Part shown: in pieces, positions 1-64,000 of the stretch
How the letters are laid out: each line of letters opens with the position of its first letter
Numbering within the stretch: the first letter of the stretch is position 1
Source of the DNA: Geosiphon pyriformis uo1
Lineage: Eukaryota > Fungi > Glomeromycota
Reading direction: 5' to 3'
Assembly (NCBI GenBank): GCA_016748015.1
Contig: JAAOMT010000675.1
Span: 62,001-126,000, forward strand
DNA: 64,000 nucleotides
Notes under the pieces: model-generated
Told to the model about the DNA's origin: nothing
The model's database searches: none
What the model saw: the letters and a program-made list of their open reading frames with translations, nothing else
Program-made: the position numbers and the translations under genes

Positions 1-9
1 TTGGTATGT

Positions 10-989
10 TGTTATCAGACAAAATTAGAAATATTGTTTAGCATAAAATTACTCTTATAAATCTTATCATTAATTAGCATATATTATCATTTCAAATTAT
101 CACTTATTACATTAGCAAAATATCTGAAATTATCATTTAATTAATAACCTAATTTGTACATAACACAAATGTAACTTAATTGCAATGATCAATCATGCAA
201 TATTCCAAACTATGTAACATTTAAAAAGTTCGCCAAAATTTGTAAGAAATTCGCCAAAATAATTGATAGTTCACCGAAATATCTAATAGTTCACAGAAAT
301 AACTTGTAGTTCGCCAAAATGTATCTTTAGTTTAGCGAAATTATAGAAAATAGCAAAGTTCAAGTTCATAAAATAGTGTTACGACAAGTTGTATAAAAGA
401 AAAGCTTCTCTCTTCGAAAAAATGTATCTTACTTCAGATTTAATAATTAGAATCAGCCTTTACACACAAAATAAATATCAAATAAATTCAAAAAACCAAA
501 TTCTTAATTATTTCTCTTGGGATTAACCAATTCCTACTAACAGTTTGAAATTGATTAGCTACCAATTTCAGTAGACTGTTAAAGCACTTCCAGGTCTGGA
601 TCCAAAACAACTTCCATAAATCATCAGTTTTACTTTTTTTTTACATTTCTTTTATTTTCTTTCTTTTCTTATTATAAATCATTTGGGTAGCCTACAGATG
701 AGAATTTCTGTAGAAGAGTTGATTTTCACAGCAAAATAACTATACATTTTTAGTAAGCTTCCAGATGAGCAATTCCTGAGAAAGAGTTGATGTTTACTAC
801 AATGTAACTACATAAAGTAACTAGCACGGAATTGGCCATTCTACTTATAAGCCCAGCAGTTCAAATTATAGAAGATAATTTGAAGATAAATTCAGTTACT
901 GGAGGTTCAACTACTTCCTGAAAACGTGAATTCACAGCAAATCAACATCAACAACATTCAAGAAAAGAGACCAAAAACCTCCAATAACA
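10..989 (+). repeat. Solo LTR, family A (Ty3/Gypsy), inserted in RT of E1
   Basis: TGTTAT..TAACA termini; 4-bp TSD ATGT at 6-9 and 990-993; colinear with 8511-9443, 20322-21291 and 37152-38124. Confidence 0.92.
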
Positions 990-3900
990 ATGTTCATTGT
1001 TTTAATGGCATTGTATCTTCAGTTTTGATTTGGTGTTGGATAATATCAATTCTGCCAAATTCATTTTCACTGACAAAAATATCAGTGAAATTGTTAAACA
1101 ACATTTTGAGCTGTATTTATTAAAATGGATCTAAATTTCCCAAGTTCATTTGTTCTAATTGTTTTAATTGAAGCAAATAACATTTTTTTTGTCTGTATAT
1201 TGTTTGTAATATGATATTCACATATTCACAAAGTTGTGGAAAATCTGAAATAATGTTTGGTGGTTGGTCCTCAACTTTAGTGCTTAAGTATCTGATAATG
1301 GTTCCACTTGGTATTTTAATGATGTCTTCAATTGTATTATAGATAAGAATTTTGATGTACTTATTGTTCTTGGCTGGGATGTAGAAATTGGTAATTCCAA
1401 TTTCTTTTGATTTACAAATAGTTGGTTCTACTTCAAAAATCTGGAGCTAATCCTTTATTTTCCTTTTTATTATTAATATGTGCTGGTTATATAGTGGAAT
1501 AGAAACTGATTGATAGATGGAAATAATTTTTTCCTTATTAATAGTTTTTTTTCTGCCATATTGATCAATATATCTATTCTACCTGTTAATTTGAATTTAT
1601 TTTTCTTTTTGGCTGTTATTTTTAATTTTTCTCTTGTTCTCATTGACACCAACTAAGCTATTTTCACTAAAAGTAGGAATATTGTCTATGCTATTTTTTT
1701 GTTTAATTCAATTTTGTATGGTTTTTCTAATTTATTTTGTAGTATTGCAATAATATTTTCTACATATTTTGCATTAATTATTCCTTTTTTAATACTGATT
1801 TTTTTTTTTGCTAAGCTAAATTTAGATGCTAATTGAATTATTGTTGTTGCTAGAATTTCTAATGCTATTTTTAGATTAATACAAATATACATATTGGGTT
1901 CCAATATTATGGCATATTTTTCTGGATATCTTAGATTAAATCTTGCATTAATATTATGCACTCATTCTGGCATAATATTTTTCTTATTATCATTGAACTA
2001 TTTTAGTTTTTGCTTTTTTGTAAGATCTGGAAGTACAATATATTGTTCTAAGTCTTTGTTGGAATTTGAATTGTCATTAATTAAGTTGTTAGTTTGAATA
2101 GAGTTGAAGCCATTGTTGTTGTCATTGTTATCAAAGTTTGAATTGTGATTAAAGTTTAAGTCTGATTTTGAAGTGCACTCCTTGATTGGTTCTTTCTCTT
2201 TAGAGATTGAATAGATTATTTATGGTGGTGGATTGTAGATGAGATCACAATCATTATAATACTTAAAATCACATAGAATTAAACAATAATCACATAGTCA
2301 GGTGTTTAGCTCTTTTAAATACTGTTTTTGTTCTTTTCATGTAAGTGTCAAGTCTTAATAGTGTTTATAGAATTGCTTTGGATTATTTTTAATATCATCA
2401 AAAATGTTAAAAATAAGGATGTATTCTGGTTTAAGTAGTGTAAATAAATTATTCTTAATTTTTAGCAATTTACTAAAGAAAGCACTTTTAACTTTGGTGC
2501 TTGTTATTTTCCAGATCTTGTATTTTTTATGTAGATATCTTTCTAAGTGTTTTAGTATTTATTTCCAAACATTATTAATTCGAGTTCTTTTTTTGTATCC
2601 AATTATTAATCAAAATCATGTACTAACACATTTTGTTACATATTTTTCTTTGTTTAATAATGTTGTTCCATATTTTTTTGTCAGAAAGAATTGTTTCACA
2701 CCTGAAACAAAACTTATTGTCCCATTTTTTTTGTTACTTTGGTTATTCAAAATGTTCAAAAATGCATGAATGACAGTAATATTTTGTTGCCATAAACTAT
2801 TTCTTATTATTATTACAGCATGTACTTATTGATGACAACTTCTTGCCACAATCAATGCAAACTAACTTTGGCTGACAATACTGTAAGTTGGCATGAAAAG
2901 TAGTATATAGAATATAAATAGAGATAGTAACTAAAGTGAGGGGTTTTTTTTTTTTTTTTCTTTTCAATTAGGTATAAGTGGTAATTTATTGTGTTTTTTT
3001 TCAACTCATAAAACTTGGTAGGCTTCTTAGATAGGTTTTCTCTTTTTTTCTTTATACTTAATTAGTGGTTGCTTGTTGATGATAGTTTTGAAATAACCAC
3101 AAGTGGTTAGTATTCAAATATTCTGGCTATTTTGGCTTAGTTGTAATTTTTGGATGTTTTAATCAAGCACTGCATTGGTTTTGAACAGCCAGTTATTACC
3201 AACAAGAGCTTGGTATTAAATAGCTTTCATGACTAATACTTTGATGGAAGTGGTAATGCTGTTAACTTCAAAAGAAAAGTCATTAATTTTGCTAATAGAA
3301 GTTTTGGCCACTCTATTAATTATAATAATTCTAACACTGGCAGCACAATTAACTTGGCAACCTAATTGGTTTATGAGTTGTTATGTAATGATACTGCCAG
3401 CTGATTTACTGTTTAGAATCAGTTTGATGAGCTGACTATTAACTTTGGCATTAGTATACATTGCAGTAATAAGTTTTAATTTAAAAGCAGCTCTACTAAA
3501 TAAGAGGGTTTTGATTGTTTTTTCAAGTTCAAAAGAGAAAATAACAGTAAGTAATTTGTCTTTGGTAATTGTTGCTGATAGAATATTGTTGAGAGATGGT
3601 TAAGTTTAATTGAGTTTTGATAGATTAGGTGTGGTGATTTCTGGGAATACCAAAAGACTTAGATAATATTAAGCAGTTGGGTTTTGTACATAGCTAGTTT
3701 CTAAATTTTGCTGTTGAGATCCAGTTTGTTATGCTGTTGAACTGGATATCAATTGGTGTATTATTATTGCCAATTACCAATCTTAATAGATCTGAGTAGA
3801 TCTTGGTTTTTGGTTTCTGTTTTGAGATAAGTTTTGTGACTGATTCTGATTTGGTTGGGACTGATAAATAATTTGGAACTGGAATGGTTAATAAATTATC

Positions 3901-5775
3901 AATGCTAGTAGCTAATAAATAAGTGGTTGATAAATTGGCTGTGTTATTTGAGTGTAATATGATTGATGTTTAGTATTGTTTAGGTGATTGATTACTGATA
4001 TAGTTCTGGATTTGAAATCAGCAATTGGAGTTTTGATACTGCTTTTTTAATTGTTGATCACTTAACTGTTTGTAATATTTGAATTGCAAATATTCTTGTT
4101 TATTACAATAGTGGCAATTATGCATTTTTTGTCATTACTGTTGATTACTGGATGATGATAAACACAATTAATTTTGGAGACTATTAAGATTCTTTGGATT
4201 ATTATGACATTGTAATAGTTGATAAATTGCCTAATTTTTAGCTAAATATCTCTCTAATTTTTGATTAATAGAATCACTGAATTGTTTCAACTTGAAGTTC
4301 AATTCAGATAATCTGTTTATTACTAGATTAATGACTTGGGCATAATTAGCTTCTAGCTTGGCCAATTTGAAATCTTGGGCATGTGTAACTGCATCTTAGA
4401 GAGTTTGTGAGTAGATTGAATGCATATGCTAGAGAATACTACTGTATAATCTACAGATAAACTGGTTCAAAATTTGTGATACTGTAAAGTAATTTGCATT
4501 AATTGCTTGTATTTGGTACAAGTCTCTATAGAAGTGTCTTAAATAAGTGGTAATTGCTTTAGTATCTTTTTGTTTAATGATTGTAAAAGTATTTACTAGG
4601 TAATTGACACTATTATTATTATTAAAATATCTCAAAAATTCAACTTTAAATATGTTAAAGTTTTGGGATTTCTGGGCCAAGCTTTGATATCATGAGTCGA
4701 CAGTATCTTAGAAGAAGTATAAGATTGCTTGTAATGCTCTAACATTATCTTATTCATTGGCTGTGATAGTTTTTTTTATATTATTGAGTCATACTTGGGC
4801 ATTATTTTCTTTATTAGTAAATTTTTTGAGTTTTGTAATTGGAACATAAGCCATTAGTGCTGGTGGCAGTTGTGATTGTTATGATTGTAGTTGCTATTAA
4901 AGTTGTTGCTGAAATGATAATTGCAACTGTTGTTGTTATTCAGCAATTGGGACAACTGGTGGGTTTATTATGATTTTTAAAAGTAAGTTTTGAGAAACAA
5001 TAAGGGCAGAGTTTGAATTGTTTGGGTTTTGTTGGGTTTGAACAATTAAAGTTTGAATTTTTGGGTTTTTTGTAATTGGGTTTTAAGTATTATTTTCTTG
5101 ATTGTTATTTTCTTCTTCCTTAAAGTCTGTTATTTTTTACAAACTAATAGCTCCAAAATCTGGTGGTAGTGGTGGTAATTAAAGTTCTGATGGTATTATT
5201 GATTGTAAATTAAATCCCTTGAAATAATTGTCATAGATTCTCAATAGTTTAACTTTTTCCTGTTTATTTTGAAATAGAATTCTGGCTAATAGTATTTTTG
5301 CATTTGCTGTGGATGTACTTACTGATATTATGTTAATGGTATTTCCAAGTGTGTAATAATATGATAGGTATATTAGTGATTTGACTCTTGGTTTCTTTTA
5401 AGTAAGTGGTTGTATCTGTTTTGGAATTCCTATTAGTATTTGCAATCTTCTTTTTTTTTTGTTAGCAAAGGTGATAAAAAATCTTTGTTTAGTGTACTTT
5501 TTAATTTTCCTGTTTATTTCCATAATTAAAAGTACAAATAGATAGTTTTGTAGAAGTGTGGTGTGCTAAAGTAGTTGATTAAAAAAATTTTTGAAAGCAG
5601 ATTTTGGATCTTCTTAATCTTCCAAGTAGTATACAATTCTTTCATTAACATAACAATTAAAAACTGATTCTGTTGGCCAATTATTACTTGTCAGTCCAAA
5701 ATAAGTATAATAGTGGTAAAATAAAGATTTTGCAAATCCTAAATAGTTGGTTCCTATTACTTCTAATTCTGTTAC
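990..5775 (-). pseudogene. E1 gag-pol remnant (many stops and frameshifts)
   Basis: ORF fragments 4429-4680 (capsid) and 1686-1961 (dUTPase); colinear with E7. Confidence 0.85.
1580..2010 (-). pseudogene. Retroelement dUTPase domain (E1), decayed
   Basis: NARFNLRYP / QLASKFSLAKK / GIINAKYVEN / KIA*TIF match decayed dUTPase motifs 1-4. Confidence 0.8.
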
Positions 5776-5820
5776 TGTTATAAATAGTTGCTGTTAGTGC
5801 TGGTTTTCTGTTAAATTATA

Positions 5821-5837
5821 CCTCACAGAAAGCACCA
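5821..5837 (-). other. Primer binding site of E1
   Basis: Reverse complement TGGTGCTTTCTGTGAGG, 2 nt after the LTR end. Confidence 0.85.
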
Positions 5838-5839
5838 AA

Positions 5840-6599
5840 TATTACAGATGATTATTTGGGTGGTTAGAATAAATAACAAATTCATAACTTGATGCTTAAT
5901 AGCTGCTATAGTTGGTGATATCTGAAGATTTTCATATCTGAAGGTTTTGGTTGTCTAAAGGGTTTGGTTGTCTGAAAAGTTTGGTTGAGTTTTTTGTATA
6001 ATGATCAGAAATTCAAGGGTTATATTAATAGTCTCCTAAAATTGCAATTCTGTCAAGTTTTTTTTTTCAATGTAATAACTGGTTTATTCTGGCAATCATG
6101 CCTTTTTGGTAAGCTATCTATAAATTCTTTAAACTATGTATTCTTTCTTTGAGATTTTTTATCAGGCTATTCTTAATATTAATTACTCAGTGCTTACTTT
6201 TTTTAATCAGTTAGTAAATCAACAAACAACAAAGAAATAAAATAAATAAAATAAAAATAATGAAAAAAAATAAGAATTAGTATCTTATTAATAGCCATGA
6301 TTAAGAGCTATTGTTCTAGTGTAATTAAGTATTAAATTCTATTAACATAAAATGTTAATAGAATGGAAATGATTAATAGTCTTTAATTAAGTAATAATAA
6401 TATGAATTTAAGTGGTAATTGATAATTTATTGATAAGTAATATAGATTTTAAACTGCTTCTTTAACTGGAGATTCTAACTGTGTGTTTTAGTTGTTAATT
6501 CTCTCTTTTCTGCTTCTAATACTCTCACTATATATACATAATTAATGTTTTATAAAATCTCACACATTTATGAGCAATATGCTATAATTTTTTGAACAA
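5840..6599 (-). repeat. E1 5' LTR (U3 cut by the E4 insertion)
   Basis: R/U5 homologous to 13259-14173; TATA-like TATATATAG near 6528-6538; interrupted at 6600 by another LTR end. Confidence 0.85.
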
Positions 6600-8388
6600 T
6601 ATTACAGATGATTATTTGGGATCTGGAAACAAATAACAAATCTGTAACTTGGTGCTTAATTAGAAATATGGTTGATAATATCTGAAGGTTTTCATGATCT
6701 GAAGGTTTTTGTAATCTAAAAGTTTTGGTTTGAGTTCTTTGTATAATGAACAGAAATTCAAATGTGTTTTCTATAGCTTCCTGGAATTGCAATTCTGTCA
6801 AATTTTTTTCTCAACATAATGGCCAATAATCCTTCTAATAAGCTATCCTTAATCCTTGAATATTTTACTCTTATTCTTGGGTCTTTTACTAGTCACTTTG
6901 ACATTAATAACTCCATACATTAATCTTTAATTAATTAGTAAATAATAACAAACAAAGAAATAAAATAATGAAATAAGCCAAGACAAGAAAGATTAGTATC
7001 CTGTCAATAGTGATCAAGAGTTATTGGTCCAGTGTAGTTAAGTATTAGTAATTATCAACATAAATTGTGATAAAAAAAAGATGAATTGTAATATTTAATA
7101 AGTATTTTATTAATATTTTATGTTTTTTATTTCAAGTTATAGAATACTATTATATAAAAAGATAAATGGAGAATTGAATTAGAGGTTCTAAACTAAAGAT
7201 TCTTTTTTTTCTGCTTCTAATACTATTGCTATATATACATANNNNNNNNNNNNNNNNNNNNTATCTATAAATTCTTTAAACTATGTATTCTTTCTTTGAG
7301 ATTTTTTATCAGGCTATTCTTAATATTAATTACTCAGTGCTTACTTTTTTTAATCAGTTAGTAAATCAACAAACAACAAAGAAATAAAATAAATAAAATA
7401 AAAATAATGAAAAAAAATAAGAATTAGTATCTTATTAATAGCCATGATTAAGAGCTATTGTTCTAGTGTAATTAAGTATTAAATTCTATTAACATAAAAT
7501 GTTAATAGAATGGAAATGATTAATAGTCTTTAATTAAGTAATAATAATATGAATTTAAGTGGTAATTGATAATTTATTGATAAGTAATATAGATTTTAAA
7601 CTGCTTCTTTAACTGGAGATTCTAACTGTGTGTTTTAGTTGTTAATTCTCTCTTTTCTGCTTCTAATACTCTCACTATATATACATAATTAATGTTTTAT
7701 AAAATCTCACACATTTATGAGCAATATGCTATAATTTTTTGAACAATATTACAGATGATTATTTGGGATCTGGAAACAAATAACAAATCTGTAACTTGGT
7801 GCTTAATTAGAAATATGGTTGATAATATCTGAAGGTTTTCATGATCTGAAGGTTTTTGTAATCTAAAAGTTTTGGTTTGAGTTCTTTGTATAATGAACAG
7901 AAATTCAAATGTGTTTTCTATAGCTTCCTGGAATTGCAATTCTGTCAAATTTTTTTCTCAACATAATGGCCAATAATCCTTCTAATAAGCTATCCTTAAT
8001 CCTTGAATATTTTACTCTTATTCTTGGGTCTTTTACTAGTCACTTTGACATTAATAACTCCATACATTAATCTTTAATTAATTAGTAAATAATAACAAAC
8101 AAAGAAATAAAATAATGAAATAAGCCAAGACAAGAAAGATTAGTATCCTGTCAATAGTGATCAAGAGTTATTGGTCCAGTGTAGTTAAGTATTAGTAATT
8201 ATCAACATAAATTGTGATAAAAAAAAGATGAATTGTAATATTTAATAAGTATTTTATTAATATTTTATGTTTTTTATTTCAAGTTATAGAATACTATTAT
8301 ATAAAAAGATAAATGGAGAATTGAATTAGAGGTTCTAAACTAAAGATTCTTTTTTTTCTGCTTCTAATACTATTGCTATATATACATA
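6115..8388. other. Exact 1127-bp duplication (6115-7241 = 7262-8388) flanking a 20-N gap; probable unmerged contig overlap
   Basis: Apparently identical sequence at offset 1147 (identical ORFs 6568-6801 and 7715-7948); Ns at 7242-7261. Confidence 0.9.
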
Positions 8389-9557
8389 AATTTTATTGTA
8401 TGAGATTTTTTGAATTTTTCAATTCTCTAACCAGAAATTCTGAAATTTTTGGAATCTTGTAATTTTTCAAAAGAAATTTTGGAATTTTGCAATTTTAATT
8501 CCTCACATGATATTACCAGAGGTTTTTGGTCTTCTTTCTTAAATGTTGTTAATATCTGTTTGTTGTAAATTCACGTTTTTTAGAAGTAATTGAACCTCTA
8601 ATAACTGAATTTATCTTTAAATTATCTTTTATAATTTAAACTGCTGGGCTTATAAGTAGAATAGCCAATTTTATGTTAGTTATTTTGTGTAGTTACATTG
8701 TAGTAAATGTTAACTCTTTCCCAGGAATTGCTTGTCTAAAAGCTCACTAAAATGTGTAGTTATTTTGCTGTGAAAGTCAACTTTTCTACAGGAATCTTGT
8801 CTGTAGACTATTTTAATGATTATAATAAAAAAATAAAATAAAAATAAAAAAAATGTAAAAAAAATGGAATTGTGTTAAGAGAAATGTTTTCTATTCAGGC
8901 CTGGAGGTACTAACAGATTACTGAAATTGGTAGCTAATTAATTTCAAAATGTTAGTTTGTGTTGAGAGAATTTTAAGTGCAATAATTAAAGGATTTGGTT
9001 TTCAAATATTTAATTTTTTATTTAAATGTGTAAAAAATGATTTGTTTTAATTAAGATATCTAAAATAAGATACTATGAGAAGATATATTTTCTTGAAGAG
9101 AAAAGCTTTTCTTTTATACAACTTGTTGTAGTACTAATATTTGAACTTGTACTTTTCTCTTTGTTCTACTTTCAGTGAACTAAAGATACATTTCAGTAAA
9201 TTACAAATTATTTCTACAAACTATTAATTATTTCGACCAATTTTCATTAATTTCGGTGAATTTTGACTATATTAACTGGTTTAGAGTATTGTGTAATTTG
9301 ATCATCTTAATTTCTATAGTACAAATTGGGTTATTAATTAAATAATAAGTAATAGTTAAAATGATAATAATATATGCTAATTAATAATAGGAATTATAAG
9401 GATAATTTTATGCTAATTAATAGCTAAAATTTTACTGGTAACAACAAGAATTCTGTAATTCCTCTAAGAGAAATCCTGGAATTCTACTTTTACTATGTTT
9501 TATTCTAACTAACTAACTGATATACTAATATATAATTCTTATATTCTATGAATAAAA
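6600..9557 (-). repeat. E4 3' LTR (inflated by the assembly duplication and a nested solo LTR-A)
   Basis: Homologous to 32302-33219; the PPT follows at 9558-9572. Confidence 0.8.
8511..9443 (-). repeat. Solo LTR, family A, inside U3 of the E4 LTR
   Basis: Reverse complement of LTR-A; flanks ATGA / ACAA are CpG-decayed copies of TSD ACGA. Confidence 0.9.
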
Positions 9558-9570
9558 TTATTCTCTCTTT

Positions 9571-10220
9571 TTAATATTGAGCTCTGTCAAGATCTCTTAT
9601 ATCTCCTAACTTTTCATTTTTAATTAACTCTTAAACTTTTTTTTTGAAAATTACTTGGGTTATTTTATCTGTAATTTTTCAAATTGGACATTGGTAATTT
9701 TCCCTAATTGATTGATAATAACTGTATCTATTACTGGATTAAGTAGTATTGTTAGTCAATCTTAAAATTCTGTGTATAGCCAATATTGTGTCTGTGTAAA
9801 CAAATTGTTTTTTCTTACAAATTGTTTAAGTTATTATAGTATTGTTGTGTTGAATAATTATTTTGTTTTGTCAGTGTATAATTTCTGAATATTTAAAGTT
9901 TGTTCTAAGTAATAATAACAAAAGTTTCTTGGAAATTGTTGTATCTACCAATTTCAAGTTTTTTTTGTTAATTTCTGGTGTGATATATCTGTTTCTGGTA
10001 TTTCTATTGACAACTTTACTTTTGCTATTATCTTGTCTATGGTGTTTTTTGGTTTTCTGTACACCTTGTATTGAGTTTTCTTTTTATTTTTTTTGTACTA
10101 AATAGTTTGTTGGTTGATTGTGATTTCCATGTTTTGTTGTTAAATCAATTGGAATAGTTGTTGTGCAAGTGAATGGATGTTATTGGTAATTTTTATCTTT
10201 TATTATTGCTTTTATTACAT
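9571..10220 (-). pseudogene. E4 ORF3 (unknown protein downstream of integrase), decayed
   Basis: Homologous to 40063-40717; ends DLDRAQY* at the PPT. Confidence 0.7.
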
Positions 10221-10254
10221 ATATTATATCTTTATATATTATTTTGTTTAATTA

Positions 10255-11118
10255 ATTTGACATGTTTGTATTAATGATTATGATTGGTTCTAGATCTCAT
10301 GGAATCTTATCTGGTTTGATTAGTATTTATTGTACTCTTAGTTGTGAAATACTATTAATGAATAATGATGCTATATTGTGATATGGTTTCAGTTGATTTC
10401 TATATACTGTTTTAGCTAAAATTTTGTTGTTCTATCTTAGTTTATAAGCTCTATTTCCTAGAATTTCTTCTATATGAAATGGTCTGTTTCATTTGGTGTC
10501 AAATTTTCTATTTCATTGTTTTTTCACTTTGGTATGATGTAAGAATACTTTGTTTTCAATTCTAAATTCAACTGATTTTTCTGGTAACTGGTTATTATGT
10601 TATTTTTTTTGTTTTTTTTGTGACTTTTAAATATTATCAGCTGCTTTTCATCTTTTATTTTCAACTTTTATCTCTATTGGTAATGTTGCTATTTTACTAT
10701 AAACAAGTTCAAATGGTGTTGCTTGTGTGGTGTCTTGCTTTATTGTTTAATAAACAAATAGTACTGATAGTATAAACAAATCTTATTTGTTCTGGTTTTT
10801 TTGACTGATTTTGGCAATTGCTTCACATAATGTTCTGTTGAACTTTTTAACTAAACTATTTGTTTATGGATGATATAGTGATAATAATAATCTTTTGATT
10901 CCAAATTTTTGGCTTAATTCTGTTAATATTCTGTTTACAAAGTAAGTTCCTTGATCTGATAATAATTTTTTTGGACATTTATGTCGACAAATCAAATCTT
11001 AATAAACAAATTTGGCTATGAATTCTGTATTTGCTCTTTGAATTGCTTTTGCCTTTGGCCATTTTGTGAGATAATACATAACAACTACTATATAATAATT
11101 GTCTTTGCTGGTTATTGT
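10255..11118 (-). pseudogene. E4 integrase, core to C-terminal part
   Basis: YLTKWPKAK, LSDQGTYF, VKKFNRTL, decayed GPF motif. Confidence 0.8.
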
Positions 11119-11119
11119 T

Positions 11120-13258
11120 CTGGGTTTAAATTGAGATTTGAATTATTACTGTTGTTGTTGCTATTTTAAATAGAGCTAGAACTGTTGTTATCATTATTAT
11201 TGTTGGAGTTTAAATTACAATTGAATGGTAATTCCGATTCTATTTTACAGCTGCTAATTAGTTCTTTTTCTTCTGGAATTATGTAAATTATATGTGGTGG
11301 TAGATTATAAATAAAATTACAATCATTACAATACTGAAAGTCACATAGTATTAAATAGTAATTACATAAATGAGTGTTGAATTGTTTTAAATATTGCTTT
11401 TGCTTCTTCTTCATGGATGCCAATTCTTGGTAGTGTTCATAAAATTGTTTGGAATCCATTACATCAAGGATAATATCAGAGTTTGGGACCCAAATGATTT
11501 CTTCTGGTTCTGGTAAGTTGTTTTTAATTGTTTTAATTTTTTTTAGAGTTACATCTTTGATTTTGGTGATTGTCATTCTCCAAATTTTATTGTTATTATG
11601 TAGACAACTGTCTAAATATTTCACAGTTCTTTACCAGACAGCATTTATATGAGTTTTTTTTTTTATTCAATCACTAATTAGAATTGTGTATTGACATAAT
11701 TTATTGTATGTTTCTTCATAACCAGAAATATTATTCCATATTCCTTCATCTAAAAGAGTTTCCTCATATGCAAAGCATGATTTGTTGTCCCATTTTTCTT
11801 GTCTTTTTGGTTGTCCAAAGCATTTAAGGATGCATAAATAGCAGTAATATTTTGTGGCCATTGGCTATTTCTTATTATTACTACAATATGTGCCCATTAA
11901 CAACAATTTTTTGTTACAATCAACACATATTAATTTTAATTGATAGTAATTAAAATGACTGGTGGTATCTAGAATATAAGTGGAGATTGTAACTTGGGAT
12001 TTGTTTTTGTTTTTTTTTGTTTTTTTTTTTTTATATAAGTACTAGTGATAAGTTGTTATGGTTAGTGTCAGCCCATAAAACTTGGTAGGCTTTCCAAGTA
12101 GATTTCTTTTCTTTTTCTTTGAATTTAATTAATGGTGGCAGTTAAGTGGTGTTTGTTTTAAAATGACCACAAATGGCAAGTACTCGAATTTGCTGGTCAT
12201 TTTGACTGAACTAGAGCTCTTACATGGTCCAGTCAAAGATGACATTAGTCTTGAACAGCCAGTTATTACCAATTAATGCTTAGTATTGTGTGGCTTCCAT
12301 GATGAGAACTTTTATGAATGCAATAATACCATTGACTTTAAAAAAGAAGTCATCAATCTTACCAATAAGTATTTTTGTTGCTCCATTAGCAGTAATAATT
12401 CTAGTGCTGGCAGCATAATTAACTTAGTGACTTAATTGGTTCATGAATTGTTATGTAATAATATTGTTAGCTAATCTATTGTCTAAAATTAGTTTAATAA
12501 ACTGACCATCAACTTTGGCATCTGTATATATTGCAGTAATGGGTTTTGATTCAAAAACAGCTCCACTGAATAATGGCATTTCAATTGGTTTCTTTAGTTT
12601 AAAAGAAAAAATGGTGATAAATAATTTGTTTTCAGTAATAGTTGCTGGAGATATGTTGTTGATAAGTAGTTAAGTTTGATTGAATTCTTGTTTACTGAGT
12701 TTGGCATCTTTTGAAATAACCAGAAGACTTAAATAGTTCTGGGAATTTGGGTTTTGGTTGTATCCAGTTTTTGAACTCCACTGGCATAATCTTGAGAGCT
12801 ATTTTAATAAGCTGAGAATCAGTTGATGCATTACCATTACCAATTGTCAGTTTTGTTGGATGTAGATGATTCTTGGTTTTGGATTTCTAGATATTTGAGC
12901 TGGGTTTAGTGGTGTTTGAATTGGTTGAGATTGATAGATTATTTGTGACTATGGCTGATATATTATGGGTGCTGAAGTTTAATATACTGGAAGTAAGTAT
13001 AATTGTTGCATTATGAATGAATAATAGGGCTAATAGTAATTCTGATTTGGTTGATAATTTGGAGTTGGATATTGGCAATTGGAGTTTCAATATTGACTTC
13101 TTAATCATGGATTATCATTAAAATAGCAGTCAATTTTGATGTAATCTTGTTTACTACAATTGTAACAAATACACATTTCTGGCTGCCATGGTTGATTGGT
13201 TAATAATGAGAGATGCAATTAATTTTGGAACTGATTTGAGTTTTTTTGATTATTGTGT
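11120..13258 (-). pseudogene. E4 gag C-terminus (CCHC), aspartic protease and Cys-rich insert
   Basis: CYNCSKQD knuckle; YTDAKVDGQFIKLILDN; ORFs 11166-11624 and 11667-11861 are Cys-rich. Confidence 0.8.
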
Positions 13259-14173
13259 TGTTACTTATAGAAAAAGCATACAAGAAATAGTAGAAAAAAC
13301 AGATAGACCAATAGAAAAATAGTAGTTAACACATGAGCACATTGCTTAGCAATATGAAGCATTGTCAGAAAATTATAGCATATTGCTCAACAATGTGGAG
13401 CAATGTTAGAAAATTAGGACATATTGCTTAGCAATATAAGTATTGTTTAAGAAATTATAGCACATCACTTAAGAATATGAGCAATCTTATAGAACCCAAA
13501 TTATGTATATATAGCAAGAGCATTAGAAGCAAAAAAAACAGACCAGACAGAATAGAATTAATACCAAAATCTCTCAATTAAGAACATCTTAGTTGGAATC
13601 ATAAATATCAATAAATAATTATTTACCATCTAAATCACTTTTTCTACTATTAACACTTTATGTTAATAGTATCTAATACTTAATCACACTAGAACAATAG
13701 CTTTTGATCATGGCTATTAACAGGATACTAACTTTTTTTTGCCTTGGCTTATATTTTTATTTATTTATTTATTTTTTCTTTCTTTTCTTTTGTTATTTAC
13801 TAATTGATTAAAAAAATTAATGTGCAGGGTACTGACATTAGGATATAACACTGATAAAAAACCCAGGAATAAGAGTAGACACTCAAATTTGAGAATAGCT
13901 TATCAGAAGATTGCTGGCCATCACGCTGAGAAAAAAATTGTTGGAATTGTGATTTCAGAAAGTAATAAACAACAAAGCACACCAACTTGAAGATTGAAGA
14001 AACTAAAAACATCACACTAAAATACCAATATTGAATCTCTGTTTATTATACAAAGAACTCAATCAAAACCTTCAGAAATGAAAACTTTTAGTTATTATCA
14101 ACAAGATTAGCTATTAAGCACCAAGTTACAGATTTGTTATTTGATTCAAAACCCCAAATAATCACCAATAACA
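13259..14173 (+). repeat. E2 5' LTR
   Basis: TGTTAC..TAACA followed by the PBS. Confidence 0.92.
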
Positions 14174-14175
14174 TT

Positions 14176-14192
14176 TGGTGCTCCTTGTGAAG
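14176..14192 (+). other. Primer binding site of E2
   Basis: TGGTGCTCCTTGTGAAG. Confidence 0.85.
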
Positions 14193-14235
14193 TATAATTC
14201 TACAGAGAACCAGCACCAACAACAATCATTTAAAA

Positions 14236-17200
14236 GTGACAGAATCAGAAAAAAGAGGAACAAACCATTTAAGATTCACCAAATCCTTATTTCAACTCTA
14301 CTGTTAACACTTAGAATTAACTAACAATCAACTATTAGCAGAATTCATTTTCAACTTTTACATCAATGAAAGAATTAAATATTTCTTAAGAGAACCAGTA
14401 AATACCAAATCCACAAAAGAAAATTTTTACAGAAAATTAATTCAATATACCAGTTTACCAGTAAATTACAACTTCGCTTTAATTATCACTGAAATTAACA
14501 GAAAAATTGAAAATCACATCCAGCAAACATTTCCTATTATCTACACAGAAAAAACAAAAGAAAACTACAAACACCAGCAGAAATCCCAAAGCAAATACAA
14601 TTACTTACTTGGAAGAAACAGAAAATTGATTCTCCAGCTAATTTATCTTACTATTACATACTTAGAAGTATTATCAATATATTATTAATGAGTGCATTCA
14701 CAGCAAATGTGACAATCCTGTTAAACAGACTACTATTCTAAAATAAACAGAAGAAAGCAGAGTTATTAGGAACCTATGACAATTATTTTGAGGGATTTAA
14801 ATTGCAATCTCCAATGCCATCAAAATTTTAATTACTGCCACTTTAACCAAATTTCAGAACCATTAATCCTTAGAAAGTAATGAAATCAAAAGAAAAGGAA
14901 GATGACAATCAAAAATTTAACTATCAAAACCTGATCTTAAAAAACCCAGAAATTCAAACTCCAATTGTTCCAACTCCACAAAATTAGAACAATCCAAACA
15001 CTACTTTTATTATTTCCCAAAACTTATCTCCAGTAATCATGATCAATCCACTACCAGTTTTACCAATTGCCAAATAGCAACAACAACAGCTACTACCATT
15101 CACACAGCCACAATCTCAACAACCAAATCCACTACAACAACCAATTACAGTATCAATAGTTTATGCACCAATCACCAAACTAAAAAAATTTACTAGTGAA
15201 GAGAATGATACACAAGTATGGTTAAACAATGTTGAAAAAGCCATTACAGCCAATAAATGAAATAATACCAAAGCATTACAAACCATATCATACTTTCTAC
15301 AGAATACTGCTAACTTATAATATCAAAGCTTGACAAATAAACCCCAAGATTTCAATGTCTTTAAACTTGAGTTCCTAAATTATTTTAGTAACAATAACAG
15401 TATTAATCACTTGGCCAATATATTTACTATTATAAAACAAAGAAATGCCAAAACAGTTACCACTTACTTGAGATGCTTTCATAAAAATTTGCATCAAATC
15501 CAAGCAATTAATACCAACTATTTTACAGTACTACAAATCTTGAACCAGTTTATTTGTGGCCTGTGTAGTAGTATTTTTCAATACATATGTTCATTATATT
15601 TAGCTAATTTGTAAGCAGTAGTTACACATGCCAGAAACTTTGAATTAACAGAACTTGAAACCAACCACACCCAAGCTGTAAATCTAATAATAAATAAATC
15701 ATCTAAATTGAACTCCAAGCTAAAACAAATTAGTGATTTCATTAATCAGAAAATTAAAGAATACTTAGCTAACAATTAGGCAATCTATCAATCTCCACAA
15801 TGTTACAACAATTCTGGAAACTCCAGCTGTTTCTAAAATCAGATGTATCTCTCATTATTAGTTAATCAACTGTGATAACAAAAGATCTATATGTGTTATA
15901 ATTGTAGTAAACAAGACTATATAAGAGCTGATTGCCATGCCAGATTTAATAACACCCATCTACAATCAGAAAATCAATATTAAGCCCTAATCACAGATTT
16001 CAAACTCCAAATCATTATCTAAATCAGAATCAGTATCAATCTTATTACACCTAAATGATATATCAACCAATTTACCAACCTTTAACACCAGTTATTTATT
16101 AACTATAGCCACAAGTAATTTACCAACCTCAACAAATTCAAATCCCACCACAAATTCTAACTCAGATGTTATTTAGAAATCAAAAACCAAGAACCATTCA
16201 ACAAAACTGGAAATCAACAATAGTTGTTCATTAACTGATCTTCAGTACATCTTACCAAGCATTAGAATTATGTTCAAAACCCAAATTCCCAAAACTATTT
16301 AAGTCTTTTGGTTACTTCAAAAGACATCATATCTAACTTTCTGAAATTCAGCCAAAAACAAACACTTACCAACAATATTTCACCAGTAATGATAACTAAC
16401 AACGAGTTACTAGCAGCCATTTTTCCTTTCAAAATTGAGGAACTAACTGAAATACCTCTTTTTAGTGAAACTGCTCTTGATACCAAACCTATTACTATAA
16501 TGTATACAAATGCCAAAGTTAATGGTCAGCTTATTAAACTGATCCTTAATAGTGGATTAGTAGACAGCATCATTACATGACAACTCATGGACCAATTAGA
16601 TTATTGAGTTGATTATACTGTCAATATTAGGATTATTACTGCTAATAGAGCAACAAAAATTTTAATTGGTAAGATTGATAACTTCTTATTTGAAGTCAAT
16701 AGTATTATCATATCCATCAAAGTATTAGTAATAAAAGCCACCCAATACTAAGCTTTTATTGATAATAACTGGCTGTTCAAAACCAATACAGTGCTAGATT
16801 AGACTACACAAGAGCTTCAACTAAGCCAAAACAGACAATATATGTAAGTACCAGCAACTTGCAGTTATTTTAAGACCACCACACTAGCACCACTAATTAA
16901 ATTCAAAAAAAAAATGACTAAATCTACCTGGGAAGCCTACCAAGTCTTGTGGGCTAACACCAATTACAATAAATTGTCACCAATACTCTCATAAGATGAT
17001 AAGAGAAAAGGAAAAGAAGAAGATAAGCCACAAGAAAACACCACCAACTATAACATCATTAGTGACTAAAAAAAATTCTATTCAATTGACAACAAACCAG
17101 AGCCATCATATATTTCACTCAAGTGTAAAAACTGCAAAAAAAACTGCCTTCCATGGAAGCTTGGGTTGCACCAAATAAAGACTACTGAATGCAAACTTAT

Positions 17201-17354
17201 TACTATTGCAAACCATATTACCACAAATAGTATAAGTATCCTAAACATCAAGACAAGTGAAACAACAAATTATGTCTTGCTTGTGGAAAGCAGTTGTTCA
17301 ATGAAAAAATGTAGAACAACATTTTAGGTTGAGGAGGAACATGTAACACTTCAT
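14236..17354 (+). pseudogene. E2 gag, protease and start of the Cys-rich insert
   Basis: ORF 15330-15614 is capsid-like; ORF 16308-16580 LILNSG (decayed DSG protease site). Confidence 0.85.
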
Positions 17355-18297
17355 TGTTACACTTAAAAAAGAGAAAAATAATACATAATTGAAAAAAAAA
17401 AAACACATGATTATAAATTGGCCAATTAGAATAGAAAAAGAGAAAAAAAAAAATTTTCGGAAAATTCTGAATGTTTTAAGAAATCCAAAATTATTTAGGA
17501 AATCCAAGATATTTCAGAAAAGTTGAGAATTTTTCAGAAAATCTTGAATGTTTCAGAAAAGCAAAAATTTGATAGAAAATCTAACAAAAAAAAAATTTCT
17601 TATGTAAAGAGAATTATGTATATATAACAGTAATATTAAAAACAAAAAAAGTATTAATTTTCCACTCAGAATAGAAATTCTTATCTCTATCTTTACTTTA
17701 TTACTTTAAGAATAGTTACTATTAACCAAAGTGAAAATTATCAAAAATTAAATAAAACCATACTTATTATTACTTCATATATGTTATTATTACTTAATTG
17801 AAAACCTAACTTAACTCTTTATTATTAACACTTTATGTTAATAATATCCAATACTTAATCACACTAGAACAATAGCTCTTAATTATGGCTATTGACAGAA
17901 TACTAACTTTATTGCCTTGGCTTATATTTTATTTCTTTGATTTTCTTTTGTATTTTATTTCTTTTGTTGTTTACTAATTGATTAAGAATTAAGCATTGAG
18001 TTATTGATGTCAAAGATAGCCTGGTAAAAGATTCAGAAATAAGGATAAGAAACTTGGAAATTAAGGATAGCTTACCAAAAAGACACAACTGTCAGAATAA
18101 ACCAGCCACTATGCTGAAAAAAAAATTTGACAGAATTGTAATTTTGAGAGGCTACTAATAAAACAACCATTAAATTTCTGTCTATTATACAAAAAACTCC
18201 AATCCAAAACCTTCAAATATCACTATTAGAACAGCTATTAAGCACCAAGTTACAGGTTTGTTATTTGATTTAAGATCCCAAATAATTATTTGTAACA
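17355..18297 (+). repeat. E3 5' LTR
   Basis: TGTTAC..TAACA; PBS TGGTGCTCTCTGT at 18300. Confidence 0.9.
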
Positions 18298-18359
18298 TTT
18301 GGTGCTCTCTGTAAAATATAATTCTACAAAAAACCAACACCAACAACAATTATTCAAAA

Positions 18360-20257
18360 ATGGCAGAATCAGAAAGAATAGGGACAAACCATTTAGGATT
18401 CACCAAATTCTTATTTTAGTATTATTGTTAACACTTGAAATTAACCAACAATTACCTATTAGCAGAATTCACCTTTAACTTCTACATCAATGAGAGAATC
18501 TCATATTTGCTAAAAGTACTAATAAAAACTAATTTAGCAAGAGAAAATTTTTACAATGAACTAAATTAAAATACCAGCTTATCAGCAAATTATAATTTTA
18601 CAGCAATCTTTACTGAAATTAACAGAGAAATTGAAAATCACATACAGCAAAGATATCCAATCACCTATGTAAACAAAGACAAAAAAAAACTACAAACACT
18701 AATAGTAACATTTAAGAAAATACAACCATTTACTTAAAAGAAAACAAGAATAAAATTACCAACCAACCCATTATATCACTATACACTTGAAAGTGCCATT
18801 AACATTTTATTACTAGGCATATTTATCTCAAGTATAAAACTATTATTAGCCCAACTTCTATTTCAAAGTAAACAAAAGAAAACAGAGTTATTAGGAACCT
18901 ATGGTAATTATATTGAAGGATTTAAATCATAATTACCAATGCCATCAGGATTTTAATCACTGCCACTTCCACCAGATTTTGGAACCATGAGTCCTTGAAA
19001 AGTAACTGAATCAGAAAAAAAGAAAGACAAGAATCAAGAATTTAACTACCAAAACTTGATCTTAAAAAATCTGAAAATTGAAACTTTGATTAATCAAACT
19101 CAGCAAAATCAGAATGATCCAAACTCTAATATTATTAATCAGCAAAACTTATCTTCAGAAATTGTAATAAATCTACCACCAGTTGTCACACCACTACAAC
19201 CACAGTCACTACAACAATAGCAACAACCACTTTAACAACAACCCTAACAACAACCATTAATTGCACTAATAGCATATGCACCAATTGCTAAGTTAAAAAA
19301 ATTCACCAGTAAGAAAGATAATATTCAAGTTTGGCTCAATAATGTAGTTAAAGCAATAACTGCCAAAAACTAGAATAATACCAAAACAATGCAAGTCATC
19401 CTGTACTTCTTACAAGACATTGTTAATTCCTGGTATCAAAATCTTATAAACAAATTACAAGATTTTAACATGTTCAAAGTCACATTCCTGCAATATTTCA
19501 ACAATTATAACAGTATCAATTACTTAGCAACCAATTTCACTACTATTAAACAGGAAAACACTGAAGCTGTCACCACTTACTTGGGATGCTTCTACAGAAA
19601 TCTGTGTCAAATTCAGACCATCAATGCAGACTACTTCACCATATTTCAGGTTTTGAATCAGTTCATTTATGGGCTACACAGCAGCTTATTATAATGCATA
19701 TATTCATTATGCCCAGCTATACTTCAGAATACTGTTAACCGTGTTAGAAATTTAGAATCAGCTAAGTTAAAAGCCAACTATGCCCAAACAGTAAACCTAG
19801 TAATGAATAGATCATCTGACTTGAATTCCAAATTGAAGCAATTCAGTAATTCAATTAACCAGAAACTTGAAGAATACTTAGCTAACAATTAGACAATTTA
19901 TCAACCTCTAAAATGGCAAAATAATCAGAAAAACACAAATTATTTCCAAAATCAGATGTGTTTATCATTATTAACTAACCAATCATGATGACAAGAGATG
20001 CGTATTTGCCATTATTGTGTTAAACAAGAACACTTGCAATTTGAATATTGAAAAAGAATAAGCAACCAACAATTGGAAAATTAGTATCAAAATTCCAATT
20101 GCCAATTTTAAACTCAGAATTATGTTAGTCATCAAACACCTGAACAATACCAAATTCAACCACATTATGCACAAGTAATGTAGCCAATTTATCAATCTTC
20201 AACTTATCAAACTCCAGCCCCAGTTATTTATCAACCACAGCTGCAAATAATATATCA
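18360..20257 (+). pseudogene. E3 gag
   Basis: ORF 19389-19694 is capsid-like; decayed CHYC knuckle near 20008. Confidence 0.85.
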
Positions 20258-21674
20258 ACTTAACTACACTGAAACAATAGCTCTTGATTATAGCTATTGA
20301 TAGGATACTAATTATTATCACTGTTATCAGTAGAATTTTAGCTATTAATTAGCATGAAATTATCCTTATAATTCTTATCAGTAATTAACATGTTAATATC
20401 AATCCAAATTATCACTTATTATTTAATCAATTTATCACATATCACGATTCAATTAATAATCCAATTAGTACAACAGAAAGTAAGATAATCAAATTACACA
20501 ATACCCTGAACTTTGTAATATTCTAAAATTCGCCAAAATTTATAGAAATTCGTCGAAATTATGAATAGTTCATCCAAATTAATCAATAGTTCAGCAAAAT
20601 AACTTGTAGTTCATCAAAATATATCTTTAATTTGCCAAAATTTGAGCAAAGAGAAAAAGTGCAAGTTCATAGACTAGTACTACAACAAGTTGTATAAAAA
20701 AAAAGCTTTTCTCTTCAAGAAAATGTATCTTACTTTAGATTTATCACTTAGAACCATTTCTATACACACAAAAAGAAATAAATATCAAATAATTTGAAAA
20801 ACCAAATTCTTTAATTATTGCACTTGAAAAATTCCCAAAATCCAACTAACATTTCGAAATTGATTAGCTACCAATTCAGTAAACTGTTAGTGACTCCAGG
20901 CCTGGATAGAAAACGTTTCCCTTAACAGAATTCAATTTCTTTTACATTTCTTTTACATTTCTTTTATTTTCTTATTATAATCATTAGGGTAGTCTACAGA
21001 CAAGATTTCTGTAGAAGAGTTGACTTTCACAGCAAAGTAACTACACATTTTTAGTGAGCTTCCAGATGAGCAATTCTTGGGAAAAAGTTGACATTTACTA
21101 CAATGTAACTACATAAAGTAACTGGCAAAAAATTGGCCATTCCACTTATAAGCCCAGCAAGTTCAAATTATAGAAGATAATTTGAAGATAAATTCAGTTA
21201 TTGGAGGTTCAACTACTTCTAGAAAACGTGAATTTGCAACCAACAGACATTTACAACATTCAAGAAAAGAGACCAAAAACCTCTGATAATATTGTCTTGG
21301 CTTATTTCTTATTTCTTTTATTTTTATTTCTTTCTTTGTTGTTATTTACTAAATTGATTAAAGAATTAAGTGCTGAGATACAGATGTCATAGGAACTGGT
21401 AAAAAACCTGTGAAACAAGGATAGAACACTCATAGATTTGAGGATAGCTTACCAGGAAGATTACCAGCCACCATGCTAAGAAAGAAATTCGACAGAATTG
21501 CAATTCTGGAAGACTACTGAAAACAATTATTAAATTTCTGTCCATTATACAAAAGACTCCACAATAAAACCTTCAGATCAATAAAACCTTTAGATACCAA
21601 CAGCAGATTATCAATCAAGCACCAAGTTATGGATTTGTTATTTGACTTGAAATCCTAAATAATCATCTGTAACA
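20258..21674 (+). repeat. 5'-truncated LTR (E7-like R/U5), split by a solo LTR-A
   Basis: 20258-20321 plus 21292-21674 reconstitute R/U5 ending TGTAACA; no PBS follows. Confidence 0.82.
20322..21291 (+). repeat. Solo LTR, family A
   Basis: Colinear with 10-989; flanks TCAC / TTGT are decayed copies of TSD TCGC. Confidence 0.9.
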
Positions 21675-24600
21675 TCACCCATGCATTCTTGAACACTTTG
21701 AACAGCCAAAAAGGCAAGGAAAATAGGATAATGAATCTTGTTTCACATGTGGAACCACTCTACCAGATAAGGAAATGTGAAATAACATTCTTGGGCAAAG
21801 AGAAACATACAACAAAATATGTTAATACATAATTCTCATAAATGACTGGGTGAAAAAAAAACTCTAATTGACAACACATAAAAATAAGCACTTAGACATC
21901 TGGAAGGTTATTCACATAATAAGCACAAAATCTAGAAAATGGCAAGTGCCAAAGTTAAAAGTGCTTTACCCAGTAAACTACTAGAAATTAAAAACAATCC
22001 ACTTTCTCTTCCTGAATCCGAATATATTCTTACTTTTAACATTTTTGACAATGTTGAAAATGATTTAGAGTATTTCTATAAACATTACCAAAATTTAGCA
22101 CTTACTTAAAAAGAACAGAAGCAGTATTTAAAGCAACTGAACACTTAATTTTGTTAATACTGCTTAATTTCCTGTAACTTCTAATATTGTAATAAGTGTG
22201 ACTTTATTTACAATCCACCACTATACATGATCTACACAATCTCAGAAAAAAAAGAACCAATTAGCAACTGTATATTAGAATCAGAATTACCATTCAATTC
22301 TGATTCAAATTCTAACAATAAGAATGATGACAATGGTTCCAGCTTTATTCAAAATGGCAATGACAATAACAACAATTCAAACTCCAAACAATATATTGCA
22401 CTTCCTAATCTTTTTAAGAAGCAGAAACTAAAATGGTTTAATTATAATAACGAAAGTATTATGCCAGAACATGCACATAATACTGATGCAAAATTTGATT
22501 TAAAATACCCAGGAAAAGCAGCCATCAAATTGGAACCATATTTACACATCTGCATTGATCTTAAAGTAGCACTAGAAATCTCAACTACAACCATGGTTCA
22601 ATTAGCATCTAGGAACAGTTTAGCAAAAAAAGAAATTAATATAAGAGGAGAAATAATTGATGCAAGATATGTAGGAAATATTATTGCAATGCTACAAAAT
22701 GATTTAAAAAAACCTATATTATAAAGCTAAATAAAAAAATAGCACAGGCAATATTTTTTCTTTTGGTTAAAATAGCTCAATTAGTTTTAGTAAAAAATAA
22801 AGAGAAATTAGGGATGACAGCAAGAGAAACAAGTGGATTCGAATTCATGGGTAAAATAGATGTACCAGTCAATATGGAGAGAAAAAAGTTGTTGATAAGA
22901 GAGAAATTATCTCTATTTGTTAATCAATTTCTATTCCACCATATGACCAGTATATGTTAATATTAGAAAGAAAAGTAAAGGACCAGACACAGATTTTTGA
23001 AGCAGAACCAACTATTTGTAAATCAGAAGAAATTGGGTTCACAAATCTTTATACATCTGCCAAGAACAACAATTACATTAAAGTTCTTATCTACAATACA
23101 ACTGGAGATCCCATCAAAATAATAAAAGAAATTATTATTGGATACTTAAGCACTGAAGTTGAGAATCAACCATTAACAACATCCCAGATTTTCTACAACT
23201 GTGCAGATATGTAGACATTACATTTCAAACAATATATGGAAAAAAAAAATATTATTTGCTCCAATTAGAAAAATTGAAACAAATGAATTTAGAAAACTTA
23301 GATCCATTACAAAAAATACAACTTAAAATGTTATTCAATAATTTTACTAATATTTTTGCCAATAAGAATAAATTTGATAAAACTGATATTATTCAATACC
23401 AAATCAAGACAGAAGATGTAATGTCAATTAAGCAATAAGCATATTGAATACTACCAGCAAGCCATGAAATTATATAACAAGAAATTAACCAGATATTGGA
23501 TAATAGATTAATTCAACCATTAATAAGTTTATGGTTTTCACCAGTTGTATTGGTTCTGAAAAAGAATAGAAAAATTTGGTTTTACATAGATTACCAGAAA
23601 CTTAATGGAGTAACAAAAGGAGATAGCTATTCAACTCCAAAGATTCAAGAATTTTTCGATGCTTTTGGAGGAAAGAAATGGTTCTCAACTTTGAACTTAG
23701 ACAGTAGTTACTGGCAAGTAGCCATAAAGCCAGAAGATAAGAAGAAAACAGCTTTTACAACCCGAGAAAAAAATTTCAAATTTGAAGTTATGTTTTTTGA
23801 CTTAATGAATGCTTCAGCCATATTTCAACAGCTAATGGAAATAGTTTATAGAAGAATATGATGGAAATTAGTAGTTGTTTACTTAGATAATACCAATGTG
23901 TTCTTTAAGATATTTGATAATCATTTACACCATTTCCAACAAGTATTTGAAAGATTAAAAAGAGCCAGATTAAAGTTAAATGCCACTAAGTATTTCTTTG
24001 GAAAAATTGAACTCAAGTTTTTGGGACATGTTGTAAGCAAAGATGGCATCAAAACAGACTTAGACAAGATTAAGATTGTTAAAAACTTTTTAGTACCAAT
24101 TAATCTTCTAGAATTAAGAGCATTCTTGTGATTCACTGAATACTACTGCCACTTCATTCAGAACTTTTCCAAAATGGCCCAACCACTCTATCAGCTCCAA
24201 GCAAAGAGCATAAAATATGAATGGAAAGAGGAACAACAAAAAGCATTTGACACATTAAAGAAAAAGCTTATTTAAGCTCCAGTTCTAATATATCCAAATC
24301 ACAGTAAACTATTTATCATCACTACAGATGCATCAGACCAAGCATTAGGAGCTGTATTATCTCAGAAAAAACCAGATGGACAGGAACACCCAGTAGCATA
24401 TGCCAATAGAAGTTTGAGTCCAGCTGAAAAAACTATAAAACTCCAGCATTAAAACACTTGGCTATCTATTGGGCTGTTATTAAATAGAAAAAATACTTGA
24501 GTCAAAAGTTTAACATGTACATTGATCACAAAGGATTGACTTTAATCCAGAAACAAAAATTCAGAGATGATTGCTATACAAGATGAAAAATAGGACTTTC

Positions 24601-24683
24601 ACTATTTAATTATACAGTACATTATAAAAAAAAGAAAAAAAAACAGAAATGCTGATAATTTGTCATAAATAAAACAAATCTGA
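21675..24683 (+). pseudogene. E3 pol: Cys-rich insert, dUTPase, RT, RNase H
   Basis: ORF 22227-22724; RT motifs SPVVLV, YWQV, KTAFTT, YLDNT, KFLGHVV; RNase H TDAS..LGAVL; stop at 24681-24683. Confidence 0.9.
22430..22860 (+). pseudogene. Retroelement dUTPase domain (E3), decayed
   Basis: DAKFDL, ASRNSL, GEIIDARYVGN, KIAQAIF, ARETSGFEFMG are decayed motifs 1-5. Confidence 0.88.
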
Positions 24684-24711
24684 ATATTTCAACCCAAAAA
24701 TATAACAAAAT

Positions 24712-26090
24712 ATGAATACACAAAATATTAACAATTCCAACACTATATTAATACTCAGCAGTTCAAAGAAAAACTATCTCAAAAGGAATGAAACAACATA
24801 AAACAACAATTAAAATATTTTATTACTCACCAAAATATATTATATTAAAAAAACAGAAAGAATTCAGATCAATCACTCAAAGTAATTACAGAACCAGAAA
24901 AAGAAACAATACTATATAGCATGTATTTAGATCTGACAACAGAACACTTTTATAAAGAAACAACCATGGAAAAAACCAGAAAAATATATTATTGGCCATT
25001 AATGTATCCAGACATTATCCAATATGTTCAAAATTGTGATGCTTGTCAGAAAAAAAAAGAAATAAGATCCAATGAACCATTAAAACCAATCAAAGTAAGA
25101 TAATTATTTGATCAAATTGGAATTGATTTAGTTAAACCACTAACAATTACCAGCAAAGGCAACAGATATATTGTAGTAGCCATAGATTATCTTACAAAAT
25201 GGCCAAAAGCAAAAGCAATTCAAAGAGCAGATGCAGAATCCATAGCTGAATTTGTTCATTAAGATCTAATTTGTCAACATGGATGTCCAAAAAAATTACT
25301 ATCAAATCAAAGAACTCACTTTGTAAACAAAACACTAACAAAATTAAGTCAAAAATTTGAAATTAAAAGACCATTATTATCACTATACCATTCACAAATA
25401 AATAGTTTGATTGAAAAATTCAACAGAACATTGTGTAAAGCAATTGCCAAAATCAGCCAAAAAAACCAGGATGAATGAGATTTGTTTATACTATCAGTAT
25501 TATTTGCTTATTGGATAATAAAGCAAGATATCACACAAGTAACATCATTTAAATTAGTATATGGTAAAACTGCAATATTACCAGTTAAATTAGAAGTCAA
25601 CACATATTCAACAAAACCAATAACAGAAGACAATTTCCAAAAAACATTATTAAAAAGAATGTACAACTTAATAGAAACTTTGGAAAACAAATAACAAAAA
25701 GCAGTTAATAATATCCAAAAGTCACAAGCAAAACAAAAAAAAATGGCATAATAACTAATTACTAGATAAACCAGTCAAATTCAAGATTGAAAACAAAGTA
25801 CTTCTACATCATACCAAAATGAAAAAACAATGGAATGGGAAGTTTGACCCCAAATAAGATAGACCATTTCACATTGAAGAAATTCTAAAAAATAGAGCTT
25901 ATAAATTAAGATGAGACAACAAAATTTTAACCAAATTAGTACATAGTAATTAACTAAAATTTTATTATCACATATCATTATTTACTAATAGTATTCTACA
26001 ACTGGGAGTACAAAGAACATTAGTGAAACCAGATGAGATTCCATGAGATTTGGAACCAATTATACATATTAAAACAAAACATATTGATTT
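24712..26090 (+). pseudogene. E3 integrase (own ATG)
   Basis: HHCC remnant (..EHF..CDAC), IGIDLV, YLTKWP, EKFNRTL. Confidence 0.88.
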
Positions 26091-26119
26091 AATTTACCAA
26101 AACAATATATAAAGAATCA

Positions 26120-26792
26120 AAACATATGACAACAATAACAGAAAAATAGAAATTCCAGATCATATTTACTAATTAGCACAACAATTATTCCAGACCATAA
26201 ATTAACAACAAACAGACATAGAAATAATAATTAATTATCAAATTATCTGCTATAAAAACACTAAAAAAAAAGAAAAAAAATTACATCATATTAACAAATA
26301 CACAAAAAAATTAGCAATAATACTGATAAAATTGTTAAGAAAGTAAAAAGCACTCTTGAAAAACCAGCTGTTATTGTTCAACCAAGAAAAGTGATAACAA
26401 AAAATTGAGATTAATTAATAAAATAATTTCCAGTTTTATATTGCTATTGGCATTTGGGAAAAAAATTAATGATTCAAAATTTGTATATAAATCAAACCAA
26501 AAGAGTCTTTAATCAAAAAATTATACAAGACATAGAAATTTTTATTGGAAAAAAATTTAATTTGAATATATACATTAAAACTATCTACTGAATATACACT
26601 ACCTTTTAAGACTATCTAGAAATACTATTACAACCAGAAATTAGTAGCTTATCTATTAATCAATAAGGAAAAATGACCAATAGCCAGTTTAAAAAACTTC
26701 ATAGAAAAATAGAAAAAATAATCTTAGAAAAAAAAGTTATAAAATTATTACAAAAAGGAATATTAAAAGATTTTAACAGAGCTTAATATTAA
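26120..26792 (+). pseudogene. E3 ORF3, decayed
   Basis: IEIPDHIY.LAQQLFQ .. DFNRA*Y*; homologous to the other ORF3 copies. Confidence 0.7.
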
Positions 26793-26806
26793 AAAGGAGG
26801 AAATAA

Positions 26807-27304
26807 TGTTACACTTAGAAAAGAGAAAAATAATACATAATCGAAAAAAAAAAAACACATGATTATAAATTAGCCAATTAAAATAGAAGAAGAGAAAAAA
26901 AAGATTTTTCAGGAAATTCTGAATGTTTCAGAAAATCCAAAATTATTTAGAAAATTCAAAATATTTCAGAAAAGTTGAGGATTTTTCAAGAAATTCTGGA
27001 TGTTTCAGGAAAGCAAGGATTTGGTAAGAAATCTAGCAAAGAAAAAAAATTTCTATGTAAAGAAAATTATGTATATATAACAGTAGTATTAGAAACAAGA
27101 AAAGTACCAATTTTCTATTCAGGATAGAAATTTTCATCTTTATTTCTACTTTATCACTTCAAAAATAGTTACTATTAACCAAATTAAAAATTATCAAAGA
27201 TTAAATAAAACCATACTTATTATTATTTTATATACTTAATTGAAAATTTGACTTAACTCTCCATTATTAACACTTTATGTTGATAATATCTAATACTTAA
27301 TTAC
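26807..27304 (+). repeat. E3 3' LTR, truncated by a deletion
   Basis: Matches 17355-17860, then joins E2 pol directly. Confidence 0.88.
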
Positions 27305-29125
27305 CCAGTTAATATGGCAGAGAAAAAAGTTATTAACAAGAAAAAAATTATCTCCATCCATCAATCAATTTCCATTCTATTATATAATTAGTACATGTTA
27401 GCTATTGAAAAAAAAGTAAAAGATTAGGCTCAAATTTTTGAAGTAGAAACTACAATTTGTGAATCAAAAAAGATTGAACTCACCAATTTTTACATACCAA
27501 CCAAAAGCCCAAAACACATAAAAATTCCTATTCACAACACAACTAAAGATGTTATTGAGATACCAAAAAGAACTACCATAGGATATTTAAGCACTAAAGT
27601 CGAAAAACAACCACCAAGCACCATTTCAGATTTTCTACAACTGTGTAGATATGTAGATATCACATCACAAACAATATACAGATGAAAAAAATGTTATTTG
27701 CTTTAATTAAAACAATTGAAATAAATGAACTTGGAAAATTTAGACCCATTTTAAAGAATGCAACTCAAAATATTACTCAACAATTTTACAGATATTTTTG
27801 CAAATGAAAATAAATTTGGCAGAACTGATATTATCCAACATTAAATCAAGACTGAAAATACAATGCCAATCAAACAAAAAGCATACAGAGTACCACCAGC
27901 CAGCCATAAAATCATTTGACAGAAAATCAATCAAATGTTAAATAATAGATTAATTTAACTATCAATGAGTTCATGGTTATTACCAATAGTACTAGTCTAT
28001 TAGAAAAATGGAAAAATTCACTTTTGTGTGGATTACAGAAAACTCAACAGTATTATTCATAGAGATAGCTATTCAACTCCATGAATTCAGAAATTATTTG
28101 ATGCTTTTGGAGAAAAAAAATGGTTTTCAATATTAGATCTAAACAGTAGTTACTGGCAAATAGCCATAAAACCAGAAAACAAAGAGAAAACTACATTTAC
28201 AACAAGAGAAGAAAATTTTGAATTTGAAATTATGCTATTTGGTTTAACTAATGCACTGGCCATATTCTAATAGCTAATGGAAATTGTTTATACTAGACTG
28301 CTATAGAAATCAGTAATGGTCTACTTAAATAACACCAGAATATTCTCAAAAACATTTAACAATTATTTTCATCATCTACAACAAGTGTTTGAAAGACTAA
28401 GATGAGCAGAACTAAAGTTAAATGCTACCAAATACTTCTTTGACAAAACAGAATTGAAATTTTTGGAATATATTGTAAGCAAAAACAGCATCAAAACAGA
28501 TCCAAATAAAATTAAAATAGTCAAGAACTTTTTAGTACCAACAAATTTGATGAAACTATGAGCATTCTTAGGATTTGCTAGATATTACTGCCACTTTATT
28601 CAGAACTTCTCCAAACTGGCTCAACCACTCCACCAGCTTCAAGCCAAGAATATGAAATATAAATGGACTGAAGAACAACAAAAAGCATTCAACACTTTAA
28701 GAAAAAAGTTCATCCAAACACTAATATTAATCTATTCAGACTACAGCAAGTCATTTATCATTATTACTAATGTATTAGGTCAAGCATTGGGAGTAGTATT
28801 ATCACAAAAAAGACCAAATAGAAGAGAACACTCAATAGCATACACTAGCCAAAATTTAAGTCCAGCTGAAAAGAACTATAAAACACCAGCACTAAAACAT
28901 TTAGTTATCTATTAGGCAGTTATAAAATAGAAAGAATACTTAAGCCAGAAATTCGATATCTATACTAATTACAAAAGATTGACATCAATCCAGAAGCAAA
29001 AATTTGGAAATGATTGCCATGCTAAATAGAAAATAAAACTTTTACCATTTAAATATACAGTACATTACAAAAAAGAAAAAAAAAACAGAAATACTGACAG
29101 TTTGTTACAAATAAAACAAATTTAA
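27305..29125 (+). pseudogene. E2 pol: dUTPase-like repeat, RT, RNase H
   Basis: FCVDYRKLN, YWQIAI, FLGFARYYC, ORF 28652-28915; stop at 29123-29125. Confidence 0.88.
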
Positions 29126-29155
29126 AAACATTCTAATCCAAAAATATAACAAAAA

Positions 29156-30538
29156 ATGAATACACAAAAATATGAACAACTTCAACACTATATTAATACC
29201 CAGCAGTTTAAGGAAAAATTATTTCCAAAGGAACAAAACAACATAAAACAACAATCAAAATATTTTATTACTTATCAAAACATACTATATTGGAAAAACA
29301 GAAAAAATCCAGATCAATTACTCAGAGTAATTACAGAACCAAAGAAAGAAACAATACTGTACAACATGTACTCAAATCTAACAGCAAAATATTTTCATAA
29401 AAAAGCAACCATAGAAAAAACCAGAAAAAGATATTATTGACCATCAATGTATCTAGATATCATCCAATACATTCAAAATTGTGATGTTTGTCAAAGAAAA
29501 AGAGGAACAAGACCCAGTAAACCACTAAAACCAATTAAAATGGGACAACTATTTGATAGAATTGAAATTGACTTAGTTGAACTATTAACAATAACCAGCA
29601 GAAGAAATCATTATATAGTAGTAGTTATGAATTATCTTACCAAATGGCCAAAGACAAAAGCAATTCAAAGAGTGAATGCAGAATCTATAGCCAAATTTGT
29701 TTACCAAGATTTGAATTGTCAACATGAATGTTTAAAAGAATTGTTATCAAATCAAAAAACTCATTTTGTAAACAGAACACTAACAGAATTAAGCCAAAGA
29801 TTTGAAATCAAAAAACCATTATCATTGCCATATCATCTACAAACAAATGGTTTAGTGGAAAGATTCAACAGAACATTATGTGAAGCAATAACTAAAATCA
29901 GTCAAAAAAACCAAAATGAATAGAATTTGTTTATACTATTAGTACTATTTGCTTATAGAACAATGAAACAAGATACCACACAAGCAACATCATTTAAACT
30001 TGTTTATAGTAGAACAGCAATTTTACTAGTTAAGATAGACATTAATACATATTCAACAGAATCAATAACAGAAGCTAATTTACAAAAAACATTGCTGAAA
30101 AAAACATATAAACTAATAGAAACACTAGAAAACAAAAGATAAAGAGCAGTTGATAACATTCAAAAGTCACAAAAAAAACAAAAAAAACAACATGATAACC
30201 AATTACCAGATAAACCAGTTGAATTCAGAATTGGAAACAAAGTACTCTTATATTGTACTAAAATGGAAAAACAATGGAGTGGAAAATTTGATCTCAAATG
30301 GAATAGACCATTTTACATAAAAAAAATTCTAGGAAATAGAGCTTATAAATTAAGATGAAACAACAAAATCTTAATTAAAGCAGCACATAATGATCAACTA
30401 AAACCATATCACAATATAGCATCATTATTTACTAGTAATATTCCACAACTAAGAGTACAACAAATATTAGTTCAACCAGATGAGATCTTATGAGATCTGG
30501 AACCAATTATAATCATTGATTTAAATGCATCAAATTAA
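29156..30538 (+). pseudogene. E2 integrase (own ATG, MNTQKY)
   Basis: ORFs 29156-29440, 29447-29923 and 29927-30142 in one frame; CDVC, IDLV, NGLVERFNRTL. Confidence 0.92.
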
Positions 30539-30567
30539 TCAACCAAAAGAGTATATAAGGACAAAAT

Positions 30568-31224
30568 ATATATAACAAAGAACCAAAGAAAATAGAAATA
30601 CTAGACCATATTTACATTTTAGCTCAAAAATTATTTTAGGCCTTAAATCAACAACAATTGGACATGAAAATCACCATTAACCACTAAACAATCTGCTATT
30701 GAAATATCAAGCAAAAAAAAAATACATCATACCAGCAACCACAGAACCAATTAAAAAACTGGTTAAATAAAATAATAGAAAAAGTGAAGAACACTTTTGA
30801 GAAAATATCTATCATAATTCCAACAGAAGAACTTTCAAAAGAAAATTAGAAACAGTAGATAGAACAGCTTCTAATACCATACTGCTACTATTAGTTGGGA
30901 CAAAAGTTGGATATTTAGAAATTATATCTTAATAAAGCCAAAAAAATATTCAATCAAGAGATAATACAGAATATTAAAGACATTATTGGAAAGAAAACAA
31001 ATCTAACACTATACATTAAAACAATCTATCAATTACACACAATATTTCAAAACTACCCAGAAATATTACTACACTTCAACATGAAAACAATAATTATTAA
31101 CCAGTAGGAAAGAATGAACAACTCATAAATTGAAGATATAAGAACCAGAGTTGAACAAATGATATTAGAAAGAAAAGTTATAGAACTAATTCAAAATGAA
31201 GATTTCAACAGAGCTCAATATTAA
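30568..31224 (+). pseudogene. E2 ORF3, decayed
   Basis: KIEILDHIYILAQKLF .. DFNRAQY*; the stop abuts the PPT. Confidence 0.7.
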
Positions 31225-31238
31225 AAAGGAGGAGATAA

Positions 31239-32121
31239 TATTATTCATAGAAAAAGCATACAAGAAATAATAGAAAAAACAGATAGACCATTAGGAGAAT
31301 AGTAGTTAACATATAAGCACATTGCTTAGCAATGTGGAGTATTGTCAAGAATTATGGCACATTGCTCAGTAATGTGAAGCAATATTAGAAAATTAAAACA
31401 CATTGTTCAAGAAATTATAATACATTGCTTGAAAATGTGAGTAATTTTATAGAACCCAAATTATGTATATATAACAAAAGCATTAAAAACAGAAAAGATA
31501 GACTGAACAGAATAGAATTAATACCAAGATCTCTCAGTTAAGAATATCTTAGTTAAAATTATAAATATTAATAAATAATTATTCACCATCTAAATTATTT
31601 TCTCCACTATTAATACTTTATGTTGATAGTATCCAATACTTGATCACACTGAAACAATAGCTTTTGATTATAGCTATTGACAGAATACTAACTCTTTTTT
31701 GTCTTGGCTTATTTCTTTTTTTTCTTTTTTTTTTCTTTTGTTATTTACTAATTAATTAAAAGAATTAATATGCAGAGTACTGACATCAAGAGATAGTACT
31801 GGTAAAAAACCCAAAAATAATAATAGACACTCAGATTTGAAGATAGCTTATTAGAAGATTGCCAGCCATTATATTGAGAAAAAAATTGACAGAATTGCGA
31901 TTTCAGAAAGCAACAGATAACAAAGCACACCAACTTGAAAGTTGAAGAAATTAAAAACATTACACTAAGATACCAACATTGAATTTCTGTCTATTATACA
32001 AAAAACTCAACCAAAACCTTAAGATATAAAAACCTTTAGCTATTACTAATAAGATTGGCTATTAAACACCAAGTTATAAGTTTGTTATTTAATTCAAAAC
32101 CCCAAATAATTACCTGTAACA
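31239..32121 (+). repeat. E2 3' LTR
   Basis: Pairs with 13259-14173; preceded by the PPT. Confidence 0.92.
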
Positions 32122-32301
32122 GTATCATTGTGGAGGTTGATAAATGATCTGATTGTTAACTAAGTATTCCTCAATTTTTTGGTTAATTGAACCACTGAAT
32201 TGTTTCAATTTTGAGTTTAAGTTAAATAATCTATTTATCACTAGATTTATAGCTTAGACATGATTGGCTTTAAGTTTAGCTAATTCAAAGTCTTTTGGCA
32301 T

Positions 32302-33219
32302 TATTACTCATAGAATATAGAAATTATATATTAGTATACAAATTAGCTAATTAGAATGAGATGCAATAAAAGTGGAATTCCAGAATTTTTCTTAAAAAAA
32401 TTATAGAATTCCAGAATTACAGGATTCTAGTAAGAAGAATTACAAAATTACAGAATTACAGGATCCCTTTCAAGGAATTACAGGATTCTAGAAATTTTAG
32501 GATTTTTGGCTAAGGAATTAAGGAATTTAAAGAATCTCATATAATAAAAATTATGTATATATAGCAATAGTATTAGAAGCAAAAAGAGCAGAATCTCTAA
32601 GTTAGAATCCTTAGTTTAGAACTTCTAGTTCCAATCTCTATCTATCTTTTTATATAATAGTATTCTATGACTTAAAGTAAAAACATCAAATATTAATAAA
32701 ATACTTATTAAATTATTATTATATATTTTTCTGCTATCAACAACTCATATTGATAGTTATTAATACTTAACTGCATTAGACTAATAGCTCTTGATCACAG
32801 CTATTGATAAGATACTGACTTTTTCTTGCTTTGGCTTATTTCTTTATTTTATTTTCTTTTTTTTTCTTTTTTTCTTTTGTTTTGTTATTATTTACTAATT
32901 AATTAAAGATTAATACACAGAGTTATTGATGTCAAGTGATTGGTAAAAGACCCAGAAATAAGAGTAGAACACTTATGAATTGAGGATAGCTTATCAGGAA
33001 AATTACTGGCCATTACACTAAGAAAAAAATTTGATGGAATTGTGATTCTGAAAAGCAATAAATAAAAACAATACTTGAATCTTTGTTTATTATACAAAGA
33101 ACTCCACCAAAACCTTTAGATATAAAAACCTTCAGATATCATCAAACATAATTTAGCTATTGAGCACCAAGTTACAGGTTTGTTATTTGTTTCTACATCC
33201 CAAATAATCACTTATAACA
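32302..33219 (+). repeat. E5 5' LTR
   Basis: TATTAC..TAACA followed by PBS TGGTGCTCCCTGTAAG. Confidence 0.9.
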
Positions 33220-33281
33220 TTTGGTGCTCCCTGTAAGATATAATCTTACAAAGAACCAGTACCAATAACAATTATTCAAAA

Positions 33282-36200
33282 GTGGCAGAATAAAAAAAAA
33301 GAGAAACAAACTATTTAAGATTTACCAAATCTTTATTTTAATACTACTGTCAATACTTAGGATTAATCAACAACCAACTATTAGTGAAATTAGCTTTCAA
33401 CTTTTACATCAATAAAAAAATTAAAAATTTTTTAGGAGAATCAGTAAATACAAAATCAGCAAGAGGAAATTTCTACAGCAAATTAATTCAATATATCAGC
33501 TTACCAGTAAATTACAACTTTGTACCAATTATTACCAAAATCAACTGAGAAATTGAAAATTACACCCAACAAATATTTCCTATTACTTACATAGAAAAAG
33601 ACAAAAAAACTACAAATACTAGCAGAAATACCAAAAAAAATACAACTGCCTATTTGAAAGAAACCAAGAATAGTTTTTCTCATTCACTCATTATACTACC
33701 ATATATCAGAAAGTATCATCAACATAACATTAGCAAACACATTCACATTAACTGTGAGAACATTATCAGCAAGAATAACATTCCAAAGCAACCAAAAAAA
33801 GCCAATGTATTAGGAACTTATGTCAATTATTTTGAAAAATTTAAATCATAATTATCAATACTATCAGGATTTTGATTACAACCACTCCAACCAGATTTTG
33901 AAACCACTAGTTCTTGAGAAATAATAGAATTAGAAGAAAAAGAAGACAGAAATTAGGAATTTAATTATCAAAACCCAATCCCAAGAAACCTGAAAATTCA
34001 AACTCTAATTGTTCCAACTCAATCAAATCCAAACAATATAAACTCTGCCACTATTGTTTACCAAAACTTACCTTTAGTGATTGTGATAGATTTACTACCA
34101 GTTGCATCAATTGCCAAACAGCAATAACAACAGTCACAACTACTATTTTAGCAGTAGTTTCAACAGCAATCACAATCATAACAACAACTACTATTAGCAC
34201 TAATAGCATATGTACTAATTACAAAACTTGAAAAATTTACCAGCAAAGAAGACAATACACAAATATGACTCAATAATATAGAAAAAACCATTGCAGCCAA
34301 TAGATAGGATAACATCAAAGCATTACAGATGATTCCATATTTTCTTCAGAATACTGCCAATTTATGATATCAAAGCCTAATCCAGAAATTCCAAGACTTT
34401 AACACATTCAAAATTGAATTTTTAAGATATTTTAGTAATAATAATAGTATCAATTGCCTAGCAAATATTTTCACAACTATTAAACAAAAAGAAACTAAAG
34501 CAGTCACCATTTACCTAGAACACTTTTATAGAAGTCTACACCAAATACAAGCAATTAATGCAAACTACTTTACCATGCCACAAATTTTGAATCAATTTAT
34601 TTGTAACCTATGCAGTAGTCTCCTACAACATGTATGTCTAATGCACTTACAAACACTCTAAGATGCCATCATTTATGCCAAAGATTTCAAATTAGCTAAA
34701 TTCAAAGCTAATCATGCCCAAGCTGTTAATTTAGTAATAAACAGATTATCTAAATTGAACTCTAAGTTGAAACAATTCAGTGATTCCATTAATCAAAAAT
34801 TAGAGAAATACTTAACTAACAATCAGATTATCTATCAACCTCCACAATAACACAATAATTAAAAAAACTCAAATCAGTTCCAAAATCAATTATATCCCTC
34901 ATTGTCAACCAATCAATCATGGCAGCCAGAAATGTGTATCTGCCACAATTGTAATAAACAAGAACACATCAGAATTGACTGCCATTATAATGATAACTCA
35001 CAATTGAAAAATCAATATAAAAATCCCAATTGCCAGTTTCAAACTCTGAATTATTTACTAAATCAGGATCAATATTAACTTCATTACTTACAAATAATAC
35101 AACAACCAATATACATATCTCCAATCTATTAAACACCAAACCCAGTCATTTATTAACCATAGCTACCAATAGTCTATCAACCCCAATCTATTCCAATACT
35201 GTCACAAAATCTAGCTTAGATGTCATTTAAAAACCAAAGACCAAGAATTATACATATTCATTAAAACTAAAGATTGACAATAGTAATATACCAACCAATT
35301 TCCAGTTTATTAAGTCAATCATTAGAATCTTGCCAGTAGAATTTGAAAACTGAATACAATCAAAATCCAAATTTTCAAAACTATTTAAGTCTTCTGGTTA
35401 CTCCAAAAAACGTTAAACTTAGCAAACAGGAACCCAATTAAATCCAGCTACTTACTAATAATATATTTTTAGCCACTATTACTGAAACAAATTACTTACC
35501 ACTATTTTTTCTTTCAAACTAAAGGAACCAGTCAAAATACTATTATTTAGTGGAGCCACTCTTGAATTAAAACTCATTACTGTAATGTATACAGATACCA
35601 AAGTTGATGGTCAATTTATCAAACTAATCCTAGACAGTAGATCAGCCAGCAGCATTATTACATGACAACTCATGAACCAATTAGGTTGCCAAGTTGATCA
35701 TGTTATCAGTGCCAGAATTATTACAGCTGATAGAGCAACTAAAACCTCTATCAGCAAGATTGACAACTTCCTATTTAAAGTCAATAGTATTGTCATGCCC
35801 ATAAAAGTCTTTGTGATAGAAGCCACCTAATACCAAACATTAGTTAGTAATAACTGGCTATCCAAAACCCAAGCAGTACTCAATTAAACCATACAGAAGC
35901 TCTAGCTCAATCAAAATAGTCAACATATGTGAATACTGGCAACTTGTGAACACTTCAAATTCAATACATCAGTACCATTAATAAAGTTAGAAAAAGAAGA
36001 AAAGAAACCTATCTGAAAAGCCTATTAAGTTTTGTAGACTAACACTAATCACAACCATCTACCACTAGTACCTATCTGAAAAAAAAAGAAAACAAAAAAA
36101 AAGAAAAAAACTCCAAGCAATTATCTCTACATAAACATCTTATACCACCACTACTCAACTACAGCCAAACTATTATTGATCCAAGCTAATTTGCATCAAT

Positions 36201-37151
36201 TGTGGCAAAAAATTGTTAACAATAGATGTATGTTGTGATAATGATAAGGAATGACCAATGACCACAAAATACTACTACTGCCTATGTGTTCTTAAATGCT
36301 TTGGATGACCAAAAAGACAAAAAAAATAGGACAACAAATTATGTCTTGCTTATAAAAAAACTCTTCTAGACAAAAGAATATGGAATGACATTTCTGGTCA
36401 GAGAAAAACATGTGACAAATCATGTCAATACACAATTCTAATCAGTAATTGGATGAGAAAAAAAATGCCCATAGATGTTGTCTGGAAAAGAGCTGTAAAA
36501 TGTCTAAATAGTTGTTCATACAATAATAATAAAATATAAAGAATGGCAATTGCCAAAATAAAAAATGTGACATCAGAAGAAATCAAAGTAATCAAAAATA
36601 ACCTACTAGAACCAGAAGAAATCATTTGGGTCTCAAATTCTGATATTATTGTCAACATAATAAATTCCAAGCAATTCCATAAACACTACCAAAAATTAGC
36701 ACTTACTAGAAAGAAACAAGAGCAATATTTAAAACAACTAAATACCTGATTTTGTAATTACTGTTTAATACTATGTGACTTTCAGTATTGTAATAATTGT
36801 GATCTCATCTACAATCCACCACCATGAATAATCTATTCAATTTCTGAAAAAAAAGAGCCAATTAGTAAGTATACAGTGAAATCAGAATCAAAGTTCAATT
36901 CTGATTTAAACTCCAACAATAATAACAATAATAATGGTTTCAGCTTTATTCAATATGGCAATAACAACAGTAAAAATTCAAACTCTGATTTAAACTCAGA
37001 ACAATATATCATGTTTTCTAATCTTTCAAAAGAACAAAAACTCAAATAGTTCAGTAATAATAATAAAAATATTATGCCAGAACACATACATAATACTGAT
37101 GTGAATTTTGATCTGAGATACTCAGGAAAAATGCCATCAAATTGAAACCAC
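33282..37151 (+). pseudogene. E5 gag, protease, Cys-rich insert and start of dUTPase
   Basis: CHNCNKQEHIRIDC knuckle near 34941; LILDSRSAS protease near 35625; cut at 37151 by an LTR-A. Confidence 0.87.
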
Positions 37152-38124
37152 TGTTACCAATAGAATTTTAGTCATTAATTAGCATAAAATTACTCTTATA
37201 ATTCCTATTATTAATTAGCATACATTATTATTATTCGATTATTACTTATTATTTAATTAAATTATCAAATATTATTACTTAATTAATAATCTAATTTGTA
37301 CTATAGAAATTAAGATGATTAAATTACACAATATCTTGAACCATTTAACATAGTCAAAATTCGCCGAAATTAATAGAAATTGGCCGAAATAATCAATAGT
37401 TCAGTAAAATAACTTTTAGTTTGCCAAAATATATCTTTAGTTTACCCAAATTGTAGCAAAGAGAAAAGTACAAGTTCAAAGACTAGTACCACAATAAGTT
37501 GTATAAAAGAAGAGCTTCTTTCTTCATGAAAATATATCTTCTCATAGTATTTTACCATAATATCTTACTTTAGATATCTTAATTAGAACAAATCATTTTT
37601 TACACATTCAAATAAAATAAAAAAATATTCAAAAACCAAATCCTTTAATTATTACATTTGAAATTCTCTCAACACAACTAACATTTTGAAATTAATTAGC
37701 TACCAATTTTAGTAATCTGTTAGTGACTTCAGACCTGGATAGAAAACGTTTTCTTTGACAAAATTCTATTTCTTTTATATTTCTTTTATTTTTTTTTCTT
37801 TTTCTTATTATAATTATTAGAATAGCCTACAGACAAGATTTCTGTAGAAGAGTTAACTTTTACAGCAAAGTAACTACACATTTTTGGTGAGCTTCTAGAC
37901 AAGCAATTTCTGAGAAAGAGTTGACATTCACTACAACATAACTACACAAAGTAACTGGCATGGAATTGGCTATTCCACTTATAAGCCCAGCAATTTAAAT
38001 TATAAGAGATAATTTGAAGATAAATTCAGTTATTGAAGGTTCAACTGCTTTCAAAAAACGTGAAATTAGCAACAGACAAGCATTAACAATATTCAAAAAA
38101 AGAGACCAAAAACCTCCAGTAACA
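37152..38124 (+). repeat. E6 5' LTR (family A)
   Basis: TGTTAC..TAACA followed by a short PBS at 38127. Confidence 0.9.
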
Positions 38125-38169
38125 TTTGGTGCTTTCTTACAAAAATAACACAGCAATAATAACTTCAAA

Positions 38170-39235
38170 GTGGTGACCACACCAGACACAACAACTCTAG
38201 AGTATTATCAGTCAATTTACACTTATTACAAGCAGAGATTCAATATTTCAGACGGAATTGAAATTGTTAAGAAGACACTTTACCAGTATATTGAAAACTG
38301 CATCAACAATTATTTTCTTGAAAATTACAACATTTCAGAAGTTAGAAGCAATCTCTACAATAATTTAGTGCATTATTTACAGTTAGGAACTGAAGACCTT
38401 AATAGTAAAACACTTGTCACCTACTTCTAAGAACTTAATTTTAACATTATCAAGTATTGTGAAGAAACATATTTAGTACAGTTTAAATATTCTATTGACT
38501 TTGAATTAGAGACAGAAACAAGCAACAAAGACAAACAAAAACTAAAACAACAATCAAGTACCACCCCAAATACTCCAAAGACACCAAAGACAACTGCCAA
38601 ACACTTACAAACACCTGAACAAAGAACCAGTATCAAATTACCACTTTCTATTACACTATTTCTAATTTTATTTGCTCAACCACAAACACCAAATTCACCA
38701 CTTAACCATTTCTCCAGACCAGAAAATTTTCAGTCACCTAGAAATCCTACTTAACAGCAAGAACCAATATCAACCAGCACCAATTTTCTTAATTACTTAC
38801 AGGAAAACAAAAGTAATTATTCAGAGAACCTGGAAAGTAAAAAAACCGAATTAGAACCAGAAAAAACTACAGAAAATAAAGAGGAAATGACAACTGCTTT
38901 TATTGCAAAAAATCCTAGAATTTACCAGTGAAAATAATGATACCAGCTCTTAAGAATGGCTTGACAAAGTTCAAAAAACAGCAGATACAAATGGTTGGAA
39001 TGCAGTAAGAATGCTTAAAACAATCTCATACTTTTTCCAAAGAACTACAAAAGAATGGTTTGAAAACTTAGAAGAACCATTTGAAAACTGACAAACATTC
39101 AAAGATGCTTTTTTACAATAATTCACTGACAACAACACCTCTATTACTCTTGACAATTGCTTTCACAATATCAAACAAGAAATATTTGAAACTGTTATGA
39201 CCTATCTTGAGAGATTTAACAAACTTCTTTGATAA
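38170..39235 (+). pseudogene. E6 gag, N-terminal part
   Basis: EWLDKVQKTADTNGWNAVRMLKTISYF capsid-like segment. Confidence 0.8.
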
Positions 39236-40049
39236 TATTACAGATAAATATTTGGGGTCTCAAATCAAATAACAAAACCCATAACTTGGTGTTCAAAAGC
39301 TATTTCGCAATAATGGTAATCTGAAGGTTTTGGTTGAGTTCTTTGTATAATGGACAAAGATTCAATAGTTGTTTCAGTAGCCTCCTAAAATTGCAATTCT
39401 ATCAAATTTTTTTCTCAGCATGGTGGCCAGTAATCCTTCTGATAAGCTATCCTTAAATCTATGAGTGTTCTATCCTTGTTTCACGAGTCTTTTACCAGTC
39501 TCTATGATGTCTGTATTTTAGTGCTTTAATTCTTTAATCAATTAGTAAATAACAACAAAAGAAAAAAAATAAAATAAAAGAAATAAAAAATAAGAAATAA
39601 GCCAAGGCAATAATGGTTAGTATCCTATCAATAGCCATGATCAAAAGCTATTGTTCTAGTGTGGTTAAGTATCAATTACTATCAACATGAAGTGTTGATA
39701 GTGGAGAGTGAATTTAAGATAGAAAATAATGATTTATTAATATTTGTAAATTGGAAGGTCACTTAGATTAAATCTAACTAAGAGGTCTGTTTTTTTTATT
39801 TCTAATACTATCACTATATATACATAATTGAGATTCCTCAATTTCTCAATTCTTCACTCCAGGAATCCTGCAATTCTTTTGAGAAAAATCTTGGAATTCT
39901 AGAATCCTGTGATTTTTTGTATAAGAATCCTGAAATTCCTGGAATTCTGCAATTCCTTTAAGAGAAATTCTGGAATTCCACATTTACTATGGTTACTTCT
40001 AATTGGCTAATTTATATACTAATATACTTTCTATATTCTATGAATAACA
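39236..40049 (-). repeat. E7 3' LTR
   Basis: Pairs with 48363-49193; PPT adjacent. Confidence 0.93.
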
Positions 40050-40062
40050 TTATTTCCTCCTT

Positions 40063-40717
40063 TTAATATTGAGCTCCATCAAAATCTTCTAATTCTAATT
40101 TTCCATCTTTGAGTATTTCTTGAACTTTTTTTTCAAGAATTATTTGTGCTATCTTGTTCTGTAATTCTTCAAATTAAGCATTGATTATTTTTCCCATTTG
40201 GTTAATGGTAATGAAGTTCATTTCTGGATTGAGTAAGATTTCTGGTTGATCTTGAAATCCAGTGTATAGCTAATAAATAGCTCTTGTTTGTGTGGTCAAA
40301 TTGTTCTTCCCCACAAATTGTTCCAGTTGTTGTAGTATTGTTGTGTCAAATAATTGTTTTGTTTTATCTGTGTACAAGCTCTGAATGTTCAAGTGTTGTC
40401 TTAAATAAAAGTAACAAAAGTTTCTTGGAAATTGTTGTATCCACCAATTCCAAGTTTCTATAGTCAATTCTTGATATTGGGTGACTTTTGGTTGTTTTTC
40501 TATTGCCAATTTCATTTTTGTGATTATTTTGTTAACAGTGTTTTCTGTTTTTCTCCATATTTTATCTTGTAGTTTTTTTCTGGTGTTTGTGTATTTGATA
40601 GTTTGTTGATTGATTGTAATTTCCATTTTTTGTTGTTGGATCAGTTAAAAGAGTTGTTGTGCTAGTAAGTGAATGCTATCTGTAATCTCTATTTTCTGCT
40701 GTTTTTTGTTATGTATA
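40063..40717 (-). pseudogene. E7 ORF3 (unknown ~220 aa protein)
   Basis: Includes ORF 40270-40626 (MEITINQQTI..WNWWIQQFPRNFCYF); ends DFDGAQY*. Confidence 0.75.
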
Positions 40718-40750
40718 CCATGTTTTTATATACTCTTTGGTTGTTCAATT

Positions 40751-42128
40751 TTATGTGTTTGGTTCAATAATTATAATTGGTTTTATATTTTGTGGAATCT
40801 CATTTGGTTTGACTAGTATTTTCTGTACTCCTAATTGTGAAATATTATTGGTAGATAATGATACTATATAATAATATTGTTTCAGTTGATCACTATGTGC
40901 TGCTTTGGTTAAAATTTTGTTGTTCAACCTTAATTTATAAGCTTCCATTTCCAAGAATTTCTTCTATGTGAAATGATTCATTCCATTTGGGGTCAAATTT
41001 TCCACTCCATTGTTTTTCTGCTTTAGTATAATGTAGAAGTACTTTGTCTCCAATTTTGAATTTAACTGGTTTTTCTGGTAATTGGTTATTGTGTCTTTTT
41101 TTTTGTTTTTTTTGTGACTTTTGAATGTTATCAGCTGCTCTTCACCATGTGTTTTCTAGTGTCTCTATTAAGTTATATGTCCTTTTCAACAATGTTCTTT
41201 GAAAATTCTCTTCTGTTATTGGTTCTGTTAGATATGTCTTAACTTCTATTTCAACTGGTAATATTGCTGTTTTACAATATACTAATTCAAATAATGTTGC
41301 TTGTATAGTATCTTGCTTTATTGTCTAATAAGCAAATAATATTGATGATATAATCAAATCCCATTTATCTTGGTTTTTTTGGCTGATTTTGGCAATGCCT
41401 TTACACAATGTTCTGTTAAACTTTTCAACTAGCCTGTTTGTTTGTAGATGGTATGGTAATGATAATGGTCTTTTTATCCCAAATCTTTGACTTAATTCTG
41501 CCAATATTCTATTCACAAAGTAAGTTCCTTGATCTGATAGTAGTTCTTTTGGACATCCATGTTGACAGATTAAATCTTGATAGATAAATTTAGCAATGAA
41601 TTTTGCATCTGCTCTTTAAATGGCTTTTGCTTCTGGCCATTTTGTGAGATAATCTATGGCTACTGCAATATATCTGTTGCCTCTGCTGGTAATTGTTAGT
41701 GGTCTGACTAAGTTAATTCTAATATGGTCAAATGGTTGTTTCACTTTGATTGGTCTTAATGATTCACTGGGTTTTGTTTCTCTTCTTCTCTGACAAGCAT
41801 CACAATTTTGAATATATTAGATAATGTCTGGATATATTGATGGCCAATAGTATCTTTTTCTGGTTCTTTCTATTATTGCTTCTTTATAGAAATGTTCTGC
41901 TGTTGGATTTGAGTACATGTTGAACAATATTGTCTTTTTCTCTGGTTCTGTGATTACTCTGGTTGGTTGATCTGGATTCTTTCTGTTTTTCTGATAAAAT
42001 ATATTTTGGTAATTGATAAAATATTTTGATTGTTGTTTTATGTTGTTTTGTTCTTTTTGAGATAATTTCTCCTTGAACAATTAAGTATTTATATAATGTT
42101 GAAGTTTTTGGTATTTTTGTATATTCAT
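40751..42128 (-). pseudogene. E7 integrase (own ATG)
   Basis: ORF fragments 41817-42080, 41325-41516, 40751-40954; HHCC and DDE remnants; no chromodomain seen. Confidence 0.9.
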
Positions 42129-42158
42129 CTTTTGTTATATTTTTGGGTTGAAATGTTT

Positions 42159-45100
42159 TTAGATTTGTCTTATTTGTGACAGACTATCAGCATTTCTATT
42201 TTCTTTTTCTTTTTTGTAATGTACTGTATAATTGAATAGTGAAAGTTCTATTTTTCATCTGATATGACAATTATCTCCAAATTCTTGCTTCTGAATTGAA
42301 GTCAATTTTTTGTGATTAGTGTACACATTAAACTTTTGACTCAAGTATTTTTTCTATTTGATGACAGCCCAATAGATAGCTAAGTGTTTCAGTGTTGGAG
42401 TTTCATAGTTTTTTTCAGCTGGACTTAAGCTTCTATTGGTATAAGCTACTGGATGTTCTCATTCATCCGGTTTTTTCTGAGATAATACTGCTCTCAATGC
42501 TTGACCAAATGCATTGGTTGTAATTATGAATGGTTTGCTATGATTTGGATAGATTAGTACTGGGGCTTAAATAAGCTTTCTTCTTAATATATCAAAACCT
42601 TCTTGTTAAGTTTCTGTCCATTTATATTTGGTGTTCTTTGTTTGGTATAGTGATTGAGCTATTTTGGAAAAGTCTTTGATAAAGTGGCAGTAGTATCCAG
42701 CAAATCCCAAGAATGTTCTTAATTCTGTGAGATTATTTGATACTGGAAAGTTTTTAACAATCTCAATTTTATCTGAATCTGTTTTAATACCATTTTTGCT
42801 CACAACATGTCCCAAAAACTTGAGTTCAGTTTTGTCAAAGAAATATTTGTTTGCATTTAATTTTAATTCTGCTTGTCTGAGTTTTTCAAATACTTGTTGA
42901 AGATGATGCAAATGATCATCAAATGTTTTTGAAAACACATTGGTGTCATCCAAGTATATAACTACTGATTTTCATAGTAGTCTTATATAAACAATTTCTA
43001 TAAGTTGCTGGAAAGTAGCTGGAGCATTCATCAAGCCAAATGGCATAATTTCGAATTCAAAGTTTTTTTCTCATGTTGTAAAAGCCATTTTCTTTTTGTC
43101 TTCCAGTTTCATGACTACCTGCCAGTAACTACTGTCTAAATCCAAAGTTGAGAACTATTTTTTTTTTCCAAAAGCATCGAAAAATTCTTGGATCTTTGGA
43201 GTTGGGTAGTTATCTCCTTTTGTTACTCCATTCAGTTTCTGGTAATCTACACAAAAGCAGATTTTTCTATTTTTCTTATGGACTAATACTACTGGTGATG
43301 ACCATGAACTTATTGATGGCTAAATTAGTCTGTTGTCAAGCATTCAATTGATTTCTTGATGAATGATCTCATGGCTGGCTGGTGGTACTCTGTATGCTCT
43401 CTGTTTAATTGGCATTGCATTTCCAGTCTTGATTTGATGTTAAATAATATCAGTTCTGCCAAATTTGTTTTTGCTGACAAAAATGTTATTGAAATTGTTG
43501 AGTAATATCTTAAGCTACATATGTTGTAGTGGATTTAAGTTTCCTATGTTCATTTGTTTCAATTGTTCTGGTTAGAACAAATAATATTCATTTCATTCAT
43601 ATATTGTTTGTAATATAATATCCACATATCTACAAAGTTATGAAAAGTCTGGAATAGTGTCTGGCAATTGGTCTTCAATTTTGGTGGTTAAGTATCCAAT
43701 GGTGATTCCTTCTGGTATTTTGATGACATTTTCCATGTTGTTATAAATGGAAATTTTGATGTAACTGTGGTTCTTGGCTGGTATGTATATATTAACTAAT
43801 CCAATCTTTCCTGATTCACAAAGTGTTGCTTCTGCCTCAAAAATCTGAACCTGATTCTTTACTTTCCTCTCTATGGTTACCATGTACTGGTCATATGATT
43901 GAATAGAAATTGATTGACAGGTGGAGATAATTTCTTTTTTGTCAATGATTTCTTTCTCTGCCATATTAACTGGTATATCTACTCTATTTGTTAATTCAAA
44001 ACTCTGTATTTCTCTAGCTGTGATTCCTAATTTTTCCCTGTTTCTTACTGACACTAACTGAGCTATTTTTACCAGAAGTAGAAATATTGTCTGTGCTATT
44101 TTTTTGTTTGGCTCTATGATATAGGCTTTTTCAAAGTTATTTTGTAGTATTACAATAATGTTTTCTACATATTCTACATCAATTATTCCTCCTCTGATAT
44201 TTATTCTTTTTTCACTAAGCTACTTCTAGATGCTAGTTGAACTATTTTTGTTGCTGGTATTTTTAATGCTACTTTGAGATTAATGCATGTGTGTAAATGT
44301 GGTTCTAATTTGATGACATTTTTTCTTGGATATCTTAGATTAAACTCTGCATCAGTATCATGTACACGTTTTGGCATGATGCCTTTGTCATTATTACTGA
44401 ACTATTTAAGTTCCTGCTCCTTGGTAAGATTAGGGAGTGTGATGTATTGTTTGGGGTTTGAATCAGAGTTTAAATCATCATAATTTTTGTTGCCATTTTG
44501 AGCAGAGCTGGAATTGTTGTTTTCATCATTATCATTGTTGGAGTTTGAATTAGGATTAAAAATCAATTTCAATTCTGATATGCAACTGTTGATTGGTTTT
44601 TCCTTTTCTGGAATTGTGTAGATCATGTATGATGGTAGATTGTAAATGAAATCACACTTATTACAATACTAAAAGTCACATGGGATCAAACAATGGTCAC
44701 ATAGTTTTGTGTTTATTTCTTCCAACCATTGCTCTTGTTCCTCTCTAGTGAGTGCTAATTCCTGGTAGTGTTCATGGAATTGTTTCAAATTCAGGAGATT
44801 TATGACTGGTTCTGGGTTTCAGTCAAGTTCTATGGACTCTGAAGGGTTATTTTTGATTGTCTTTATTTCTTTTGGTGATGTTTTTTTGATTTTGGTAAGA
44901 GTCATTTGCTATATTTTGTCATCATCATGTAAACAGCCATCCAAATGTTTGACTGCTTATCTCCAGGCAGTGTCTATAAGTGTTTTTTTTTTTATCCAAT
45001 CACTTATAAAAATTGTGTACTGACATGATTTGTTGCATGTTTTTCCTCTTCCAGGAATGTCATTCCACATTTTTTCGTTGAGGAAAGTTTTTCTACAAGC

Positions 45101-48100
45101 CAAGCATGGCTTATTATCCCATTTTCCAACTCGTTTTGGTCTTTCAAAGCATTCAATAAGACATGGATGGCAATAGAACTTAGTTGCCATTTGGTATTCT
45201 TTATTATCGCCACAGTATGTGTCCATTGACAACAATTTCTTGTCACAATCAATACATATAAGCTTTGGTTGGCAATAAGTGAATTATTGTAGCATAGTGT
45301 AGGTGTAGGAATTATACATGGTGGTGCTAGTGGGTGTTGTTTCTTTTTCTTTTTCTTTTTCTTTTTTTTTTGTATTCTTTTTCCACTCTCACATTGATGT
45401 CAGCTTGGTGTTGTCTTTATTGTCAGTCCACTATGTTTGGTCAGCATTTTCAATAGATTTTTCCTTTTTCTTTCCCTTTCCATTGTTGTTCTAAAAGAGT
45501 ATTGGTGATAACTTGTTGTGGTCGTTTTTAGCCCAGGATACTTGATAGGCTTCCCAAGTAGGTTTTTTCTCTTCTTTCTTGAGCTCAATAAGTGGTGTTA
45601 GTATGTTAGTGGTCTTAAAATGGCCACATGTGGCTAGTATGTATGTGTGTTAACCATTCTGGCTAAGTTGAAGCTCTTGCATGTTCCAATCAAGCATCAC
45701 ATTGGTTTTGAACAGCCAATCATTACCAATGAGTGCTTGGTATTGAGTAGCTTTTATGACTAATATTTTAATTGACATGATGATGCTATTGACTTCTATA
45801 GAGAAGTTATCAATCTCATTAATCAGAGTTTTGGTTGTTTTATCAGCAGTGATAATTTGTGTACTAGCAGCTCGATCAACTTGGTGACTTAATTGGTCCA
45901 TAAGTTGTTTTGTGATAATGCTGCCAGCTAATTTACTGTTTAAGATCAGTTTGATAAAGTGACCATCAACTTTGGCATTAGTGTACATGGCAGTGATGAG
46001 TTTTTCTTTGAGCATGGCTCTACTAAACAATAGTATTTGTGACAGTTTTTTGACTTCAAATGGGAAAATTGCTGCTAATAATTTGTTATTGGTAATAGTT
46101 ACTGGAGGTATGTTGCTAGTAAGTGGTTGTTTTTTGTTGGCTTCTGAGTTATTGGGTGAGGCATCTTCTGGAGTAACTAAGAGGCTTAAATAGTTCTAAG
46201 AACTTAAGTTTTGGGTGTACCCAGTTCCTGAACTCCACTGTCAGGATCCTGATGGTTGATTTGATAAACTGGGAACCAGTTGATAGACAACTATTGCTAA
46301 TCTCCAATTTTGAGTGACTCTCAATCTGAGATTTCTTGATGTTATTTGAGCTGGGTTTGGTGGTGATGTTTGAAGTTGTTAAGGTTGATAACTTACTGGT
46401 GGCTGTGGTTAATATAGTACTTGTAGCTGTATTTGATAAATTGGAGATTGATATACAGGTGTTTGATAAATTGGCTGCTGCATTATTGGCAAGTAAGTCA
46501 GTTGATATGGAGCTGAATTTACTTGATGATTTGGAGTTGGGAACTGGCAATTGGAGTTTTATTATTGATTTTTTGATCGTTGGTTATTTATTCTTAATCT
46601 GCAGTTGATTCTCAAATGTCTTGGTTTACCACAGTAATGGCAAACACACATCTCCTGCTGCCACTGTTAATTGGCTGAGGATGATGGACACGACTAATTC
46701 TGGAAACAATTCACGTTTCTCTGATTATTGTATCATTGTAAAGGTTGATAAATGGCTTGATTGTTAGCTAAGTATTCCTTTAATTTCTGATTAATGGAAT
46801 TATTGAATTGTTTCAACTTAAAATCCAATTCAGATGATCCATTCATCACTAGATTAATGACTTAAGTGTGGTTAGCTTTGAGTTTGGTGGCTTTGAAATC
46901 CTGTGCATTGGTAACTACATCTTGGAGAGTTTGTAAGTGCATTGGGCGTATACATTGGAGAATGCTACTATGCAGTCCACAGATGAACTGGTTTAAAATC
47001 TGTGGTGCTGTAAAATAGTCAACTTGGATTGCTTGAATTTGGTGCAAGTTTCTGTGAAAACATCCCAAGTAAGTGGTAACTGCTTTAGTTTCTCTCTGTT
47101 TGATTGTGATAAAGATATTGGTTAGGCAATTAATACTGTTATTATTACTGAAATATTCCAAGAATGCAATTTTGAATTCCTGGAATGTTTAAGGTTTGGT
47201 GGCTAAACTTTGATACCATGAGTTGACAGTATTCTATAAGAAATAGGAGATGGCTTGAAATGCCCTGACATTGTTCTATCTATTGGCTGTGATAGCTTTT
47301 TCTATATCATTTAGCCACACTTGTGTGTTGTTCTCTTTGCCTATAAATTTTTTGAGTTTTGCTATTGGAGTGTAGGCCATTAGATCCATGTTTGGTTGTT
47401 GTGGTGGTTGAAGGGGTAGTGGCTGAGGTGGTATTAGCAGCTGTTAAAGTTGTTCAACAATTGGATCAATTGGTTGCTGATTGATAATAATTTCTGGAGA
47501 TAAGTTTTCTTGATTAATTAACTCAGAATTTGGATTATTTGGAGTTTGCTGGGTTGAACTATTTGGGGTTTCAACTTCCAGATTTTCTATGATTGGGTTT
47601 TGGTAAGTAAATTCCTGATCCTTACTTTTTTTTTTTCTTCTTCTTCTGATTCTGTTACTTCCCACAAACTTATGGTTCCAAAGTCTGGTTGAGATAGCAG
47701 TAATCAAAATCCTGATAGCATTGGTGATTGTGATTTAAATTCTTTAAAATATTTACTATATAATTCCAATAACTCTGCTCTTCTTTGTTTATTTTGAAAT
47801 GGGAATCATTCAGAGGTTAATGTCATATTTAATGTAAATACATCTGCTAACAAGATATTGATGGCACTTCCTGGTGCATAATGGTATGATTAATTGGTTG
47901 GTGATTCAACTCGGGTTTTCTTTTAAGTAGATGGTTGTATTTTTTTGGATGTTATTACTAGTGTTTGCAATCTTTCTTTGCCTTTGTCTGTGTAGGTAAT
48001 GAGGAATTGTTGTTGAATGTATCTTTTAATGGTTTGATTGATTTTTCCAATGATTGGTGCAAAACTGTAATTTCTTGGTAAACTGGTATGTTGAAACAAT

Positions 48101-48300
48101 TTTGTATAGAAATTTTCTCTTGTGGATTCAATGTTAACTATTTTTCCTAAGCAGTCTGTGATTTTATCATTGATGTAAAAGTTGAAAGCTAATTTTGCTA
48201 GAAAATGATTATTGTTTAATCCTAACTGTTGGCTGTATTGTTGAAACAAAGATTTGGCGAATCCTAAATGGTTGGTTTCTATGATTTCTTATTCTGCCAC
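42159..48300 (-). pseudogene. E7 gag-PR-dUTPase-RT-RNaseH polyprotein, decayed
   Basis: Capsid 46862-47161; protease 45650-46030; YLDD at 42945-42956; RNase H ends NADSLSQIRQI*. Confidence 0.92.
43990..44400 (-). pseudogene. Retroelement dUTPase domain (E7)
   Basis: DTDAEFNLRYP, QLASRS, RGGIIDVEYVEN, KIAQTIF, TAREIQSFE. Confidence 0.87.
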
Positions 48301-48343
48301 TTTTGGATAATTGTTGTTAGTGCTGGTTCTCTGTAGGATTATA

Positions 48344-48360
48344 TCTTACAGAGAGCACCA
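48344..48360 (-). other. Primer binding site of E7
   Basis: Reverse complement TGGTGCTCTCTGTAAGA. Confidence 0.87.
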
Positions 48361-48362
48361 AA

Positions 48363-49193
48363 TGTTACAGGTAAATATTTGAGGTCTCAAATCAAATAAC
48401 AAAACTCATAACTTGGTACTTAAAAGCTATTTTGCAATAATAGTGATCTGAAAGTTTTGGTTAAGTTCTTTGTATAATGGACAGAAATTCAATAGTTGTT
48501 TTAGTAGCCTTCTGGAATTGCAATTCTATCAAATTTTTTTCTCAGTATGGTGACCAGTAATCTTCTTGGTAAGTTATCCTCAAATTTATGAGTGTTTTAT
48601 CCTTGTTTCACGGGTCTTTTACCAGTCCCTATTATGTCTGTATTTTAGCACTTTAATCTTTTAATCAATTAGTAAATAACAACAAAAGAAATAAAATAAA
48701 ATAAAAAAAATAAAAAATAAGAAATAAGCCAAGGCAATAATGGTTAGTATTCTGTCAATAGCCATAATCAAGAGCTATTGTTCCAGTGTGGTTAAGTATC
48801 AATTATTATTAATATGAAGTGTTAATAGTGGAGAGGAAATTTAAGATAAAGAATAATAATTTATTAATATTTGTGAATTGGAAGGTCACTTAAATTAAAT
48901 CTAACTAGGAGATCTGTTTTTTCTACTTTTAATACTACCACTATATATACATAATTGAGATTCCTCAATTCCTCAATTTTTCACTTCAGGAATTCTGAAA
49001 TTCTTGGAATCCTGCAATTCTTTTGAGAGAAATCCTGGAATTCTGGAATCCTGCAATTTTTTGTATAAAAATCCTGAAATTCCTAGAATCCTGCAATTTC
49101 TCTGAGAAGAATCCTGGAATTCCATATTTACTATGGTTACTTCTGATTGACTAATTTATATACTAATATACTTTTTATATTCTATGAGTAACA
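48363..49193 (-). repeat. E7 5' LTR
   Basis: TGTTAC..TAACA termini both intact. Confidence 0.93.
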
Positions 49194-51234
49194 ACAAATT
49201 TGACAATTGGAAACCAATGAATACTATTTCAATACCCAGATTTTGAATCAGTTTATAGCAGGATTAAAAGACAAATTAATCAAGAAAGTTTGTTCACATG
49301 TCTCAGAAAATTTAGCAACAGCTATTAAACATGCAAAAAACTATGAAATAGCAATAGAAAAAGCAAACTATACCAAACTTGTGAATCTTGCTATTGGAGA
49401 AACCAGCTCAACAGCTGAAAAAAAAATTGACCAACTTATAAAAAAGATTGAAAACTATTTCACCAACCAACAACAACAGCAACAACTACAAAGATATTAA
49501 CCACCACAACAACAAAGCCAAATCAACTACTCATCCTCATCAAACAGTCAAAACCAAAGTTGTCATTATTGTGGAATTCCAAAACATTGGAAATAAGACT
49601 GCAGAAAGCTACAAAGAGACTAGTAAAACAAGAATAATCAACATTACTCTTTAATACAGCAATCTCATTATTAGTTTCTACTACCAGCCTACTATTTCTC
49701 AAGACCCCAGCAGCAAACCAATTACTATCAACCTGTTCCATAGCAACAATACCAACAATCTCTACCAATCCAACAGTATTAACAACCACTTACACAACAA
49801 TATTAAGTACCAGCTCAAAGATTAGTTTAACATAACCAATTCACACTTCAAAATCAATTTCAGAACAATAACAACAGAATCAATTCAAACAACGAATTGG
49901 TTCTCTGAAATTCTGGTTAGCAAAAACCCAATTACTATTATACTCAATACGGTTATCTCACAATGTCTGAAGAATTGGATTTTTAACAAACTGCACTTTT
50001 TGAAGATGGAGTTGTAGCACCAAGATCAAATTCTTCTAACAATACTATTTTACCAGCTCAAATTGCTCAAAATGCTAACTTCTCAGATATATTTCCATTT
50101 GAATTCAAAGCCAATGAATCACTATTCTTGCTTAGCAATGCAGCAATCAATAAACAAAAAGCAATTACAACAATATATACTGAAACTGAAGTTGAAGGAA
50201 GACCAATTTGGTTAATCTTAAACAGTAGATTAGCTGGAAGTATTATCACCTACTAATTAATGCAACAGCTTCAAAAAACTGTTGACAGACCAGCCCAAAC
50301 TGTCATTGTTACAACAGATGGGATAAAAAAGACACCAGTAAGAGAAATTGACAACTTCTCATTCACAATTAATGAAATCATCATTCCAGTCAAAGTTTTA
50401 GTCATGGATGCACCACAATACCAAGCCCTTATCAGAAATAATTGGCTTTTCAAGACCAATGCAAATTTAGATTAAGAAACCCAAGAATTGAAGATTTTAT
50501 ACCAAAGACAATACACTAAAGTATCTGCTACCTATGGTACTTTTAATAAAAAATCTGAAAAAGCTCCAGTATTCGAATTTAAAAAGAAAAAAAAACTATT
50601 AATTACTGAAATCTTTATGGTTTTGAAATTAACATCCAGTTGGGCCAAGGAAACAGAACAAAAAATCTTTGAGAAGACCAGAGAATAGAATGTAGTTAGA
50701 TATTCTACACCAAAACCATAGAAACAACCACCCTATATCTTATTTAAATGCAAAAATTGCAACAAAAAACTTTCATCAATGAGAGCATATATTTCTCCAG
50801 AAGAATGCAACTGGATTGATATTGCAATGAGAAAAGAAGTATGTGATCAAACTTGCCAATATGCTCTATCAATCTTGGAAAAAGTCAGAAAAAGAACACT
50901 TTTTGATGCAGCATATAACAGTGTTCTTAACAAAATTTACCACTACCCTCATAATGCTGAAATGATTTTTGATTTAGCAATGGCTTTAATTAATAGAGCC
51001 ACACAGAAAAATGTCTGCCAAATGAAAAAAGCAGAATATATTGAGTATACAATAAAATTAGTTGGATTTAACTACAAAGATAAAATAGAAACATACCACC
51101 AAATTGCAAATCACACTTATCCAACTTAAGAAGCTCAAATTCAACATTTAGAGCAAATGAATATTCAATTGTATAAAGAATACATCATGTTTTGTGATGA
51201 CAAATGATGTTCAGAATGCTATGTACTTAGCATC
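49194..51234 (+). pseudogene. E6 gag C-terminus, protease and Cys-rich insert
   Basis: ORF 49207-49500; CHYCGIPKHWK*DC at 49561; protease 50170-50530; ORF 50779-51129 with CDQTCQY. Confidence 0.85.
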
Positions 51235-52840
51235 TAAAAGAGGTTTTCTTCTGGTTGGCTTGCATTTTCACCTTTTGGAGGTGTACTTACTAGTTTAAAG
51301 ACTAATAAACAGTGGCTTCCACTAGGAGATTCTCTCCAAAGAAATTGATGTTGGCATGATTGGGTCTTTGATTGGGAACATTATTATTGTTGGGTCTGTT
51401 ATTCTGGATGTCATTATTTTTAGGAGCTGGAAAGGACAATAGAGGATTGTTACAGTCTCTTGAGAAGTGTCTAGTTAGTCCACAGTGATAGCACACAAAT
51501 GGACCACAATTTTGCTGTCTTTAATATGGTGGTTGTTAGGATTGATTGAAGCGGAGTTCAAATTTGGGTCTTTGGGGTTGTTGATTTTCTCTAACTGCTT
51601 AAGCCAAAGGTTCCAGTAGCCAAACAAAATTAGCTGTGAGTCTATCTATTAACTGTTCATTTGGGTCTTGAATTTGGGCAGCAAAAGAAACAGCAGCTAT
51701 TTGTGGAGCTGGAGCCATAGCAAGAGCAGGAGCAAAAACTAGAAGTGTGGATCTCAAATGCATTTTTTGGTTATCTTCAATTTTTTGTGTCAGTTCAATA
51801 GCCATGTCCATTGTTGAGTTGTCTTTTAAAGCCAAAAAAGGCCAAAGAGCATATGATAGATTAGTTCTTAATCCTTTTGTAAAGAAATAGATCTTTTGCT
51901 TTTCTGTCCAGTTTCTTCCAGAGTCTACACATTTGATTAGCTTTCTGATAGCTTTGGCATATTCAGTTATTACTTCTCCAGGGTCTTGGATTCTTCTTTC
52001 TAATTCCATGTGCCATTTGGATATTAATATTGGGGTTCTAAACTTGGTCTCAAATCGGATAATGAAAGAGGTATTTTTTTCTCTAGCATTGGTTGGTGTC
52101 CATCTGATTATTCGGTGTTAAGCATTGGCATCTGTTTCTTGTGAGAACCAGATAGCAGGAGAGTCTTGAAGATAGCCACCAATGATTTGGAACTTGTATT
52201 CTTTATCATACTGGTTGGCTGTGGCAGCTCTCTTAAAATCATCTAACTATTCAATTGGATCTTGTGCATTACTTCTAAATAGTGGTAGTGGGGTATTGTT
52301 TCTTCTTCCTAAAGCAGTTTGTATATCTTGAAGGGCAGCCAGAATGTTTGCTTGCATGGGGTTATTAGCCATTGGTTCAGAAGTAACTGTTTGTGTAGAT
52401 GAGTCTGATTTGCTTGATAAAAGGTCAAAAACAGAGGCAGTTTGATAGCTTTCTTCTTCTGTTTTAAAGGAAGTTTTAGTTGCTTGATGGGCAGCAATCC
52501 AAATGTGGATTTGATGATTCAGATATTCAGAATCAGGAGGCTGTTGTTTAAAAGTTGTGAAGTATAAAAGTTGATTGATGCTGTTGTTTTTTTCTTCAAA
52601 GTTGTCTTCAAAATAAGTTTAATCAAAGTAATAAGTTGTATAAACTGTGTAGATTTCAGCTGAATGTTTATTCAGGAACCAGTTCCAAAAATCTTGGAAT
52701 TGTCTACTAAATTGATCTTCAATGGGGAAACAAATCAAGCAGGAGGACAAAAAATTGAGTTCAATAAAGTCTAGATTATTTTTGTTGTGTGCTTCAAAGT
52801 ATTTTTTTGATTGTTGTGACAGGTATAAATAATTACCCAT
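51235..52840 (-). pseudogene. E8 gag (capsid + CCHC zinc knuckle)
   Basis: ORFs 52619-52840, 51599-52009 (QDPGEVITEYAK) and 51302-51496 (CYHCGLTRHFSRDC). Confidence 0.88.
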
Positions 52841-52892
52841 ACAATAAAAAGCAAAGTAGATTTTGACAACCTCACAGAGAGCACCACTTTTA

Positions 52893-53569
52893 TGTTATAG
52901 ATTGAAGTAACAAGCTAATAGATAGCAAAGGAGAACAGGATTGTAGAATAAGGAAAATAATCAAAGAGAATTTAACTTCAAAAAGTGAATTGAATAAGTA
53001 TAGATTCAATATGTAAGATCAGTCTCATAAAATATTTCAGTCATTATTCTTTTCAAAAAGATAACTGGGGAATTTGAAGGTAGAAAAATAGTCTGTACTG
53101 TTAACAAATAATTACAGTTAGTATAATTTTATGCCTTATGTTGGTGCTTTTAGAATTCAATATCAAGTATCAGATATGCTTTTCAGTCATGTTTTATTCA
53201 ATAATCTTCAAATGCTACACTTATATGTTTCAAAAAAAGGGTAAGAAATAACCAACAAGTAATCTTTTATCCCAAGATGTTTAGATACTTGAAGATAGAA
53301 AAAAGGAAATTAGTGATAAGAGAATAATTGAGATGAAAGTTGTTATTTTATTTATTCTTGATTATTTTAAACATGCATTTCTACAGCTAAAAGATTCATC
53401 ATTTATATAGCTGTCAAAAGTGATCAATGATCAAATCAATGACTAGATCAATGATTAGGTCAATGGTCAGGTCAATAATCACTATCTAAAAATAGTGTGG
53501 CTAATTTATATGACATCAATAGCTAATATATGTGATAATTAATAAGAAATATAAGTTTTAACTGTAACA
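52893..53569 (-). repeat. E8 5' LTR (distinct family, 677 bp)
   Basis: Terminal TGTTA/TAACA; TATA near 53402-53410; TGATCAA-type repeats 53421-53480. Confidence 0.82.
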
Positions 53570-56166
53570 ATATCATGACTTTTGACATCTTTGGCAACAT
53601 TAAAGATGATTCAAAATACTTTCATGAGCACTACCAAAACCTGGCACTAACTAAAGAAGAGCAGAAACAAAGGCTAGTTGACCTAAACACAAAACTGTGC
53701 AATCATTTTTTGATCCCTTGTTACTTTCAGTACTGTAATAAATGTGATATTATGTTTAACCTACTTTCAAAAAAACTATATCTGATCACCAAATTACTGA
53801 AACTCAAGATAGAAAAAGAATTAATCACCGAAAACATGTTGTTTCAAAATCTAATTGAGAATATCAAAACAGAATAGTATTTCACATATCCCAATCTATT
53901 TAAAGAATTAGAATTAAAATGGTATAGTGACAATGAAGAAAAAATTTGTTTCAAAAGAGTACATAACACTGATGCTAGTTTCAACTTATGATATCTTGAA
54001 CAATCACTCATAATTATAGTTCCATATTCTTTTATAACAATAGATCTTAAGATAGCATTAGAAATCTCTGTTAGTACAATAATACAAGTTGCCTTTTGAT
54101 CTAGTTTAACCAAAAAAGGAATTGACATAAAGGGAGGAATTATTGATGCTGGTTATAGAGAAAATATTATTGTGATATTGCAGAACAATTCAAATAAACC
54201 CTACAAAATAGAATTACATGACAAAATAGCCCAAGCTATCTTTTTGCTCTTAGTGAAAATACCACAATTAACCCTAGTGACAACTCACAAAGAATTAGGC
54301 CTTACCACTAGAGGAATCAATGGATTCAAATCAAGTAGAAAAGGAAACATACCAGTTAATTTTATGGAGGAAGATAGTGACAAAGTAGAACTTATCTACA
54401 CCAACACCATCATTTCTATCCTTCTATACTGACAATACATTCTTAAAATGAACAAAACAATCCAAAATCAAGCTCTGTTATTCGAAGTGGATTCTGAAAT
54501 CTGTTCTCTAGCCAATGTTGCTAACTTATACCTATCAGCAAAGGCTCATAAGCACTTTAAAATCCCAATTTACAATTTGACTGAAAATGTTATAGAAATT
54601 CCAGAGGGAACTTTTGTTGGTTCCATATTTCCAGATATTCAGAATTCAGATAAACCCCAATTCATTCCAAATTTTGCACAATTGTTCTTATTCTGTGATA
54701 TTATCTCACAAGTATAGAACCTGCCAAAAAAAAGTTACTTGTTCATACCAAAAGAAATCAATAAATTCAATTTGGGAAACCTGAGCACTTTACAACAAAT
54801 GCAACTTAAGGTTCTATTGAACCAATATGCTGATATCTTTGCCAGCAAAAATGAGTTTGAACACACTGATATCATAAAGCATCAGATTGATATGGGAGGT
54901 GCTTGACTGATTAAACAACAGGCTTACCAAGTGCTCCCATCTGGTGACAATCTTATTAAACAAGAAGTCTAACAAATGCTCAACAATGGCTTAATCAAGG
55001 AATTGTTAAGCTCTTGATCCTCTTCAGTAATTCTGGTTATCAAGAAAAATAGAAAAGTACAATTCTGTGTGAATTATCAAAAATTAAATAGCATCACCTG
55101 AAAAGATAGTTATCCCACTCTTTTTATCCAAGGAATTCTGGACAATTTAGGAAAAAAAAAATAGTTCTTATCATTAAATTTAGCCAGCAGATATTGGCAG
55201 ATTGAAATGGATTTCAAAGATAAAAAAAAAATGGTATTTACCACTCAAGATGGAAACTTCAAGTTTAATGTAATGCTTTTCGAACTCTACAATGTTTTTG
55301 CCATGTTTCAATGCCTTATGAATGTTATGTACAAAGAAATTCTTTAGAAATCAGTCATAGTTTACTTAAACAACACAAACATATTCTCTAAAATGTTCAA
55401 CAATTATTTGTTTCATCTTCAACAAGTCTTTGAATGCCTCCAAAATGCTGGATTAAAACTCAATCCCAAGAAATGTTTCTTTGGGAAAACCAAGTTGAAA
55501 TTTCTAGAACACATAATCAGCAAAGACAGAGTCAAACCTAATTCAGACAAGATCCAAAAAGTTAAAAATTTTCCAGTTCCAATCAACCTCCAAGAGTTAC
55601 AAGAATTTTTAGAATTGGCAGGATACTATTGCTGATTTGTGAAAGGGTTTTCAACTATCACAAAACTTTTTCACCACTTGTTATCCAAATATGTGCTGTA
55701 CCTGTGGAAAGAAGATCAACAAAAAGCCTTTAACTATTTCAAGCAGCAACTGATCATATCTCCAATATTAATTTACCCTGATTTCACTAAACATTTCATT
55801 GTCGCTACAAATGCCTCGACAAATACACTAGGAGTCATTTTGTCACAAATAGAACCAGACAACAGAGAATATCTAATTGCATATACTAGTTGTAACACAA
55901 GTCTAGCTGAGAAAATTTATAGTGCAATGGATCTAGAATGTTTCACCATCTATCGGACAGTACAAACATGGAAACACTACCTTAGTCAACTATTTGACCT
56001 ATATACAGATTATAAGAGACTCATCTGGTTATTCAATAACCCACAACTAGAAAAAAAATATGCAAGATAGAGTACTTATCTGCAACAATTTCCACTCAAA
56101 ATTTATTACAAAAAAGAATCCAAGAACACTAATACTGACAGTTTGTTGAGGATACCACAAACCTAA
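53570..56166 (+). pseudogene. E9 pol: Cys-rich insert, dUTPase (~53920-54345), RT, RNase H
   Basis: GGIIDAGYREN, KIAQAIF, TRGINGFKSS; RT ORF 55393-55635; RNase H ORF 55639-56070; stop at 56164-56166. Confidence 0.9.
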
Positions 56167-56176
56167 TCCCAGATCC

Positions 56177-57544
56177 ATGAACACAACCAATTATTACCAA
56201 CTACATCAGTACCTATCAACACTATGTTTCAAGGAGATATTATCTCAACAGGAATGAAGTACTATATAAAAACAAGCCCAAAATTACTTTATTTAAGACA
56301 ACCAACTATATTGATGAAAATGCTGAAACCATTCCACCCCACAATGAATTATCAAAAACAATGAAAAGGAAACTATATTACATAGTATGCATTCTGATCC
56401 AACTGCAAGACACTTTAACAAAGATGTTATCCTCGAAAAAACACTAAATTTATACTATTGGCCAATAATATACAAAGACATTTTTGAATATGTGTTCAAG
56501 TGTGACTTATGTTAGCAAAGAGAAGAAGCAAGATCAACAGAACCACTTCAACCCATTCTAGTTGAAAATCTATTTGATAGAATTGAAATCAATTTGGTTG
56601 AACCTCTCTTAATTACATCCCAAGAAAATTGCTATATTACTGTAGCCATAGACTATCTTACAAAATGGCCAGAAGCCAGAGCAATTCAAGTGGCTGATGC
56701 CAAAACAGTAGCCAAATTTGTGCATCAAGACCTAATTTGCCAACATGGATGCCCAAAAAAATTATTATCTGATCAGGGAACATATTTCATTAATAATACA
56801 CTAACTGAATTAAGCCAACAGTTTGGAATAAAGTGATTCTTATTATCATTATACCACTCACAAATGAACAGACTGATAGAACAATTTAACTGAACACTGT
56901 GCAAAGCACTAGCAAAAATAAGTCATAAAAACAAACAAGAATGGGACTTATTCATACCTTCTGTACTTTTTGCATACCGAATATTGAAACAAAATACAAT
57001 TCAGTTCACACCATTTGAACTAGTCTATGGAAGAAAAGCTATGTTATCAATTGAACAAGTGATACCATTATACTCAACAGAAACAATCAACAAACAGAGT
57101 TTTGAAGCTATCTTATACCAAAAAACATACCAGCTAATAGAAATGTTGGAAGACAATTAAAAAACAGCAGCTAACAATATTAATTATGCTTAAGAATGAC
57201 AAAAAGAAAAACATGATAACTGCCTACCAGAACAACCAATGGAATTTAAGATTGGAAACCAAGTACTGTTATATCATACAAAAGCTAAAAAACAGTGGAG
57301 TGGAAAATTTGACCCAAAGTAGGATGGTCTATTCAACATACACGAAGCTTTAGGAAATAGAGCTTACAAATTATGATTGGAAAACAGAATTTTAAAGAAA
57401 GTAGTGCATGGAAATCAGTTAAAAATTTATCATGCAAAACAGGAATTATCATCATTAGTACCTCAGCTAGGAACACAAATTTCATTAATCAGACCAGAAA
57501 ATATATCATGAAATCTGAAACCAATTATTTTTATCGAAATGTAG
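56177..57544 (+). pseudogene. E9 integrase (own ATG, MNTTNYYQL)
   Basis: HSDPTARHF..CDLC, DYLTKWPEARA, LSDQGTYF; ends PIIFIEM*. Confidence 0.9.
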
Positions 57545-57591
57545 ACAATGTGCAGCAAATTAAATTAGCAAGAAATAATAGAATTTTCAAT

Positions 57592-58328
57592 ATGGACTTG
57601 TCAGATCAAATTCTACAACTTTTAAAACAACTATTTAACACAATTCAACAATTTTTTGCTTAAATAAAAGTGACAATCAATAAAAAAAAAATACACTATA
57701 AAGATAGGAGCAAGAAAGAGATGGGCATGAATTCAACTAAAACTAACTGTTCCTATCTTTACACCCATCCGAGAAAGGAATTTTATAAAAAAAAATTAAA
57801 TTGTCTCAGGCAGGGCTTGAAGAAAGAGTGGAGGAATGAAAAAAAGGTTATAAAAGAAGATACTTAGTCTCTGAGCTAGAAAAAATCAAAGAAGCTTTAA
57901 CTCATGGGATCAATCTCCCTAAAACAAGAGAATGGACACCAGACAATACAAAAAAATGGAAAAAAAAACTTCCTTCAGCTTATTGGTTCTATAAAATGTG
58001 TGAACAATTAGACTTAAAGATGTTATATGGAGACTTTAGCCAGAAAACTTTCAACAAAGAAGCAATACAACAAGTAAAAAAATTTATAGGAAGAAGCAAT
58101 TTGATCCTATATTACAAAGCAGCATACTGACTATATACCACTTTTCAACATTGTTTAAATATACTGTTGTATGGATTTATAAAGATGATAACAATTAACA
58201 ATATAGAACAAATTACCAATTGACAGTTCGAAAATCTATGAAAAACAATACTTGACACAACCATCAAACATTACACAAACAAAGACATAAAAACAGATAC
58301 AAATGATTTTGTAGGAGCTCAATTCTAA
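57592..58328 (+). pseudogene. E9 ORF3 (divergent homologue)
   Basis: MDLSDQILQLLKQLFNTIQQ .. DFVGAQF*; the stop runs into the PPT. Confidence 0.7.
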
Positions 58329-58342
58329 AAAGAGAGAGATAA

Positions 58343-59392
58343 TGTTATCCAAGTAGAAAAACTGATCTGAAGTTATGAAAAAACGTAACCAGAATGTGAC
58401 ATAACACAGAATAGCATACAATAATGTTGGATAATGCATTATAACTTAGGATAGTGCAGAATAATGCATTATAACATAGGATAACACAGAATAACATATA
58501 ATAATACCAGATAATATGTTATAACATAGGATAACTAGTAATAACATAGAAAAACAAAGCAATAACAGAAATAACAAAGCAATAATTAGCAATAACAAAA
58601 CAATCAGAAGCAATCCTGTAAAACCAAAAAAATGTATATAAGTGAGTAGTTATAGAAGGTAGAAAAAAAGACAGATAGATATAAATCACTAAACAAAAAT
58701 CAAATATTCTTACCCCTTCTATTATTTATTCTATTCTATCTTTATCTTCTGAAATAAAATCAATTATCAAGAAATCAAAATCACAAATTTATGTTCTCAA
58801 ACTTTGTGGAATTTACATAAATTAACTATTGTATTGTATCTTTGTTCCAAAACAAATGCTCTTAGCATAACTGCTTTAAACTATTAATGATTTGGACCAA
58901 TTGCTCTTGATCATGGTGATTGATAATACTAATTTTTATTTTTTTTCTTTTTTTTATTTTTCTTTTTTTTATTTTTATTTTTTTTTATTTATTTTTTTTA
59001 TTTTTTTATGAAGCAGCAACATAGTAAAATCAACTGTCTGGAAATAGACTTTGTGATAGCCTAGTAAAAAAGAGAAGCTCTCTCTAAATTTTTGGATATT
59101 AACATTATCTTAATAGTTTACCAGAAGAGTGAAAAGACAATGCCAGACCCTAATGACTGTGCTTATTAGCTTGGAGAAAAAAGCACTTTTATAAAAAGTT
59201 GTAATTAGTGAGGACCAAAACTCTGTGCCTTATAACCAAAAAACTCAATGGGTAAATTTACAACCAGTAAAGAAGACTTTCAGAGACTGATAATTAAGAC
59301 TAAGCCAGCAGAATTATGCAAAACATGCCTTATCAATAATTGAGAGCACCAAACATTACCATCTCCCAATCTCACTAAGTATACCCATAACA
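58343..59392 (+). repeat. E9 3' LTR (distinct family, 1050 bp)
   Basis: TGTTA..TAACA; ATAAC-type U3 repeats; GTATATAA near 58634. Confidence 0.82.
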
Positions 59393-59871
59393 CCATAGAC
59401 AAGATAATAGCAAAAGTAAAGTTGTCAATAGAAATACCAAAAACAACAGTATTACAATAAGAGATAACCAAAAAAACTTGAAATTGGTGATTACAACAAT
59501 ATTCAAAAAACTTTTGCTATTATCACTTAGAACAGATTCTCAATATTCAGAATTTATATACTGACAAGACAAAACAGGTATTTAATACAACAATACAATA
59601 ACAACAGGAACAATTTGTGAGGAAAAACAATCTGTTTATACAAGCATAAGCCATATATTAGTTACATGTAAGATTTTAAGATCAATCAGTCATACTATTT
59701 AACCTAGTAATAAATACAGTTACTATTAATTAATTGGGAAAAATAACCAATGCCCAATTTAAAAAATTACAGATCAAAGTAACATAAGTAATTCTTGAAA
59801 AAAAAGTTTAGAAGTTAATCAAAAAAAGAGAGTTAGGAAGTATAAGAGATTTCAATAGAGTTCAACATTAA
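59393..59871 (+). pseudogene. E5 ORF3 C-terminal remnant
   Basis: Closely similar to the reverse complement of 9571-10045; ends DFNRVQH*. Confidence 0.75.
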
Positions 59872-59884
59872 AAGAAGGAGATAA

Positions 59885-60775
59885 TATTACTCATAGAATA
59901 TAAGAATTATATATTAATATACAAATTAGCCAATTAGAATGAGATATAGTAAAAGTGGAATTCCAGGATTTTTCTCAGAGAAATCACAGAATTCCAGAAT
60001 TATAGGATTCCAAAATTCCAGAATTTTTCTCAAAGAATTACAAGATTCTAGAAATTCCAGAATTTCTGGCTAAAAAATTGAGGAATTCAAAAAATCTTGT
60101 ATAATGAAAATTATGTATATATAACAATAGTATTAGAAACAAAAAGAGCAGAATTTCTAAGTTAGAATTCTTAGTTTAGAATCTTCAGTTCCAATTCTCA
60201 TCTATTTTTTCATATGATAGTATTCTATGACTTGAAGTGAAAACATCAAATATTAATAAAATACTTATTAAATTATTACTATATATTTTTCTGCTATCAA
60301 AAACTCATATTAATAGTTGCTAATACTTAATTGCATTAAACCAATAGCTTTTGATCACAGCTATTGACAGAATACTAACTCTTTCTTGCTTTGACTTATT
60401 TCTTTATTTTTTTATTTTATTTTATTTTTTTTTATTTTGTTATTATTTACTAATTAATTAAAGATTAACATGCAGAGTTATCAATGTCAAAGTGACTGGT
60501 AAAAGACCTAGGAATAAGAGTAAAACACTTATAAATTGAAGATAACTTACCAGGAAGATTACTGACCATTACACTGAAAAAAAAATTTGACGGAATTGTG
60601 ATTCTGAAAAGTGATGGATAAAAACAACACTTGAATCTCTGTTCATTATACAAAAAACTCCACTAAAATCTTTAGATACAAAAACCTTCAAATATCACCA
60701 AACATAATTCAGCTATTGAGCACCAAGTTATGGGTTTGTTATTTGTTTCTATACTCCAAATAATCATTTGTAATA
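59885..60775 (+). repeat. E5 3' LTR
   Basis: Pairs with 32302-33219; preceded by PPT AAAAGAAGGAGA. Confidence 0.9.
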
Positions 60776-61010
60776 ACACTTAAAAATAACTTTTTAATTG
60801 TCTTTAATTTGTTTTAAAATAATTTGTCTTTAATAACAAATAAGTTTATATTTAAAACAAAATATTTTTTTATAAATACATTCATTTTAAAATTAAAAAA
60901 AATTAAAAAAAGAAAAAACACCATATTTTTTTTTATATTAAAGTTCAAAAACCCAAGAAAAAAATTATCTACTACATTAATATTAACTTTCTTTGTCTTA
61001 AGAATATTAG

Positions 61011-61400
61011 TTATAAAATCAAAATGGCTTTTGTTTTTATTGTCTGTTTTATAATTGTTACTAACTGAAAAATACTGTTATTTTTATTACTTAACTCAGC
61101 TTTGATGTTAGAAAACATATCAGCACTATCAAAAAGTCTGCTCAAAGACACATTTTTTTTATCACCTAAGTGTTTCATATTGTCAACTAAAATTCTCTGC
61201 TTTTGAGAAAAGATATCACTAGCTAGACCATGAAGAGTCCCTTTGGCCACCTTTTTTTTGAACATACTACTGCTTGAAACAGCCACCAGTTCTACTACAA
61301 AAGAATTCTTTTCTTGAGAAATTGTGAAGAAAATAATAAGAAAAATAAAAACTTTTTTGAAAAATTGCTGCTTTTTGAGGGATATTGGGATTTATGAGAG
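61011..61400 (-). mobile_element. Possible 5' fragment of a different decayed repeat (non-LTR ORF1-like N-terminus)
   Basis: CpG-free Ser/Lys-rich ORF (MAVSSSSMFKKKVAKG..) after a pyrimidine-rich leader; identity from recalled resemblance only. Confidence 0.3.
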
Positions 61401-62591
61401 AAAAAAGTTTTTTTTAAAATTATATAAATATAATAATAACAACAAGCATTAAAAAGTTTTAATGTTAAGTTGTTTTTAAATCAATTATTTTAATGTAATT
61501 GTTAAAAATGAGTTGATTTTAAAAAATAAAAAATGTGTATTAATTTTAATGTTTAAATTTTTTATTTATGAATTTAATGAACGACCACAATTGCATTATC
61601 TTTACAAAAATATGTTTTTTTAAGGTCTATTTAACGTATTTTTAAAAACGCTATTATTTTTTAATCGTACCATTAAAAATAATAATTTTTTATTTAGCAT
61701 ACCTAATATTACTTGAACAACTTATCAGTTAACGATTCAAATAGGAAATATTTCGTAAGAAAAATTGTGTGCTGCGGTCTATGTTCCATATTATGATATT
61801 TGAATTGAAAAGTTCTAACCACTCCTTAATAATTAGGGTGAAAACTCGCTGGGTTACTATCACTTGAATTTGTTGCACAAGTAAAACACCGGCAAGGTAG
61901 CTTATGAAATTTTTCATTTGAAGATTAAATATATTCTTCAAATTGATAGGTTCCATCCCTGATCAATTGTCAGTTGGCTTTTTTCCGAAGAAAATTTTAT
62001 AATGATCTGGTTTTGCTAACAATGAATAAAAAATTATTTTATTATTTTCTTAAACTTTAACATATTTGTTATATTTTTTGTTTTTAAAAAAACATTTTTT
62101 TTATAAACGATAATATTATTAAACAAAGTAACCTTACATTTTAAGTTCAAAATATTTAAAACTAATACAGTAATAATGCAAATTAATACTGTGTTATAAT
62201 TTTATTTTTAAAAGTAAAAAAGTTAAAAATAATTTGATATAATAATATTACATATATTAAACAAACTATATATCTTGTAAATTAAAATAAACATAATAAC
62301 CTTTATAAAACTTTCGCCGATATTTTTCTTAATTTAAACTGAGATGGCCAAAGACAAAAAAGATATGATTCGGGTAGAAATTGTTCAAAAGTTAACTAAT
62401 ATAAATGTAAATTTCGATTGATTATCTCTTATGATAGAGCTTCTAGCCAAGAATAAGCTCGATCACATGAAACTGATCATTTCATATCAGCATGTAGTCG
62501 ATCTTTAGTGCCCCCTCTTGCCGTTATTCAATTAAATCGTCTTAAGTTCCTGAATATTCTTACGAACGCTTATTCATACTTCTACAAGAAT

Positions 62592-63550
62592 ATGGCCAAA
62601 GGTTTGTTCCTTTCAAGAAGCCTAATCAAAACTGCTTTTTCAATTTTCTGTGCATATTTGGATCTTTTCGTTGTAACTAAGGCTGGGTCCAAGCTGCTCA
62701 ATAGTCAATTATACAAACGTTGACTTGCCTTATCATGTAACCTTCTTTTATTCCACTTTGAGTCTAATCTCACCTATTTTCTCATCAAGTACCTCGCAAC
62801 TTTAGACTTCTCGAAGAACTCGAAAAGGGTGAAAAAGGCATCGGTGATGGTACTTGTAGTTATGGTCTTTCAAGCGGTGACGACGTATATATGAGTGATT
62901 GGAATGGAACGATTATAGGTCCAGGTCATGTAGGTGGCCTCGGGCATTTCTTTTATATACTTTAGTTCCTGTACCATTGAAAATATTATCTGATTAAATG
63001 ATATTACAAACCTTCCTTGATCTCCCCTATTTTTGACTTCGATTCGGGCTGGTTCGATCCTACATCTTTTTCTAGACAATCCATGAAAATCGAATTTATA
63101 GCCTGAAGCTTCATTGTGATGATAATTACCCTGATTCCCCTCCTTCAGTTTTCTTCATATCGAGAATCAATTTGCCGTGTGTCAATCAGCAGACAGGGAA
63201 AGTAAGTATATCAAATGAATTTCTTTGGAAACTTTTAACCCTAACATAATTCAGATCCCCTAATTACCATCAATATCTGGTTCACTCGATATAATTATTT
63301 TTATTAGGTTGAGCCGACTAAGTTAAACTGTCTTGCCAATTGGAAGAGAAACTTCACGCTAGAAACCGTTTTAACAGAGTTGCGTCGGTAAATAATAATT
63401 GGTTTTCAAATTTTATCATCTATTCTCCATCTTTTCTTCTCAATGTTTCATGTACTAAAACTTTTATTGACCTATATTCCGCTCGGCAGGGAAATGGCCA
63501 ACCCTCATAATAAAAAATTACCTCAACCACCAGAAGGTTCTACTTTCTAG
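62592..63550 (+). CDS. MMS2: Ubiquitin-conjugating enzyme E2 variant (Mms2/Uev1), 138 aa; exons 62592-62601, 62790-62929, 63076-63201, 63308-63387, 63490-63550
   Basis: Spliced translation [75 protein letters not shown]; four GT-AG introns keep the frame (417 nt). Confidence 0.97.
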
Positions 63551-64000
63551 TAACTCTCTCGTTACACCCTAATCTCAGAAAATGGATGATGATGAAAATA
63601 GTAAAGATTAAAGTGGAATATCAAGTGGCAATAACATTAATTTGTATGATGAAGATCTGGATATTTCGCGCATTATCTCTTTAATGAGTGTGTTATTTGG
63701 ATAAGCCACTATGATTATTGGCTCGGGAATCAAGATTTAATTATGAAATTAATAGGATCCCAAATCATTCTACAGAACTGGAATATCTTTATTTGAAACC
63801 TAATTTATTGTACAATATATTGAAAAAAAAATTTTACTTCGTGTTAATCAGTTCTTGAATGGTTTATTTTTTTAAATATAGCATAGTGAATTTTCTGACT
63901 TTGAAAGCTGGAATATATTTATATTTCTTTCTCTAATTTCATAAGGCATTATTTGGATGTAAAATACAATTATATAAAACGTAGCCCTTTCTCAAGTATA

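Follow-up and report, generated by a model that had tools for sequence, protein, structure and literature searches.

In this 64,000-nt stretch of Geosiphon pyriformis DNA (the window), four retrotransposon copies carry a stop codon just past the RNase H (RH) region of Pol and, downstream, an integrase (IN) frame with its own ATG, raising the question of whether IN is truly encoded apart from Pol or was cut off by decay, and of how a separate IN would be translated. Judged by sequence, the elements are decayed Ty3/Gypsy-type LTR retrotransposons in which Pol ends just past RH and IN is separate with its own ATG. The order read from the sequence is gag, protease (PR), (dUTPase), reverse transcriptase (RT), RH, stop, IN, then usually an accessory ORF4, then the LTR. 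The parts of the minus-strand copy and the junctions of copies A, B and D are as follows.

48361..49193, minus strand: 5' LTR, bounded by TG and CA, with a PBS-like TTTGG stretch after it; 88% identical to 39234-40049
46601..47380, minus strand: gag core from the capsid-like domain to the CCHC knuckle, decayed (PF03732, E 1e-5; motif positions)
45710..45980, minus strand: aspartic protease, decayed, limits approximate (PF13975, E 0.0065; motif at 45949)
43998..44377, minus strand: dUTPase domain 5' of RT, broken by a frameshift (PF00692, E 1.8e-4)
42162..43451, minus strand: RT and RH, ending NADSLSQ-IRQI (PF00078, PF17917, PF17919 and our own RT-RH profile)
42159..42161, minus strand: Pol stop TAA
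42129..42158, minus strand: 30-nt spacer, A/C-rich, without ATG, containing another in-frame TAA (42137-42135)
40751..42128, minus strand: stand-alone IN ORF from the ATG at 42128, decayed (PF17921, PF00665 and a stand-alone-IN profile)
40063..40700, minus strand: accessory ORF4 between IN and the purine tract, decayed, limits approximate (motifs)
39234..40049, minus strand: 3' LTR with a purine tract just before it (88% identity to the 5' LTR)
24681..24714, plus strand: copy A junction; TGA at 24681, 28-nt spacer, IN ATG at 24712 out of frame
26427..26723, plus strand: copy A ORF4 remnant (tblastn with the ORF4 of locus L004, 33% over 103 aa, E 6.6e-10)
29123..29158, plus strand: copy B junction; TAA at 29123, 30-nt spacer with a second in-frame TAA, IN ATG at 29156
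56164..56179, plus strand: copy D junction (divergent family); TAA at 56164, 10-nt spacer, IN ATG at 56177 out of frame

The minus-strand IN comprises an N-terminal extension, H2C2, a DDE core and an SH3-like tail, with one frameshift near the C-terminus and its C-terminal stop located, and a profile built from stand-alone INs aligned to the window IN from position 1. Generic ORF4 profiles gave no significant match at 40063..40700, and ORF4 homology there was judged by eye and via the sister copy at 26427-26723. The 3' LTR of this element ends TA (decayed), and the dUTPase was also found in the 56164 element (PF00692, E 1.2e-12).

The four stop and ATG coordinates and the spacer lengths (28, 30, 30 and 10 nt) given in the earlier note were all reproduced exactly, as were the second in-frame TAA inside both 30-nt spacers and the loss of frame across the 28-nt (copy A) and 10-nt (copy D) spacers. 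The RH end, which had been placed three residues past the NADxLSR motif, actually lies four residues past it (IKQI, IRQI, IPQT). Pfam analysis showed RT_RNaseH upstream and Integrase_H2C2 downstream at all four junctions; rve was matched in three of the four copies, the 29156 copy having rve_3 only. The 56164 copy does represent a divergent family, as had been proposed, with ~65% nucleotide identity versus 74-76% among the other three, and an IN identity of at most 56% versus 70% for the other copies. Spacer-length variants were present in contigs of DNA run X1, possibly the window's own sample; among the runs listed for window positions 40000-44000 it was the sole match, and none was an RNA run. 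These contigs, in which rare variants are lost, give no more than a hint: no variant of at least 2% was listed at the second TAA (42135-42137), although neighbouring C sites vary.

All four window copies are dead, each with 15-28 stops within RT-RH plus IN. CpG in the window is at 0.11 of expectation, and 78 of the 81 differences between the LTRs of the minus-strand element are transitions. Two Trp-derived stops inside RT-RH (columns 159 and 400) are common to all three aligned copies, and a stop common to all window copies is weak evidence of a genuine split, because stops of hypermutation are likewise common to several copies. The split is distinguished from decay by the out-of-frame spacers and, above all, by intact relatives.

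Among 91 loci examined, 54 were informative, having an RH end before IN, and most others were too short. RH and IN were split in 52 of these 54 and fused in two, both distant relatives, and 17 loci had RT-RH and IN each as one uninterrupted ORF. The earlier claim that IN forms its own ORF thus holds across the lineage; intact copies with a continuous RH-IN frame, the finding named as fatal to it, were sought, and 52 of the 54 informative loci lack such a frame. The Pol/IN split is almost certainly genuine. Met1 was invariant in 62 aligned stand-alone INs and the DDE residues in 84 INs, and the start was MD, ME or MN in 105 of the 120 INs listed. Some members carry an extra tail of 216-587 aa past RH. 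In three close NCBI proteins modelled as fused (P0121-P0123) the NADxLSR motif is missing, suggesting that introns in the gene models span the junction.

Hosts, where named, were Glomeromycotina, and Rhizophagus irregularis carries intact-length members; elements of its strain DAOM 197198 encode IN of the GET66802.1 type. The lineage is abundant, with an estimated ~2,400 matching stretches in the soil metagenome collection, and the relatives' hosts are likely soil fungi; in the collections of prokaryote genomes and of viruses, most matches were IS-type integrases or stray contigs. Trees (FastTree, plus a 30-row IQ-TREE), built from a set that contained no named reference elements, placed the split elements among Gypsy-type Pols. 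No description of the split layout was found in the literature search; Repbase and most subscription papers, which lay outside it, may already annotate the layout.

Frames and stops were counted over 46 unique junctions, and start context and upstream words over 66 unique relatives. IN falls into the three frames at random with respect to Pol (16/15/15), ruling out readthrough or a fixed frameshift into IN. The Pol stop was TAA in 22, TGA in 13 and TAG in 11, and none of 50 RH stops had a readthrough context. Readthrough stops were found instead between Gag-PR and RT, as TGA-CTA or TAG-CAA-TTA in seven loci. At the IN ATG, position -3 is A in 70% of cases and position +4 is G in 76% (n = 66), versus 32% and 31% for 344 internal ATGs, indicating that it is a real start in strong Kozak context.

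For translation of IN, termination at the Pol stop followed by reinitiation is favoured because all 13 overlaps are ≤14 nt and the spacers are ATG-poor, and we give it about an even chance of being the main route. Ribosomes would terminate at the Pol stop on the element RNA and restart at the nearest AUG, the post-termination 40S subunits either back-sliding up to ~14 nt or scanning forward through the ATG-poor spacer to land on the strong Kozak AUG of IN. The product would begin Met-Asp/Glu/Asn, a pattern that signals NatB acetylation. IN would then need a separate route into the particle, and by analogy with foamy virus Pol the free protein may enter via genomic RNA or Gag binding, not as part of Gag-Pol. 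Stop-restart precedents are described for SART1, LINE-1 and caulimovirus TAV (PMC5972666).

Fourteen of the 46 junctions fell between -14 and +2 nt. The overlaps were ≤14 nt in 13 of 13 cases, where the first out-of-frame stops of 57 other INs would predict 28-33%, and were shorter than chance (Mann-Whitney p 0.003 and 0.0015), the 13 stemming from ~5 clades and the 14-nt limit having been set after data inspection. Selection against long dual coding could likewise shorten overlaps. Counted from 15 nt before the Pol stop, no other ATG preceded that of IN in 13 of the 14 overlap junctions and in 18 of the 27 with short spacers, and short spacers held 11 ATGs versus 20 expected (p 0.004). Natural junctions include TAATG in L036, ATGA in L022 and a 24-nt one in L004. 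Many IN-to-ORF4 junctions share this stop/start geometry (-1, -4, -8, -11, +3).

Other observations weigh against reinitiation. An ATG earlier than that of IN was present in nine of the 27 short-spacer junctions. Spacers of 308-943 nt occurred in 6 of 47 junctions, the IN ATG being the first ATG in none of the six; five of them, when counted, held 49 ATGs versus 51 expected, and some long spacers may be decayed Pol tails. TURBS-like UGGGA stood in 2 of 48 upstream regions versus 1.4 expected, giving no excess. To translate RT-RH, ribosomes often have to pass a readthrough stop or an apparent frameshift first, so few would reach the Pol stop and IN could be scarce. In L036, L046 and L054, ORF4 is 1.1-1.6 kb from IN.

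The strongest alternative, possible and clearly less probable than reinitiation, is that a capped subgenomic mRNA of its own, driven by an internal promoter in the RH end or the spacer, encodes IN, with the overlaps reflecting mere compaction. Such an RNA would uncouple IN supply from low Pol output, and the strong Kozak context suits ordinary scanning. Long ATG-rich spacers do occur. Seven of the 27 short spacers contain runs of at least five T, and L048 combines a pyrimidine tract with TATAAG. The spacer class is also mildly ATG-depleted over the last 60 nt of Pol coding sequence (27 ATGs versus 41 expected, P 0.012), a shortage that would fit a leader beginning inside RH. The overlap class, however, showed no depletion in the 60 nt upstream (20 ATGs versus 21 expected), with ATGs only 7 nt (L066) and 15 nt (L024) before the IN start, which would be unfavourable in a scanned 5' leader. 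The overlaps are below chance length, and, the RH motif codons excepted, no 5-mer or 6-mer common to the 100-nt upstream regions is conspicuous.

In a single sub-clade, a covarying RNA motif lies just 5' of the IN ATG, and IRES-like or cap-independent entry through this structure, with no need of Pol translation, is an improbable general route. The motif ends 0-10 nt 5' of the AUG in 17 of 19 motif-bearing loci, L018 being one of those that carry it, and six held-out copies were 100% paired, with four pairs changed on both sides; against this, it is limited to that sub-clade, matching 19 of 87 loci and none in the window, and it could equally act in packaging, RNA stability or reinitiation. 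Under reinitiation, the conserved structure may aid ribosome retention or entry in that sub-clade.

A spliced, env-like mRNA joining the 5' leader to an acceptor just 5' of the IN AUG is improbable to much the same degree. The earlier note had pointed to splice-like words before the ATG, and CTAATCCCAG does stand there in copy D; foamy virus Pol comes from a spliced mRNA (PMC3705302). However, TAACAAAAG becomes TAACAAAAT and TAACAAAAA in two of the three sister copies, its AG being absent from both, and no enrichment was found in relatives: YAG and CTRAY were not in excess in any upstream bin (66 unique relatives, 300 nt), and just 7 of the 66 had an AG no more than 80 nt after a branch word.

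That C>T/G>A decay of a once continuous Pol produced the stops, or that IN is reached by readthrough or frameshifting, is scarcely credible and already refuted for the lineage by its intact split loci: the window is heavily hypermutated with Trp stops common to several copies, a first stop of TGA or TAA could come from CGA, and a continuous RH-IN protein (P0124) falls inside the clade, but L004, the locus nearest to the window copies, has TAA three residues past the motif, all three frames are used and sister pairs differ in frame.

ORF4 is conserved, ~140 aa long and 3' of IN, and formed 608 clusters at 50% identity. Across 23 members, no Pfam family scored meaningfully (best E 0.013), a PDB sequence search gave no convincing match, and Foldseek against PDB and BFVD returned nothing at E 0.001 or better. 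A wide VIA search (best Z 4.5, rmsd 3.3, 70 aligned) decides neither for nor against a new fold, and ESM Atlas gave a lead to the PF01818 translation repressor (0.93, 134 shared features). The Pfam and structure searches also covered kinship of ORF4 to P6/TAV in sequence or fold, with best values as just given. Over the RNA motif in 8 loci, Rfam returned nothing at E 5 or better, and the motif was not found in the window; six motif-pattern matches in viral contigs were rejected, their paired stems being missing by eye. A bolder, rather unlikely reading is a widespread, polycistronic fungal lineage expressing gag-pol, free IN and ORF4 by serial reinitiation on one RNA, like plant pararetroviruses. 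ORF4 would then be a new transactivator of translation, encoded by the element itself, or a chaperone of IN, and the conserved hairpin motif a new reinitiation or IN-loading RNA element. If true, this would be the first LTR retroelement group packaging integrase independently of Pol. ORF4 and the RNA motif are in any case new parts that lend themselves to testing.

In the canonical Ty3/Gypsy layout, IN is the C-terminal part of the Pol polyprotein. The lineage shares with Ty3/Gypsy (Metaviridae) flanking direct LTRs bounded by TG...CA (48361-49193, 39234-40049), a purine tract, a Ty3-type Gag with capsid and CCHC, the PR-RT-RH-IN order (Pfam, window element and intact loci), an H2C2 plus DDE integrase and gag-pol recoding signals. 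It differs in a soluble-looking ORF4 after IN, in the tails past RH of some members and in an IN outside the Pol polyprotein (52 of 54 informative loci), and for this last reason it is filed as a variant, not a canonical member. No chromodomain, as in chromoviruses, was found at the IN C-terminus in the L049 IN, P0011 or the domains of 120 listed INs.

Caulimoviridae are not known to have an integrase, and reinitiation there is TAV-driven; the sequence and fold searches gave no evidence of TAV kinship or TAV-like action for ORF4. Long ORFs tightly spaced or briefly overlapping on a reverse-transcribing element are common to both (PMC5972666). Foamy viruses (Spumaretrovirinae) likewise make an enzyme apart from Gag that needs a separate encapsidation route (PMC3705302; PMC3196705), but there the whole Pol including IN comes from a spliced mRNA, whereas here only IN is free and splice signals are unenriched. 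In SART1, LINE-1 and fungal victoriviruses and hypoviruses, long ORFs are likewise separated by short spacers or overlap as TAATG and ATGA; in these ORF1 and ORF2 are coupled, whereas here coupling is predicted between RH and IN, with far more variable spacing and without a shared TURBS. Ginger/GIN are stand-alone Gypsy-like integrases, and a free Gypsy-type IN ORF of ~420 aa is shared with them. Here, however, IN lies directly behind RT-RH inside LTR elements, 54 of the 91 loci having an RH end before it, not without RT between terminal inverted repeats. The lineage as a plausible stepping stone to Ginger/GIN-like free integrases is a speculation.

Gene models bridge the junction with apparent false introns, and tools that depend on an intact Pol would take these elements for broken ones. 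In textbook LTR retroelements, IN and RT belong to a single polyprotein, a tie that sets the dose of IN and its entry into the particle. The lineage shows that this tie is dispensable, and, with separate expression and a separate packaging route of IN as we infer them, it would offer a natural system for IN packaging and for ribosome restart after a long ORF in fungi.

In all four window copies, Pol stopped after RNase H (RH) and integrase (IN) restarted at its own ATG, with RH before and the IN zinc finger after every junction (4/4, Pfam). The positions reported in the earlier note were reproduced; its count of three residues after the decayed NADxLSR motif was corrected to four.

Copy A: TGA 24681, ATG 24712, 28 nt between
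Copy B: TAA 29123, ATG 29156, 30 nt between
Minus-strand copy: TAA 42161-59, ATG 42128, 30 nt between
Copy D: TAA 56164, ATG 56177, 10 nt between

The window was a nest of decayed LTR elements with almost nothing else, containing the following features.

LTR 49193-48361 to LTR 40049-39234, minus strand: outer limits of the minus-strand copy (gag, protease, dUTPase, RT-RH, IN, further ORF)
43998-44377, minus strand; about 22200-22700 and about 53950-54340, forward strand: dUTPase between protease and RT (also in locus L069)
26427-26723: remnant of ORF4, the accessory ORF after IN (E 6.6e-10)
About 40063-40700: ORF4 in the minus-strand copy

A long Cys-rich insert preceded the dUTPase in window elements. 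A 1,127-nt perfect duplication (6115-7241 and 7262-8388) flanking a 20-N gap (7242-7261) is likely an assembly artefact. The whole window was under strong C>T/G>A decay: CpG was 0.11 of expectation, TpA 0.78, and TpG and CpA about 1.27, 78 of 81 LTR differences were transitions, and each copy carried 15-28 stops in RT-RH plus IN. Two Trp-derived stops were common to all three aligned copies; because decay stops are also shared, a shared stop in the window is not proof of the split, and relatives were therefore needed.

The window IN as query returned 202 proteins of 238-758 aa, a length range that leaves out fused forms; among the 120 listed, most were 400-440 aa with 38-55% identity. Named members of the lineage came from Rhizophagus irregularis, R. 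clarus, Cetraspora and Entrophospora, so a Glomeromycotina fungus is the likely host of the window. Among the best 120 of 729 longer proteins, six were at least 44% identical to the query. P0121-P0123 had no NADxLSR motif, suggesting that their gene models place introns over the junction; P0125 lacked RT, P0126 was an unclear gene model, and P0124, a JGI protein, was truly continuous (RH-IN-ORF4-like). The metagenome DNA scan covered 17 of 64 parts, with the best 80 of 545 matches kept, and 91 of 161 loci were examined, the remaining 70 being weak bacterial IS-type matches. Loci had been ranked on how closely they matched stand-alone INs, and the set therefore describes this lineage and not Gypsy elements at large. 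An RH end lay ahead of IN in 54 of the 91. An ATG could be assigned to IN at 50 split junctions, inspection added L055 and L064 to the split set, and the remaining two, the distant L081 and L087, were fused. The separate IN claimed earlier thus withstood a search for relatives with a continuous RH-IN frame, as 52/54 were split, and RT-RH and IN were both single intact ORFs in 17 loci. Among contigs of X1, a DNA run that matches window 40000-44000, six junction variants altered spacer length by +9, +7, +1, -7, -24 and -24 nt. Lineage elements inside bacterial records (L082-L085; Arachidicoccus, Bacteroidetes and TM6 MAGs, Candidatus Glomeribacter gigasporarum) are likely fungal contamination.

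All 41 split rows of the RT-RH tree (38 loci and three window copies) fell in one group (support 91), together with three R. clarus/Cetraspora models and the fused-labelled P0124, P0126, P0127 and P0203. In the IN tree, P0127 and P0203 lay outside and P0124 was nested deep among split elements (support 99), likely a secondary re-fusion, or else an assembly or gene-calling artefact. A single clade for 17 split rows was not rejected by the AU test on 30 rows (p 0.578), which is not proof of one; the simplest reading has the split arising once, with rare re-fusion. The window copies grouped with L004 (support 99), which has TAA three residues past NADxLSR and a 24-nt spacer.

The IN ATG is a genuine start. 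Met1 was invariant in 62/62 aligned stand-alone INs and 105 of 120 listed began MD, ME or MN. A at -3 (70%) and G at +4 (76%) were enriched in 66 unique starts over 344 internal in-frame ATGs (32% and 31%), and +5 was A in 66/66. Met-Asp/Glu/Asn is the NatB acetylation pattern; alternatively, it could reflect a helix-cap constraint.

All that is said of how IN is expressed is read from sequence geometry, and routes may differ between sub-clades. IN is likely expressed by reinitiation, in which ribosomes would end at the Pol stop and reinitiate at the IN ATG. Stop-to-ATG gaps ranged from -14 to +827 nt across 46 unique junctions, and 14 lay between -14 and +2 nt, which counts for reinitiation. 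All 13 overlaps, representing about five independent clades, were at most 14 nt, a limit set after the fact, whereas among 57 other INs the first out-of-frame stop was that near in 28-33% (Mann-Whitney p 0.003 and 0.0015). Counting ATGs from 15 nt ahead of the Pol stop, that of IN was the first in 13/14 overlap, 18/27 short-spacer and 0/6 long-spacer junctions. ATGs were depleted in short spacers (11 vs 20 expected, p 0.004), not in long ones (49 vs 51) nor upstream in the overlap class (20 vs 21); in L066, one lay 7 nt ahead of the IN start. A review of reinitiation describes stop-restart coupling in SART1, ribosomes in LINE-1 that reinitiate past a 63-nt spacer, and CaMV, where TAV drives reinitiation over distances from a few to 700 nt (PMC5972666).

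Several points count against reinitiation and leave an internal promoter for IN as a less likely but plausible source. Long spacers exist, ATGs in the spacer class were mildly depleted ahead of the Pol stop (27 vs 41, P 0.012), UGGGA showed no excess before the junction, few ribosomes would be expected to get past the readthrough or frameshift sites, and in three loci ORF4 was more than 1 kb from IN. A spliced RNA, for which splice signals before the IN ATG had been proposed, is disfavoured, as neither YAG nor CTRAY was in excess and a branch word plus AG occurred in only 7/66. Recoding into IN was ruled out by its frames relative to Pol (16/15/15), often unlike between sister pairs, by mixed stops (TAA 22, TGA 13, TAG 11; same 46 junctions) and by 0/50 readthrough contexts at RH stops; slippery words near them (7/50) had mixed frames. 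Recognisable recoding occurred elsewhere: seven loci carried readthrough words in the stretch from the Gag(-protease) ORF to RT, and further loci had overlaps with slippery heptamers. A readthrough site after protease and not after gag looks unusual.

L013:870, L016:3290, L024:902, L063:3358, L066:1585, L085:2879, L064:929: in-frame single stop in readthrough context, Gag(-protease) to RT (TGA-CTA in six, TAG-CAA-TTA in one)

A covarying 37-nt RNA motif immediately preceded the IN ATG, strongly in 18/87 loci and weakly in one (L021).

L018:4464-4500; L011, L014, L017, L027, L032, L034, L037, L040, L046, L047, L050, L051, L054, L071, L078, L080, L082: RNA motif

It comprised a 3-bp closing helix, an A-rich bulge, a 6-bp stem, a bulged A and a 2-bp triloop hairpin; its GGUGAAA start presumably resembles a T-loop word. 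The ten copies that built the model were 99% paired with five pairs changed on both sides (0/500 shuffles as high on percentage paired); two were near-copies of training rows, and the six held out, in an alignment fitted to the model, were 100% paired with four such pairs. The motif was absent from the window and confined to one clade (support 99) that also holds the R. irregularis IN P0011. Pol ran 216-587 aa beyond RH in L011, L018, L027, L049, L050, L054, L083 and L063, mostly in the motif-bearing clade; no convincing Pfam match was found in two tails tested.

L049:5455-5874 and 22 other loci: ORF4 between IN and 3' LTR

ORF4 (about 140 aa, 608 clusters at 50% identity) followed IN in 23 of 32 loci with at least 700 nt beyond IN, often as tightly as IN followed Pol; its predicted structure was confident and all-helical (pLDDT 97.1). 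In its place, 43 nt after IN, L012:1945-2889 held a NUDIX hydrolase ORF (PF00293, E 1.4e-10). Coiled-coil-like antisense ORFs after IN (L046:7089-7358, L051:2272-2604, L054:2780-3346, L030:5493-6122) stood in some cases between IN and a distant ORF4. A literature search for the RNA motif and accessory ORF found no match.

A separate IN would need a packaging route of its own, for which foamy virus Pol offers a working analogy: it is described as made without Gag and needing its own encapsidation (PMC3705302), reportedly with viral RNA as bridge (PMC3196705).

No description of the IN split was found in the literature searched, outside Repbase. The element is Ty3/Gypsy-type in every tested respect save one: IN lies within Pol in Ty3/Gypsy, whereas in the split lineage it lies outside, a surprising layout that is testable in a model fungus.
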